Shown: in pieces, positions 1-64,000 of the stretch
How positions within the stretch are numbered: the first letter of the stretch is position 1
How the letters are laid out: each line of letters begins with the position of its first letter
Program-made: the position numbers and the translations under genes
The notes under the pieces: model-generated
What the model was told of the DNA's origin: nothing
The model's input: the letters and a program-made list of their open reading frames with translations, nothing else
Database searches by the model: none
Assembly (NCBI GenBank): GCA_025594325.1
Contig: JANHCV010000006.1
Span: 1,488,001 to 1,552,000, forward strand
Reading direction: 5' to 3'
DNA from: Blastocladiella emersonii ATCC 22665
Lineage: Eukaryota > Fungi > Blastocladiomycota
Length of the DNA: 64,000 bases

Positions 1-1817
1 TGTCGCGGCTGCCGAGCGAGGACGAGGTGCCGGCCAGCTCACAGCACCTCCCGATCGTCATCAACCACCCCGCCGCCGTAACGCCAGCTCGGCTCGGCGT
101 CGCCTCCGACTCGGGCGGCGTCATCCGCGTGTCGATGGTCAACCTCGGCGACCTCCTGACGCTGCCGCGGGCCGTGCACGCGTCCTTGCTCTCCCTAAAC
201 CACTCGAACGCGGCGGGCGGCATCAGACGCGACGACCATCCAGCGGCAGTCGTCGCGGGCCTGTCATCAACCTCGACCAGCGCGCTGCACCAGCCCAAGC
301 TCAAGGTTTCGGTCGGTGCGTTCGAGGGCGGCACGCGGTACGCGGTCACCACGCTCGGGAAGTCGAGCGGGACCGACGATGACGATCGTCCCTTCTCGCC
401 CTCGTTTTCCGACATGCCGCGCCTGATTCTCGCGGCGACGACGCGGGATGCGGCGGACCGCGAGTCGATCAGCAACGAGGCGCCCGGGATGGAGACGCTG
501 CAGCCGCCGCGCCCGCACTCGCCAGAACTGCATGCAACCGCGGCCTCGGATGGAACGGCGGCCACATCCACGACCAACGAGACGAACTCGATCAGCGATA
601 CCGCGTCGTCTACCAGCACCAACGCCAGTATCCGGACGGGTACGAGCAGCGGCACCGGCAGCGCGGCCAGCAGTCTCGCGGCGCTCGGCGTGAGTGCGCC
701 CGTCATTCCACAGCCGCCGCGGCCGCGCCCCTCGACCGAGTCGGGCGTCCTCCCGCCGCATCGCCCGCTGCACAACACGTGGCGGTACAAGGCGCAGCGG
801 GCCGAGTACGTGGGCGGCGGCAACGTGCGCGATTCGGTGGTGATCACGTCGTCCATATTGCCCGCGCTCGAGCCCATGGGCCTCGACGCGGCGCTGCGTC
901 CCGACGAAGAGCACAGCGCGTCGAGCAGCTCGATGCAGGGCGCGCCGAGCGGGAAGGCAGCAGCAGATGCGGCGCGGCGCCAGTCGCGCGGTACCACTGC
1001 ATCGTCGGCGTCGCGGCGCAGCACGTGGTACCGGAGGCTGCGGCGCGCGCTGCACCGGCTCCGCACCGAGTTCTTTTACCGGTTCCCCGACCCGGCCGAG
1101 GAGGAGCGGTACCTCGCGTACTACTACGCGAAGCTCAAGATACGAATGCAGGTCACGGCGGTGGCGGGGATCCTGACGCAGCTCCTCATCGCCCTGTTCC
1201 TCAAGCTCTCGCGCGCGGGTCGCGATGCGGTCAACGACGCCGAAGCTGACGAGCTGCACCCGCTGGGCGGCGGCATGTTCGCGTGGCTCGAGCCGTTTCG
1301 GCCTATCCTGCTCCAGTGGTGGTTCCCGTACGCGCAGCACATCCTCGCGTACCTCCTGCAGCTCGCGGTCGCACGGTCCCGGTCGGCGTGGTTCACGGGC
1401 GCGAACCTCGAGTGGTACGCGGTGGGCCACTGCATCGTGTTCGTCGCGGGCGTCGTGACCGTAGACATACAGGTCCGCGTCATTACCAGCAACTACGTGC
1501 TGGTGCAGTCGGCGTGCCATCAAGTCCTCGCCACGGTGCTGGGGATCGCTACGCTCAGGCTCCGGCCCCGCGCACACGCGACCGTGCTGGCGGCATTCAT
1601 CCTGCTGGTAGTGGCCGAGTACGCGCTGCTCCTTGCCAACGGCGCGGCCACCGACACGCTAGCCAAGATCGTGATCGCGTCGTCGACGTCGCTCATCAGC
1701 CTCGTGCTCAGCGTCTACTTTGAGCTGGCCAACCGGCGGTACTTTGTGATCAAGTCGCACGTCCAGCGGACGTCGACGTTGCGCCGGCGCCGTGACCCTT
1801 CGTCGGCCTTCCACTGA
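1..1817 (+). CDS. 5'-truncated paralog (copy 1) of the catalytic-domain-less transmembrane adenylyl-cyclase-like protein; linker plus second membrane block
   Basis: Frame open from position 3 to the TGA at 1815-1817. Shares long blocks with the 15112-19055 protein (LLTLPR..HASL, LPPHRPLH, RDSVVITSS.LP.LEPMGLD, FFYRFPDPAEE.RYLAYYYAKLK, QSACHQVLATVLG, SVYFE.ANRRYF). About six hydrophobic segments. Confidence 0.85.
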   Translation, partial: SRLPSEDEVPASSQHLPIVINHPAAVTPARLGVASDSGGVIRVSMVNLGDLLTLPRAVHASLLSLNHSNAAGGIRRDDHPAAVVAGLSSTSTSALHQPKLKVSVGAFEGGTRYAVTTLGKSSGTDDDDRPFSPSFSDMPRLILAATTRDAADRESISNEAPGMETLQPPRPHSPELHATAASDGTAATSTTNETNSISDTASSTSTNASIRTGTSSGTGSAASSLAALGVSAPVIPQPPRPRPSTESGVLPPHRPLHNTWRYKAQRAEYVGGGNVRDSVVITSSILPALEPMGLDAALRPDEEHSASSSSMQGAPSGKAAADAARRQSRGTTASSASRRSTWYRRLRRALHRLRTEFFYRFPDPAEEERYLAYYYAKLKIRMQVTAVAGILTQLLIALFLKLSRAGRDAVNDAEADELHPLGGGMFAWLEPFRPILLQWWFPYAQHILAYLLQLAVARSRSAWFTGANLEWYAVGHCIVFVAGVVTVDIQVRVITSNYVLVQSACHQVLATVLGIATLRLRPRAHATVLAAFILLVVAEYALLLANGAATDTLAKIVIASSTSLISLVLSVYFELANRRYFVIKSHVQRTSTLRRRRDPSSAFH

Positions 1818-2058
1818 TACTACATCCGATTCCATTCACCACCTTCACATTGGCGATATCAATGCGCAGAGTGGCACGGTGCGAAAGTGCCACGTCGCCG
1901 CCAACATCGGGAGCGGAGAGCGGCGTGACCGACAGTCAGCGCGGCGAGAACGACGCGTCACCGCCGCCGCCACGCCGGTCGCCGACCCGCCCGTCTTGCA
2001 CACATCTCTCTCCTTCCTCTCTCCCGCTCAGACAACACCACCCGCACCAAGAAAGCAA

Positions 2059-5000
2059 ATGAACCCGCCGCCCACCGCCGCCGCCGAGCTCGAGCTCGTC
2101 GAGCGCGTCGAGCTGCGCTTCGCGCTGGCGTCGACGGACGCGCAGCTAGCCGCCGCCGTCAACACCTTCCTCGTCCCTCTTCTGCAAAAGCTAGCCTCGC
2201 CCAACGCCGCCGCCGTGCAGCCCAATGTCCTCGCGCTGCTATCGCACATCAACACGCGCCTGCGCGCCGCCGCGAGCGTGACCCTGCCGACGCCCGCCAT
2301 CGTGGCACTGCTCGGCGCGCCCGCGACGCCCGCCGTCGTGCGCAACTTTGCCCTCGTGTACCTCGAGATGGCCATCGACCGCACGCCCGCCGCGGCCGAC
2401 CGCGCCACGCTCGTCCCGTCGCTCCTCGCCGCCGTCGCCTCGTTCGGCCCCACCCCGCTCCCCGTCACGAGCCCCGCGCTCCCGCGCCCGTACCAGCTGC
2501 TCGTCGTCCAGCTCCTCGCGTGCATTCATGCCATGCAGCTGCCGCCCGTCAACTCCGACGCGGTTGCGGTGCGCGACGCTATCGCCGAGAAGGTATCGCA
2601 GGCGCACTGGGAGCACGCGCTTGCGGCCCTGACGGTCGCCCTGGTCGCGCCCGCCGCGCCCATCGATCCCGCCGTCAAGCGCAGCCTGTGCTCGTTCGCC
2701 GTCTTCTACGTCCCCGCCCCGCTCGAGCCCGTCCTGTGGCAGCGCGCGCTGCTCCTGTTCGCCGCCTCGTGTGACGCCCACAACGCCGTCGCCGAGCACG
2801 CCGAGACCGCGTGGCGCAAGGTCAAGATCGACGTCGAGGACCCGCAACTCGTCGACGCCGTCCTCACCATGTACCCGCTCCAGCCGGCGGCACCGCAGCA
2901 GCAGCAGCCGCAGAGCCCCGTCTCGCTGCAGCAGGTGCAATCGCTGACGCAGGGCGCGCTCGCGACCAAGACTAAGGTCCTCGCCTTCGCCCAGAAGTCG
3001 AAGCGCGCCGCGAGCGCGTTCCCGGCGTGCATCAAGATCACCTTCGACGCGCTCTTCGCCACGGCCACGGTCCCGCGCCTGCAGCAGGCCGGGCTCGCGT
3101 ACCTGCAGTGGGTCGCGCGCATGGCCGACCAGTCGCTCCTCGAGCGCATCGCGCCCGTCCTCGTCTCGGGTACCCTGCGCACCGTCAAGGACGAACCGAC
3201 CGGCCCGCTCGCCGAGTACGCTCTGACCGCGCTCGGCCTCCTCCTCAAGCGCGTCCCGCAGCAGCTCACGCCCGATATCCTCGACACGCTGTTCGCGCAG
3301 GCCCGCGCCGGACCACCCGCCCACCTCAAGCTCGCCCTCCAGGACTGCCTCACCGGGATCCTGTTCTCGATGTCCACCCCGCCCGCCAACCTCGAGCTGC
3401 TCACCGCGGGCGCCGCGGGGCACGCGTCGGACCTGTTCCGCTGGGTCGCCCTGCGGTACACGGGCAAGCTCGCCCCACTCGCCCTCCCCACGCTCGCACT
3501 TCACCTCCAGCTCACCGCCGACGCGTCGCACCTCGTCCGCCAGGAGGCCGCGCACGGGCTCGAGCTCGAGGCGCTCGTTGACGCGGCGGCGGCAGCGCCG
3601 TCGTTTGACGAGGTTTTGGGAATGGTCCGCGGGCTCCCCGGTAAGATCCCGCACGCGGTCCGCGAGGCCAGCGTCGAGTTCCTGTTCCGCTACCTCGCCG
3701 TCACCGCGCTCGGCCACCCGGTCCGCCGCTCCGTCGTCCCCGAGTCGCTCCGCGACCACGCGTTCGCGCGCAAGTACCGCGACTGGATCCGCGCCAACAG
3801 CGACGCGGCGGCCGCGTGGACGCGGTTCCTGCTCGATAACCTGTTTCTCAGCGGAGGTGCGTTTCCACCACCTTCTGGGCTTCTCGTCGTCCACGATCTG
3901 ACACCGCGCTCGCAACCACTAGCCCCGTACTCGCTCCAGGGCGCCGCCCTCCGCCGCCTGTCCCCGCTCGCCGACCTTGGCCCCGCGATCCCGCTGCGCG
4001 GCGACGCCGAGACCGCGGCCCTCGCCACCATGCTGTACCAGGCGACCAACCCGGCCGTCATGTGGTCGGTCCGCCGCCTGCTCCCAGCCGCGTTCGACGC
4101 CCCGGGAGCGCACCTCGACGCCAACACGCCCGTGGTCCGCGCCGCCGAGCTCGCGCGCGTGCCCGATGCCGCCGCGTGTCTCGCGGCCCTCGGCCAGGGA
4201 TATGGCCCGCTCGTCGAGACGGTCGCGCTGCTCCAGCTCGAGGCCCTCGCGCGATCCCGGTCGCTCGTCGCGACGGCCGAGACGGTGGACAAGGTCAAGA
4301 CGCTCGTCGCCGCCGCCGGTACGCCGTCGCAGGTCGTGTGCGGCGCTCTCGCCGCGCTCGGGTGGATGGGATATTTTACGGCTGACGACGCGGTGCGCGA
4401 GGCCGCCGTCAAGATCCTCACGGACCACGTGCCCGCATCGAGCAACGCCAAGACGTCGCCCAACGTGCTGCTGAGCGCCGGCGAGGCCGTCGCGGTGCTC
4501 GTCGCCGGGCCCGCGGCAAAGTGTATCCCGTTCGACCAGCACGTCTCGTTCACTGAGTCTACGGCGCCGGCGACAACCCACGCGTCGCCCATCACCGCGG
4601 TCCTCGCCATGGACACGGCCGTGAAACCGACGCGCCGCGCGCAGCTGACGTACCTCGAGTCGCTCGTCACGTCGGTCCCCGCGCTCGACGCCCGCACCGT
4701 CGAGGCCGTCCACGACGTGGCCGTCCGCGCCCTCATCGTCCCCGAGTGGGCCGACCTCGCGTCCCGCTGCCTCATGCAGATCCACCTCGCGTACCTGGCC
4801 GCGTCGCCCGGACTCATGCCCGCCGTCTCCCGCGCGCTCGCGTCCGCTCCGCCTGCGGCATCGTCGGCCCGCGCGTTCGTGCTCTTTGATTGTCTCGTGG
4901 CGGCGGCCCGCGAGGTCGGGAAACCGTCGCTCGCGTGCGACCTGCTCAAGGTGCTCGACGATATGGGGCTCATGGTGGTGCCGGGCGCCGACGGCGGGTC

Positions 5001-7320
5001 GGCGGCCGAGTCTTCCGCTAGCGAGTCGGCGATCGCCGCCGCCGCCGCTGCCGCAGCAGACGACGAGAAGTGGAACGCGCTGCCGGCGACGGACCTCGTT
5101 CCCGTCCTGTTCCGGCTGCAGTGTCACCCGAACACGCACGTCGCGGCGTGCATCAAGTCGCTCGTCTCCGGGCTGGTCTCCACGCCGCGCCCGGCGCTCG
5201 CGACGCACTTCCCGCGCATCTTTCACGCGGTGCACCGCGGGCTGTCGCACTCGGCGCCGCTCGTCCGCGAGACGTCGCTGCTGGCGCTACTCGAGCTGCT
5301 GAAGCTGCGCGACGCCGAGTCGGTCGTCGCGGGGTACCTGTCCGACGACCTGTGCCGCGCCGCGCTCAAGCTGCTCGACGACGTGCACGACGCGATCCAG
5401 GCGGTCGCGGTGCGCACGTGCGGCGTGCTATGCCAGCGCATGGATCCCGCGGTCGTGGTCCCGTTCCTCCTCGACGGGCTGCGCAGTGCGGCCGCGGCGG
5501 TCACGAAATTCGCCCTGTCGACGCTGCTCAAGCTGTGCCAGGACGCGCCCCACGACGCGCTGCTCCCGCAGATCGCGACGATCACGACGGCGCTCCTCGA
5601 CGCGCTTTCGGCGCTCGAGCCGCAGGTCCTCAACTACATCTCGTTCCACGTCCACAAGTACGACATGTCCGCCGACCAGCTCGACGGCCGCCGCCTGCTC
5701 CTGCTCCAGAGCTCGCCCGTCATGGGCACCCTCGAGACGCTGATCGGCCGCGCGACGAAGCCCGCGGACGTCGAGGGCCTCGTCGCCGCGCTCGCCGGTG
5801 TCGTGCGCAAGGGCGTCGGCTTGCCCACGCGCGGCGGAGTCGCCCGTGCGATCCTCCTCCTCCGCTCGCCCGTGCTCGCGTCCGTCCCCGGCGCCGCCGA
5901 TACCCTGCTCAAGGCCCTGTCGGGCGCCGTCTTCGACGCGAACATGACGGTGCGCCACGTCATGGCGGCCGCCGCCGCGCACGTCATTGGCGCCGGCGCG
6001 CAGCAGGTGACGGTGACGAAGTTCATTGCTCACCTCGTCAAGCAGTACCTCACAACGCCCGACCGCCGCGCCGCCGTCGCCGACGTCGCGCTCGCGTGCA
6101 GCAAGTCGCCCGCGAGCAAGGACGTGTTCAACGGCGTGCTGTCCGCGCACCTCCCGCTGACCGCGATCGGAATGCACGCGGCGAAACCGGTCTCGGCAGC
6201 ATCCGCGTCCGCTGACGGGACCGCGAGCAACGCGGCCGCCGCCGAGTCGTCCGGGATCCCCGATGAGGCCGATGAGTGGCGCCGCGTGTGGCAGGCGTAC
6301 GTGAACGTGGACGCGACGGCGACGCGCATGTACGGCGGCGAGATCGCGTCGCTCGCCGCCGAGTGGGTCGCGGGCAGCCAGGACTGGGCGATCCAGGACC
6401 AGGCCGCGCGCACGCTCGCGTGGGTCGCCGCCGACCCGCACCGCGTCCCTGTCCCTGCCGACGCGCTCGCCGCCGTGTTCCACCTCGCCACCATCCAGAA
6501 GCGCGAGGCCCTCGTCACCAGCGTCGCCCGGCTCGCGGCCGCGGCCGCTGCGGTCCCTGACGCGCAGCACACGGCACGCGCGGTCCTCGAGTGGATGCTC
6601 GCCGAGACGATGAAAGCGAACCGCGGGTACGACCTGCTCGCGGACATGATCACCGCCATGGCGCCGCACGGGCTCGCGGACGGGCTCCCCGTCATCGACG
6701 CCGCCGTCAAGGCCGCCCACAAGCTCGTCGACCAGGCCGCGCAGCCGCTGTCGTCGAAACGCCGCGCCGCCGTCACCGCCGCCCTCGAAAGCGCGTGGCA
6801 CTTCCTCGTTGAGGCGTACCGTGCGCTCTCGCGCGGCGCGCGGCCCGCGGCCGTCGCGGACATGCCCGGGTTCCTCGCCGTCTTCGCCGCGCTCAACGCG
6901 CAGCCCGAGGGCGTAACCGGCCCCGCGGCGTCGGCGGCTGCGGTTCGCGACCTCGCCACCGCGATCCCCCTCCTCGCGCGCGCGGGGACTGATCTCACCT
7001 TCGTCCTTGCGGACGTGGCGCGCGTCCCCGCGTGCCTCGAGGTCGCCGCCAACTCGCTCGCACTCCCGCAGCGCGAGTCGGTCGCCGCGCTCGTCGCGCT
7101 CATGTACGTCGCGACGGGGTTGCCGCGCCCGACTGCTGCGGTGGGTCCCGCGTCGCCAACGACGGGTGAGGCGGATGTGAACGCGGCGACGGCGCAGCGT
7201 GTGCGGACCTGGCTCGCGCCCAAGCTTGCGGCGTTCCTCGACAACCCGCGCGCGTGGCTCAGCGGCGACCCGATGCGCGAGGAGGTGGCGCGGCTTGCGG
7301 AGGCGGTGCGCAGCAGGTAG
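2059..7320 (+). CDS. ECM29: Proteasome adapter/scaffold ECM29 (HEAT-repeat protein)
   Basis: N-terminus ELELVERVELRFALASTDAQL...FLVPLLQKLASP...LLSHINTR is typical of Ecm29, as are the later RETSLLALLELL, LSALEPQVLNYISFH and GVGLPTRGG motifs. Probable 66-nt in-frame intron at 3857-3922 (GTGCGT...CTGAC...CTAG). Confidence 0.9.
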   Translation: MNPPPTAAAELELVERVELRFALASTDAQLAAAVNTFLVPLLQKLASPNAAAVQPNVLALLSHINTRLRAAASVTLPTPAIVALLGAPATPAVVRNFALVYLEMAIDRTPAAADRATLVPSLLAAVASFGPTPLPVTSPALPRPYQLLVVQLLACIHAMQLPPVNSDAVAVRDAIAEKVSQAHWEHALAALTVALVAPAAPIDPAVKRSLCSFAVFYVPAPLEPVLWQRALLLFAASCDAHNAVAEHAETAWRKVKIDVEDPQLVDAVLTMYPLQPAAPQQQQPQSPVSLQQVQSLTQGALATKTKVLAFAQKSKRAASAFPACIKITFDALFATATVPRLQQAGLAYLQWVARMADQSLLERIAPVLVSGTLRTVKDEPTGPLAEYALTALGLLLKRVPQQLTPDILDTLFAQARAGPPAHLKLALQDCLTGILFSMSTPPANLELLTAGAAGHASDLFRWVALRYTGKLAPLALPTLALHLQLTADASHLVRQEAAHGLELEALVDAAAAAPSFDEVLGMVRGLPGKIPHAVREASVEFLFRYLAVTALGHPVRRSVVPESLRDHAFARKYRDWIRANSDAAAAWTRFLLDNLFLSGGAFPPPSGLLVVHDLTPRSQPLAPYSLQGAALRRLSPLADLGPAIPLRGDAETAALATMLYQATNPAVMWSVRRLLPAAFDAPGAHLDANTPVVRAAELARVPDAAACLAALGQGYGPLVETVALLQLEALARSRSLVATAETVDKVKTLVAAAGTPSQVVCGALAALGWMGYFTADDAVREAAVKILTDHVPASSNAKTSPNVLLSAGEAVAVLVAGPAAKCIPFDQHVSFTESTAPATTHASPITAVLAMDTAVKPTRRAQLTYLESLVTSVPALDARTVEAVHDVAVRALIVPEWADLASRCLMQIHLAYLAASPGLMPAVSRALASAPPAASSARAFVLFDCLVAAAREVGKPSLACDLLKVLDDMGLMVVPGADGGSAAESSASESAIAAAAAAAADDEKWNALPATDLVPVLFRLQCHPNTHVAACIKSLVSGLVSTPRPALATHFPRIFHAVHRGLSHSAPLVRETSLLALLELLKLRDAESVVAGYLSDDLCRAALKLLDDVHDAIQAVAVRTCGVLCQRMDPAVVVPFLLDGLRSAAAAVTKFALSTLLKLCQDAPHDALLPQIATITTALLDALSALEPQVLNYISFHVHKYDMSADQLDGRRLLLLQSSPVMGTLETLIGRATKPADVEGLVAALAGVVRKGVGLPTRGGVARAILLLRSPVLASVPGAADTLLKALSGAVFDANMTVRHVMAAAAAHVIGAGAQQVTVTKFIAHLVKQYLTTPDRRAAVADVALACSKSPASKDVFNGVLSAHLPLTAIGMHAAKPVSAASASADGTASNAAAAESSGIPDEADEWRRVWQAYVNVDATATRMYGGEIASLAAEWVAGSQDWAIQDQAARTLAWVAADPHRVPVPADALAAVFHLATIQKREALVTSVARLAAAAAAVPDAQHTARAVLEWMLAETMKANRGYDLLADMITAMAPHGLADGLPVIDAAVKAAHKLVDQAAQPLSSKRRAAVTAALESAWHFLVEAYRALSRGARPAAVADMPGFLAVFAALNAQPEGVTGPAASAAAVRDLATAIPLLARAGTDLTFVLADVARVPACLEVAANSLALPQRESVAALVALMYVATGLPRPTAAVGPASPTTGEADVNAATAQRVRTWLAPKLAAFLDNPRAWLSGDPMREEVARLAEAVRSR

Positions 7321-7827
7321 GCGGGCAGTTTGAGGTGATGCGAATGGATACAGTTGTAATTTGCAGAAATCATGATCGACGAGGAGAGCGCGTGCTCGGT
7401 GGCGAGCTCAATTCATTCGGCTGCACGGAGCTGGATATGGTGTGCCTCTGGAGGCTGCGACTGAACTGGTGAACCTGCTGGTGAACGTTCCCAGCGGCGC
7501 GCTGAGCAGCGCGGAGGGTTCGCAACGATCGATCGGCGTTTCAGCCACAGCGACGCGTTGCGCCACGCTGCGCCACCACGACAGATTTGCTTGACGATCG
7601 GCGACGCGCACACACCGGCGGCTTGCTTGCACGGGAAAAGGAAGTGTACTCTACATCCCGCCTATAAGTGAGGCTCAAGCCGTGTAGCCCCTTGTTGTAT
7701 GCGTTTTGTTTGACAGCGGGACTTGAACGCTCTTTCGCTCTCGCTGCTCCCCCACTCCCTGTACAGCCCCTTCTTCGCATCAGAGCACCCCATCACACCA
7801 AGCGCAGCTGGCTGCGTTTGTCGCCCA

Positions 7828-8538
7828 ATGTCCGAGCAGCCGGCTGTCCTCGCTGCTCCTGACATGCAACCATCCTGCGCTCCAACACCTGCAGCAGGGT
7901 CCAAGGCGCATGTTGGAGCGCGGCCGCTTCGACTTGTACGCTCAGGCAACACGCTACAACGAGTAGCCTTGCAGCCTGACGGCTTTATCGCAACCAAAAC
8001 ATCAGACTTCACTCGTCTCAAGAAGCTTGTTCTCAAGCTGTCAAAACACGTCACAGGCAAAACTCCCTCCATCCCTGCAAACAAGTCGACCGAGGGACAC
8101 ACGCAGCTTGTCGATGCGCTCGAAAGCCTCGTGGCTGCTGTTGTCCCCTCAACAACCAGCAAGCAGAAGGGGATGAGGGCAACAGCAAGGACATCCGTTG
8201 GAACTTCCTCTACTGGTCCAACTCAAGTTGACAAACTAGCGGCGATGACAGCATTTGTTGAATCTCGTGTCCAGAATGGTATCAAGCTCCGCGATGGTGA
8301 CCGTGAACAGTACCAAAGCCTGTTGCCCAGTTTTTGAAGGGGCGTAAAAATTGTGGAACGTGTTAATAAATATATGCCAATGCAAGCCACATACTGTGGT
8401 GTAGAAGACCTTGGTAAGTACGTGTCAACTGAAGCTGGCAAGACGCAGGACGTTTCAGCCACACTCTCGCGTCGCGCCACTCGGCTTCCCCATTTCTGTG
8501 CACGGTCACAAGCTTCTATTGGGCATTTTCTAACATAA
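7828..8538 (+). pseudogene. Decayed or foreign ORF of unknown family in a low-GC island, split by an in-frame TGA
   Basis: ORFs 7723..8337 and 8353..8538 are in the same frame, separated only by the TGA at 8335-8337. Third codon positions are A/T-rich, unlike host genes. AATAAA near 8713. Confidence 0.4.
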
Positions 8539-8619
8539 GCGACTTTGCGCACGTTCGCCCACGAGCACGAGCCCGTTCGGCCACGACCCCCAGATTGACC
8601 TAACTGCTCGCTGTGGCAG

Positions 8620-8673
8620 GTGGGCCGACTGCGCCTCGTGGGCCGAGTGCGCCTCGTGGGCCGAGTGCGCGCT
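8620..8673. repeat. 18-bp tandem repeat, 3 copies (GTGGGCCGAGTGCGCCTC)
   Basis: Directly visible units at 8620, 8638 and 8656. Confidence 0.95.
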
Positions 8674-9841
8674 CTCTTCCATCACAAAAGCTGTCCACCT
8701 TGCGATGATGAATAAATACACTTGCTACAATGTGATTTAAGACACGCATCAGACACTGTGCCGCGGCGGTGGGTGCTCTCGCGCGGTGGGGGCCGAGGCG
8801 CCTGACCCCGCGCGCCTGTCCGCCGCCACCACTGCTCTCAGACCAAGCACCGACCTCATTAATGTCAGTCTTCTGTTACCGCGGGTATCGCTGCACAGCA
8901 TGAGTGAGGCTGAGGCGATCTTCGATGAAGGGTGGCGCTTGTACCTGAAGGCGGCGCGCGAAGCCATCACCTAGTCTGATCCTGCACCGCCGTTGCACTC
9001 CGCTAGCGCCAACTCGCTTGCTTATGTACTCGCAGAAGATAAATCCTAGCTCCTTGAGAGAACCTCGAGCCCTAGCTCTACTACTTTGGCCGTAGCGACC
9101 ATTCGCCCACGACCTCGCTCAGCGGCCACATGTTTTCCGCGCTCATCTTGGACCCTCCCTGCAGGTTGGGCGCGAGCAATACGGCCAAATAAAAAGCTAT
9201 ATAGTATTTTAAATCTTTATTGGTGCCGTATGAAGTGAAATCGGCGAGGGTGCCACGGATCGCGACGATGGCCATCGTGGCCATCGTGGCCGTGGTCACG
9301 CCCACGACCGCCGAGGCCGTCGAAAATCATATCTTCTGCACTACTTTCTCCGCAGAGTATCACTTATTATTGCAAGCTCATTCAAATTGAGTGCTGCGCC
9401 CGTTTGTCAGTTGTACTGGCCGATAAATCGGATCGCATAAGAGGATAGCAATTCTCGTCTCACTCATCAAGTGCGCGCGGCTCGGAAACCGTTCAAGACC
9501 TCGCGGAGAGGTATTCAGATGTTTCCCTTGCAAACCTCACTCGAAAATGAGGTGAGAGGGCGGTGGCGGCGGCGGGCGGGCAAGCGAGGTCGGACACCTT
9601 GGCCGCCGTCGCGCAAGAGCGCTCGCCACCGCCACGCGACGCCTCACGCGTGTCTAAACATCACTTTGCATCAAGTGTATTCATAATCGGAGCGTGAGGT
9701 CGACTTGTAGTGAGAGCAGAAGTGCGGTCGCGCTGGCCACGAGGCGCAGTCGGCCCACCTGCCGCAGCGAGCAGTTAGGTCAATCTGGGGGTCATGGCCA
9801 AACGGGCTCGTGCTCGTGGGCGAACGTGCGCAAAGTCGCTA

Positions 9842-11194
9842 TTAACTCGCGACAGCACCCGTCGCCATCGGGTCAAAGTACGTCTCGCCGCGAGTCGACG
9901 GGTTCGCTTGCTGCCGCACGACGACGCGAACAATTTTTTTGAACTGCACCTCGACGAGCGTGTTCACCGCAGTGACGAAGCCGAGAACCATGCCCTGCAT
10001 CACGGGCGTGAAGATCTGACCGCCGACCGCTAGCGCCGCGATGCTCCAGATGAGGAAGTACACGATCGAGTAGAGCAAGAAGGTCGTTCGAACTGAACCG
10101 AGCAGCAGCGTCCGCGACACGTTGCCGCTATCGCCCGAAAGCTGCCCGTTAGCCGTGGCCGTAGCCGACTTAGTTCGAGCGAGCGGCGATGAAGACGAAA
10201 CGAGCTGGCCGGTGGACGCAAGAGTCACCTCTGCATCAGTCAGCGTGCAATGCAAGGAAGCGGGTTGTGTGATTACTGTCTTAGCCGGCGCCTCGTTCGC
10301 AGACGCTCCAGTAGTTTTGCCGCCGCCGAGTCGAGGCTTGGTCATGCCTGAGAGCATGGTGGCGGAACGAGACAACCCGCTTCGAATCGTCCCGCGCAGC
10401 GACGACGAGAACGACGAAGTGCGCGACCCAATACTGTCGTACCCACGCGGGAAGGCGACGCGGTAGCTGTACGCGGTCATCCCGATCCCGCATGTGGGCA
10501 AGATGGTGTTGACCCAGAAGAGCCACGGCGGAACCCGCCAGTTGATCCAGTCATCGCGCGCGTCATAGTCGGCGTGGGTCAAAAGCGTGATCGTGATGTT
10601 GAGCGCCGCGAGCGCCGTTGCGATGATGACGGCTGACGTCCAAATGACGCGGCGCATGCGAGACTTTCGGAAGCAAATGTCGTTGACGCGCGCGGCCATT
10701 GCAATAAAGCAGAGCGAGCCGGCCCACGAGCTGTGAACGATGAATACCACAAAGTACGGCCAGTTCATATCGACGTACGGAAACCGCGGCTGGATGAAGA
10801 CCTGCCAAACATCGCCGGCGCCGTGGACCGTGCTGAGCAAGGCCGTGGCGAGAAGCGTCGCCCAGCGCGGCTCGGTGCATGCTTCGGCCAAGGTAGACGC
10901 GATAGCCCCGATCCTCTTGATTGTCATGCAGCGGCGCTCTGCGCGACGTCGAAAGGAGAGCACCGGGCCGAAGGTGGACATGCGCCGCCGATCGAGAGTG
11001 GAGTCGACCGTGTGCTCTGGATCTGGCCGTGGGGCAGGCTCCGTTGTGACCGCGGATCGTTTGGTCTCCTGCATAAACGAAGCAAATGCATCGCGAGCGC
11101 AGACGGCGAAGGTCAAGAGACTCGCAGCCAGCGTGGCGATGGTGAGGATCTGGTATGCGATGAGTTCATGATTTGGTAGCAAGTAATAGACCAT
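9842..11194 (-). CDS. 7TM GPCR-like receptor, paralog 2
   Basis: Intronless ORF; likely start MVYYLLPNHE at 11194, which aligns with the paralog 1 start. Seven hydrophobic segments with a long Ser/Thr-rich third intracellular loop. Confidence 0.75.
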   Translation of the reverse strand: MVYYLLPNHELIAYQILTIATLAASLLTFAVCARDAFASFMQETKRSAVTTEPAPRPDPEHTVDSTLDRRRMSTFGPVLSFRRRAERRCMTIKRIGAIASTLAEACTEPRWATLLATALLSTVHGAGDVWQVFIQPRFPYVDMNWPYFVVFIVHSSWAGSLCFIAMAARVNDICFRKSRMRRVIWTSAVIIATALAALNITITLLTHADYDARDDWINWRVPPWLFWVNTILPTCGIGMTAYSYRVAFPRGYDSIGSRTSSFSSSLRGTIRSGLSRSATMLSGMTKPRLGGGKTTGASANEAPAKTVITQPASLHCTLTDAEVTLASTGQLVSSSSPLARTKSATATANGQLSGDSGNVSRTLLLGSVRTTFLLYSIVYFLIWSIAALAVGGQIFTPVMQGMVLGFVTAVNTLVEVQFKKIVRVVVRQQANPSTRGETYFDPMATGAVAS

Positions 11195-11296
11195 GGTTGC
11201 ATTGCATAGACTGTGAAGTATAGAGTGAATCTCCAAAGGTGAGAGTAACACCAGTTGTTGAACTGTAATTTCGCGCTCCCACCAGGCCATCGCGCA

Positions 11297-11334
11297 TGTC
11301 TCGCACCATGTCTCACGCGACGGCTTATCACGTG
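11297..11334. promoter_or_regulatory. Conserved 38-bp promoter box upstream of 7TM paralog 2
   Basis: TGTCTCGCACCATGTCTCACGCGACGGCTTATCACGTG; 32/38 ungapped identity to 13003-13040. Confidence 0.6.
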
Positions 11335-11448
11335 GTCCTGCGCCTCATGGCGTTGTTTTTATGTCCGCACCTGTCAAATAGGAGACTATCTAAGCCTAAC
11401 CAAGCTCCTGGTATGAGTTTAATCATATTTAGTGATTGTCTAGCCCGG

Positions 11449-12825
11449 CTACAACGCCGCGCCGCCTGTTGCGAGCGGATCAAAGAATGTTTCTCCTCGC
11501 GAAGGTGAGCTAGCCTGCTGCCGGACCACGATTCGCACGATCTTCTTGAACTGCGCTTCGACCACGGTGTTGGTCACGGCGATGAAGCTGAGCACCACGC
11601 CCTGCATCACTGGCGTCAGGAAACCGCCGCCGACGGCCATGGCGCCGACGATCCAGATCACAAAGTAGAGGATCGAGTAGAGAAGAAAGGTCGAGCGGAC
11701 CGAGCCGAGGAGCAGCGTCCGCGACACCTGACTGCCGTCTGCCGACAGCGGCGAGCTGCTCGTCAAGTTGGCCGCCGTGGGCTGGGTGAGCGGCGAGGAC
11801 GACGTGGCGAGCTGGCCGGCAGATGGGTGCGCCTTGGAGTCGGCGAGCGAGCGGAGCGGGCCCTCGAGGTCCTTGGTGATGTTCTGCGGGTACGCGGGAC
11901 GCACAGCGCTGGGTCGCGCGAGCGTCTCGGACCCCGCGGCACTCGCCACCTTGCTCTCGGTCCGGCCGCCGAGTCGTGATTTGGTCATGCCCGAGAGCAT
12001 GGTCGCGGAGCGCGACCACCCGCCACGGAGCGTTCCGCGAAGCGATGAGGAGAACGACGGGGCTCTCGATCCGATGCCGCCGCGGGGAAACGCGACGCGG
12101 TAGCTGTACGCCGTCATGCCGATTCCACACGTTGGAAGAATGGCGTTGAGGTAGAAGAGCCATGGCGGAACGCGCCAGTGAATCCAGTCGTCGCGCGCGT
12201 CAAAGTCGGCGTGCGTAAGCAGCGTGATGGTGACGTTGAGCGCCGCGAGCGCGACTGCAAGAACGACCGCGGAAACCCAGATGACCCGGCGCACGCGAAC
12301 CTTGCGGAAGCAGATCTCGGTGACGCGCGAGGCCATAACGATGAAGCATAGGGATCCGGCCCACGCGCTGTGGCTGATGAATATCGCGAAAAAAGTCATG
12401 TTCATGTTGATAAACGGGAAGCGCGGTTGAACAAACGCTTGCCACACATCGGCAACACCGTGGACCATACTGAGAAGGGCCGTGAGGAGGAGCGTTGCCC
12501 ACCGCGGGTCGCTCAACTCCGTGGCCAGCGTAGATGCGACGGCGGCGACGCGCTTGAGGCTGACGCACCGACGAGTGGAACGTGTTCGGTGCGCCAAGAC
12601 CGGACCAAAAGTCGATAGCCTGCGAGCGTCGATGGCGGGGTTGGGTGCATGCTCTTCCGCCTCCGCTGCCGGCCCTGCGAGTGAAGGACGTTTTCCATCT
12701 TGCACAAGCGAGGCGAACGCATCGCGAACACAGACTGCAAGCGTGACGAGACTCGCGACCAGCGAAGCGATGGTGAGAACTTGATATGCAATATTTTCAT
12801 GGCTAGGTAGTGTGTATCCGCCCAT
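11449..12825 (-). CDS. 7TM GPCR-like receptor, paralog 1
   Basis: 458-aa intronless ORF with a very short N-terminus, seven hydrophobic segments and long first and third loops. Shares DARDDWI.WRVPPWLF, LPTCGIGMTAYSYRVAFPRG and VSRTLLLGSVR.TFLLYSI with paralog 2. Confidence 0.75.
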   Translation of the reverse strand: MGGYTLPSHENIAYQVLTIASLVASLVTLAVCVRDAFASLVQDGKRPSLAGPAAEAEEHAPNPAIDARRLSTFGPVLAHRTRSTRRCVSLKRVAAVASTLATELSDPRWATLLLTALLSMVHGVADVWQAFVQPRFPFINMNMTFFAIFISHSAWAGSLCFIVMASRVTEICFRKVRVRRVIWVSAVVLAVALAALNVTITLLTHADFDARDDWIHWRVPPWLFYLNAILPTCGIGMTAYSYRVAFPRGGIGSRAPSFSSSLRGTLRGGWSRSATMLSGMTKSRLGGRTESKVASAAGSETLARPSAVRPAYPQNITKDLEGPLRSLADSKAHPSAGQLATSSSPLTQPTAANLTSSSPLSADGSQVSRTLLLGSVRSTFLLYSILYFVIWIVGAMAVGGGFLTPVMQGVVLSFIAVTNTVVEAQFKKIVRIVVRQQASSPSRGETFFDPLATGGAAL

Positions 12826-13002
12826 GGCGACGATTGCATCAAGTCAGATTTTCATTCGATGCCGTGAGTGTGTGTTCTCGGTCGTCAATTTCAAGTCAAT
12901 GTACGTATGAATCGCGTCCCACGACCATACCATGTGGTGGGAGGCGTTACCGATCTCTCGGACCGGCGCGTTTCGCCGAACTCTCCAGCGCGCGTGGCCG
13001 CG

Positions 13003-13040
13003 TGTCTCGCACCGCGTCTCACGCGTCGAGCTATCACGTG
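13003..13040. promoter_or_regulatory. Conserved 38-bp promoter box upstream of 7TM paralog 1
   Basis: TGTCTCGCACCGCGTCTCACGCGTCGAGCTATCACGTG; partial copies at about 15026-15075 and 19299-19331. Confidence 0.6.
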
Positions 13041-13105
13041 AGTGTCATCTGACCGCGTTGCGCCTCTTCTTCCCTCAGCGCGCGGAGTCACGGCCAGCAC
13101 CAGCG

Positions 13106-14726
13106 TCATCTATTCGCAGACGGAATAATTCCACGACTCGGAGACGCGCTCTTTTCGACGTGCGACTTGATCTGGAAGTATCGGCGGTTCGCCGACTCAA
13201 AGTAGACGGACAGGACGAGGTTGACGAGGATGGTCGACGTCACAATGACAAGCTTTGAGAGCGTCTCGACTATCGAGCCATGGAAGAGGAGCAGCACAAA
13301 CTCGGCCTGCATCACTAGCACAAACGCACCCAACACGGCAACGTGCGCGCGCGGTCGAAGGCGGAGCGTGGCACCGACGCGAGTACCTGGTGGCACGCCG
13401 ACTGCACCAGCAAAAAGCTATTTAACAGGATGCGGATCTCCATGTCCAGAAAGACGACGGCCGAGACAAAGATCATGGAATGCGCCACCGCGAACTTCTC
13501 AAGGGGTGAGACGGTGAGTAGCGAAGGTGGTCGACGGGAAACGGCACGTACGAGGAGAATCGGGATGGGCGCAGACGACGTCCGAACATAATTTTCGTGG
13601 AACTTGGCCTCGATTGAATCGCTCGAGAAGCGGAGGGTGCGGAACGAGACGAGCCGCGTCGACTTGCTGGTAAAGATGCGGGCGGCTGAACCGAGCGCTG
13701 TGCGAACGAGCACGTTGGGCTCTTCGTCAGTCGGACGATCAGAGTGACCCGAAGGTGCAGGATCGGGAGAAGCTGTCGATATTTTGACTGAAACTTGGTC
13801 GACGGGCTGCAGCGCTGCCGTGGTCGGCGGCTGGATCATGGTTCCGAGGCAGTCATCATGAGAACCCCGTTCGAGATAATCTTGCTGATATCGGCTCACA
13901 TCAATAGGCGCTGATGTTGGCGATGGCTTGACGTTGGCCAAGTCGTCTGAGAGCTCAGTAGGCGCACCGTCCTCGGCGGTGAAGAGCGGCACCTGAGCTT
14001 CCTTGTCCGCATCCTTGGAGCGACCCTCAGTAAGTTTGGCCATGCGCTGAAACGACGAGTTGAGGGCTTGCGACGTGGTCACCAGCATGGTCCGGAAGCG
14101 GTTCGAGCTCGAGTTCGACCCGGTGAACGACGTCCGGGCCGTGTGCCACGAGTCCGAGTCGACGTCGCTGCTGCCGCGTGTGCTACGAGAAGCTGGGCCG
14201 GCGGAAGGCTGTTGTTCGGCAAGCTCATGGTACGAAGTGTCGTTCGAGCCCGACAGTTTCTGAGCGATGCGCGTGTGGAGCGGAAGCGGAAGCGTGCTCG
14301 GCGGTGATTTGGCGCCGCCAGCCGGTCTTCGAACGCCGGAAGCACGCGCCGGATCCCCAACCCGCGCCGCCGAAAGGAAGGCGAGTCGAAGATACTGGGC
14401 CGCGTGCCCGTTGACGAGTCGCTCGTGCCAGTCGGGTACCGGGACTCGGGCCGCGATACGAGCGCGGCCGGATTCGAGGGCGCAGGATCGGTGGCCGCGT
14501 CGACTCCTTTCCTCGGAGGCTGCGCGCTCAACGCGAGGAGGTCGCCCGCGCTCACGGACGTGCCTGCGCGGGCCAGAGAATCGTGGCGGCGAAGCGTGGG
14601 CGCCGAGCTATTCATGTTGTCGGCAGCGGACGCGCCGTCGCGCGCCAGAGCATGGGCGGGTTCGGTCTCGGGCGGCAAGGGACCCGACACCGTCGCGTCG
14701 CCGCAATTATTGCATGGGAGTGACAT
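13106..14726 (-). pseudogene. Pseudogenised tandem copy (copy 3) of the tmAC-like membrane protein gene
   Basis: Colinear with copy 2, but with a 1-nt frameshift near 14351, an internal deletion of about 2.3 kb joining intron 1 (donor 13551) to mid-M2 coding sequence, and a 10-nt frameshifting deletion near 13370. Confidence 0.85.
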
Positions 14727-15111
14727 TGCTTTACATATAGCGTTGCATCATGAGCCCGCAAGGTCCGTTGCGGAGGCGGTGATATGGGCGATGAAGCGAG
14801 TAGTCCACGCGCCGGCGACCTCCCGCAATCTCGGGCCCTGGGAGACAGCCGCCTCGCTGACGTCAAGCCCGGCTGGCGCGCAAGACTCGGACCAGATCAA
14901 GTTCCGTCGAACGGCCACCAGAGCAAGTTCCCTCGGCTGTGCGCGCGTCTCCCGGATCCGCTCGCGTGTGCTCGCGCATTCCCGGGGCAGGGAGACGTTT
15001 CTGGACACGCGCCGCGTTATCACGCCGCGTCACGCGTCGAGATATCATGTGACGCTCACCTGACCGCGTTGCGCCATTTCCTCCCTCACATCACGGAGTC
15101 CAGCACCAGTG

Positions 15112-18100
15112 TCATCTATTCACAAGAGGAAGAAGCCCACGACTTGGAGACGCGTTCTTTTCGACGTGCGACTTGACCTGGAAATACCTTCTGTTCGCGG
15201 ACTCAAAGTACACGCTGAGGACGAGACTCACAAGCGTAGTCGACGCGACAATGAGCAGCTTGGCGAGCACTTCGATCGTCTCGCCGTTCAGAAGAAGAAC
15301 CGCGAACGTGAGCTGCATCAGAAGCACAAACCACGCGAGTACCGTCATGTGCGCGCGCGGGCGGAGCCTTAGCGTTGTGAGCCCGAGCACGGTGGCGAGC
15401 ACCTGGTGGCACGCCGACTGAGCCAGGACAAAATTGCTGGTCATGGCGTTGACCTCCATGTCGAGGATCGTGACGCCCGAGACGAAGACCATCGAATGCG
15501 CGACGGCAAATCGCTCGAGGCTCGCGCCCGTGAACCGCGGAGACCGGGACCGCCCAATCGCGAGTTGCATGCTGTAAAAAGCGAGGTGCTGCGCGTACGG
15601 GAACCACCACTTGAGAAGCATCGGGCGGAACGTCTTGAGCCAAGCGAGAACGCCCAGGTGGAGCGGCCGCATCTCGTCGTCCGACGCGCCATAGGCGGCC
15701 TCGTGCGTGTGCGAGATGAACATGAAGCCGCCGATCAGCAGCTGCGTTGCCATGCCCGCGATCGCGGTGATTTGCATGCGCGTCTTCAACTTGGCGTAGT
15801 AGTACGCGAGGTACCGCTGCTCCTCGGCCGGGTCGGGGAACCGGTAGAAGAACTCGCCGCGCAGCCGGTACAGCATGCGGCGGAGCCGGCGGTACCACGA
15901 GCTGCGCTTGGACGCGAGCCCCGACGCCGTCGTGCTGCGCGACAGTCGCCGCTGGAGCTCCCGCCGCCGCTCCTCCGTGTCGCTCGGGTTCATGGAGCTA
16001 GTGGAAGCGCTGCCGTTCTCGCTGCAGTGCAGCGCGTCGTCGAGGCCCATGGGCTCGAGCGTTGGCAGCATCGACGACGTGATGACGACCGAGTCGCGCG
16101 TGTTGCTGAATGCGCGCGCGGGACGGTCCCGACCCGTCGCGACCTGGTGGCTCCATGCGTCGTGCAGCGGGCGGTGCGGCAGAATGATCGAGTCGGACAT
16201 GGTGCGCGGCTGGTGCACGAGGGCCGGCGCGTGCGGACCGAGGGCGCCGAGGCTGCTGATGGTGCTGCTCTCGGCCGACGGGCTCCGCAGCGCCGCGGGC
16301 GAGGCCGACGCGAGCGAGGCCGACACGAGCGAGTCCATGGTCGACGCTGGCCCGACCGGCCCATCGCTCGATCCGGCCGCCGCCTCGGTCGAATGGCCGT
16401 GCTCGAGTGTGCTGGCCACGACGACGAGCTGCGGCGGCGGTGCGTCGAGCAGGTGCGGAGCCGACGCCTGGACCCGCGCCGCGGTATCGAACAGCCGCAC
16501 TCGCTGGCCGTCGATGTTGCCCTCGCGTGCCCACGTCGACAGCGTCGGCGCCGAAAACCGAGTCACGGCGGGCGAGGGCACGTCGGCGACGTGGAGCCGT
16601 TTCGCGTCGCCCATCTCGTGGACGGCCGGCTGCTGCAGCGAGACGAGCGACGCGTGCATGGTCCGCGGGAGCGTCAGGAGGTGCCCGAAGTCGAGCTGCG
16701 AGACGTGCAGCCCGTTGCTCGACCCCGCCGAGTCGCCAACGTTCTTGCGCGGAGCGAGCGGGCGGTGGTTGAGGACCGTGACAATGCCGTCGTCCTCGCC
16801 CGGGAGCTGCGAGAAGTGGACGGGCGAGGTCGGGGTCGCGGGATCGCCCGCCGAGCTGCCCGCCGTCGAGGTAGGGGAACTGGTCGACGCAGGAAACGTG
16901 AGCACGTTGGTCCCCATGGCGAGACTGGTCGCGACCGAGTATGACGCGAGCGCGGGCCGCGACGACATGGGCGAGAGGAGGAACCCGTGAGCCGGGTCGA
17001 CGAGCACCTGGACCGACTTGGCGGGCCCCGCCGCCGCCGCATTCGAGATCTGGTCGGGCGATGAGGGCGACCTGGCCGGCGTCGACCCGGACGGCGACCG
17101 TGCCTGAGCGCTGAACCCGACGTGCGGAAGGACCGCGTGCGTCGCCGCGGCGCGGAGCTGTGCGTGGGTGGCCGCGGCCTGGCGCACGTTGTGGTAGAAG
17201 GTCGCGCGGGACAGCAGCTCGCGCTGGTACAGGCCGACGAGCGACTTGACGGCGTCGTCAGCGAGGTTGAAGACGAGCAGCCAGATCCAGGACGCGGAGC
17301 TCGAGTCCACGAGCGACCCGAAGAGGAGGACCAGCGCCACGACGAGGAAGGCGCCGCGGAGCGCGGTCCGGAACGCGAGCGTCGAGGCCGCGAGCAGGAC
17401 GTACGTAGAGACGCTGATTTCGGTAGCCCAGATGTGGACCAGCGTGTCGACGCTCGCAGCGGTTGGTGAGCTCGAGCACGTTGCCGAGAACGAGTACTTG
17501 CGGCGGAACAGCGGAGTCCCGTCGATGGCATGGCAGTGGCCAGGGCAGACCAGAGCGAGGAGCTCGGCGAGGAAGCAGGATACCGCGATACCGATGAAGG
17601 CAAAGCGGCGCGACCGCGGCCGCTCGAGTCGCTTCGTGAGCGCCAGCCCGATCGTGACCAGCGTGACGACAGAGATCAGGATGTAGAAGAGAGTCGCGGT
17701 CGCCATGCACTCGTGACAGTGGCCGCGGATCGCGCCCGAGCACTCGGCCAGCACGTCGCGGTACTTGATCGCGGTGTACGCGGACATGCCGGCGCGCGAG
17801 GCGATGTGTGGAAACAGGCCAATCTACGAGGCGTACTAGTGAGTTTTCTGACACGATAGTGATGGTGGCGAGCAAGCGGTACCAGCAAGATCATGAGGAT
17901 GGGCGCCGACGAAGTGCGCACGTAGTGCTCGTAGAACTTGGCCTCAATCGAGTCACTCGTGAACCGCAGCGTGCGGAACGAGACGAGGCGCGTCGACCTG
18001 CTGGTGAAGATGCGCGCGGCCGAGCCGAGGGCGGTGCGGACGAGCACGTTGCGCTCGTCGTCGTCGCTGTTGTGATCCGGCCGAGCAGTTGAGGTCGGTG

Positions 18101-19055
18101 GTTCTGGCGGCGCGGTGGGCGCAAGCGGCACCGATTTCGACGGCGGCTCGACTGCCAGCGGTTGCTCGTGCGACGGCGGCTCGGCCATTGTCCCGAGACA
18201 CTCCTCGTCCTCCTCGACGCCCCCGCGCTCGAGGTACTCTTGCTGGTACCGCTCGACGTCAGCGACCGCGGTGTTGGGTGACTCGGCCTTGACGAAATCG
18301 TCCGAGATCTTGGTCGCCGCGCCGTCCGCATTCACAAGCGGCGTCTGCGCCTCCTTGTCCGACTCGCGCGACCGGCCCTCGGCGAGCTCGGCGACCTTCT
18401 GCAGCGACGACGTGAGGAGCTGGGACGTGGTGGCGAGCATCGTGCGGAACCTGCTCGCCGTCGACCCGGTCTGCGACGTGCGCGCCGTGTGCCACGAGTC
18501 GGACTGCGCGGCGCTGCTGTCGCGCGTGCTGCGCGACCCGGGACTCGCTGACGCCGACGACGATGACGCGAGCGGGTCCGCGAGCTCGTGGTACGACGAC
18601 TCCGCCGAGCCAGTCAGCGTCTGCACCAGCCGCGTGTGCATCGGCAGCGTGCTCTGCGGCGACCTCGCGCCCGGCGTTCGCGGAGTGCGTGTCGCGCGGG
18701 CAGGCGTGCCGAAGCCGCGGCGCCGGAAAGACGGCGAGTCGAAGACGCTCGGCCGTGTGCCGGTCGACACGTCGCTGGTGCCGGTCGGGTACCGCGGCCC
18801 GGTCGTGGTTGGGGTGGTGGATGATGGCGGGCTCGTGGCCCCGTCGGCTCGCTCGGGCGGCGGCGACGCGATGTCGCCCGTGCTCACGGACGCCCCGGCG
18901 CGGGTCAGCGATGCATGGTGCGGGCTGGGATCCGCGCGGCGCAGCATGGGCGCCGAGCTGTTCATCATGTTGTTGTTGTTGGTAGGCGTGACGGGGGCCG
19001 ATGGTGCGGCGGCGGATGGCCCCGCGGCCTCATTGCGTGAAGTTGCGAGCGGCAT
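15112..19055 (-). CDS. Intact approx. 1294-aa protein (copy 2) with two ~6TM blocks resembling M1 and M2 of transmembrane adenylyl cyclases and no cyclase domain
   Basis: Exon 1 19055..17883, 59-nt GT-AG intron 17882..17824, exon 2 17823..15112 in frame. Motifs RFTSDSIEAKFYEHY ... ELLSRATF (M1) and RFPDPAEEQRYLAYY ... ESANRRYF (M2). Confidence 0.8.
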
Positions 19056-19490
19056 CGTGGTATTACATGGCGGGTTTCGTGGTGTCGGCGAGGAGATATC
19101 TCTGCCGAAGCAAGGGCGTGATCGCGGCGGTTGCCGTAAACTAGGGCGCCGGGAGACGGGACCACGCCAGGCATCCTCGCGCTGTCCGGGATGCTCGGGT
19201 GCTAGATCAAGTTTTGTTTGCCGTGTATCGGTCAGGTGCGCCCGCGCGATTGCCGGGAAGTGGTGTCTCCCGCGTTGGCGTGTGGGGACGTTTTCGTGGG
19301 AGACGCGTCGGCCACGCGCCGCGATATCACGTTTTGTCTCCCCCCGTTGTTTCATCCCCTGGACGCGATCCAGAGCGGACGCGGTCCAGAGCGCACGATC
19401 GAGACCCGGTACACAACAGCAAGGCTAAGCTAGGCAAACTATACAATCATGTTATAAACGTAGAGGGTGGTGTACGCGGAGGCAATGCAA

Positions 19491-21909
19491 CTACGCAAAG
19501 TTGTTAACAATGACCGACTCACCAGTCCGCTGCGCGAGCTGGCCGATAGTAATGACCTCGGGGAGGAGCTCGCGGACGGCGGCCACCTTGTCGGGGGACA
19601 CGACGAGGATCATGCCGATGCCGCAGTTGAAGGTGCGGAGCATCTCGGGGCCGGCAATGTTGCCCGTCTCGCGGAGCCACTGGAACACGGGCGGGAGCGT
19701 CCACGCCGACCCGTCGATGACGGCGGCGAGGTGCTTGGGGAGCACGCGCGGGATGTTCTCGGGGAACCCGCCGCCCGTGATGTGCGACATGCCCTTGATG
19801 AGGCCGGCGCGGACGACGGGCAGCAGCGGCTTGACGTACAGGCGGGTCGGGACGAGCAGGGCGTGGCCGAGCGTGGGCGCGGGCGGGTTGGTGGCGAAGG
19901 GGCACGGCGAGTCGAAGTCGAGCCCGGCGAGCTTGACGACGTGGCGGACGAGCGAGTACCCGTTGCTGTGGACGCCCGACGAGGTCAGGCCGAGCAGCAC
20001 GTCGCCGGCGGCCATGTCGTCGAGGCGCGGGAGGACCTGCGAGCGGGGCACGGCGCCGACCGTGAACCCGGCGACATCATAGTCGCCGTGCGAGTACATG
20101 CCGGGCATCTCGGCCGTCTCGCCGCCGACGAGCGCGCACCCGGACTCGGCGCACCCGCGCGCCACGCCCTTGATCACGTCCGCGGCCACGTTCACGTCGA
20201 GCTTGCCGCACGCGTAGTAGTCGAGGAACAGCAGCGGCTCGGCGCCCTGCACGATCAGGTCGTTGACGTTCATGGCGACCAGGTCGATGCCGATCGTGTC
20301 GTGGATCCCCGTCGACAGCGCGATCTTGAGCTTGGTGCCCACACCGTCCGTCGCCGACACGAGCAGCGTGTCCTTGGCGTCGTAGCCGGCGGCCGCCAGG
20401 TCAAACAGACCGCCGAACCCGCCGATATCCGCGTCACTGCCGGGCCGGCGCGTCGCCTTGACGAGCGGCTTGATCTGCTCGACCAGCGCGTTGCCGTTGT
20501 CGATCGAGACACCGGCGTCGGCGTACGACGCGCCCTGCTTGGGCGCGGCGGCGCGACGCAGCGCGCGGTGGGCAATGTCGGTGCGGAAGTGCATATCCTG
20601 GAACTTGACCTGCTTGAGCCCGTCGTAGGCGCGCGACACGGCCGAGGCGAGCGCCGAGTCGACGGCGGTGACGGCGAGGACGCGGCCGCCGCTCGTCACG
20701 TACCCGGTACCCTGGGCGGCGGTGCCGGCGTGGAACACGGTGACGCCGGCGGGGACACTCCCAATAGAAATGGCGTGGCCCTTGGCGTAGTTGCCCGGGT
20801 AGCCGCCCGAGGCGGCGATGACGGTGCACGCGGCGGCCGACGAGAAGTCGACCTTGACGGCGTCGAGGCAGCCGCGGGTGCAGGCGAGCATGACGTGGGC
20901 GAGGTCCGACTCGAGGAGCGGCAGGAGGACCTGGGTCTCGGGGTCGCCGAACCGCACGTTGAACTCGAGCGTCTTGACGTCGCCGCGCGGCGTGACCATG
21001 AGGCCGGCGTACAGGATGCCGACGAACGGGTGGCCCTCGCGGCGGATCCCGTCGACGGTGCGCTGCAGGACCTGCGAGTGGATGGCGTTGAGGACGGCCG
21101 GGGTGGCGACGGGGGCCGGGGCGTAGGCGCCCATACCGCCCGTGTTGAGCCCCTGGTCGCCGTCGAGCGCGCGCTTGTGGTCCTGCGCGGGCGGCATGGC
21201 CACGACCGTGTGGCCGTCCGAGAAGGCGAGCACCGACACCTCCTCGCCCTCGAGGAACTCCTCGACGACGACCTGGTTTGCCGCGTCGCCGAAGGCGCGG
21301 TCGACCATCATCTCCTTGAGCCCGGCGAGCGCCTCGTCCGTCGTGGTCGGTAGCAGCACGCCCTTGCCGGCGGCGAGCCCCGACGCCTTGATCACGACGC
21401 GGTGGCTGACGCTGCGCACGTACGCGACGGCCTGGTCGTAGTCGGTGAAGGTGCGGTACTCGGCCGTCGGGACGTGGTGGCGCGCCATGAAGTCCTTGGA
21501 GAAGGCCTTGGAGCCCTCGAGCTGCGCCGCGTACGCCGACGGGCCGAAGCACGGGATGCCAGCCGCGCGGAACTTGTCGGCGATGCCGGCGACGAGCGGG
21601 ACCTCGGGGCCCGGGACGGCCAGGCCGACGCCGTTGGACGCGGCGAACGACACGAGAGCGTCGAGGTCCGTCTCCTTGATGGCCACGTTCGACACCTTGG
21701 CGAGGCCCGACGCGGTGCCGCCGTTTCCTACGCGATTGAATTGGGGGATGGTTGGCGACTGCGAGAAGCGAAACCGCGGCGCGACAAGAAGGCCTACCTG
21801 GCGCAACGTAGACGTGGGCGACCGAGGCCGACTGGGCGAGCTTCCACGCGAGGGCGTGCTCGCGGCCGCCCGAGCCGATGAGGAGGACGTTGAAGGGGGC
21901 GGCGGACAT
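19491..21909 (-). CDS. ADE5,7: Bifunctional GAR synthetase / AIR synthetase
   Basis: [17 protein letters not shown] start, 70-nt intron 21797..21728, GARS motifs ([27 protein letters not shown]) and AIRS motifs ([35 protein letters not shown]). Confidence 0.97.
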
Positions 21910-22243
21910 GGTGGTGGTTGATACGTGGGTGCCGGGGACGGCGAGGCGGGAGGAGAGCGAGAGTGAGGTGCAAGGAGAGCCGGCCTTTTGACGAGGGAGA
22001 TCAGAGCCGGGTGCATGGCGCGAGACGCGGAGCGGACCGCGTCGCGTCGGAGCGATACGATCCGGCGACCCGGCTTTTCCCGCCGCGTGGCGCACCCGGT
22101 TCCGAGCGTGGCGCCCCACGTGCACGACGCGTCTCACGCTGTCTCGCACTGCGCCACGCGCCGCGTTTCTCGTCCCGCTCTGGCCGCGCACGCGAATTTT
22201 TAGTCTTCGCACCCGATGCACTGCCACCACCACCTTTATCGCC

Positions 22244-24227
22244 ATGTCCAGCCGTATGTCAATCGGCACTCGATGCATCGCGTCCCGCGCAACTGACGCG
22301 AACCCCCGTCCGCCTCAGGATTCTCCTCCCGGATCGGGTCGTCCTCGACAACCAAGTCGCCGCAGCCGCCCTCCAAGGCCGCGGCCGCGGCTGCCGCCAA
22401 CGCCGAGCGGCTCAAGAGCCTCATCTCGGACCCGACCGAGTTCCGCCATCTGACGCACAGCGCGAATGTCAGCGAGGCGTCCGAGGTCCTCTCGCAGCTG
22501 TGGAAGACGGGCGACAAGCTGCCCGCGCCGTCCATGGGAACGCTCCCCGCGTCGCCCGTCACTACGGTCCTGATTGCGTCGCAGGGGAGTCTCGCGACTT
22601 CACGTACGGGTGTATAACGTGGAGAAGTGGGGTTGCGGTCGCTGACGCTAGTGCGACTGTAGCAAGCACGATCCAGTCGGCCAACTCGTCGCTCATGCGC
22701 TCGACGGCGCCTTTCTCGCCCGTCACCGTGGAAAAGACGGTCCGCACTCCCCCCACTCAGCATAACCTCGCTGCAACTGACGCCCAGCACCATGTAGGCC
22801 GCGACCAAGGTCTACTTCGAGGGCTACTTTGACCGCCTCCTGTCGCAGCCATCGGGCCGGCAACGGCGGCGGATGCAGCTCGAGGCCGACCTCGAGTCGC
22901 TGCCGCTGACCGAGGAGGAGAAGCGGCGGATGCGCATCGAGTGGCAGCAGCGCGAAACCGAGTACATCCGTCAGGTCCGCTCGCGCGTGACGCCCGCCGA
23001 CTTCGACATCCTGAAACCGCTCGGCCGGGGCGGGTTCGGGCACGTCGAGCTGGCGCGCGACCGGATCACGGGCAACCTGGTCGCGCTGAAAGCCGTCGAC
23101 AAGGAGTCGACGCTGGCGCGCGGCCAGGAGGGGCACATCCGCGCCGAGCGCGACCTGCTGTGCCAGGCGAGCGACCGGTGCGAGTGGATCGTCCGCCTCA
23201 TGTACACGTTCCAGGACGATGCTTTCCTCTATTTCGCGCTCGAGTACATGCCCGGCGGCGACCTCCTCTCGCTGCTCATCCGCCTCGACGTGTTCACCGA
23301 CGACATGGCCGCGTTTTACGCCGCCGAGGCCGTGCTTGCGATCGAGGAGGTGCACGCGCTGGGGTACGTGCACCGCGATATCAAGCCGGATAACTTTTTG
23401 CTGGGCGCCGACGGCCACCTTAAGCTCGGCGATTTCGGGCTCGCGTCCGACTTTCACTGTACGTCCTCTCTTTTGTCTTCGTCGCGAGGACGCGTGGCTG
23501 ACCCCGCACGGCGTCTACCGGTACAGGGCTGCACGATGCCAACTACCACGAGGCGCAACGCCGGATCCTCGAGCAGCGCGGCACCTCATCCACCACGACC
23601 GCCACCACCGCTACTCCACCACCGTCCGCGACGGATCCGCCACCGGAACCCGCGCTGGCGCCCGCGGTCCTCGAAGCCTACAAGCGCAACCGCCGCGCCA
23701 TGGCGTACTCGGTCGTCGGCACCCGCGCGTACATGGCGCCCGAGGTCGGCCGCGGCGACGGCCACGGGTTCCCCGTGGACCTGTGGTCGCTCGGCGCCGT
23801 CGTCTACGAGATGGTCGCGGGCCACCCGCCGTTCCTGTCGTCGCCGCGCCTCGCGTTCCCCGCCGACGTGTCCGCCGGCGCCCGCGACCTCATCTCGCGC
23901 CTCCTCGTGCCCAACCCCGCGGCCCGCGCGACCGTCGCGCAGGTCAAGGTGCACGCGTGGTTCGCGCGGATCGATTGGGGTGGGATCCGTGGCATGGTCG
24001 CGCCGTGGGTGCCGGAGCTCAAGGATGAGCTGGATACGGGGTTCTTCGAGGCGCCCGAGGGACCGCCCGTGGCCGCCGCCGCGACGGCGGGGCCGGCGGA
24101 CGGTGGTGTGGCGGACGAGGCGCTCGATATGCGCAAGCGGCTCGCGTTCAAGGGGTTCACGTACCGGACACCGCGGCACGCGGCGGCTCCCGTGTCCACG
24201 GCTACGCCCAGGTCAGCGGCAAAGTGA
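22244..24227 (+). CDS. NDR/LATS-family AGC kinase (Cbk1/Cot1-like) with an N-terminal CRIB-like motif
   Basis: Introns 22254-22318, 22604-22662, 22740-22797 and 23459-23526 give one continuous frame. Mob-binding region (VEKTAATKVYFEGYF...QRETEYIR), GRGGFG, HRDIKPDN, DFGLASDFHWLHD, AYSVVGT.AYMAPE and C-terminal LAFKGFTY. Confidence 0.9.
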
Positions 24228-24273
24228 AGTTGGTCATGTTTTTGTCCGTAGCATATACCCACTCTCTCCTACT

Positions 24274-26252
24274 CTACTTCCGCGCACTCGGCGCCCGCGC
24301 GACGCTCACAGGCGTCGGCGACGACGACGCGACGACGTTGGCCGCGACCATGGCGAGCTTGCGGTTGACGGCGGCGTCGAGGTCGGCGACGGCGGGTTCG
24401 GCCATGGGGAACAGGTTGCCCTCGAGGAGCAGCCGCAGCAGGCCGTGCCGCGGACGGTCGCGCAGCGCTGCGTCGCCGTACGCGTTGGTCGTCACCATGT
24501 GCTTGTCGGCGGGCACCTGGTCGAGGATCGCGTCGGCGAACAGCTTGCACACTAGTTTTGGGAAAGTCAGTGCGCGTCGTCGAGGACGCGGAGACCACCA
24601 AACCGTACCGCTGGCGCTCAGCTTGTTGTGGCTCAGGTTGAGGTGCGTGAGCGTGCGGTTGCCCCACGCGAAGAAGGCGCCGCCGGCCTCGAACATGTCG
24701 AGGTCGATGCCCGGTGGCACCGCAATCGCCTCGACCACCTCCTCGGGCGTCTCGTCGGGCACCATGAGCTCCTCGGCGGCCGCCGCCGCCCCGCGCTTCC
24801 CGCCCGCCTGCTTCTTGCCGCCCGCCGCGCTCGCTGCCGCGCCCGAGCCGGGCGTCGCGGGCGCCGACGGTTTCTTCTTCCCGCCCGCCCCCGCCCCCGC
24901 GCCGCTGCCGCCGCCCGTCGCGAAGGCGGTCGAGCCGCTCGACAGGTCCGGGTTCGACGTGTTCCCCGTGGCGGACTTGGCCGACGACGCGCCTTTGCCG
25001 GCGGCGCCCGCACCGGCTTTCCCGGCCGCAGCGCCGGACCCAGCGGCCCCGCCTGCGGCGGCGGCACCGGCCTTGCCCTTGCCCGCTTTGTCCTCGGCCG
25101 ACCCGCCGCGCGCGGTGCCCGGCTTGCCGGTCTTCTTCTTGGCCGTCTGCTCCTGCAGGAGCAGCTACACGCATCGTTCGTTCGTCAGTCGCGCAGATCA
25201 TGCTATCACTACACAATGCGTACGCTCTCCTCCTCCGCGACCTTGATCCGCTCGAGCTCCGCGTAATACTTCCGCCTCACCGCCGCCTCATCATTCGCGA
25301 GCGGCTGGCGGGACAACGCGCGCGCAATCGCCCCCGCAGCCTCGTCCGTCAGCAGGTTCCCTGCGAGCGACAGTGCGACGAGCGCCGTGTTCCGGACCAG
25401 GGCCTCGGCCAACGCTTCCGCCCCGGCGCGCGCGATCCGATTCCGCGCCAGGTGCAGCGTCTTGAGCGCGCGGTTCGCGCGCAGGTTCGCGGCGAGCGCG
25501 GACGCCGCGGCGTCGCCCAGCGCGTTGCCGCGCAGCGAGACCAGGCCGAGGAGCGACGTGTCCGGGTGGATCAGCGCGGACCACGCGGACGCGACGGTGT
25601 CGGCGGGACCGTCGACCGGGTTGTGGTCGAGGAACAGCACCCGCACGCCCGTCGTCGGGAGCAGGGACGCGAGGGATTGCACGTCTGCGAGCGACAGGGC
25701 GCACCCGAGCAGGCGCAGCTCCACGACGCTCGGCTCGTGCGGCAGCGCGGCCCCGATCGCCGACAGCGAGTGTGCGGGCAGACGCACGTGTCGCGCCTGC
25801 AGCGACCGCAGCGCGCCCGTCACGGGGGAGGTAGGGGAGGATGCGGAGGTGCCCGCCACGGGGCTCGCGGCGGCCGCGGCGGTCGGTGAGGTCGGCGGGG
25901 TGTCGGCCGCGGGAAGGATCCCGAGCGGGGTGCCGAACAGGCCCGAGGTGCCCACGTCGTCGGTGCTGCCTGGCGGGAGCGCGAGCGAGGCCAGCTCGCA
26001 CCGCGTCAGGTGCAGGCACGGCGCGTAGACGTGCCGCGGGCGGAGCGGTGGGCTGGTTGAGCCGGGTTGCGTCGTGTTCGAGAACTCGGGCAGGACTGTG
26101 GAGAAGGGTGATGTGAGTTGGGCGTGGTGGCGGCTACGGGGCGGTGTGCAAGACGCACCGAGGGCCGGCGGCGCATGGACCGGCAGCGGCGTGATGCCGT
26201 GCGCCGAGCAGTAGTTCGAGTACGTCGAGGCAAACATGCGTTCGGGTTCCAT
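24274..26252 (-). CDS. LRRC71-like leucine-rich repeat protein (cilium/flagellum-associated family)
   Basis: Introns 26158..26096, 25223..25165 and 24608..24552. RI-like LRRs (SLRGNALGD, HLARNRI, SLAGNLL), PLANDEAAVRRK segment, K/G/A-rich linker and C-terminal GNRTLTHLNLSHN...LLRLLLEGNLF resemble LRRC71. Confidence 0.65.
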
Positions 26253-26379
26253 GGGATGCGTGCGACGGGAGCAGGGACCTGTCGCGGCAGCGCGGGGAAA
26301 GGTGAGCAACGCGTCGACGCGTCTCGGGCCACCTGATCGCCGCTGCCATCCCATCTCCGCTCCGCCACCCCACCCGCAC

Positions 26380-28029
26380 ATGCATCAAATGACCCTCAAC
26401 GTGAACCAGGAAGGCCAGGGACTCGGTGCAGTCCCCGATTCCGTCCTCGCCGAGCGCGCGTGCCAGCGGCTGTCGCTCGCGCACAACGCGCTGACGCACC
26501 TGCCCGCGGAGCTCGCCCTGCTCGGCAACCTGCGGGTCCTGCGCCTCGACCACAACTCGCTCGTCGCGCTGCCCGAATCGCTCGGCGCCCTCATCAACCT
26601 CGAGACCCTCCAGGTCGCGCACAACCGCCTCACTACGCTCCCGCGGTCCGTCGGCCGACTCGCCGCGCTGCGCCACCTGTATGCCTCGCACAACGCCCTC
26701 ACGGAGCTCCCGCTCGCCCTGCACCGGATCAGCGGGCTGAAGACGCTCGCGGTCGAGGGCAACCCTCTCTCGTTCCCGCCCGCTCACGTCGCCCGGCCGC
26801 TCGCGAGGAGGGCCGACGATGCGGCCGCGCTCGCGAAGTTGATGCGGTACCTCCGGCTTGCTGGTTTGTTCTCCCTACTCGTCCGAGAAATCGCCCGAAC
26901 CTAACGAGATGGTATAGCATCGTGTAGCGAGAGCGACGACGGCAACGACAGCGGTGGGAACAGCGGGCCCGAGTACCCGTCGATCCCGCGCACGCCGACG
27001 GTGCCCGGCCGCACGTTGGCGGAATCCGGGTCCGGCGCCGACGACGCGGCACGCGGCTCGGCGACCGCGATCCAGGGCGGCGGCGCGCCGCAGGACTCGG
27101 CAGTGCGGCGGTCCCTGCTGAGCTTCCTATCCTCGAGCGTGGTCGCCCTCGACACGAGCGTCGCGGCCGCCGGGATCACGACACAGCTGCCCGACGACAG
27201 CACCGCGAGCGGCACGGGGGTAGGCGGCGGGGGCGGCGGCGGCCCGGACCTCGTTCTCGCTGCGGGCCTCGCGATCCGGTCGCTGCTCAAGGTGCTCGAG
27301 GACGGCCCGCTCGAGGTGTCGCAGCAGAACGCGCGCCTGCTCGCCGCGTCGGCGTCCTTCAGCCTCGCCCTGTACCACCTCGCGAGCCACGTGCAGGCGC
27401 ACCTCGCCCTGCACACGCAGCTGAACCCGGCGCTCCTCGGCAGCCACACGGGCGGGACCCTGCGCACCGCGACGGTGCCCGGCCACCGCAGCAAGGCCGG
27501 GAGCGTCGGGCACGCGGCGGCGCTCGCCGCGCTCCGCGCCGTCGCGACGTCGGGCGCCGCGGTCCAGCACCTCGCAGCGCTCGCGCAAAAGTACGCCCGG
27601 TACCTCGAACCGTCATCGTCGCACCGGTCGTGGAGCTCCGCCACCCAGACGTTCAACCTGCTCATCAAGGCGGTCCTCGCGGCTATCGGCGCCGCGCGGA
27701 ATTTGATTGACGCGACAAGAAAGGTGCCGATCACCGATATGCGCGTCGCCAAGGCCCGCGCGGCCGCCATGTTCGTGTGCGTCGCCGAGTGCAAGCACGC
27801 GGCCGAGCTCGTTGCGCCGTTCGGGGCGGGGACGGTCCAGGCGCCGCCGGTTCCTGCCCCGCCACCGAAAGAGGCGTGGTCCAGCTACGAGGCGGCCCTC
27901 GCGTCGGTCCGCGAGCGCGAGTCGGATAGCGCGAGCGGGAGCGGTAGCGAGCCAAGGATGAGTGACTCGCACGCGCTGGTCGAGGAGCCCGAGGAGGCGC
28001 TCGAGATTGAGAGCACGGTGCTGGACTGA
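26380..28029 (+). CDS. LRR protein with a helical C-terminal domain, possibly Sog2 (RAM network)
   Basis: Five to six typical LRRs ([40 protein letters not shown]). A 54-nt intron at 26864-26917 links in frame to 27001..28029. Sog2 identity is tentative. Confidence 0.6.
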
Positions 28030-28399
28030 TACAAAGGGGGGTTGCAACGCAGAACAGAAAAACGCGAGACGAGAGACGCGAAGGGGAGCCGGCGTGATGT
28101 CAGGTGATGGATCAGCCGCCCGCTCGGGTTCCCGCGTTCGCGCGGCCCGCGGCTGCTGCGCGTTCCCAGCGCCGCGCCGGCCACCGCCCCCCTCTCATCT
28201 GCCCCCTCCCGCCCGCCCACACCGACCGCACCGCCCGCAACTTGCGTCAACGGCCCCCGCACGCCGCGCCGGTCCCGTTGCACCCGGTCGCGCCCTCCCG
28301 CCCGCGCCAACCCCGACCGACCCACCCCCTGCCGATCCCGACCGCCATCACATCGACCCCCGCGACCCGCGACCGCGCCCCGCCACTCCCCGCAACGCG

Positions 28400-31300
28400 A
28401 TGCTCAAGCACGCCGCTGTGTCGCGCAAGGCTGCCGCAGCCGCCAGCGCCGCATCGAGCGGGTCCGCGCCGACGGCGGCGCGCCTGGCGACGCCGACGCG
28501 CGCGCCGCCGCTCGACCTCGGCGCCGTCAACGCCGACTACGTGTCCCTGCCCAGCAGCACGTTCGTCCACGAGGGCGTCACCCACTGCCCCATCTACTAC
28601 CCGTCGCTCGACGAGTTCTCGGACCCGCTCGCCTACATCAGCAAGATCCGCCCCGAGGCCGAGAAGGCGGGGATCTGCAAGATCGTGCCGCCGCGCGAGT
28701 GGAGTCCTGGCTTCGCGATTGACACGGAGGTGCGCTTGCTTGCTACTCATCCCGCTGCGTGACTCGTGTGCCTGACCATCGCACCTCATAGACGTTCCGG
28801 TTCCGCACGCGCAAGATGCCGCTCAACGAGATGGAGGGCGCGTCGCGCGCGTCGCTCACCTTCCTCGAGACGCTGCAAAAGTTCCACGCGCTCATGGGCC
28901 ACCCAATGACGCACATGCCCGTCATCCAGCGCCAGCCCGTCGACCTGCGCGCGCTCCGCGCCGAGGTCCACAAGCGCGGCGGCCACGCCCGCGTCTCGGA
29001 GCTGCGCAAGTGGTCCGAGGTCGGCAAGGCCCTCGGCTACAAGTTCAACCACTCGCTCGCCAACCACCTCAAGCAGCACTTCCTCAAGTACATTGACCCC
29101 TTTGACCGCTACATGGCCTCGTCCGACGACGGGACTGGGACCAACGCCGACGGTACCGCCGCCGGTGAGGGCGGCTCCGGCGGCGACGGGTCGACGACGC
29201 CGCAGGAGAAGCTCCAGAAGATCAACGAGGTCGTCCTCCCCACCACGGGCGCCGCCGCCAAGCTCACCGCCGCCCTGTCGGCCGCTACCGAGGCCCTCAA
29301 CCACGGCAGCTCGTCCGCCGCCGCTGCCGCGACCGCCGGATCGCCTGCGCCGGCTTCCGCGGCCGGGATCGAGGACGACGTCTACTCGGCGGCCGCCGCT
29401 GCGCCCATTGCCGACGACGCGTCCGAGACCGCTTCCGCCGACCCTGCCGCCGCCGCCTCGGGCGAGCCCGCTGCCGAGCCCACCGGCGTCATGACGCGCC
29501 GCCGCACCGGCACCCGCGCCAGCACCCGCACCCAGGAGTTCCTGCAGGCCGAGGCCGCCGCCGCCGGCTCGTCCGCGGCTCCCTCGGCCGCCTCGAGCGC
29601 GACCAGCTCGCCCAACAAGCGCACCTCGTCGCGCATGTCGGCCGCGCAAAAGGCCGCCATCGCCGCGGCGGCCACGGCGGGGACCGGGTCGACCAAGGCC
29701 GGGTACCGTGTGCCGCCCGAGGCGCTGATCCCGCGCGTCCCGCTGCCCGACGGGTACAAGCCCGTGGCCGGGTCCGAGCTGTGCGAGACGTGCGGGCACG
29801 GCCACAACCCGCAGCTCATGGTCGTGTGCGACGACTGCGGGCGCGGCTTCCACGCCTTCTGCCTCACGCCGCCGCTCGCCGTGCACCCGCGGTCCCTGTC
29901 CGAGTGGTACTGCACCAAGTGCGTGCGCGAGGTCGGCACCGATTTCGGGTTCGAGGACGGCGACGAGCACTCGCTCGCCGAGTTCGCGGCCAAGGCCAAC
30001 CAGTTCAAGGCCGACTGGTTCGCGCAGCCCGGGCGCGCGCAGGGCGACCCCGCCGCACACGGGCTCGGCGCCAACGACCGCAAGCTGTTTGTCACCGAGG
30101 AGGAGGTGGAGCGCGAGTTCTGGCGCATCGTCGAGTCGCCGTACGCCATGGAGTCGGTCGAGGTCGAGTACGGCGCCGACCTGCACACCACGGTCCACGG
30201 GTCCGGGTTCCCCGTCCGCGAGCGCGACCCGAACCACCCGTACGTCGACAACCCCTTCAACCTCAACGTGCTCCCGCTCGTCCGCGACTCGCTGCTGCGG
30301 CACGTCGCCCGCGATATCTCGGGCGTGGTCGTGCCGTGGCTGTACATCGGCATGGCCTTCGCCACCTTCTGCTGGCACGCCGAGGACCACTACTGCTACA
30401 GCGTCAACTACCAGCACTGGGGCGACACCAAGACGTGGTACGGCGTGTCGGCGGCCAACGCGGGCAAGCTCGAGGAGTGCATGCGGCGCGAGGCGCCCGA
30501 CCTGTTCGCCAAGAACCCGGACCTCCTGTTCCACATCACCACCATGCTCAGCCCCGCCAAACTCATCGAGGCCGGGTGCCCCGTGGTCGCGTGCCACCAG
30601 CGCGCCGGCGAGTTCGTCGTCACCTTCCCGCAGGCGTACCACGGCGGGTTCAACCAGGGGTTCAACTGCAACGAGGCCGTCAACTTTGCGCCCGTCGACT
30701 GGCTCCCCTTCGGCAAGGCGTGCGTCCAGCGGTACCGCGAGTTCGGCAAGGCCCCCTGCTTCTCGCACGACGAGCTCCTCATGGCCGTCGCCCTCGCCGA
30801 GGGACACGAGTTCCGCACCGCCACCTGGCTCGCGCCGTACCTCGCCGAGCTCGTCAGCGAGTGCCGCGCCCAGTGGGACGCGATCGCGGCGTGCGGCGAC
30901 CGCTGGAAGGTCGAGTACCTCGCCAACGCACAGGCGACCTGCGACACCCAGTGCGCACAGTGTAACGCGTTCTGCTGGTTCGCCGCCGTCCAGTGCCCCG
31001 AGCACGGAAAGGTGTACTGCGTCGACCACGCGGCCGCGTGCTGCGGCGGTACCGCGGTGACCGCGACCGCGACCACGTCGGCCGCGACGGCCATGGATGT
31101 CGACGGCGCGCCCGACTTGGCTGTTCCCGCCGCCCCCGCGCCCGCCGCCGCCGGTGCCAACGGGCCGCAGCAGGTGGTGTCGGTCCGGTACCGCCTCGAC
31201 GCGCTGCAGCGCATCGTGCAGGCCATCGACGAGGTGGCCAAGATCCCGACGCGGTGGGTGCAGCGGCTCGAGGCCACCATGCTCAAGCACACCAACGCCG

Positions 31301-34300
31301 GTACCCGGCCGTCGCTCAAGGAGCTGACGGACCTCGCCGCCTCCGCCGACAAGCTGCCCGTCCCCGTCGACGAGGCCGCCCAGCTCAAGGCCCACGTCGC
31401 CGCGTGCACCGCGTGGATCGACAACGTCAACAGCGTGCTCGGCGTCACCGCCAAGACCCAGGCCGCCGCTGCCGCTGCTGCTGCCGCGGCGAGTGCCGCG
31501 GCCACCGGCGGCGCCCCGCCCGCGAAAAAGGCCAAAATGTCCAAGAAGGCCGCGGCTGCTGCCGCCGCCACCGCCGCCGCGGCAGCTGCAGCGGCTGCGG
31601 CGGCCGTCGCCGCGATCCCGCCCCCGCCCAAGCGCACGCTCGACGAGATCCGCGCCATGCTCGCCGAGGGCGACCAGCTGTTCATCGACGTGCCCGAGCT
31701 CGACGCCCTGCGCGACACGCTCGCGACCGCCGAGACCCTCGCCGCGCGCGTCGCCGCTGTCGTCCACCGCGGGCTCACGCCCGACCTCACCCCCGAGACG
31801 TGCCAGGAGCTGCTCGGTGCCGCCGCCAAGCTCGACGTGATCATCCCCGACGTGGCCGCCGTCGAGCACCTCGCCAAGCGCGTCGACTGGCGCCGCCGCG
31901 CCAACACGCTCGACCTGTCCAACGGCAAGATCATGGCCTCGCTCCTCGAGGAGGCCGCCGCGCTCGGGATCGACGCGTCCGGCGACGACGTGTACGCGAC
32001 GCTCCGCGACCGCCGGTCCCACGGCGAGTCGTGGAATAACCGCGCCGCGGCGGTGCTCGCATCGGATCAGGTGGATACCGAGGGTACGATTGTCGCGTTG
32101 TGATTCGCGGAGACCGCTGGCTGACTCTCGCATCGTCCCGCGATCGCGCGTGTAGAGCTCAACTTCCTCGCGTCGACGGCCAACGACGCGCCCGTCAACG
32201 CTGGCCTGCGCGACCGCATCCTCGCGCTGCACAGCAAGCTGCGCACGTGGAACACGGCGGCGCACGCGCTGTTCGAGTCGTTCCGGCACTCGCTCAACGG
32301 GACCATGCCCGCGGGCGCCAAGCGGCCGTCGTCGACGGAGCTGCGCGACGTGCTCGCCCAGGTCCAGGGCGTACCCGTGGCCGAGCCCGACATGCTCGAC
32401 ATGCTCACGACCGAGATGCGGCGCATCGACCAGTGGGCGATGCGGGCCAAGAAGCTGTTCGTGAAACCCAACACGCCCAAGACGCTCGAGATGGTGCTCA
32501 ACGACGCGTACGGCGCGTTCCAGGTCGTGTGCGACGTCGAGAACGACGTGTACGTCGACATGGACGACCCGAACCGCCGCCTGTACTGCTACTGCCGCAC
32601 GCCCGACTCCGGGTACATGCTCGGGTGCGAGGTCTGCGGCGAGTTCTACCACTGCCCGTGCCTCAAGCTCACCAAGCGCGAGGCCAAGAAAATCACGTAC
32701 GTGTGCGGCGTGTGCGACCTCAACCAGCAGGTGCCGCGGCGCATCGCGCTCCGGCCCGAGCTGCAGCAGCTCATCGACATTGTCGACGAGGGCCACCAGA
32801 TGCCCTTCGTCCCGCCCGAGCTGTACCTCCTCGACCTGATCCTCGGCCCGATCCGGTCCCTGCAGCAGGCGATTCAGCAGTTCCTGTCCAAGGGCCAGTT
32901 CCACCGCACCGACGTGCCCGTCGTCAAGTTCTACCTGCGCAAGGCCGAGGGGTGCGACGTGGCGATCCCGGAGATCATCAAGCTGCGCGAGCTCGTCGAC
33001 ACGTACGCCCGGTACACGACGTCGGACGAGCGGTACTGCCTGTGCCAGAAGCCCGCCACGCCGCTCGTGTCCATGGTCGCGTGCGACTCGTGCGACGACT
33101 GGTTCCACTTCCCGTGCGTCAAGGTCACGGCCAAGGACATGCGCGCCGCCGAGGGGTACACGTGCCCGCTGTGCTCGTACAAGCAGTCGCTCCCCTACCC
33201 GTTCGGCACCATCGAGATCCCGACCACGTACCCGCCCTTCGTCCAGTACGTGCTCGCGTCCCGCGCCGCGGCGGCGGCGGCGTCCGCCACCAACAACGAG
33301 CGGCCCGCCACCGCCACCGGCCGCAAGCGCCGCAAGAACGAGACGGCCGCCACTGCGCCCGAGCTCACGCCCAGCATGTACGAGGACATCAAGCCCGTCG
33401 CCACGCTCACGGCCGCCACCGCCGGGATCGCCGGCACCGGGTCCGCGTACGTCGGCATCTACTCGCGCAACGGGTCCGCCGGCGACCCGTACTCGGCGTA
33501 CGCCGACGACGGCACCGGCGTCATGGTCGACACGACCTCGCAGTCGACGGCCGGCGCGGGCGCGGCGGCTTCGGCTCCCGCTGACGATGCGGATGCCGCT
33601 GCTGCCGCCGCTGCTGCTGCCGCCGCTGCTGCAGGCGCGCCCGCCGACCCGACGGCGCCGCCGCCCGCCAAGAAGCGCAAGTACGTGCGCAAGCCCAAGG
33701 CGCCCAAGGCGCCCGCCGCTGGGTCCGGCTCGCCCGGCCGCAACGACCCGCTCCAGCTCATGGCCTCGGGCGAGCTCCCCACCGGCGCCGGGCTCACCGA
33801 GGACGAGATGGCGCAGCACCACCAGCAGCAGCAGCGCGCCAACAACAACAACGGCGGGCGGCAGCAGCCGCCCATGTCGCCCACGGCCGGCGTGTTCGGC
33901 AACTCGTTCGCGCCCATGTCGCCCAACTCGGCGCAGTTCGCGCTCGTCACGTCGCCGCTGCGGTCGCCGTCCAGCAGCGCCCTGCACGCGCTGTCCGAGG
34001 CCGCGGCGGGCGGCCGCCAGGGCCCCGCGGCCGGCGAGTTCTTCCCGGCGTTCCCCGGTGGGCCCGACGACCTGCAGTCCCAGTTCCACGCGCACCAGCA
34101 GCAGCTCATGCCCGACGGGTCCGTCAACCCCGAGGAGTTTGCCATGTTTGCCGCGATTGGCGCCGCTGCCGCCGCGCAGGGCGCAGGCGCACCCGCGTCC
34201 CAGCAGCCCCAGCAGCAGCAGGAGCAGGCCGGCGGCGTCGCCCTCACGGCGTCCGGCAAGCCCAAGAAGCCGCGCAAACCCGCGGCACCCCGCGCGCCCA

Positions 34301-35553
34301 AGGAGCCCAAGCCGCCCAAGCCGCCCAAGGAGCCGAAACCGCTCAAGGAGCCCAAGCCGCCCAAGGAGCGCAAGGCGCCCGCCAAGCGCGCCAAGAAGAA
34401 CGCCGACCCCGCCGATCCCACGGCCAAGATCGGCGAGATGGCCATGGGCGGCCTCGCGTCGGGCGCCGTGACGCCCGTCGGCGGCGGCGCCGAGTCGTCG
34501 CCGCACTACCACCACTCGGACCCCGACTTTGGCTCGAGCGCCGCGCCCGGCGGCGAGTACGACGCCGGCAACTCGACCGTCGCTGCTGTCGCTGCTGCGG
34601 CCGCCGCGGCGAGTGGCGCCATCATGGACCCGACCACGGGCCAGCCGTTCGCGTACGTGCCCGTGCCCAAGTCGACGCGCGGGCGCGGCGGCAAGGCGGC
34701 GGCGGGCCGCGAGCGGCGCGCCAACAAGTCGTCGCCGATTGACCGGCGCAACTACCATAAGAAGGACCAGGTGGTCGCGGGCGGGCAGCAGCAGCACCTC
34801 GGGCCCGAGCTCGATCCGGCGACCATCACGCTCGCGCACACGGTGCACAACGTGTACCAGAACGTGCTCGCGCCGGCCGGCGGACGGGTCGGGCCCGACG
34901 GCAAGCCGACGGGCGAGCTCGACCCGGCGTCGGCCAGCTTCGCGTCCAACCTCGCCAACGTGTACCAGAACGTGCTCGGCCCCGCGCCCCCGCTCACGTA
35001 CCCGCCCATGGGCGTCCCGAGCATGTACGGCGCGCCGCCGTTCCCGTTCGGCGGTGGGTACTACCCGCCCTACTACGCGCCGCCGCACTCGCACCCGCCG
35101 CCGCCCCCACCGGCGCCGACGTCGTCCGCGGCGCAGCCCGACTCGCAGCAGCAGCAGCACCATCACCACCACCCGGCAGCCAGCGCGGCCGGCCACCCGC
35201 CGCCGCCACCGCCCACGGGGTACGCGCCGTGGCCGCCCGCACCCGGCCACGGCCCGTTCGGGTCGCCCTTCTTCCCATACGGCTCGCCCTACGGCGCGCC
35301 CCCGCTCGCCGGCCCGCCCCAGCACCTCCCGCCGCCGCCACAGCAGCCGCACGCGGCGATCCCAACGGGCGCGCCTGCTCCCGCGGCCCCCGCGGCGCCG
35401 TTCATGAGCGCACCCGAGGCGCCGCCCAGCGCAGCACCCACGCCCGCGGCGGTCCCGCTCGAGCCCGCTGCCCTCCCTGCTGCGCCAGCACCCGCACCAG
35501 CGGCCGAGGCGCCAGCGCCGCCGGCCGCGCCTGAAGCGCCTACGAGCGAGTGA
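28400..35553 (+). CDS. KDM5/JARID1/Lid-type H3K4 demethylase (JmjN-ARID-PHD-JmjC-C5HC2-PLU1-PHD-PHD)
   Basis: Introns 28730-28791 and 32084-32155. JmjN ([17 protein letters not shown]...GICKIVPP), ARID ([15 protein letters not shown]), intact Fe ligands (WHAEDH, AYHGG), three PHD fingers and a long low-complexity tail. Confidence 0.95.
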
Positions 35554-36939
35554 GCGAACTGACGTGTGCGGGCCCGACCCGCTACCCTGCCGTGTCGTAT
35601 CTATTCCCTGCGTGTTGCGAGACGCGCAGTCTCTCCCACCCCCGTTTTTGTCTTTGATTATTTGATGTCCTGTTCTCGATTTCACGCTCGCTGCTCTTGA
35701 TGGTTTGAGGCAAGTCGTGACGCGTCGGTCATTCGCACGTGCGCGTGTACCGCGCGTGAAACGCACCGTGGCGTCGGTCGAGTCCACTCGCGAGGCGCCG
35801 CGCGGTCCTGGCCGAGCACATGAGTCGTTGCGGTGATTGAGTGTCTGGACTGCGACGCGCTCACGATGGCGTAGCGAGAGGAGGAGCTCGCGGTCGCCGC
35901 TGCCGACCTCGTTGTGGTGCAAGCGCGTCATGGCGAGCAAGACGAGCGCCATACGAGCACAGCTGGTCCGACGACGGCGCGGGCCGGCGGCGAAGCATGC
36001 ACTGAGAGATCGACACGCGGACACGCTGCGCAATGTACGTTTCTGTATGAAGGGCGACCAAGGTCAGCGCCACGAACGAGCTGCAGCAGGGTGATGTTCA
36101 GCCGTTCGCGGGCCGAGAAGAACCGCTACGGTGGCGAGAGCAGGGTGCCGATCGACGCAGCAACGAAGGTGCTCGGTGCAACCTCGTCCATGACCACGGG
36201 CCGCACATGGTCGGTGGTCGTGACGCGCGGCTTGATTGCTAGAATGATCCCGAATTCGAGGCCTCTATACACCCCCGATTATTGTCGCAACCAAGTCGCA
36301 CAAGCCGGTGCACACACGATCGCGCCGCCAGTATCCCGGTACCCGGTATCCACGCAATCGCGATACCGGCGGGAGGGAGCCGCGGACGCGTGAGATGTGG
36401 GAACGGGCCGAGGGGTCGGCTGAGCCCTCGGGACCGGCGAGAATCGAGAATCTCTGCGAGTAAACCCCGATTGCGACCGCCCGACGTGGGCCGCCCCGAC
36501 GTTTTCCCTCGGTCGGTTCTCGGACGCGATCGGGCACGTCCCTGCTCAACCCCGATTACGATGCGCAGGACTGCGCTGGGGAAAATTCACGAAAGGGCGC
36601 CGAGCCGCCCACCCGAGGCGAAACGACGAGGGCCGGGCGGGTGGAGGAGCGCCGCGCTGCAACGCCCTCCCCCGCGGTTGTCCGCGAACGTCCTTGGCCG
36701 CGGCCGCCACAGCTCCGCCGCAACCACAAAAGCGGGCGGCGCCCCTTGCTTCCAGCTCTTCGGACGCGCCTTGCCGCCACGTCTCGACCGCGACCGCGAC
36801 CGCCGGCTCAGCTTCAGCCCTCGCTCGCACGTCGCACACTCAGTTGTACGGGCCTCCTCACGCTGGTTTCCTGTTCTCGGGCCAGGAATCTAACACGGCC
36901 ACGACCTGCTTTAGTCGACTGCTTCTCTCTCTCACAACC

Positions 36940-38364
36940 ATGGCCCGGCCACCACACGCAACACCCAACTGGATCGCCGTGCGCGCAGGACCGGCCGACG
37001 GCTGGACTGCCTCGGGCCGGCTCCCCGAACCCGCGGGTCGCAGGGTCGGCGGGCTCGCGCCCCACCAGCTCACACTGCCGCCGCTCCCGTCGCCGGCGCT
37101 GCGCGCCATGTTGGAGGCCAAGGCGCAGGTCCCCGTCACGTTGGGTCCGGCGCGCGCGAACCCGCGCGCTCGCTGCGCCGCGTCTACCGCAGCCGCACAT
37201 GCTCGGCTGCATCACGGCGCGGTGGTACATGAGCCCGCGGCCGGCCCTGGCCCAGATCGCCGACTCGACGGCGGCAGCGCAACGCGTGCGCTCTCGATCA
37301 CGACCATGCAGCCGGGCGCGGACACGGCCGATCGGTCCTACCAAGCGACTCAGCTGCCGCTGCCGCGGCCGCCACTGCCGCCGCCGCCGCCGTCGACGAG
37401 CACGAGCGCGCGTTCGCGCGCCTTCTGCGACGGCGCAGCACGTGGCGCACCGCGTCGGTCGCATCACTACGCGCCGCCACCCCCTGTCGCGCCCGAAACG
37501 AAGGCGGCTATCGCCCCGCCACCCGTCCTCACCAACCACTCGGCCGCCGCTGTCGCCGTGCCTGCTGGACGGGCTCATGCAGCACCCACCGTGGAAGCCG
37601 GCGCGGTACACGACTGGCTCGCGGGCGGGGCGGCGCGCGTGGGGCGCAGCGTGGGCTCCCGGCTGGCCGCGCGCGACCCCGATCACACGGCCACGTGCGC
37701 GTATCCGGTGCCTGCGGACACGCGCCGCGCCCGCCGCCGCGACCACTTCCCCGCGGCCCCGATCATCGCCCCACCGAGCCCCGCCGGCTCCGACCTCCAC
37801 CCCACCTTTCGTCAGCACACGACCGCCGTCGATGCCGCGCGCCCGCGCGCGTGGCACTTCCCGACCCCGCCCTCGAGCGAGGACGGCACGTCGAGCCGCG
37901 GGTTCTCGCCGCTGACGCCGCCATACGTGCAGCCTGCCCCGCTGCTCGCGTCGCGCTGGGCTGTTCGGCAGCTCCATGGTGCTCAGCGCGCGTCGAGCCA
38001 GCAGCAGCGGCCGCCGGCCCAGCGCGCGGCCTTCGCGTTCGTGACCGCGGCCCGCACCGTCTCGCCAGCGCAGCGGCCCACGGCCGCCGTTCGCGGCGCC
38101 TACGTGTTCTCAACCCCCGCCACCATGCTCGCCACGACTCGGGCAAGGGACGCGCGGTCGGACCTCCGAGCCGCGTCGCACCGCTGCCGCCAGCGCGTTC
38201 GGCCGCACCCGTACGCAGGCTCGGGCGACGGGCGGGCCTTCGTCTTCACGCTCCCCATCGCCGCCCGTGGTGCCGCCTCGACTTGGCGCGCGCCGCAGTT
38301 CGCCGCTGCCGCGTTCGAGTTCACGACGACGGCGGCGGCAGCGAGGCCAACCCGTTCCTATTGA
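36940..38364 (+). CDS. Hypothetical Pro/Ala-rich disordered protein with repeated A[FY]xF[TS] motifs
   Basis: Long ORF with host-like start context (CAACCATGG at 36940), followed by an AT-richer 3' region. No recognisable domain. Confidence 0.55.
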   Translation: MARPPHATPNWIAVRAGPADGWTASGRLPEPAGRRVGGLAPHQLTLPPLPSPALRAMLEAKAQVPVTLGPARANPRARCAASTAAAHARLHHGAVVHEPAAGPGPDRRLDGGSATRALSITTMQPGADTADRSYQATQLPLPRPPLPPPPPSTSTSARSRAFCDGAARGAPRRSHHYAPPPPVAPETKAAIAPPPVLTNHSAAAVAVPAGRAHAAPTVEAGAVHDWLAGGAARVGRSVGSRLAARDPDHTATCAYPVPADTRRARRRDHFPAAPIIAPPSPAGSDLHPTFRQHTTAVDAARPRAWHFPTPPSSEDGTSSRGFSPLTPPYVQPAPLLASRWAVRQLHGAQRASSQQQRPPAQRAAFAFVTAARTVSPAQRPTAAVRGAYVFSTPATMLATTRARDARSDLRAASHRCRQRVRPHPYAGSGDGRAFVFTLPIAARGAASTWRAPQFAAAAFEFTTTAAAARPTRSY

Positions 38365-38597
38365 CCATACATATAACCGTTATACCTTGTGCCCGATGCG
38401 ACCTTCTATCATAGCGCAACGCGCGTTGCGTAGCGGCGAGAAGCGGGGGAAAGGAAGCGGCCGCGACGCGTCCCGTTAGACGTGAGACGAGGGTCACGGC
38501 CATGGCCACCGTGCGCTGCACGCGCGTTCGTGGACCATCATCTCTCACTTCGCGACCGCGAGGAGCTATGGCTAGGCAATCTTCCAAGCGCAACGAC

Positions 38598-38637
<40 letters not shown>

Positions 38638-38638
38638 A
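38598..38638. repeat. Heptanucleotide tandem repeat (GAGAGCG)x5 plus a partial unit, in the SMC6 3' region
   Basis: Directly visible. Confidence 0.95.
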
Positions 38639-38720
38639 GCACATAATACATGATAAACGAACGACGATCGGTAGGGTGATACATACTCGGTCCCCGCGCC
38701 GCGCCACACCGCGGCGGCGC

Positions 38721-41700
38721 TCACACCACGTTGTTGCGCTGCGGCGGCGGGAGGATACAGACGCGGACGTCGGGGTCGTTTTCGCTGCCAATGTTGGAAA
38801 TCGACAGCGGCGTGATGAAGACGAACTGCGACTCGGACGTCTTGGCCGCGCCCATGAGCAGCTGCATCGCCATGCGCCGGTTGACCTCGTCCATGTACAC
38901 GTCGAACTCGTCGAGGCACCGGATCGGCGACGGCATCGCGTCCCACAGCGCGAGCAGGAGGCACACGGTCGAGAACGATTTCTCGCCGCCCGAGTACGTC
39001 CGGATGCTGCGCTCGTGCGGTTTGCTGCCGCCGCTGCCGTCGTCGCCGCCCTTGGTCTTGCGCTTCTTGGCCTTCTTCTTCTTGCTGCCGCCGCCGGTGC
39101 CGTAGTCGTCGTCGTCCTCGTCGTCGTCGTCGGCCTCGGCCGCGTACGCGTCGGCGCCGTACTCCTCGTCCGACATCCCGTGGCCATGGCCCGACGCGGC
39201 AGCCGCGGCGGCGGCGGCCTTGGACTCCTCGACGTGCGCGTTGACCTTGAGCGTCTTGTTGCCGTGGTCGAAGATGAGCTCGCCGAGGTACCCGCGCTTG
39301 GCCATGCGCTTGCGGAAGTTGAGGCTGGCGACGTTGGAGATGTGGTTCTTGAGCTGGGTGAACCGGGTGGCGCGGTCGTTGAGCGACCGCTTGAGCGTGG
39401 TGAGCACCTCGCCGAGCTTGACCTGCTCGGCCTTCGCCGTGTCGTAGACGGCCTTGGCGTCGAGATACTCCTTCTCGGCGCGCCCAAAGTCGAGGTGCCC
39501 GTACCGCTGCTGGACCGTCGCGGCCATGGTCTGGATGCGCCGCTTCTCCTGGTCGAGCTCCTCCTTGGACCGGATCTGCGCGGGCCGCGCCGTGCCCATC
39601 TCGACGACGGCCTGGTCGATGATGACCTGCTGCTCCTCGCGCTGCGCGACGTGCTCGGCGCGGCGCTGCGCGTACTCTTCAATCTTGGACCGGTAGTGCA
39701 GCTCGTAGTTGTGGAACCGCTGCACCATGGTGCGCTGCTCGTTGCACTTGGCCGCGCGCGACTGCATGTTGGCGCGGATCGTGTGCTGGAGCTCGCGCGC
39801 CTCGTCGAGCCGCTGCTGGACCACGGTGACCGCCGCGGCGGTGCGCTGCACCTCCTCCTGCGCCATGGGCTTCTGCGCCTCGAGCATGTCGACGCGCGCC
39901 GCCTGCTCGCGCTCCTCGGTCTCAATCGTCGACACCTCGGTCGGCACAATCTCCTCGAGCTGCGTCGCGATGGCGTTGAGCCGGCTGGTCATGCGCCCGC
40001 GCGTGGGCCGGAACGTGCGCTGCTCGCGCTCGAGCTCGGCGAGCGACCCCTGCAGCTGCTGCAGCTCGGTGCGCGCCTGCTGGCGCGCCGCGTCGGTGGT
40101 GGGGAGCTTGGCGCGGGCCGCGTCGAGCTCGGCGCGGACGGCCTCGGGGTCCTCGTCGCCCGTGAGCCCGAACGGGCAGTTGCGGCCGCGCGCCCACCGC
40201 ACGGGCGCCTGGATCGCGAGCATGCCCGACCGCGAGCCGATCTGGTGGCCCGACGGGATGTAGACGGCCGAGACGTTGGGCGGGAACCCGTTGGCGGTCT
40301 CGCGCTCGGCGTCGCGGCGGCTGGCAATGAGGATGCGCGACTCGATGTTGTTGGTGACGCACAGCATGCGCTCGACGGCCGGGTGCGTGATCTCGAGCGT
40401 GTCGCGGACCGTCAGGTAGTCCGAGTTGGGCAGGTGCCCGCGCAGGTCCATGGGCTGCTCGATGTCGTGCACCTTGACGATGCGGCAGGGCAGCCGGTGC
40501 TGCTGGATGAGCGTCGAGAGCGTGCGGCGGTCCTGGTGGTCCGTGACGATGAAGTCGTGCAGCGGGTTGCCGACGAGCGCGCGCAGGACGTGGATCCACT
40601 GGTCCATGTACTGGCGCTTGGGCTTCACGTACAGGCCGGCGGGCCCGACGGGCTTGGCGCCGCGCCATGGCGTGCGGTCGATGACGGCGAGCAGGCGGTC
40701 CATGGAGTGGCCCCACGTGTTGACGCGGTTGCGGCGCGTGGCCTCGATGTTCTCGAGCGTGCGCGAGAGCCGGCTGATCTCGCTCTCGGTCTGCTGGTGC
40801 GCGCGGTTGGCGGCCGTGACCTGCTCGTTGGCGGGGCCGGTGCGCTCGCGGATGCGGGCGATCTCGGTGGTGAGCCAGGCCTCGCGGGCGTCGAGCTCGG
40901 CGATCTGGGTCGTGAGCTGGTCGCGCTCGGCGGCGAGCTGGCGGCGCTGCTCCTCGCCGGGGCCCGAGTTGGCGCGGTCGATGCGCTCGCGCTCGGTGCG
41001 GATCTCGCCGAGCTCGATCTTGGCGTTGCGCAGGTCCTCCTCGAGCGAGCGCAGCTGCGCCGAGGCGTTGCGGTGGGTGGTCATGGCGGCGCCGAGCTCG
41101 GTCTGGAGCGCGTTGAGGTCGGCCGGGGTGAGGCCAATGTCGGTCTCAAACTCGAGCACGCGCAGGTTCTCCTCGGCCTCGGCCTTCTGGTCGGCCATGG
41201 ACTGGGCCTCGCGCGTGGCCTCCTCGATCTTGGCGTCCTGGGCGGCAATCTCGCGGTTGAGCTGCTCGACGACGTGCTCCATCTTGAGGATGTTGAGCCA
41301 GTCGAGCTCGCGGTCGAGGACGGCAAGGTGGCGCAGGTTGATGATGGCGGCCTCGATCTCCCTTGCGCGCTGCTTGGCTTCCATGCGCTTGTTCTTGAGG
41401 GTGGTGAGCGAGTCGTTGATGTTGTTGAGCGAGGTGACGCAGTCGGTGATCTTCTCGCTGAGCTCGGCGAGGTTCTTTTCGGTCTGGATGATATCGGCAC
41501 CGCGGGCAAAGAACTCGTAAAGCGACGTGTCCTTGACGTTCATGAGGAACTCCTTTGCGGCGTCCTGGGTGAGCCAGGTGAGCGAGTTGTCGACCTGGAT
41601 GTTGAAGTGGTCGAGGATGGAGACGAGGTCGCGCTTGTTGTGCGACACGACGCGGGCGTGGGTGTCCTTGATGGTGTAGGTGCCTCCGCCGGTGCGGTTG

Positions 41701-42346
41701 ATGCGGCGGCAGATCTGGATCTCGTCGCCAAAGATCTCGGGGCGGTACGCGTCCTGGCCGGCGTTGCACAGCTTGACGGTGATGGAGCAGTACGACTTGC
41801 CGTCCTGGATCAGGTTCGACAGCTTCTGGCCGCGGCCCGTGTTGTTGGCGCGCGCGCCGAGCGCGATCATGATGGACGCGAGCACGGCCGACTTGCCGGA
41901 CCCGTCTAGACGGGTGCGCGGGGACGCGGGGGTCAGCGTGGATCCATGGAGCGACGCGAGAGCGCGTACTCTGGCCGTTGAGGAAGTTGACCTTGGGTCC
42001 GAGCGGGACCTCGAGGTTGGAGTGGGTCAGGAAGTTGAGCAGCACGACCTCCTTGATGACGCCGGCAGGGACCTCAGGTCCGTCGTGGTTGCCGTTGGCC
42101 TGCGACTGCGACTGCGACTGCGAGGCAGCCGTCTGGCCGCGGCGGCGGCGGCGAACGGTGCCAACCTCGGGCGTGCTCGAGGTGCTGCCGCGCTGCGAGC
42201 CGCGCTACACGTCGGGGTTGCTCGCGTCAGCATGGCAGCGACGGGATGCATGCGGGCGCCCGACGACGTGCCGTCTGGGCCTCGAGTTCGGAGCCGTCAT
42301 CCGTCTGGGTGCGGCGGCGCACGCGCGGATTCGATTCGGACGACAT
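38721..42346 (-). CDS. SMC6: Structural maintenance of chromosomes protein 6
   Basis: Walker A GQNGSGKS rebuilt across the 64-nt intron 41969..41906; GARANNTGRG, SGGEKSFSTVCLLLALW and CLDEFDVYMDEVNR are Smc6-type. The first intron ends at 42205; its donor is 42271 (GC) or 42322 (GT). Confidence 0.93.
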
Positions 42347-42846
42347 GACGTTGGTGGCGGTCGGTGGTTGGCGGTGTCGGGAGCGAGCGTCCGCGATGGC
42401 GCTGGCGCGCGGGGTGGAGCGAGCGAGGTATGACTCGACGAATTGGCCGTTGCGCGTTCGGCTCCCTTCTCGGCCGTTCACTATTTCGTCGCTGCGACGA
42501 TCACCGCTCGAGATGGGGGTCGCCGGAGAGCGGGAGCTGAGCCGGGCGCGATGCACCGAGAGGCAGGGGAGCTCGATTCGTTGCGTGATGCGTGGAGGCG
42601 TCGACGGCAGAGCAGGGGGAGCCGGGCAGCGGGCGAAACCAGGGGCCGCACGATCAGGCGCCAGTCACGAGCGCGAAACCCGCCTTCCTCGGTTGGCCGC
42701 TCGCGCTTTTTCAGCTGCCGAGCTCGCCACGTCGCCGCCGCCGAGTCGGCCAACGCCACGCTCGGCCTCCGCGCTCCCTCCCTTCTCTTCTCTCCCTTGC
42801 TCGAGAGCGCGACGTCGCCCGATCGCCCTCACCCCCACGCACTGCA

Positions 42847-44729
42847 ATGTACCCGAACCAGCCGCAGCAACAGCAGCAACCGTATCCGACGCAGCCGCCA
42901 TCCGGCTTCACGTCGCGCGGGCCGTCGCCACCACCGCTGGTCCACCCGGTCCCGGTGCCCGCGTCGCGCACCGCCGTGACCGCCGCCGCCGCTGCGGGCG
43001 GGCCGGTCCAGTCGCACCACACGGGCTACGCGCCCGCCGCGACCCCGGGCTACACGCCGTCGCCGTCCTTCTCGCCCATGCCGCAGGCCCCGACCCCGCA
43101 GTACCACGCCGCCGCCCACCAGAACCAGTACACGGCGCCGTACCGCGCGCCCTCGGGCCCGCCCTCGCTGCAGGGCTACGCGCCCGTCCAGCCGCCCGCC
43201 AACCCGTTCTTCGGCGGCGCCCAGTACGCGCCCGTGCAGCCCGGCACGCGCCCGGGATCGGGCCAGTCGACGCCCGGCGCCGCGTACGGGTCGGCCGCCT
43301 CGCTCGGCGGCGGTGGGTACCAGCCGTCGCCCTTCAACCCGACGACCAACGCCGCGGGCGTGCCCACGTACCAGCCCGTGTCGACGCCCGCGCCGCCCGC
43401 ATCTTCGCAGTATGGCGGCGCGTCTACGGCGGCGTACCCGCCCGCGTCCCAGTCGCAGTACAACCAGGGCGGCTACGGGTCGTCGCCTGCTCTCTTCACG
43501 CAGCCCCAGCAGCAGATGCAGCAGGTGCCGTTTCCTCAGACCAGTCCCTTTCAGCAGCCACAGCAGCAACAGTCTTACCAGCAGCAGCCTCAACAGCAGT
43601 CGCCGTACCAGCAGCCCTACCAGCCCCAGCAGCAGCAGCAGCAACAGTTCCAGCAGCAGCAGTCCCAGCAGCAGCAGTCCCAGCAGCCGCAACCGCAGGT
43701 CGGCCAGGCGTTTGCCCAGGCGTTTGCCCCCTACGTCAACGACCCCGCCGCCCAGATCGGCCTGCAGCTCGGGTCCAAGGCCATGGACGCCGGCCAGGCC
43801 TACGTCAACCAGAACGTGCGGCTCTTCTTCTCACGCTCGTGGCTCGACGGACCTGTCTCACACCCACCCCGTCCACTCCACAGCTCGGCCGCTTCGTCAA
43901 CGTGCCGCACCTCAAGTTCTACTTCAACGTGTCCAACTCGTACGTCCTCAACAAGCTGCGCCTCGTCATGTTCCCGTTCCGCCAAGGGGTACGTTGTCTT
44001 AGTTGTCTCATCCGCATGCATCGCCCACTCACACTCGTCTTTCCGCAGCACTGGCACCGCATGGTCCGCCGCCCCGACGGCATGGACCCCAACGTCCAGT
44101 ACCAGCAGCAGCAGATGATGATGCAGCAGCTGCAGCAGCAGGGGCAGGGTGTGGGCGTGGTCCCGCAGATCACCGAGTTCCGGCCGCCGCGCGAGGACCT
44201 CATGTCGCCCGATCTGTACATCCCCGTCATGGCGTTTGTCACGTACGTGCTGCTGATCGGCGTCGAGATGGGCACGCGCAACAAGTTCCACCCGAGCGAG
44301 CTCGGCATGACGTCGTCGACGGCCTTCTTTCTGGTGCTGGCCGAGGTGCTGCTCGTCAAGCTCGGGTGCTACCTGTTCTCGGTGCAGACGCAGGCGCCCA
44401 TGCTCGACCTGCTCAGCTACGCCGGGTACAAGTTTGTCGGGATCATCCTGACCACGCTCGCCGCCCTGGTCCTGCCCGCGTGGGGCTTCTGGGCCGCGCT
44501 CGTCTACACGTCGCTCGCGACCGGCTTCTTCTCGATGCGCTCCATGAAGTACATTGTGATCCCCGAGGCCGCCGTCACCACGACCACCACCCACATCCCG
44601 CAGCGCCGCCGCCGGCTCAACTTCCTCCTCGCCGTCGTCGGCCTCCAGATCTTTGCCGCGTGGCTCCTCGTCCCCTGGGCCCGCGCCCCGGACGCGACCA
44701 TCCCCGCCGGCGAGGGTCTCCGCCGCTAG
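42847..44729 (+). CDS. YIF1: YIF1 (Yip1-family ER-Golgi transport protein) with a long P/Q/Y-rich N-terminus
   Basis: Introns 43816-43883 and 43989-44048. FNVSNSYVLNKLRLVMFPF, PREDLMSPDLYIPVMAFVTYVL and DLLSYAGYKFVG motifs. Confidence 0.92.
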
Positions 44730-45370
44730 TCGCCCTCTCCCCTCTCTCGCTTCTCGATTCCCTCCCCTTACCCACAGTTCCCTCCTCCCGCGAATGTATT
44801 CTTACCGCGCCACCGTCACCGTCCTCCCTCGACGCGCCGCGCCGCGCCGCGTTTGAGCCAGCCTCGCGACCGAGAGATCCACCCGCTGGGGTCCCTGTCT
44901 CACGGCCCTCCTCTCGCACGCGCGACGTCGCACAGCGCGAGTCCACTGAACTTGATGCAACGGCCGCGACGAAGATGCAACACCTCGAAACACGGGTTCT
45001 GCCGACGTGAAGCGCGCGCGCGCTCGCCGTCGCCGTCGCGCCCTGTCGCCTACAACAGCGACCGCCGCAGCGACGAGGCCCGCGACATGGCGAGGGCGGC
45101 GTCGTGCTTGGGCCCACGCGCTTGCTGGCCCCGGCTCCGTGTGATTTCTTGCCCTGTTCCTCCGTCTGGGGCCTGCTGCCCGGCAAACGCCAGAGAGCGC
45201 CGCGGCGGCGGGTCCAACAACGTGTGGGCGTCGCTGGACCCAGGTTTCGAACAAACCGCCGCCCTGCCTGGCCGAGCCGGGTCCTCGTTCGCCGTCGATC
45301 TCGCTTCTCCTCCCCCGCTCCTCGCACGGAGCATCAACCACTACACTAGAACTATAGGCCCGCTACTGCC

Positions 45371-46465
45371 ATGTCATCGCCCAGCGGCATCGCGTCCTTG
45401 CCGAGCCCGATCGACGGGTCGCCGTCTTCCTCCTCCCCGAGCGCCGCCGCGCCCTCCATCTACCACGACGGGATCACCGAGTTCACGACGACGGTCGCGG
45501 ACGTGACGACGCGCGACATGCTGGGGATCATGGGCGCGAGCATCGCCTTCAGCACGGCCATCTTCGTGTGGGCCGTGACGCGGTGGCTGCGGCTGCGCAG
45601 CAACTTCAACCTGGCCGTGGTCCTGCTCACGCTCTTCTTCATCATGGGCGACGTGTACTACTTTGCCGCGCTCGCGGGGGACGTCCTGCACCCGTACCTG
45701 TTCGAGGTGATCCGCGGGTCGACCAGTTTGATGGCGGCGACGCACGTCTCTGGTGCGCTTCATCATCCCCGATACATGACATCACACGGCACAGCGCTAA
45801 CGAACGTGAACGACGCGCACCGCGTAGGCCTCTCGCTCTACCGCTTCGCCATCTTCCAGGAAACCACCTTCGCCAGGTGGTACACGAACCGGCTGCGGAC
45901 GTCGCTGCTGGCCGTCAACTACCTGCTGGCGCTCGCGTGCAGCGTCTTCCTGCTCTTCACCTACTTCTCGCCGACCACGGAGCCGCACAACGACGCGCGC
46001 CGCCCGCTCGCGCTGTCGGCGATCCTCGTGTGGACGGTCCTCGTCGACGTGTCCATCATGGTGCTCACCTTCATCTGCGTGCTGCAAGTGCAGAAGCAGA
46101 TCGGGTCGAGCTACTCGGAGCACCGCGCGAGCATCGTGCAGGTCCTCATCACGCTGGTCCTCATGGTGCTCGGCGGCGGCACGGGGATCCTGATCTTCAT
46201 CCAGGACGGCGGGTACTGGGGCGGGTCCCTAGGCGGCGTGTTCGCCCGGTTCTACGTCCTCGGCGCCATGTTCGTCTGGTACCAGATCGTCGCCATCGTC
46301 CGCGGAACCAACAGCCAGGCCGCCGCGCTTCGGAGGTCCGCGTCGTCGGCCGTTCGCCGCTCACCTTCGGCTTCCGCGCGCAAGTCCGCTGGCAGTAACG
46401 CGAGTCAAGGCGGGTCGCGCGTTGCGGCGAAACCGGCAACGGCACAAGCTGGTACGCATGCCTGA
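45371..46465 (+). CDS. 7TM receptor-like membrane protein, unrelated in sequence to the 9.8-12.8 kb pair
   Basis: 75-nt intron 45753-45827 (GTGCGC...GCTAAC...GTAG). After splicing: seven hydrophobic segments, YRF at the end of TM3 and a Ser/Ala/Arg-rich tail. Confidence 0.7.
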   Translation: MSSPSGIASLPSPIDGSPSSSSPSAAAPSIYHDGITEFTTTVADVTTRDMLGIMGASIAFSTAIFVWAVTRWLRLRSNFNLAVVLLTLFFIMGDVYYFAALAGDVLHPYLFEVIRGSTSLMAATHVSGALHHPRYMTSHGTALTNVNDAHRVGLSLYRFAIFQETTFARWYTNRLRTSLLAVNYLLALACSVFLLFTYFSPTTEPHNDARRPLALSAILVWTVLVDVSIMVLTFICVLQVQKQIGSSYSEHRASIVQVLITLVLMVLGGGTGILIFIQDGGYWGGSLGGVFARFYVLGAMFVWYQIVAIVRGTNSQAAALRRSASSAVRRSPSASARKSAGSNASQGGSRVAAKPATAQAGTHA

Positions 46466-46793
46466 TCGGCGCGTTGGCGTTGTGGACGTGGACTGACATG
46501 AACGTCGCGTATCTGTAGCGAGCCGGTTTGGCTGACATCAGGCATCAGATCACCACGCGTCGATACCCTGCACGCGCGCGCAGCGGCAGCAGCAGTAGCA
46601 AAAAAGTAAACCTTGTTTGAATCATGCACATAGACGGACCCGATTTCATCCTGCATTCGTTCCGATCCCAGCAACGTGCGTCATGCAAGGTGGCGGCGGC
46701 GCCGAGAGCAACGCGTTGCTTTCGCTCGCGTTGTTGATCGCTTCTCCCCTTCTCCCCGCGACCAGCACCTGCAACGACATCAACACCACCACC

Positions 46794-47335
46794 ATGGCAT
46801 GCATGCATCTCAATGAACTCCTCGCAACACGCTCGGCTAAACCCTGCCCGCGTCACAGCACTCTGGCGTCGCCGTCTCGTCCGACTCGCTCGCGGCCTTC
46901 GAGGAGCTCAAGATGGGCCACCACGCGACGCTCGCCGCGGCGCTCTTCAAGCTCGACTCTTTCCTGTCCTCGATCGTCGTCGACAGCGTGCACTCGGGCC
47001 TGTCGTACGCCGACTTCCTCGCGCTCCTCCCGCGCGACGAGTGCCGGTTCTGCGTCGTCGACTTTGAGTTCGAGGCCGAGCCCGGCATGCTGCGCGACAA
47101 GCTCGTCCTGATCGCGTGGGCGCCCGACGCGGCCGATGTCAAGGATAAGGTCGTCTACGCGACGTCTAAGAACTACTTCCGCAACCAGCTCGACGGGATC
47201 ATTGCCGAGGTCCAAGCGACGTCGCTTCACGAGGTACGAATCGGCGCGGTGTCGGGTGGAAGAGAGGGCGGGACTGACGCGCGACGAGCGTAGGCGGCGC
47301 ACCACGAGGTCCTGTCGCGGCTCATCCGGCTCTGA
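46794..47335 (+). CDS. COF1: Cofilin/ADF
   Basis: ATG, then a GC-AG intron 46797-46858, SGVAV...FEELK, ECRFCVVDFEF, KLVLIAWAPD and KVVYATSK; second intron 47234-47293; TGA at 47333-47335. Confidence 0.88.
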
Positions 47336-48211
47336 GAGCGGGGAGCGCGAATGTACATGTTCTGAACGTCCATCGCGTGCGACCATGAGCGTGAGGCGAT
47401 GCGGCATGCCCAACAGCGCGACTTTCGACGCGAACCAGCGCGTACTCCGAGCCGTAGCTCGCACTGCAGTCACGGTGTCGTGGCCACGTCTACTTGCTCA
47501 AGGGTGAGCACGACCAGCTTCGACCACGCTGGTGTGTGCGCGGCTCGCGAAGGTCGGAAAGGCTTCACCGATGGATCGTCGCCGCCAGTCGCGTCGCTTC
47601 GCGCCACGTCCATCAACGCGACCACGACGCGGATCATTCATCATAGTGCACGCGCGCGTCGGCTTCGAAGGCGGAATGCGCGGACGAGGGCGTCGTCGTC
47701 ATGATTCGGTGCACAGTGTGAGCTCACCCGCTTCGACTACGAATGCTTGCTCCGCCGCAGCGCGACGCGGTTCAAGCACACGCTCGCTTGTCATTGAACA
47801 ACTTAAGCGAGATGCGAGATGGGAGCGGGAACCAGTAGCTATCGTGTGGCCGAATCGCGCTCGCCGCGAATCATGAAGTGACGGTGCAAACGGCCCCCGC
47901 TTGCGCAGGTGGCTTAGCAGCTTTGGAACTTCATGACTCGCGCTGCGGCTGAGCCTCGCCCATGAGACGCCTCGCGCCACATCCCACATCACAGATCGCC
48001 TTCGTCCCTTGCGCATCCCTGCCGCCGCCGAGCTTTAAGAAAGGACGGGCCCCCGCGCCTCCATCTCGCGCTCTCCATCCCTGCTTCTATACACAGACGT
48101 TGTTCGGTAGACCGACCGCTCGGGTTGACCTCGAGTCCCATCACCCTCCATCACACCAACGTCCTTGCGCCGGTCGCTTCCCCCACCTCCTCCTCTAAAC
48201 CCATCCCTACA

Positions 48212-49372
48212 ATGAACCCCAAGACCGTGCTCTTCGCCCTCCTCGCCGTCGCCGCGTCGACGACGTCGGCGCTCCCCGGCGGCGCGCCGGCGTGCGCCAT
48301 CAACGAGGCCAAGATCACGTCGGGCATGGGCGCGCCGCAGGGCGACCGCCAGTTCAAGCTGTCTGCGTCGACGACCGAGTACGAGCCGGGCAAGCCCATC
48401 ACTATGAAGGTGGTCTCCGACAACGCGGCGACCAAGACGTACAAGGGCCTGCTCATCTACGTCGAGCCCGCGGGCGACGCCAAGAAGCGCGTCGGGTCCT
48501 TCAAGATCCCCGAGGGGTTCAAGTCCAACGTCGACAAGTGCGGCGCCCTGCAGGTCACCTCCGACACGGACGCGGTCGTCACGCACTCGTCGCCCGCCGA
48601 CAAGCCGCTCGGCGCCGAACTCGTGTGGACCGCCCCCGCCAACGCCATGGGCGAGCTCACGGTCCGCGCCGTCGTCGCCGGCGCCGGGCCCAAGAACTGG
48701 CAGATTGTCCAGACCGTCACGCTCAAGCCCAAGATGGGCGGCGGCGCTGGCGCTGCGCCCGCTCCGCCCGCCATGGGCGGTGGTGGGTACGGCTCGCCCG
48801 CTCCCCCGGCGCACGGCGGCGGCTACGGCACACCCGCTCCCCCGGCCGCGGGCGGCAACGGCAACGGCGGGTACACGCCGCCCATGGCCGGCAAGCGCAA
48901 GGTGTGCAAGAAGTGGCGCAAGAAGACGGGCGGCGGCAACGTGGCCCCGACGCAGCCCGCCGGCGAGGGCGGCTACGGATCCGGCGGCGCTGTGCCGACG
49001 GCGGCCCCCGCCCCGGCTCCGGCTCCGACCCAGCCTGCTGGTGAGGGCGGCTACGGCGCTGGTGCGCCGCCCGCTGCTACGGCTCCCGCTGCTGACGCGC
49101 CCGCGGCCACGCAGCCTGCTGCCGACGGTGCTGCCGCGCCCGGCTCCCCCGGCTACGACAACAAGGACAAGCCCGCTGACGGTGCCGCGGCGGCCCCTGC
49201 CCCGCCCGCTGAGGGTGCGGCTGCCGACCCCGCTCCGCCTGCTGAGGGTGCCCAGGGTGCCGCGTCGGCTGATGGCGGCGACGTTGCCCAGGCGTCGTCG
49301 GCGTCGGGCATCAAGTCGTCGGTCGTCACGGTCGGTGCTGCCCTCGCGGCCGCGGCGGTCATGCTCATGTAA
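48212..49372 (+). CDS. Secreted, probably GPI-anchored reeler-domain protein
   Basis: Signal peptide, PGGAPAC, YKGLLIYV, VGSF, VTHSSP.DK and WTAP (reeler pattern), Gly/Pro/Ala stalk and hydrophobic C-terminus. Confidence 0.8.
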   Translation: MNPKTVLFALLAVAASTTSALPGGAPACAINEAKITSGMGAPQGDRQFKLSASTTEYEPGKPITMKVVSDNAATKTYKGLLIYVEPAGDAKKRVGSFKIPEGFKSNVDKCGALQVTSDTDAVVTHSSPADKPLGAELVWTAPANAMGELTVRAVVAGAGPKNWQIVQTVTLKPKMGGGAGAAPAPPAMGGGGYGSPAPPAHGGGYGTPAPPAAGGNGNGGYTPPMAGKRKVCKKWRKKTGGGNVAPTQPAGEGGYGSGGAVPTAAPAPAPAPTQPAGEGGYGAGAPPAATAPAADAPAATQPAADGAAAPGSPGYDNKDKPADGAAAAPAPPAEGAAADPAPPAEGAQGAASADGGDVAQASSASGIKSSVVTVGAALAAAAVMLM

Positions 49373-49713
49373 TCTGCTCCTGTTTCCTACTTCATATACA
49401 TTTTGACTCGGTTTTGCATCTACTCTCGGCACGTCTTGATGAAAATCTGATCGAGGTGCGAGACATCAGGTGAGGCCCACGTGCGGCGGGAACGCGTTGC
49501 GAGACGCGTGCGCGCTCCGGCGTGTCTCCCACCACGCGTCACCCACCGCGCGCGTGCGCGACCGCGTTCCCGCCGCCGCGCCCGTTGCCGCCGCCACCGA
49601 TAATACAAGGGCACGTCCTCTCGCTCACACCCGCGAGTGCCCGAAGCGATAGATCCGCGGCCTGCAGCTCTCCACCGACCACCAACCGAGTGCCGCAGCT
49701 CCAACCACACACA

Positions 49714-51546
49714 ATGACCGCCGCCGACCCCGCGCAACCCGGTGCGGGCGTCCCGCCGCCGCAGCCGGCCTCGCAGATGCAGGCGCCCGTGTCGCAGATC
49801 CAGCCGGCGGCGCCCGCGTCGCAGGTGCAGCCCGATCGCGCGGGCTCGACGTCGCAGCTGCACGCGCCGCCGTCGCAGTTGCACCAGCAGATCCCGCCCG
49901 ACGTGTACGCGACGCTGACGACGCGCATGAACGCCGGTGCGGCCTCGGCGCCCGGCGCGCCCGAGACCAAGGAGGACAAGTCGTACGGGTTCTGCCTCAA
50001 GATGGTCTTCTTCCTGCTGTGCATGGCCATGTTCGCGATCCCGCTCGGCCTGCTGTACGGCCGCGAGGAGCGCATCAACGCGCGCGCCGAGAACCTGCTC
50101 CGCTTCTCGCCGCCCGCCGCGACCGCCGCCGGCGGGTACATTTCGGCCCAGATCAAGGTCACCAAGGTCGACCTGCTCCAAGGCACGTCCGAGGTGATGC
50201 TGACCAACGTACGTTCTCTTGCGCACGTTTTCGCCGCCGTGTCGAGTGACCGACTGACCTTGCTCGACACGTACGCGTAGATCCGCCCCTACGGCAAGTA
50301 CGCGGCGTCGCCCGGCTCGCTGTTCCTCGCGCGCGACACGTACATTTTCGTCAACGGCAACCGCGCGCACCTTCGCGCCGACGTGCCGCCGGGCGACCGC
50401 AAGCTGACGATCGAGCACCAGTCGGGCAACGTCAACGACTACCCGTTCGACTCGCACTCGCTGCGCATCGGGTTCTACGCCATGACCGACAAGTCCCTGG
50501 CCGAGACGCTGGCGGCGACGGCGACCAACTCGTCGCTCAAGGGCAGCCCGTTCATCCCGCTCGAGTGGGCCGTGTCGACGCGCCAGCCGTACGCCATGGA
50601 CGCGGTCGTCGACGGGCCCGGCGGTCTCCCCGACGTGGGCGTCAACAACCTCGCCCTCAAGGTCCGCCGCCGCACCTCGACCAAGCTGTACAGCGCGCTC
50701 ATGTTCAGCACCATGTGGGTGCAGTCGCTCACGCTGCTCGGCATGACGGTCCTGCTCATCATCTACCGCAGCGAGGTCAACCCGGGCCTGCTCGCCCTCA
50801 ACGTCAGCTTCCTGTACATTCTGCCCGCCCTGCGCGCCTCGCAGCCCATGGTCCCGCCCGTCGGCACCCTCGCTGACGCCCTCGGCTACTTCTGGAACCT
50901 CACGCTCCTCGCCCTCTCGTTCATCGTCCTCACCATCTACATGTGGCTCAAGAACCGCACCGAGGCCCGCCAGCGCCGCGCCCGCCGCGCCAAGGCCGCC
51001 ATTGAGGCGCACCTCGCCCAGATCGCCGGCGCCGCTGCCGGCACTGTGCGTCCTGCCACGGCCCCCGCCGCCATCTCGACCAGTGGCGCGAGCACCGGCA
51101 ACCTCGCCCCGCAGCTCCCGCCCGTGCCCGCGCTCATGTCGCCGCTCGGCGCCGAGTACTCGGGCAACACCGACGAGTACGGCACCATCAAGGCCTCGTC
51201 GCTGTCCGCGTCGGCCTCGATGGCGGTCCCCGGCCGCGGCTCGCTCATGTCGACGCTGGCTGTCGACCCGCGCGCGGTCCCGCTCCCGGCCTCGCACATC
51301 CACGAGGACCGCTCGGTGCCCATCAACCCGAAGCGCCCGCTCACCGGACCCGGCGCGATCCGCACCTCGGCCGTCATGCTCGACCTACCCGAGGAGGTCG
51401 CTGGGTCCATGGACACGGGGCTGCCGATCGGGCCCAGCGTCGAGGTCTCCGAGGACTCGGCCGGCGCGGTCCCACCCACGCCCATGCCGCAGGTCCCCGC
51501 GACGCCGATGCCCACGCCCGTGTCGCCGCCGGCTCCGGGGCAGTAG
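49714..51546 (+). CDS. DUF4436-like membrane protein (N-terminal TM, beta-rich ectodomain with YPFD, three C-terminal TMs)
   Basis: 72-nt intron 50209-50280. GNVNDYPFD, RRRTSTK, LPALRASQPMVPPVGTLADALGYFW match my recollection of DUF4436. Confidence 0.7.
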
Positions 51547-52014
51547 GAGGTGGGTTGTTGGGAAGGATGGGGGGAAGAGGCAGCTGGACTGCGGGTTCTT
51601 GTTTGACTGAAGTGTTGCGCTGATCATTGAGTAGCTTTGATATTATACACCCGAGTCTTCCTCCTTGAGCTCGTAGAAAACGTGAGATACGGATCGCTTC
51701 CTTGACGCGACGACGCACGCTGGACGTGGCCAGCTCGCGTCGCGGCCGCTTCCTGCTCGCTCAATCGCTTTCTCTCAACGCATGCGCGCGTGATCCGCTC
51801 AGTGTCTCGCAACCGCCTCGCACAGTTTTCGAAGCGTGTTGAAATGTCTCACACACGCGCGCCCTCGGGACGCGACGCGACGCGTTGCGCGAGACGCCAC
51901 GCGCGGCCATGGCCACGGCCACGGCCACCCCCACCTTGGGCTCCCGCTGTCAAACCGCCATGGATCAGTTCCCCGGACTAGGAGCTCTCTGAGTGCACCG
52001 CCACCACCGCTGCC

Positions 52015-54037
52015 ATGTTAAACTATGTGATCGTGATCGGCCTGAGCGTCGCGCTGCTCGTCGACCATCTGCTGCCGTACTACGGGACGCAGCGGTTCCT
52101 GACGTCGTCGTATGCGGCCACGGGACTGTCACTGATCGCCACCTACGTCGCCGATATTCTGTCCGACCTGTACGCGCGGAATGCGCTGGCGATTGTGCTT
52201 CGAGGCACGACGCATAATGGTGTCGTGACGCAGCTAGTACGCGCTCCATCCACGTCAAGGCCTGGACCGCGGTGATCTCACGCAAGCGCGAGCCGTGTAG
52301 AGCTTCGCGGCCGTCAACGACGGCGTGCTGTCGATCGCGAAACGCACGGCGCAGGAGATCCGGTCCGCGGGCCTGAGCGCCATTGAGCGTGCGCGCCTGG
52401 TGCTCGTCGCGTCGGCGGTCCTCGCTTGGCTGACGTCGTTCATCTGGGGCAACCTGTCGGCCAACTTCGTGGCGGACACGATCCTGCCGCTGCGTTCGAC
52501 CGAGACGGCGAAAGTGTGGTCCATCGACCCGTCCAACCCGTACGGGTTCGACGCGTGCAGCAGCGCGCTGCTCAACAACACGGTGCAGTTCAGCTACGCG
52601 ACGGGGCCCGTGGTCCCGCTCGGGTACCTGCTCGAGGAGCTGTACGCGTCGACGGTCGTGGACGCCGAGCAGGCCGTGCGCAACGCGACGGCGCGGTACC
52701 TCGACGATTTCGTGCACGTCACGGCGAACGGGACGCGGTTCGCGGCCATGATCCCGCCGACGCCCACCAACTACACGGTCTACAATTCGACGCTGCTCGG
52801 CGTCAACGTGACGTGCGCCGTCAAGATGGGCGACAAGAATATGGGCAGTTTCGCGAACGCGACTGCCGCGTCGATGCCGCGCGCTAACGCTAACCTACCC
52901 GCGGGCTACCTCAGCATCGTCAACCAGACGGTCACGCTGCCGCGCGGGTTCACGCTGCTCAAGGTGCTCGAGCCCGCGACCATTGCCAAGGCCAACACGA
53001 GCACGGACGTCATGGCGCTGCCCAGCTGCTCGGACGGCGTGTGCCAGGCGTTCACCAACGACATGTTGTTCGCGCTGCACTGCGGCGTTTCGGCGGTCGC
53101 CCTCGACGCGACCATCACCAAGGGGATCCCGGCGGACGTGCTCGCCTCGCTCGGCGCCGCAGCCTCGGCGTCGGACCTCGCCAACGCGCAGCGCACGTCC
53201 GTCGTTGTGCGCCGCGTCGCGCCCGCGCCCATGGTCCCGGCGTTCCTGCACAACGTGTTCACCGGGTGGACGTCGGCGCTGCACTGGTCGTGGATCGCAC
53301 GCGGGTACCGGTTCGTGTATAACGGCGATGCGTACGTGCTGTCGACGACCGAGACCCAGGTCGCGCGCGATTACGAGGTGGTGCTCGCGTACGCGGCGCT
53401 CGGGCTCGCGTACCGCCCGCACAGCTACAACCTCACGGCGAACGCGGTCAACGGGACCGCCGGGTGCGGGACCACCGTGCCCGCAGGGAACGGCAGCGCG
53501 GGTGGGAAGATCCGCGCCACGACGCCTGCGTACGTCGTCACGTCCGACAGCGTGGTCCTGACGCGCAACCTGGCGCAGAACACGTACTACTGGCCGATCG
53601 CTGCGTTCGCCGGCATCGCGGGCGTCCTGTACGCCGTCCTGTTCCCGCCCGTCGCCGTCCTCCCGTGCGGGATCGGGACCATGCGCCGCGGGTACAAGCA
53701 GGTCAACCCTGAGGCCAACGGCGGCCAAGGCGAGGATGTCCCGCAGCACGTCGTCCTGCGGTCGGCCGTCGCGGCCGGGTGCCACGGGTTCGTCGACTCG
53801 CTGCACCGCGTCCTCCCGCCGCCCGAGGCTGGCGCGGACGCGGGCAGCTTTGTCCTGCAGCCGCTCGTGTCGCCCGCAGCTGCGGCCAAGGAAGGTGACA
53901 AGGCGGCGGAGGCGGCCGCGGCTCCGGATATCAAGTTCATCCTCAAGTCGTCGTCGGCCAACGGCAGTAACAAGGCGGCCAAGACGCAGGCGTCGGTCGC
54001 GCCCGCGAGCCAGGCTACGGCGCCGCACTCACCATAA
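52015..54037 (+). CDS. Hypothetical multi-pass membrane glycoprotein
   Basis: 64-nt intron 52237-52300 joins 52015.. to 52325.. in frame. N-terminal hydrophobic segments, a large region with many NxS/T sites and a late TM (YWPIAAFAGIAGVLYAVLF). Confidence 0.75.
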
Positions 54038-54082
54038 ACGTTAGACATCAATAGAAAACACATCAACTGTACTGATTCACAC

Positions 54083-55571
54083 TCAAGCAACAACCACAAA
54101 CGCGACAGCGACCGCGACCAGCGCCTGCGCGGCGCTCAGTACCGCGGACACGGACGCCGCGCCAGACTTGGCGTTCGCCGTCGGGGACGCGGCGGCGCCC
54201 GAGCCGCCTGCCGACGACGACTTGGACGGCGACGCGATGAGGGCCTCGAGCGGGCCGAGGTTGAGGTTCTTGAGGTCGTTGAGCGACGGCAGCTGCTTGC
54301 CCTCGGCGGCGAGGCGGTTGGCGAAATCGGTGGCGAGCTTGGCCGCGGCCATGGTCGAGTTGAGCTTATCGGCGGGGAAGTTGAACGACTTGAGGAAGTC
54401 CTCGGAGAAGGGCGCGATCTGCGGGATCTTGCCGCCAGCGCCGATGCCCGGGGTCGCCGTGGGCGCGGCGGTCGCACCCGACGTTGTGGCCGTGGGGGTT
54501 GCAGTGCCCGTCGCAGTACCCGTCGCGAACGTGGACCCGCCGGCCGCGTCGCGGCCCGTGTTGGACGCAGCGGCGCCCGGCTCGGCGAACCGGTAGCACA
54601 GGTTGGCCTGGTGGTCGAGCAGGAACCCGGCCTTGGCGCCCATCACGTCGTCGTTCTTGCTCACGGGCTTGCCCGCGTGCTCGCCGTCGTACATGTCGGC
54701 GTTCGCCGCCGATTGGGCCTGCCAGTTGGAAAAGACCTTGTCGACGCCGTTGTGGTGCATCTACGGTGCAGCGGGAGTGGGGGTGGGTGGGTGGGGTGGG
54801 TAGGTCAGCTCAAGTTCGCGTCGCGACCAACGCTCACGACGTACCCAGAACAGCGGATCCCATGGCGACTGGAGCAAGTTGGCCATATCGCCACCGACTC
54901 CGTTATGAGCTGCCGCGTGCCCTCCCATCTCGATATACGAACTGAAGTCGCTGTACGAGGCGCGCGAGACGCGGGCCAGGATCGCCTGCACGGGTTCGAC
55001 CATCCACGCTCCGTTGCGCAGCCCGCGGCGGACGCACGAGCCGTCCGTCTTCTTAAAATTGGCAAACGGTGTCGTCAGGCATCCCGCCGCGCCCGAGCCG
55101 AACATGTTGGGCGAGAAAACGGGCGAGGCGCCCGGGTTGGCCGCGTCGAGCGAGCTCGCCCAGTACGGCAGCGCCGCCGGCGTGCCGCCCGTCTCGGCCA
55201 CGAAATCCTTCTCGAACATGGACAGCATCTGGCGGTGCCACACGAGGAAGTGCGGGGAGCTACAGAACGGCGAACATCAGGGACCCCATCACGACAGCCA
55301 CGGTCGTGAGGCGCAGGACGTACTTGTGCGCAAACTCGCTGTTGTCCTGGTGCATCTTGACGTAGCTCGCGAGCTTGCCCTTCGACATGAGCGCATTGAA
55401 GGCCTTCTGGATCCCCGCAATCTCGGCGGGCGACAGGTCGCGCACCTCCTTGCGCACGCGGACCGACGCGCACTGCGCGTTGGCCTCCTGTGCGGCGAGC
55501 GCCAGCGTCAACGCCACCACGGCGACGAGGAGCTGGAGCAGCGACATGGGGCGGCGGAGGGTGCGGGCCAT
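54083..55571 (-). CDS. Secreted tyrosinase (type-3 di-copper) with a probable GPI signal
   Basis: Introns 55323..55260 and 54844..54761. CuA (H...AHNSPHFLVWHR) and CuB (HAAAHNGVGGDM...SPWDPLFWMHHNGVD), signal peptide and hydrophobic C-terminus. The start may be 55547. Confidence 0.92.
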
Positions 55572-56625
55572 GGTGAGGTTGGAGTGGATGGTGAAGCGGG
55601 TCGGGATGAAGGCCGCGCTCGAGTCGTCTAGCTGTTGAAAGGCCGGCCGTCAAGGCAAGACGAGCGGGCGGGTTGTATAAATGTATCCTGCGAGCAGGGA
55701 GAGCGAGGACCACGAATGAACTCTCAACTCGGCGGTACGGCGTCCGCTCATGAGTTCCGTGGCTCAGGGACGCGGGGCTGAGAGGTGGCTCAATGAAGCC
55801 CCGTGTGTGGCGGTGGCTCGGCGATGCACGCGACGTGGCTTGGTCGCGTCAACAGCGCGACAAGTTCCAGCGACGTGAACTCCTCCTTCGCACGTACGAC
55901 GTTCACTCAAGCGGCGAGGTCACCGCGTTACGCGTGGACGCGGTCATGGTCGCGCTGGCGGCCGAGGCATCACGGCGGCGACGGCGCACAAGTACGCGCA
56001 CACTAGCTGACAGTCGGTCATCTTTTTAGCTTCGAGGTTAAGGACATGTCATGGCCGGCACTCAGAGTTCAGGGCCTCGGCTGACCTCAGCTACACCCTC
56101 GGCGGTGACGCCAGCGAGCGAGTAACTACTGAGGTCGCGCCCTGGCCTCGCGCCGCGCGAGTCGAGCTCGGAGCCCACCGGCAAGTGCTATAATGGCACA
56201 GGGAGTTTTCAACTGGCTGAAGTGACTGTGAAGGTAGGCTGGCGGGCAGTTCAGTGATGGACGGACATGATCCACGTTCAGCCCCTCGCGTCGACGCGCA
56301 CGGTCCGACCCCGACCGAGGTCCGCGACCTGGCTGTAAGTTCACGCGGACGAGACTATTCGTTGTTATATTTTCGACGTTCGAGTTGGTGTTGGGCTTGC
56401 ACGCGACGTGATGGGTTCAGTGATCCGACGCGACCTGTCAAGCGAGCGGAAGACGCGGTGGCGGCAGAAAGCTATGCATAAACGAGAAATAGGAGAGGGG
56501 GGAAGGGGAGAGAAGTTGTTGTAGGCGACAGCGGGCGCGAGCGAGATGGACAAGGAGAGAATGAACGTGGGGTAGAGTAATGGGGAGGGCGGGTCGGCCC
56601 GCCCGTGTACAAGGAGAGAGTCTTT

Positions 56626-57974
56626 TTAGTTCATGGGCTTGTAGACGATCTTGCGCGACTTGAGGAGCGACCACTTGAAGCGCTTGAGCCACAGCGAGAA
56701 GGCGGACATGCCGGTGAGCAGGATGACGGCCTTGAGGCCCATGAGCTTGCGCTCGTCGTGCTCGGGCTCGGCGGCCCACGCGAGGAACGTGGTCACGTCC
56801 TTGGCGATCTGGGCGGCGGTCGCGGGGGTGCCGTCCTCGTACTCGACCACCTCGTCGTAGATGTTACGGGCCATGCCGATGGCGCCGCCGGGGAAGTACG
56901 GGTTGTAGTTGAGGCCCTCGCGGATCTCGATGCCAGCGGGCGGGTCGCAGTAGCCGGTGAGGAGGGCGAAGATGTAGTCCTCGCCGCCGTGGCGGGCCTT
57001 GACCATGAGCGAGAGGTCGGGCGGGTAGGCGCCGGCGTTGGCGGCACGAGCGGCCTCCTCGTTCGGGTACGGCTTCGGGTGGTAGTCGGACAGCTTGCCG
57101 GGGCGGTTGAACATCTCGCCCTGGTCGTTGGGGCCATCGACAAACTCCATCTCCTCGGCGAGGGCCTTGGCCTCGTCGAGCGAGTGCGAGACGCCGACCA
57201 GGTTGCGGTAGGCGATGCGGTCGAGCGAGTGGCACGCGGCGCACACCTCCTTGTAGACCTGGTAGCCGCGGCGGATCGAGGCGTGGTCAAAGGCGTCGAG
57301 CATGCCCTTGTGGTTCCACGGGTAGTGGGGCGGGTGCAGGCCCTCGGCCTCGGTGTCGGCGTGCACGGCCGACGACGAGGTCAGCGAGACCGAGTAGGCC
57401 AGGGCCGCGGCACCGGTCAGGGTGGCGACCGTGGTCAGGGCGCGACGCGAGGTCTACACGTTGGGGGTGGCCTGTGAGCGGGTCGGTTGACGAGTGGTGG
57501 CGTCCGCAACGGGCGCACGTACCGACTCGGCGGCGGGGGCAGCCGACGAGAAGAGCTGGTAGCAGGAGCAGCGCGGGATACATGGGTGTCGAGTTCATGG
57601 TTGTCGATGGCATGTTCATGGTATACACGGTGGCGGCCTGGTCAGTACACGGTCGCCCGAGCAACGCATCCGATGGGCTGCCGATGCTCCCGAGGTCCGG
57701 TAAACCGTCGCGAGCGGGTGTGGAGTGCAGCGGCGACGACGCGGTGGAGGTGGTGGTAGATGGGGCGCAGTTTGCATCGGCGCTCGCGGCCACTCTCGAT
57801 CGGCCCGCCGCGCTTCAGCAAAGAAACCCATCACCGCGACGTGCTGCACACCCGCACGCTACGGGTCACCGGAGAACAGGAGGAACACCGGGCAGCCCTC
57901 GGACGTCGGGACCGGCGGCTACACACCCGGGCGGAGGCGGTGCGCGAGGACGCGGCGAGGCGCGAGGCGAACAT
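56626..57974 (-). CDS. CYT1: Mitochondrial cytochrome c1
   Basis: Exons 57974..57927, 57555..57523 and 57453..56626 give a presequence followed by [20 protein letters not shown] (CxxCH), [12 protein letters not shown] and a C-terminal TM. Confidence 0.96.
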
Positions 57975-58346
57975 GGTTGCAGGTATGGTGCGGGGCGGGT
58001 GCTGCGGGCGGACGGCGGGGAGTAGACGGGCAGCGTCTCCACGGGCGACGGCGTTACGGCGGTCGGGGCGGGGCGGCAGCGGGTCGAATGGGACGGCGGC
58101 CGCGGCGGCGTGGCGGCGTGCCCGCTTGCATCGGCAGACTTTTTGCGCAGGCCTGTTGTGCCACGCGACATCACCTGACCGGCCCACTTCGCATCGGCCG
58201 CTGTCTCGCGTTTCAGACGCGTGTGGGCGTGCGAGACACTTTTCTCCCCTCGCCTACCGCAACGGCCGAAGCAAACAGCTCGCGTCCATTGACAGATAAT
58301 GAATAATGATAGTCGTCATCACAAACACACACAAATACTTCACATC

Positions 58347-61274
58347 CTACCCTCGCCGCGGGTCCGCCGGCACGGGAGCCAGGGACCCAGTGCTCGCCAC
58401 GCTCCCGCGGCGCGGGTCGAACGCCACACCGCCACCGCCGTTACCGGCCATGCGCGGGTCATGCCGCGGTGGCGGCGCCGGGTAGTCGCGGTCGCGGTCG
58501 CGCTCGCCGCCACCGTACCCGAACCCGTCCGCGGCGGGCGGCGCCGCTGGTGGCCGCGGGAGGCCCGGCACGCCGTACGTACGCGCGCGGTCGTCGCCGT
58601 TCCCGTTGCCGTTACCGAACGCGTGGCCGTGGTGGTACCCACCGCCGTTGCCGTTCCCATCTGCGCCTCCGACGACAGGCTCAAAGTTGGCCCGCAGCCC
58701 GATCCCGCCGCCGGTCCCAGTCCCCGGCTCGGGGCGGTACTTTGGGTTGGCGAGCTTGAACCGCTTGATCTCGAGCGGGTCGATATCGGGTTCCTCGACC
58801 GTGATCCCGCCGCGCAGCGGGCCACTGCGGATCCCGCCCGCGGCGCTCGTCATCATGAACTTGTGGTCGTGGCGGTCCATTTGCCGGTCAATGTCGAGCA
58901 CCGACACGCCCGCGTCGTAGTCGAAGATGGGTTTCGGGCCGAACCCGCAGCCCCACTTGACCTTGAGCAGGGTGGTTTCGCCCGACGGGAGGGAGTAGTC
59001 GTAGTGGTCGAGCTGCTTGCGCGCCTCGTTGGCCTCGCGCCGCGTGTGCATCTTGAGGAAGCAGTTGAACTTGCTGTAGTTGATCTACATGGCCGTGGCG
59101 GGGAATCGGGGTGTGAGTGGCGTGGTTCTCTCGTGTCGCGTTGGCGCGGTGCGGGGTGGGCGATTGGTTCCTGCACTCGCGGTTGCTCGGTGAGCTTCAC
59201 GACTCAGAGAGAGAGAGGGCGCCGACGGGACACGGTGGGACGATGGAGTGAACCAAGATTTGCAATTTGAGCGACATGACGCGTGCGCGTAGAACGCGCA
59301 AGTGGTCGCGCGCGTGTAGGAGGGAGTGCAGGAAACAAGAGTACGCGGCGCGCAAGCGCGAGTGCCGGCCGACGCTGGAGTGCGAGTGAGTAGGAAGACA
59401 GAAACGGACCATGACCGAGGTCACCTTGCCAAACTGGCCGAACAGCTGCTCGAGCATGGACCGCGAAATGTCCTTGACGATGCCGCCAATGTACAGCGTG
59501 CGCGACATGACTACACGATTGGGTGTGCGTTGTGCGTGTGGAGATGTACGGTGGGGAGCGGGGACGCGAGTCGTGCGTGTACAACGTGGCGGGTTCACGT
59601 TGGGTGCAGCGAGTTGAAACCGATCGAAATAGAGCAGCGACAGCAGCAGCAGAAAACCGAGTACGAGTTATGCATGTATCGCACCAGGGAGTTACAGCGA
59701 GTTCAAGTCGAGCAAGTCGGGTGGACGGGACGAAGTCGAGTGCGCGGTCGAGGTCGCGCCGAGGGTTCAAGTTGTACGAGGTAATACAGGGAGGCGAGTC
59801 CGTTAGTCTCCATCCACTCCCCACACTCCACCACCAAGGAACCGTACCCTTGATCTGGTTCGGCGCACACCCGCCCTCGATCTGGATCCACGGCCCGTCG
59901 GGCTTGTTGACGGGCGTGGCGCGCCAGTTGACCTGGAGCGAGTCCTCGCACGCGCGGAGCTCCTCGGGCGACATGGCCGTGAGCGGGTTGGGCCGGTTGC
60001 CGCCGGGTCCGCCCGCACCCGCACCGGCACCGTACCGGCGCGGCGGTGGCGGCGCGCTGCCGCCGAACGCGGGGTCCGACTCGAAGCCGGCGGGCAGGTT
60101 CGGCATGTGGCCGTGGTCATGACCATGGCCGTGGCCGCCGTACGCGTTGGGCGTGCCGGTGCTACCGTTCCCGGTGCCGAACGGCATCCCCGCGGCGGCG
60201 GACCCGCGCTGTTGGTGGTGCTGCTGGTTGAACACGGCGGGGAAGTGGGCGGGCGAGTGCTGATGGTTCTGGTTCTGCTGGAGCTGGGCCGCGGCAACGG
60301 CGAGGTGGGCGAGCGGGGCGAGCACGTCTGGGTTAGCCGCGCCGCCGGCCGCCGCGGCGAGGTTGGCGAGGCCGGGGACGAGCTGCTGGAGCGCGGCGAG
60401 GTTGAGCCCGCCCAGCGGGTTGGCCTCGGCTGGCGCGCCACCGCCACCGGCGCCGGCGAGCGGGTTGAGCGGGGCGCCCGGGGCGGGCGAGTTGGCGTGC
60501 TGGGCCTTGATGGTGCTGCCGAGGTTGGCGAGCATGGACGAGAGGTCGGGCGGATTGGCGGCGGGCACGGTGGGGGCGGCCGGGTTGGCGAGCGAGCCGA
60601 GCGACAGGGCCAGGGCGCTGGTGTCGATGATGGGCGCAGCGCCGGCGGCGACGGGCGCGGCGGGGACGGCACCGGGGGTCACGCCCGGGATGATGATCTG
60701 CGGGATGGCCGTCGGCGCGACTAGACGTGGGAGACACGCGGGTGAGCACCAGGCCACGACCTTCGACGACAGAGGGCGTACCAGGCTGCACGGGGGTAGC
60801 CGCACTCGAAGAAGCCGACGTCTCGTGGCGGACCCACTTGGCCTCGGCCTTGTCGAGGAACTCGGCGGGGAACACGTTGCGCTCGCGCCAGACGTCGATG
60901 AGGCGCTTGATGCGTTGGCGGTCCTTTTCGGGGCACTTGACGAGCTCGGCCGTGAGCTGGGGCAGGTTGGCCTCGAAGCGCGTCACGTAGGGGTCGTCCT
61001 TGGGCTTGCGCTTGCCGTCGGCGAGGGCGGCACGGCAGATCGAGTCGACAAAGTACAGGCCCGACAGCTTGTACTCTGGCGGCGCGCGCTTGATGAAGGT
61101 GGCGACCAGGTGCACCACGGCCTTGTAGTGCTCGCGGTGCCGCATCGCGAGCTTGGTCAGCGCCGCCACGCGCGACGCCGACGCCGGCGCGCGCGACTGC
61201 AGCACGGCCGACAGCTCGGCCTCGAACGGCGCGAGGTCGCGGATGTTGGTCGGGTCGATGACGGGCGGATCCAT
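58347..61274 (-). CDS. NRD1: Nrd1/Seb1-type CID-RRM transcription termination factor
   Basis: Exons 61274..60782, 60720..59848, 59510..59410 and 59084..58347. CID (YKLSGLYFVDSICR), then the Nrd1/Seb1 split RRM: NQIK-VMSRTLYIGG ... FLKMHTRREA ... KVKWGCGFGP ... GITVEEPDI. Confidence 0.9.
59511..59847 (-). other. 337-nt intron with a distal branch point (GACTAAC, 59808..59802) and a 295-nt AG-free tract
   Basis: Donor GTACGG at 59847. No CT on the + strand (no AG on the sense strand) from 59513 to 59807. Acceptor TAG at 59513..59511 restores the conserved IKVMSRTL frame. Confidence 0.8.
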
Positions 61275-61547
61275 GGCGTTGATGCGTTGCGTTGCGGGCG
61301 CGTTGCGTTTGCGGGGAGGGCCGGCTCGATGCGAGCAGGCCGGTGCGAAATGAGCGGCCGGACGGGCTTCGAAGCCAGCGAGCGAGCATCACGTTGGTTT
61401 TGGGATAAGTGGCAGGCGCGCCAGCCGACGCGATCGCCCCACGCGTTTTGCTCGGCCGGCTCCTCCTTGGGGCGCCCCCCGTTTCCGAGCTCTCCCTCCC
61501 CCCGTTCCGACCGTACCACGCCCCGCATTACGCTACGCATCAACACC

Positions 61548-62258
61548 ATGAGCATCTACCAGCGCGGCTACCTGGTCGTGTACAACGCCATCTCGTTCCT
61601 CGGGTGGGGCTCGATCCTGGCTCGCGCGGCGCTCGCCCTCGTCAACGGCGCGTCGCCCGCGGACCTGTACTCGGTGGTCGGCGACGATCTGCGCTACGTG
61701 CAGACGCTGGCCGTGTTCGAGATCGTGCACGCGGTGCTGGGCATCGTCAAGTCGCCCATCATCACGACCGCCACGCAGATCGCGTCGCGGCTGCTCATCG
61801 TGTGGGTGACGCTGCACGGCGTCACGGACGCGGCCGTCCAGCAGCACTGGACGTTCCTGACGCTGATCGTCGCGTGGTGCTCGACCGAGATCGTCCGCTA
61901 CTCGTTCTACGGCCTGTCGCAGGTCAACGTTAAGCCGTACTTCCTCGTCTGGCTCCGGTACGCGTGTTTGCGCCCCCCCCCCCCCCACTTGATGCGCCAG
62001 CTAACCTCTCCCCAAACCTGTAGCTACACCTCGTTCATCCCGCTGTACCCGCTCGGCGTCTTCTCCGAGTGCTCGCTGATCGTCGCGTCGCTGCCCGCCG
62101 CCCACGCCTACAGCCCTGCCCTCTACTACGCCCTCATCGCCATCCTCTTCACGTACCCGCCCGGCCTCTACATGCTCTACACCTACATGATCAAGCAGCG
62201 CAAGAAGGTTCTCGGCGGCGGCTCGTCGACTGCCGCCAAGAAGGTCAAGTCGCAGTAA
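61548..62258 (+). CDS. PHS1: Very-long-chain 3-hydroxyacyl-CoA dehydratase (PHS1/HACD)
   Basis: YLVVYN, QTLAVFEIVH, TATQIASR, AWCSTEIVRYSFY, WLRY(T)SFIPLYPLG and YMLYTYMIKQRKK; 66-nt intron 61958-62023. Confidence 0.95.
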   Translation: MSIYQRGYLVVYNAISFLGWGSILARAALALVNGASPADLYSVVGDDLRYVQTLAVFEIVHAVLGIVKSPIITTATQIASRLLIVWVTLHGVTDAAVQQHWTFLTLIVAWCSTEIVRYSFYGLSQVNVKPYFLVWLRYACLRPPPPHLMRQLTSPQTCSYTSFIPLYPLGVFSECSLIVASLPAAHAYSPALYYALIAILFTYPPGLYMLYTYMIKQRKKVLGGGSSTAAKKVKSQ

Positions 62259-62379
62259 GTTGCGGCGGCTCCCTGTACATCACCCTCCGCGTCATTTTGT
62301 TTTGTACAACACGGATTTTAATAGTCAATCATCGATCATGCAAGCAATACACGCAAAAGTCACCCACCACCCCGCTCAA

Positions 62380-64000
62380 TCACTCGAACCCCGCCGTTGA
62401 CGAGTCGGACCGCTTCGACCCGAGCAAGCTCGACGTGCTGAGCGGCCGGGGCTTGGGCAGCCGCGACGACAGTCCCGCCGACGTGGGCAAAGGCGATCCA
62501 GGCGCCGGAAGCCCCGACTGAACCCCGCCAAGTGCCGCGAACGCAAGCTGCGGCGACGCGGGGCTCGCGTTGAGCGAGTTCGCGCGCTCGAGCGCCGCGA
62601 GCTTGCGCGGCGTCGAGTCGGCCGCGAGCGGGAGCATGCCGCGCGTCGACAGCGACGGCGGGCCCGGGTTGAATCCGCGCGGGAGCGGCGCTACCGCCAC
62701 GGCCGGCTCAACGTTCTCGTCCGCGGAGTCGTCGAGCGACGCCGTCGACAGGTTCGACACGATGCTCGTGGTCGACGACGACGCGGACGCCGCGATGGCC
62801 GAGTCCGAGAGCAACATCGCGCGCGCCGCGGGTTTCGGCGACGAGGGCACGGGTGCGGGGGCGGGCAGGTCGAGCGGCGCGGCGAGGATCCCGAGCGGGT
62901 CGGCGGGGCCGGCCGGGGCGGTGGTGGTCTCGTTGGGCGGTACCTCCTGCATCACCTCGTCCTCATCTTCCTCGACGTTCACGACGTTGGCGACCTGGAG
63001 GATCTCGGCGCGCGACTGCGGCGCGGGGATCAGCTCGGGCGCGGGCCCGAGGAACCGGCGCTTCGCGGGCACCTCGATCTCGTCGGCCTCGCGCAGCCGC
63101 TTGGTCACGAGCTTGGTCGCGGCCGACTCGAGCCGCGCCGTGCGCTGCGTGAACCCCGTCACCAGCTGCTTGCAGTTGTCGACCATGGTCTGCGACTTGC
63201 GCGAGGTCAGTTTGCGGGACGCGAAAGCGGAAGGAGAGAAACGCGCACCTTGTGCTTCCACCACTGCGCGTCCTTGGTCACACCGTCCTTGGCCTTGGCC
63301 GACGCGTCCTTGAACGCGGCGACGCCCGCCGCGACCGTCGACGCGGCGGCCCCGAGCCCCTCGGCCGCGACCGCCGCGTGCGCCGCGAGGCTCTGCTCGA
63401 TCTGCGCGACGTGCTGGTGGACCGCCGCCGTCGCTGTCGCGAGGGACGTGCCCGTCGCCGTCGCGTGCGCCGCGGCGCCCGTCTCGGCGGCCGTGACCTG
63501 CGCCGTCGCCGCGGTCGCAAAGTCGGTGATGAGCGACCGCCCGGAATCGAGCGCGCACTCGGCCGCGAAATGCCCCGCGCCAGCCTTATCGCGGGCCTCG
63601 TTCGTGACGGCCGTCAGCGCCGTGACCTGGGCGACCGCGAGCGCGCCAAACGATTGCACGTCGGCCTCGACGCCCTCGACGGCGCCGCGCGTGGTCGCGG
63701 CCGCGGCCTGGATGGCCCCGACGCGAGTCGCGACGAACGCGTCAACGAGCCGCCCGATATCCGCGACGAGCGTGCGCGACATGGCGGTGGTCTCGGTCAC
63801 GTCGCGGTCGGCGGCCGCGCGCGCCGCCTCGCTGGCCGCCTGCAGCTTGGCCACGGTGTCGGCGCGGAACTGCGTGACCTGGGTCTCGAGCGCCGCCAGG
63901 GACTCGGCGTGTGCGCCAAAGTGCGTCGCGAGCGCGGAGAAGACGAACCCGAGGTCCGTCGTCAGCGTGTCGGACCACGCCGCGTGCTGCTGGCGGAGAG
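62380..64000 (-). CDS. 3' part of a coiled-coil protein, probably a kinesin-5 (BimC/Eg5) stalk and tail; 5' end lies outside the window
   Basis: Long Ala-rich heptad region, 59-nt intron 63248..63190, then EVPAKRRFLGPAPELIPAPQSRAEIL, which resembles the BimC-box region, and a disordered tail. The motor domain is not visible. Confidence 0.5.

Follow-up and report, generated by a model that had tools for sequence, protein, structure and literature searches.

The membrane domains of the transmembrane adenylyl cyclases (tmACs) account for about 35% of the coding sequence, and what they do is still under debate although the first sequence appeared over thirty years ago (PMC12414865, PMC9552081). 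It was proposed that these domains are lipid receptors (PMC11606603, PMC12414865), a suggestion of recent date (PMC11606603). A gene located in a 64,000-nucleotide stretch of Blastocladiella emersonii ATCC 22665 DNA (the whole stretch analysed, here called the window) raises the question of whether such a membrane module exists with no catalytic domain attached. Our analysis favours a positive answer: with a probability of roughly 0.6, the product of the gene is the 12-helix tmAC membrane module without the cyclase, the fold itself being predicted by a model. An earlier note on the window had proposed the same reading and had framed it against the Cyr1 cyclase of dikaryan fungi; this framing is not applicable, as B. 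emersonii belongs to the blastoclads and has 17 genes with cyclase domains (PMC9730499).

Translation of the window gave a two-exon gene on the minus strand with a product of 1294 aa (Table 1); no transcript data were available. The translation of exon 1 was 99% identical to residues 1-397 of the public gene model of this locus, H9P43_005816 (P0003), and could be aligned with the paralogs P0001 and P0002. The public model agrees with our gene in its start and its intron junction and shows 99-100% identity across residues 1-1283. The stop codon is TGA at 15114..15112 (-). The product consists of a disordered N-tail, six transmembrane (TM) helices, a disordered linker of about 400 aa, six further TM helices and a 32-aa tail.

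Table 1. Positions in the window of the parts of the gene and of its neighbouring paralogs
Feature	Position	Strand	Remarks
Second intact paralog P0004, C-terminal two-thirds	3..1817	+	Cut by window start; followed by an ECM29-like gene
Decayed paralog	13106..14726	-	Directly downstream of the gene; frame shift
Exon 2	15112..17823	-	Remainder of block 1, linker, block 2, tail, stop
C-terminal tail after exit motif	15112..15180	-	22 aa and stop codon; no further domain
Post-TM12 exit motif YFESANRRYF	15181..15210	-	aa 1263-1272; E and R invariant
Membrane block 2, TM7-TM12	15211..15789	-	aa 1070-1262; AF2 helices, pLDDT 77-94
Pre-TM7 juxtamembrane motif RFPDPAEEQRYLAYY	15799..15843	-	aa 1052-1066
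Disordered cytosolic linker	15907..17124	-	aa 625-1030, about 400 aa; pLDDT about 30, no secondary structure
Conserved linker island HVSQLDFGHLLTLPR	16642..16713	-	One of several short islands
Post-TM6 exit motif YQRELLSRATF	17197..17229	-	aa 590-600; opens a cytosolic helix of about 30 residues
Membrane block 1, TM1-TM6	17230..17918	-	aa 380-589, interrupted by the intron; hydropathy and AF2 helices, pLDDT 75-95
Intron	17824..17882	-	59 nt, GT..AG, inside TM1; in-frame exon join
Exon 1	17883..19055	-	Start codon, disordered Ser/Thr/Pro-rich N-tail of about 335 aa, pre-TM1 helix, first half of TM1
Pre-TM1 juxtamembrane motif RFTSDSIEAKFYEHY	17922..17966	-	aa 364-378; helix H34-47 in the AF2 model

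Each membrane block is preceded and followed by a short motif, and these four paired motifs were the most conserved positions among the 12 block-1 and 16 block-2 sequences compared, which came from three genera. The motifs are putative equivalents of those of tmACs, F-x-S/D-x-x-L-E-x-x-Y before each membrane half and E-x3-R-x2-F after it; a short invariant region is reported to precede TM1 in tmACs (PMC9552081). In RFTSDSIEAKFYEHY the Glu was invariant and the Leu, Phe, Lys and Arg were at least 90% conserved (12 family sequences), while the Y, F, P and E of RFPDPAEEQRYLAYY were invariant in 16 sequences. The Q, R, R and F of YQRELLSRATF were invariant across the family. TM6 continues in the AF2 model as a cytosolic helix of about 30 residues and TM12 as one of about 20 residues. 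No segment was better conserved than the post-TM6 helix, at 96% between close paralogs and 49% across the family; by region, the juxtamembrane helices came first in conservation and the linker last. Comparison of block 1 with block 2 by hhalign gave an E-value of 2.4e-4 with the exit motifs in register, E/R/F on E/R/F. Block 1 carries six extracellular Cys residues (C419, C427, C430, C484, C488 and C507) that are invariant or nearly so, and block 2 a conserved WWxPY extracellular loop and a TTLRLRPR cytosolic loop. The six Cys sit on the loops opposite the disordered arms, and the N-terminus, the insert and the C-terminus are thus predicted by the model to be cytosolic. The linker was disordered at residues 294-672 of the AF2 model (model numbering), and its LxTLPR island is also present in P0005, P0006, P0010 and P0011. 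The possibility that the linker is a decayed cyclase domain was ruled out: it is disordered and poorly conserved, and gave no PF00211 signal. The architecture given in the earlier note, a 12-TM protein in two halves with one intron and no catalytic domains, was confirmed by the translation, the AF2 model and the Pfam scans, and the paired motifs were located exactly as claimed. Its linker of about 450 aa measured about 400 aa, and its tail of about 20 aa was 22 aa after the exit motif.

Because the TM1 and TM2 domains of tmACs show no sequence conservation even between mammalian isoforms (PMC9552081), the relation to tmACs was appropriately tested at the level of the fold. The AF2 model, built without templates from a 10-sequence alignment, showed two groups of TM helices, each with six members, and the TM blocks were mostly at pLDDT 75-95. 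When it was compared with the PDB by Foldseek, tmACs occupied ranks 1, 2, 4, 5 and 6, the highest probability being 0.96. In structural alignments of the model, block 1 aligned to M1 and block 2 to M2 of AC9, AC5 and AC8, and the two six-helix bundles are predicted to pack together like M1 and M2 of these enzymes. Both the tmAC-like fold and the mutual packing were found in the prediction, the packing without PAE or coordinates. Shape matches in AFDB and the ESM Atlas comprised AC1, AC9 and Dictyostelium ACA and also the 6TM anchors of bacterial cyclases and GGDEF proteins, whose six-helix fold is likewise predicted for the blocks. Language-model feature matches of both blocks included AC_N clusters, with scores of 0.93 and 0.89.

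No match to AC_N PF16214, to the MASE families or to any tmAC was detected at sequence level by Pfam, HMMER or block profiles. PDB sequence searches with the protein and the block profiles gave chance matches only, a protein homologue search with the block-1 profile gave nothing at E<=10, and a search with block 2 of P0001 for further homologues returned the known paralogs only. Since tmAC isoforms do not align in TM1/TM2 either (PMC9552081), a missing sequence match is uninformative alone; homology to tmACs is therefore supported at fold level only. Pfam scans gave no match at E<=1 in the window's own gene pieces and no match at E<=10 in P0001, in P0002 or in each block alone. An exhaustive HMMER search of 1.84 billion proteins returned 17 relatives, all from Blastocladiomycota, and no cyclase-bearing one. 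Pfam scans of these 17 detected neither a cyclase domain nor any other Pfam domain, PF00211 being absent at E<=0.01 from the 15 other than P0001 and P0002, the Allomyces and Catenaria proteins included. No catalytic domain follows either bundle in the gene, its paralogs or the Allomyces and Catenaria relatives. In the literature searched, we found no cyclase-less tmAC-like proteins.

The family has nine gene models and one pseudogene in B. emersonii. Two of the models, P0007 and P0008, contain block 2 only; these short models may be annotation fragments. The copy at the window start matched residues 316-919 of P0004 at 100% in tblastn (ORF 27..1817). The decayed paralog is composed of the N-tail and the start of block 1 fused to the end of block 2, and its tblastn pieces match aa 29-116, 116-391, 1155-1203 and 1208-1294 of the product. 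It is the first element downstream of the gene's stop and is followed by two 7TM-like genes. The AF2 model of the 7TM neighbour had a pLDDT of 38 and was unusable. A conserved cassette of a 7TM gene and a cyclase-less module was considered and rejected, as there was no homolog of the 7TM paralogs within ±10 kb of P0001 and P0002/P0004. Within 10 kb of three family loci no PF00211 gene was found.

The protein shares its two-bundle 12-TM module with the tmACs ADCY1-9 (AC9, 6r3q/9u3s; AC5, 8sl3/8sl4; AC8, 8buz). The tmAC domain order of cytosolic N-tail, 6TM, long cytosolic insert and 6TM is matched position for position, and both bundles are, as in tmACs, flanked by pre- and post-TM helices. Unlike tmACs, the protein has no C1 or C2 catalytic domain (PF00211). 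Its helical domains seem to be mere stubs, and the signs of a cyclase-transducer element (CTE) are not convincing. The CTE centre is SxL/MP (PMC9552081), and the 'AVLP' that resembles it occurs only in the three closest paralogs. What the family has in addition is a cluster of conserved extracellular Cys and cytosolic arms that are disordered and very long. The six-helix fold is also shared with bacterial 6TM anchors (M. tuberculosis Rv1625c/Cya, 7yzk; P. aeruginosa ImcA, 8wcn; MASE-type), although these are single units which dimerise and always carry an output domain, whereas here two units are fused in one chain with no output domain; neither block had a Pfam MASE match. The N-terminal 6TM regions of phosphodiesterases (P. 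falciparum PDE-alpha, Q8I5V4; Allomyces A0A0L0SI35) matched one block in Foldseek at 0.99-1.00. In these enzymes one 6TM unit is followed by the PDE catalytic domain, and no sequence-level relation was detected. The Foldseek matches show that eukaryotes, this fungal phylum among them, have joined the 6TM module to more than one kind of output.

What the protein does is wholly inferred. In our proposal the module itself would be a receptor or transducer in the membrane. The ligand would most plausibly be a lipid or else a small molecule from outside the cell, sensed by the helical bundle and the bundle's outer face, which may be disulfide-stabilised through the six Cys of block 1 and would include the WWxPY loop of block 2. 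The extensions of TM6 and TM12 would pass the signal on, together with the helices that precede TM1 and TM7, and the output would go not to a catalytic dimer but to partners recruited by the juxtamembrane helices and by short motifs in the N-tail and linker. The juxtamembrane helices of real cyclases couple the membrane to the catalytic dimer, and we infer that the conservation of these helices here fits a receptor or transducer role. As to origin, B. emersonii has two-domain multi-TM adenylyl cyclases (PMC9730499), and the most parsimonious course would be the loss of both catalytic domains from a 12-TM two-domain cyclase, with tandem duplication within Blastocladiomycota. Such a secondary loss, which would make the protein a 'decapitated' cyclase, is unproven and only an inference, because the link to tmACs consists of the fold and short motifs with no sequence match.

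The rival that survives best is the same fold with a different origin, namely an independent and convergent tandem duplication and fusion of a 6TM sensor module in which catalytic domains were never present. The source would be a module like those joined to cyclases, GGDEF domains, phosphodiesterases and kinases. This remains possible. Blocks 1 and 2 are still similar to each other and mammalian TM1 and TM2 are not (PMC9552081), which could mean a younger duplication; there are block-2-only gene models; a block taken singly matches ImcA, the 6TM regions of the Plasmodium and Allomyces PDEs and the anchor of a protist kinase; and no sequence link to any cyclase was found. Against it, B. emersonii has 12-TM cyclases (PMC9730499), the domain order equals that of tmACs, the short gene models may be fragments, and no single-chain proteins other than 12-TM cyclases are known to have this two-bundle packing.

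It is also conceivable, though unlikely, that the protein regulates genuine membrane cyclases by forming hetero-oligomers with them by way of its TM bundles or its juxtamembrane helices, and that it thereby titrates them as a dominant negative or else targets them. The predicted TM fold is that of tmACs, AC5 was solved as a dimer (8sl4), and the levels of the multi-TM two-domain cyclases of B. emersonii rise during zoospore formation (PMC9730499). It is known that tmAC TM clusters mediate assembly and oligomerisation. However, TM1/TM2 pairing in tmACs is highly isoform-specific (PMC9552081) and the protein shows no sequence similarity to cyclase TM domains; the Cys cluster and the long motif-bearing disordered arms would be unnecessary for simple titration, and three family loci have no PF00211 gene within 10 kb. 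We give still less credit to a split enzyme, in which the protein would be the membrane subunit for catalytic domains, of a cyclase or other enzyme, encoded elsewhere and docking on the juxtamembrane helices. Conservation in the protein peaks in these helices, and the cyclase-domain genes of B. emersonii have varied architecture (PMC9730499), but no candidate partner was identified and no cyclase gene adjoins the three family loci.

An artefact, with the real mRNA running past the stop or with catalytic exons missed, can practically be set aside. Its support is the public model, which beyond residue 1283 uses a GT at 15151, skips the stop and adds about 500 residues. These residues contain no Pfam domain and no PF00211, and because they are made of decayed-paralog fragments and the second half of the 7TM gene, entered inside a TM helix, the extension is likely to be an annotation chimera, a judgement made without transcript data. 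At the first added junction the intron would have to be about 965 nt long, whereas the real one has 59 nt; the same exit motif is followed by no more than 9-36 residues in P0001, P0002, P0004 and the Allomyces protein P0011, and the 10-kb surroundings lack a PF00211 gene. The public model for the locus probably needs correction. A transporter or channel with 12 TM helices and no relation to cyclase anchors, suggested by the two groups of six helices and by the presence of some MFS and SLC35 proteins among the AFDB Foldseek matches, is strongly disfavoured, as neither a transporter fold nor a Pfam transporter domain was found.

The remaining claims of the earlier note can be judged against these results. 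Its statements that no cyclase motifs follow either block (Pfam scans), that another gene follows the stop in both checkable copies (the decayed paralog and 7TM-like genes in one, the ECM29-like gene in the other) and that the gene belongs to a multigene family all held. It would have been refuted by placement of the blocks in another family or by a cyclase exon past the stop. In the event, tmACs were among the top Foldseek matches in the PDB and no such exon was found nearby, the public read-through model and the 17 relatives being without PF00211; the survey of relatives for cyclase domains that it had called for gave none. Its tmAC reading is thus supported by the fold and the short motifs, with no sequence-level match, and the receptor, scaffold and dominant-negative roles it suggested remain inferred, in the absence of functional data.

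The reading of the protein as a cyclase-less tmAC module has a bolder form, in which the 12-helix module is an autonomous receptor that works without any cyclase, is kept as a Blastocladiomycota multigene family and would send its output by way of the juxtamembrane helices, which are conserved, and of the disordered arms with their motifs. We hold this form tentatively, with the balance tipped against it. That a family has retained all of the 12-helix module, juxtamembrane helices included, without catalytic domains argues for a selectable function of the module's own. The protein offers a simple system in which ligand binding, partner recruitment and cyclase chimeras could be tested free of a cAMP read-out. 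The behaviour of B. emersonii zoospores depends on cyclic-nucleotide signalling (PMC9730499), and the protein family of this zoospore-forming fungus provides a natural test of what the 12-helix membrane part does by itself. If the autonomous receptor is real, no tmAC membrane domain standing alone in nature would have preceded it, and it would give a direct handle on what those domains sense.

Splicing of the two exons of the gene under study (see the table) results in a product of 1294 aa. A Ser/Thr/Pro-rich N-tail of ~335 aa is followed by a short helix with RFTSDSIEAKFYEHY, which precedes block 1, a group of six hydrophobic helices (aa ~380-589) that ends in YQRELLSRATF. A low-complexity linker of ~400 aa leads to RFPDPAEEQRYLAYY and then to the six helices of block 2 (aa ~1070-1262), and the C-terminal end consists of YFESANRRYF and a 22-aa tail. 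The earlier note, made from the sequence alone, had described a two-exon gene for a protein with two six-helix blocks joined by a linker; this description held in full, all parts lying where it had placed them.

Positions of the studied gene and of neighbouring features in the window
Feature	Position (nt)	Strand	Remarks
P0004 (family member), 3' two-thirds	3..1817	+	
ECM29-like HEAT-repeat gene	1792-7320	+	~1730-1840 aa; flanking housekeeping gene
7TM-like tandem paralogs	9842-11290 and 11449-12825	-	62% identical; long third cytosolic loop
Decayed paralog (pseudogene)	13106..14726	-	frame shift near 14355; tblastn matches: intact-gene aa 29-391, then 1155-1294
Studied gene, exon 2	17823 to TGA stop at 15114..15112	-	
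Linker island	16642-16713	-	hydrophobic-x-x-L-x-TLPR, then Ser-rich sequence
Studied gene, intron	17882..17824	-	59 nt, GT..AG; inside first TM helix
Studied gene, exon 1	19055..17883	-	begins with ATG at 19055
GARS-AIRS gene	19491-22016	-	bifunctional, purine synthesis (ADE5,7 type); Pfam GARS_N/A/C, AIRS; flanking housekeeping gene

The product contains no catalytic domain. The window belongs to contig JANHCV010000006.1 of Blastocladiella emersonii ATCC 22665. The public gene model H9P43_005816 (P0003, 1781 aa) corresponds to the studied gene over residues 1-1283, with identical start and intron, and exits the open reading frame through a GT (15151) that lies 37 nt ahead of the stop. Its extension (11539-15151) joins pieces of the decayed paralog to the 7TM gene at 11449..12825, of which it takes in the 3' half. 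This extension is likely an annotation chimera, an inference made without RNA data, because it adds no Pfam domain, its 7TM part begins within a TM helix, it requires an intron of ~965 nt compared with 59 nt for the real one, and three other family proteins (P0001, P0002 and P0004) as well as the Allomyces relative P0011 all end 9-36 residues past the RRYF motif. For the second 7TM gene the public annotation gives only 208 aa.

Family sequences showed no match to Pfam AC_N or MASE, and sequence-profile searches of the PDB did not find transmembrane adenylyl cyclases (tmACs). The missing match is expected, since sequence conservation is absent in TM1 or TM2 among the nine mammalian tmAC isoforms, and within one isoform TM1 is unlike TM2 (PMC9552081). 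Sequence methods being uninformative, we tested the fold. The AlphaFold2 model of residues 335-1283, for which an alignment of 10 family sequences and no templates were used, had pLDDT mostly of 75-95 in both blocks and a disordered linker (model residues 294-672). When it was compared with the PDB by Foldseek, human AC5 and AC9 occupied ranks 1, 2, 4, 5 and 6, with probabilities reaching 0.96. Since both blocks superimpose together, the model predicts that block 1 packs on block 2 as M1 packs on M2. AFDB and ESM Atlas searches were consistent with a tmAC-like fold and indicated that a single block has a generic six-helix anchor fold, which elsewhere is joined to bacterial cyclases, GGDEF domains, a protist kinase and Plasmodium and Allomyces phosphodiesterases. 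Language-model feature searches with each block reached AC_N clusters, as leads only. A tmAC-like 12-helix module is thus established as a prediction, and the claim of the earlier note that the protein is a tmAC-type membrane module without cyclase is supported at the fold level; function and origin are inferences. The defining catalytic domains were looked for and are absent, so the protein is not a tmAC; what it has in common with tmACs is the membrane architecture, at the fold level. Two AFDB cluster matches were also recorded: the N-terminal part of the Allomyces phosphodiesterase A0A0L0SI35 shows this 6TM fold, and the uncharacterised L0AZH5 (990 aa) aligned over both model halves (Foldseek probability 0.99), a hint that other eukaryotes may also have two-block proteins lacking a cyclase.

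An exhaustive search of 1.84 billion representative proteins with a profile of four paralog pieces (E ≤ 0.001) found 17 family proteins, in Blastocladiomycota only: nine gene models in B. emersonii (one with two complete units), seven in Catenaria anguillulae and one protein in Allomyces javanicus. Neither PF00211 nor any other Pfam domain was present in any of them. Most carry both blocks, in constant order, and a few models have block 1 only or block 2 only. P0001, P0002, P0004 and the studied gene lie within ~80 kb, and none of the three family loci inspected has a cyclase-domain gene within 10 kb. Judging by its tblastn pieces, the pseudogene has lost the greater part of block 1 together with the linker and one half of block 2. 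P0005 (H9P43_002691, 2504 aa, on a different contig) has two complete units in tandem, with block 1 at 395-701 and 1460-1760 and block 2 at 1240-1509 and 2233-2503; it could be a natural 24-TM fusion or an annotation merger of two tandem genes. The short models P0007 and P0008 (H9P43_005695, 005694) and Catenaria P0009/P0013 and P0014/P0016 have one block each; the Catenaria halves fall in adjacent gene models. Such models may represent either 6TM proteins in their own right or genes that the annotation has split. The neighbouring 7TM-like pair had no Pfam match and an unusable AF2 model (pLDDT 38); ESM features gave THH1/TOM1/TOM3, DUF7703 and STE2-like 7TM families as leads. A conserved cassette of 7TM gene and module was rejected because 7TM homologs were missing from the ±10-kb loci around P0001 and P0002/P0004.

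Constraint was greatest in the four cytosolic juxtamembrane helices. Identity among the three closest paralogs and family-wide was, respectively, 96% and 49% for the post-TM6 helix, 83% and 38% for pre-TM1, 80% and 43% for pre-TM7 and 76% and 49% for post-TM12, compared with 61-69% and 31-34% for the TM bundles and 43% and 23% for the linker. A pre-TM Glu with aromatics and the post-TM E/R/F were invariant (12 block-1 and 16 block-2 sequences). Profile-profile comparison of the blocks aligned TM5-TM6 with TM11-TM12 (E 2.4e-4, probability 44%), so that E, R and F coincide in YQRELLSRATF and YFESANRRYF. On the face opposite the juxtamembrane helices, TM1 to TM4 bear at their outer ends six Cys that are invariant or nearly so, and the WWxPY loop of block 2 is conserved. 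Linker conservation is limited to short islands; the LxTLPR island, also found in the distant members P0005, P0006, P0010 and P0011, may be a docking or phosphorylation site, a candidate inferred from sequence alone.

The most parsimonious origin, which is inferred, is from a 12-TM cyclase that lost its catalytic domains. Independent duplication of a 6TM module, hinted at by the remaining similarity between the blocks, seems the weaker alternative and is not excluded. The literature searched held no description of cyclase-less tmAC-type proteins; the survey in the B. emersonii genome paper was limited to genes with PF00211.

In cyclases, the juxtamembrane helices couple the catalytic dimer to the membrane domain, whose state they transmit. 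We favour an autonomous receptor/transducer (probability of the whole reading roughly 0.6, function being inferred) because constraint peaks in these helices and the outer face appears to be disulfide-stabilised. The module might instead hetero-oligomerise with the genuine membrane cyclases of B. emersonii (PMC9730499) and regulate them, which is possible. That it is a membrane subunit for separately encoded catalytic domains is unlikely, and a transport function ranks well below all of these. As an autonomous receptor/transducer, the module would sense a lipid or extracellular ligand, by analogy with tmAC anchors, for which such sensing has been proposed (PMC11606603, PMC12414865), and its signal output would proceed via partners on the juxtamembrane helices and on motifs in the disordered arms.

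Follow-up and report, generated by a model that had tools for sequence, protein, structure and literature searches.

That regulated animal exons can have distant branch points, recognisable by an AG exclusion zone, is textbook knowledge. Fission-yeast telomerase RNA (TER1), which undergoes spliceosomal cleavage, likewise combines a strong branch consensus with a long branch-acceptor distance, features said to slow the second step of splicing; its functional product is the 5′ exon that is released. Among the animal distant-branch-point exons, those with AG dinucleotide exclusion zones include alpha-tropomyosin exon 3 and PTB exon 11 (Gooding et al. 2006, PMC1431707); the latter belongs to an RNA-binding-protein gene and is a frame-shifting exon preceded by a 381-nt AG exclusion zone, and zones in the human set reach ~400-440 nt. 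Among the Saccharomycotina, distant-branch-point introns have been described in COF1, UBC13 and K. lactis ACT, with distances up to 166-471 nt (Gahura et al. 2011, PMC3239191). Internal AGs are present in these introns and are hidden in a stable stem, which also brings branch and acceptor closer together, and in S. cerevisiae branch-acceptor distances above ~55-120 nt require stabilising structure (PMC3239191). Two factors of transcription termination provide a further point of comparison: yeast Nrd1 autoregulates (cited in PMC11852746), and PCF11 is autoregulated through an intron, a vertebrate intronic poly(A) site being involved (PMC6458999).

The window analysed here, the whole stretch of 64,000 nucleotides, carries a four-exon gene whose map (Table 1) exactly reproduces the deposited 734-aa protein KAI9179169.1 of Blastocladiella emersonii ATCC 22665. 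The gene of this water-mould-like fungus is the Nrd1/Seb1 orthologue, a member of the Nrd1/Seb1/SCAF4-8 protein family: Pfam places a CID on exon 1 (PF04818, E = 5.9e-25), an RRM on exon 3 (PF00076, E = 1.7e-5) and the Nrd1-Seb1_dom2 domain on exon 4 (PF21380, E = 3.3e-13), and all three domains are also found in the orthologues. The original prediction had named the gene NRD1/SEB1 and set intron 2 between the CID and the RRM, correctly on both counts, with domain 2 lying downstream as well. Intron 2 interrupts a codon two residues ahead of RNP2 of the RRM (...NQIK/V/MSRTLYIGG), and the exon that follows it has a constant length of 101 nt in every orthologue with both flanking introns, including that of the chytrid Synchytrium.

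Table 1. Features of the B. emersonii Nrd1/Seb1-family gene (positions in the window).
Feature	Position	Strand	Basis or remark
Nrd1/Seb1-family gene (CID + RRM + Nrd1/Seb1 domain 2)	58347..61274	minus	4 exons, 734 aa; Pfam matches and exon map
Exon 1 (CID domain)	60782..61274	minus	Pfam and exon map
Intron 1, ordinary, 61 nt; GCTCAC 22 nt from acceptor	60721..60781	minus	exon map
Exon 2, low-complexity linker, C-terminal end ...IEGGCAPNQIK	59848..60720	minus	exon map
Intron 2, 337 nt, phase 1, the putative distant-branch-point intron	59511..59847	minus	exon map, motif positions
G-rich segment lying between donor and branch motif, with all three internal AGs (each GAG)	59809..59841	minus	sequence
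GACTAAC branch consensus, predicted branch A at 59803	59802..59808	minus	intron positions 40-46
AG exclusion zone, 295 nt of sense strand without AG	59513..59807	minus	AG count; ~10 expected
Acceptor AG, context GUGUAG; first AG 3′ of the branch motif	59511..59512	minus	AG positions and exon map
Exon 3, 101 nt, N-terminal half of RRM	59410..59510	minus	exon map
Intron 3, 325 nt, conventional; 9 AGs; ACTCAC ~28 nt from acceptor	59085..59409	minus	internal control
Exon 4: remaining RRM, Nrd1/Seb1 domain 2, Gly/Asn-rich tail, stop codon	58347..59084	minus	Pfam and exon map

Read in the sense direction (59847 to 59511), intron 2 begins with GTACGG and ends with GTGTAG. It contains AG at positions 21, 30, 39 and 336 only, and the CTAAC at position 42 is its sole YTNAY pentamer, the last 70 nt being devoid of any. 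The GACTAAC near the donor, the AG-free stretch that follows it and four UGUA words (at intron positions 60, 152, 265 and 333) had all been pointed out in the original prediction and are indeed present. Elsewhere in the window, ~14 confident introns, some of them long, have their CTGAC, CTCAC or CTAAC at a distance of 16-31 nt from the acceptor.

The AG-free run of ~295-296 nt is the longest in the window on either strand (128 kb of strand), the runners-up measuring 238 and 223 nt. These two runs (28169-28406 on the plus strand and 25463-25685 on the minus strand) fall in a C-rich upstream region and in coding sequence and are not introns. From the base composition of the tract, 9.6-10 AGs would be expected against none observed, and not one of 100,000 mononucleotide shuffles was AG-free; the tract is thus beyond chance. 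GA, which has the same expectation as AG, was seen 11-12 times, and the long neighbouring introns of these genes are rich in AG. The earlier caveat that a C-rich composition might explain part of the scarcity of AG does not hold against the shuffles and the undepleted GA, and together with the AG-rich neighbouring introns these counts rule out base composition as the cause of the AG-free tract.

An intron at the equivalent position, ahead of the conserved 101-nt RRM exon, was found in seven further blastoclad genes (Table 2): one from B. britannica, two old Allomyces paralogues in up to three species, and one on a metagenome contig of 41% GC (L010). In each of them a branch motif stands 42-139 nt from the donor, and the next 167-868 nt contain no usable AG, against an expectation of 8-42. 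Because the Allomyces species inside each paralogue group are related, we count about five lineages as independent (B. emersonii, B. britannica, Allomyces a, Allomyces b and L010) rather than eight.

Table 2. The equivalent intron in seven further blastoclad genes.
Gene	Intron (nt)	Branch motif and position	Downstream AG observed	Downstream AG expected
B. britannica	400	ACTAAT, 139	1 (a GAG)	12.7
A. javanicus-a	225	ACTGAC, 42	0	8.1
A. arbusculus-a	225	GCTCAC, 43	1 (a GAG)	7.7
A. macrogynus-a	230	GCTGAC, 43	0	7.9
A. javanicus-b	470	ACTGAC, 60	0	16.8
A. macrogynus-b	482	ACTGAC, 89	0	15.0
Metagenome contig L010	938	TCTAAC, 60	0 in 868 nt	~42

In every focal intron the AG-free zone begins at the upstream branch motif, and AGs are tolerated 5′ of the motif and over the first 10 nt that follow it (A. 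macrogynus-b, L010). Otherwise, internal AGs occur only once in B. britannica and once in A. arbusculus, and both are GAG, known as the least-used acceptor triplet. These details of AG placement fit a first-AG rule. As controls, no tract has fewer GAs than expected, and the 738-nt downstream intron of L010 contains 37 AGs against 40 expected. AG-free zones are no longer than 95 nt in 38 other introns of these genes, compared with 143-869 nt in seven of the eight focal introns. In Sorochytrium and Synchytrium the equivalent position is occupied by a short intron of the ordinary kind; a metagenome scan for more blastoclad orthologues returned only intron-less distant fungi. For Coelomomyces lativittatus (L008) the upstream exon was not found, and the final 134 nt before the acceptor are AG-free.

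It had been proposed that orthologous introns be checked for an AG-free tract retained despite sequence divergence, and this is what they contain. Between the b-type Allomyces tracts 129 of 347 aligned sites differ; random substitution in a simulation would be expected to create ~12.6 AGs, and in none of 20,000 runs did the tract remain AG-free, which indicates that selection on it is ongoing. The focal intron displays no elevated sequence conservation, its divergence rate matching that of the neighbouring introns.

The anatomy of the intron, its AG depletion and the conservation of that depletion can be read directly from these genomes. We consider it likely that intron 2 is a distant-branch-point intron with an AG exclusion zone maintained by purifying selection, the equivalent arrangement in seven related genes pointing to a selected way of splicing. 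Upstream branch use and a first-AG rule in intron 2 are what we infer from the motif positions and the AG depletion. U2 would pair with the only branch consensus, GACUAAC, placing the branch A ~45 nt from the donor, a spacing that resembles the ordinary 60-70-nt intron of B. emersonii, and the next usable AG, 292 nt further downstream, would serve as the 3′ splice site. If a CAG, UAG or AAG arose within the tract, it would be taken as an early acceptor and would put the RRM out of frame, so that purifying selection would hold the whole tract free of AG. The long gap would also delay exon ligation by several hundred transcribed bases. The arrangement probably originated in the Blastocladiella-Allomyces ancestor through expansion of a short intron between branch point and acceptor, and would have been retained since, with the spacer sequence itself drifting.

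We find it highly improbable that splicing in fact uses a weak, non-consensus branch near the acceptor and that the absence of AG from the tract is due to chance or to a different constraint. Weak YTNAY candidates (TTGAT, TTAAC, TTCAC) do lie 40-43 nt from the acceptor in four of the eight introns, and CTGAT or CTAAT lies 12 nt from it in two a-type introns, so a proximal branch could be used as well in these introns of Allomyces and L010; budding yeast, in addition, tolerates long branch-acceptor distances poorly (PMC3239191). However, B. britannica, like B. emersonii, has no YTNAY in the last 70 nt. Use of a proximal branch would lead one to expect no selection on upstream AGs, yet AG is missing over 167-868 nt in about five lineages, from a zone that starts at the upstream motif every time, with GA undepleted and AG abundant in the neighbouring introns.

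As a distant-branch-point intron, intron 2 resembles the animal exons (PMC1431707) in its consensus branch motif at the upstream end of a long AG-free zone reaching the acceptor, in the lack of a good branch motif close to the acceptor, and in the conservation of the arrangement in orthologues. Like PTB exon 11, it precedes a small frame-shifting exon in an RNA-binding-protein gene. Unlike the animal exons, it is fungal (Blastocladiomycota), belongs to the Nrd1/Seb1 gene and has no conserved regulator motif in its zone. The pyrimidine tract next to the branch is also modest, with a pyrimidine fraction over the 30 nt after the motif of 0.63 in B. emersonii, equal to that of the remaining tract, and of 0.57-0.80 in the orthologues versus 0.51-0.58 in the remaining tract. 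The zone of 868 nt in one relative (L010) is about twice as long as the longest human examples in the Gooding set, and would imply that the first-AG rule operates over very long distances in blastoclads.

Saccharomycotina introns (PMC3239191) share with the blastoclad ones a fungal setting and a long branch-acceptor distance; their internal AGs, however, are masked in a stem, whereas in blastoclads AGs are excluded. The Saccharomycotina arrangement is not conserved between genera, while that of blastoclads is conserved across genera and old paralogues. An animal-style distant-branch case would exist in an early-diverging fungal lineage, long retained in both copies of an old duplication of an essential termination-factor gene. 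It would define a class of intron in which any single AG-creating mutation breaks the gene, a matter relevant to annotation and variant interpretation. Both Allomyces and Blastocladiella are culturable and would offer a tractable natural system for asking why the spliceosome waits hundreds of bases between branch recognition and ligation. In B. emersonii, heat or cadmium stress inhibits splicing (PMC2773782).

In TER1 the released 5′ exon is the product, whereas the downstream exons of the Nrd1/Seb1 gene encode the conserved RRM and domain 2, and exon ligation must therefore be the main outcome. The TER1-like outcome limited to the first step, raised in the original prediction, cannot be the main pathway because these downstream exons are conserved and in frame in all orthologues.

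That prediction saw in intron 2 a direct negative autoregulatory switch, the Nrd1/Seb1 protein binding UGUA/GUA in its own intron and diverting the transcript to first-step-only cleavage, early termination or exon skipping. Its distal branch motif and AG exclusion zone stand, and both recur in the orthologues; the self-binding evidence does not stand. UGUA is in excess in B. emersonii (4 versus 0.9 expected), as is GUA there (7 versus 2.8) and in B. britannica (4 versus 1.4), but the UGUA excess is confined to B. emersonii (1 in B. britannica, 0 in Allomyces a and 1 in Allomyces b tracts), neither word exceeds its expectation in either Allomyces paralogue, and GUAG and AGUA are impossible within an AG-free tract. 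In a comparison with dinucleotide shuffles, k-mer enrichment gave nothing robust, and after multiple testing no k-mer was convincingly common to the lineages; the focal intron is, moreover, no more conserved than its neighbours. Skipping of the 101-nt exon 3 would break the frame and leave a CID-only product of 455 aa with a 65-aa out-of-frame tail, as such a switch would need, but the premature stop falls in the last exon, so that junction-dependent decay is not expected. All experimentally characterised animal distant-branch-point exons are alternatively spliced (PMC1431707), and PTB exon 11, the PCF11 intron and yeast Nrd1 are precedents for autoregulation. The switch, whose general logic is not new given PTB exon 11, is possible by analogy with these three and is not supported by the present comparison; we regard self-binding as decidedly unlikely.

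Yeast NRD1 attenuation and vertebrate PCF11 (PMC6458999) resemble the blastoclad case in that a termination-factor gene holds a conserved, unusually long non-coding stretch early or mid-transcript. Those genes rely on termination or poly(A) signals of conserved sequence; in blastoclads no such conserved signal was found, and what is conserved is the absence of AG after the branch motif. The intron is 225-938 nt long in all eight genes, against mostly 60-110 nt in these fungi (PMC2773782), and its spacer drifts freely with only length and AG absence constrained. These features would suit a read-through gate: the branch is recognised early, ligation awaits the distant acceptor, and full-length mRNA requires that RNA polymerase II cross the spacer without terminating prematurely. 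Its yield would then report the termination activity of the cell without a specific binding site, and the device could be common to termination-factor genes. Premature termination in any long intron also destroys the transcript, however, which makes a distant branch unnecessary, and we judge the gate unlikely. Equally doubtful is the broader idea that, in blastoclads, RNA polymerase II termination factors such as Nrd1/Seb1 are under feedback control by way of very long AG-free introns with a distant branch. The spliceosome would commit ~45 nt into the intron and ligate only after 200-900 further bases had been transcribed, and high termination activity, or a high level of the protein itself, would lower the yield of full-length mRNA. 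Such a device would predate the Allomyces-Blastocladiella split, and a link to termination-factor homeostasis, if true, would couple splicing to termination in a new way.

A yeast-type structured intron does not describe the locus: the blastoclad tracts have no excess folding stability relative to dinucleotide shuffles (MFE z-scores: tracts, -0.6 to +1.5; whole intron, -0.49), no unusually stable stem and no AGs to mask, and the predicted fold does not shorten the end-to-end distance relative to shuffles. A nested intron (stwintron) was rejected, since the internal intron would require its own AG. A hidden RNA gene in intron 2 was likewise set aside, an Rfam E-value scan of 58000-61500 giving no match and inspection by eye revealing no C/D or H/ACA boxes in the intron. 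Because the position of the best partner varies among the orthologues, we do not rely on a bridging duplex between the G-rich segment and the C-rich 3′ end, which in B. emersonii is predicted to form with -37.9 kcal/mol (intron positions 282-321).

For this window from Blastocladiella emersonii ATCC 22665, a library search matched the exon-4 peptide with 100% identity to KAI9179169.1, a protein of 734 aa. In the Pfam search, exon 1 matched CID, the 101-nt exon 3 matched the beginning of an RRM and exon 4 matched Nrd1/Seb1 domain 2; the gene is therefore an Nrd1/Seb1 orthologue, as originally predicted. Intron 2 splits a codon two residues upstream of RRM RNP2. On its sense strand, AG occurs at positions 21, 30 and 39 and then only in the acceptor at 336. 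GACTAAC occupies positions 40-46 (candidate branch A at 59803), its CTAAC at position 42 is the sole branch-like pentamer (YTNAY) of the whole intron, and UGUA words are found at positions 60, 152, 265 and 333. The GACTAAC near the donor, the AG-free tract up to the acceptor and the four UGUA words of the original prediction were thus all recovered. Judged above all from the comparison of orthologues given below, intron 2 probably combines a distal branch point with an AG exclusion zone.

At 296 nt, the AG-free run of intron 2 is the longest in the 64-kb window on both strands, followed by runs of 238 nt (C-rich upstream region) and 223 nt (coding stretch). For a tract of this base composition about 10 AGs are expected; all of 100,000 shuffled versions contained at least one AG, and GA occurs 11-12 times in the same tract. 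The 238-nt run is extremely C-rich, lies directly upstream of an ATG at ~28401 and probably represents a promoter or 5' UTR. For comparison, introns of the window were obtained by segmentation on codon bias and joining of adjacent coding blocks; ~14 confident ones, including lengths of 240 nt and 371-473 nt, carry CTGAC, CTCAC or CTAAC 16-31 nt from the acceptor. In published EST work, B. emersonii introns range from 55 to 333 nt, most of them being 60-79 nt long, and their branch site resembles CTAAC (PMC2773782). By its length and the position of its branch motif intron 2 is thus unusually long and unusually built.

For related proteins, we retrieved the genomic loci and built exact exon maps. 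The 101-nt exon with introns at the same two positions was found in B. britannica, Sorochytrium, the chytrid Synchytrium endobioticum, a 41%-GC metagenome contig (L010) and two old Allomyces paralogues, a (A. javanicus, A. arbusculus, A. macrogynus) and b (A. javanicus, A. macrogynus); Chytridiales sp. JEL0842 has neither flanking intron. Exon length and flanking intron phases are the same from Synchytrium to Blastocladiella, and this is an ancient exon unit. The intron upstream of it is ordinary in Sorochytrium (65 nt) and Synchytrium (77 nt) and long, 225-938 nt, in eight genes including that of B. emersonii. All eight have a consensus branch motif 41-139 nt from the donor and hardly any AG from there to the acceptor. 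The L010 intron has AGs at positions 34, 42, 50 and 68 and then none in 868 nt versus ~42 expected. Both internal exceptions (B. britannica and A. arbusculus-a) are GAG, the AGs 4-9 nt past the motif in A. macrogynus-b and L010 are too near the branch for acceptor use, and no tract has fewer GAs than expected. With 0-1 AG in seven further genes, the AG-free tract is kept despite divergence.

Features of the Nrd1/Seb1 gene, its orthologues and the window (B. emersonii exons from an exact protein-to-genome map; AG counted from 10 nt past the branch A)
Feature	Location	Length (nt)	Branch motif, position	AG observed / expected
Exon 1	61274-60782, minus
Exon 2	60720-59848, minus
Exon 3	59510-59410, minus	101
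Exon 4	59084-58347, minus
Intron 2, B. emersonii	59847-59511, minus	337	ACTAAC, 41	0 / 9.6
Focal intron, B. britannica	L001:2862-3261	400	ACTAAT, 139	1 / 12.7
Focal intron, A. javanicus-a		225	ACTGAC, 42	0 / 8.1
Focal intron, A. arbusculus-a		225	GCTCAC, 43	1 / 7.7
Focal intron, A. macrogynus-a		230	GCTGAC, 43	0 / 7.9
Focal intron, A. javanicus-b		470	ACTGAC, 60	0 / 16.8
Focal intron, A. macrogynus-b		482	ACTGAC, 89	0 / 15.0
Focal intron, L010 (GC-AG)	L010:1191-2128	938	TCTAAC, 60
Donor GCATGT, L010	L010:1191-1196
101-nt exon, B. britannica	L001:3262-3362	101
101-nt exon, Allomyces a-type	L002:3063-3163	101
101-nt exon, orthologue	L003:3292-3392	101
101-nt exon, orthologue	L004:3414-3514	101
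101-nt exon, orthologue	L012:2782-2882	101
101-nt exon, L010	L010:2129-2229	101
GC donor, Allomyces a-type	L002:2211-2216
GC donor, Allomyces a-type	L005:1707-1712
GC donor, Allomyces a-type	L006:1710-1715
Annotated intron 2, AMAG_06520	L007:2105-2189	85
AG-free run, Coelomomyces lativittatus	L008:2812-2945	134
Intron 3, B. emersonii	59085-59409, minus	325
AG-free run in intron 3	59205-59375, minus	171
AG-free run before ATG	28169-28406, plus	238

AGs are plentiful in intron 3 of B. emersonii and in the downstream introns of the b-type Allomyces genes (395 and 409 nt), and the 738-nt intron directly downstream in L010 has 37 versus 40 expected. The AG-free zone before the acceptor is at most 95 nt in all 38 non-focal introns of these genes and 143-869 nt in 7 of the 8 focal ones. 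Focal introns evolve at the rate of neighbouring introns, with aligned identities of 79-82% versus 73-82% in other introns for the a-type and 64% versus 63-79% for the b-type. Between the b-type tracts, 129 of the 347 sites in the alignment have changed; as many substitutions placed at random gave ~12.6 new AGs and left the tract AG-free in 0 of 20,000 simulations (4.5% for the a-type pair). Since the introns are otherwise as fast-evolving as their neighbours, the constraint is specific to AG and the branch motif. Moreover, the tracts of B. emersonii, B. britannica, Allomyces-a, Allomyces-b and L010 are mutually unalignable and span 41-68% GC, and the pattern is therefore neither a compositional nor a phylogenetic artefact. 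The shuffles and the GA counts answer the initial caveat that C-rich composition might explain part of the lack of AG.

The simplest account fitting every detail is the distant-branch-point arrangement known from animals, where the stretch between a far-upstream branch and the acceptor is likewise devoid of AG (PMC1431707), here in a fungal Nrd1/Seb1 gene. The branch would be placed as in an ordinary short intron and the acceptor would be the first usable AG downstream; a new YAG or AAG in the tract would be spliced to, putting the RRM out of frame, so that such mutations would be purged. The short introns of Sorochytrium and Synchytrium suggest an ancestral intron of 65-77 nt, which may later have expanded between branch and acceptor. 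In the distant-branch introns of budding yeast, in contrast, AGs do occur but are masked by a stable stem, which also brings branch and acceptor closer together (PMC3239191), whereas here neither the tracts (z -0.6 to +1.5) nor the whole of intron 2 (z -0.49) fold better than dinucleotide shuffles. Pairing is possible between the G-rich donor-to-branch segment of B. emersonii and the C-rich 3' end of the intron, but we do not rely on it as a bridging structure, since it is due to composition and not conserved in position. These introns would be a new example, fungal and in an Nrd1/Seb1 gene, of an intron kind already known, with exceptionally long AG exclusion zones. Literature searches on Seb1/Nrd1 intron autoregulation, Allomyces branch points and fungal AG exclusion zones found no description.

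The original prediction also held that the protein binds its own intron through UGUA/GUA and diverts the pre-mRNA to spliceosomal cleavage, early termination or exon skipping. Analogies exist in PTB exon 11, which sits behind a 381-nt AG exclusion zone (PMC1431707), in vertebrate PCF11, autoregulated by way of a poly(A) site within an intron (PMC6458999), and in yeast Nrd1, which regulates itself according to work cited in PMC11852746. Skipping of the 101-nt exon would give a CID-only 455 aa plus a 65-aa out-of-frame tail with its stop in the last exon, and with intron 2 retained the 455 aa would be followed by a tail of 211 aa; the predicted anatomy would therefore allow a switch. Words are modestly enriched in the B. 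emersonii tract (UGUA 4 versus 0.9 expected, GUA 7 versus 2.8) and GUA reaches 4 versus 1.4 in B. britannica, but the two Allomyces paralogues show no excess of either word, GUAG and AGUA are impossible inside an AG-free tract, and no k-mer survives as common to several lineages. With the UGUA excess confined to B. emersonii and unconserved, and nothing in the sequences showing binding, we consider a direct self-binding switch improbable. Rfam returned no known RNA in the region. A TER1-type outcome, with release after the first step only, was dismissed as the main pathway, since the exons after the intron are both conserved and required.

Several minor features accompany these introns. Both introns flanking the 101-nt exon are oversized in B. 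emersonii, Allomyces-b and L010. Like the L010 focal intron, the second intron is GC-AG in each of the three a-type Allomyces genes, where it starts GCACGT or GCGCGT; the GC donor, common to all three, is therefore conserved. The single internal AG of the B. britannica intron (position 256) lies in GGAG|GTAATT, resembling a regenerated 5' splice site, and the acceptor is preceded by CTCAT motifs at distances of 124 and 85 nt; this intron might conceivably be removed recursively, in two steps. The annotated intron 2 of A. macrogynus AMAG_06520 starts with a poor donor (GTTGCC), lacks a branch motif, is missing from the A. javanicus b-type gene and may be an annotation device, not a real intron. 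The 30%-GC draft assembly of Coelomomyces lativittatus contains the orthologous 101-nt exon, followed by an intron of ~630 nt; the upstream exon was not found, and AG is absent only from the 134 nt directly preceding the acceptor. In B. emersonii intron 3, a branch-like TACTCAC (positions 18-24) followed by an AG at position 34 could, with an in-frame alternative donor GTGACC (~59424) 15 nt upstream of the intron, plausibly form a 50-nt mini-intron. The AG-free run that follows is the third longest of the window's minus strand, and a conventional ACTCAC lies ~28 nt from the real acceptor.
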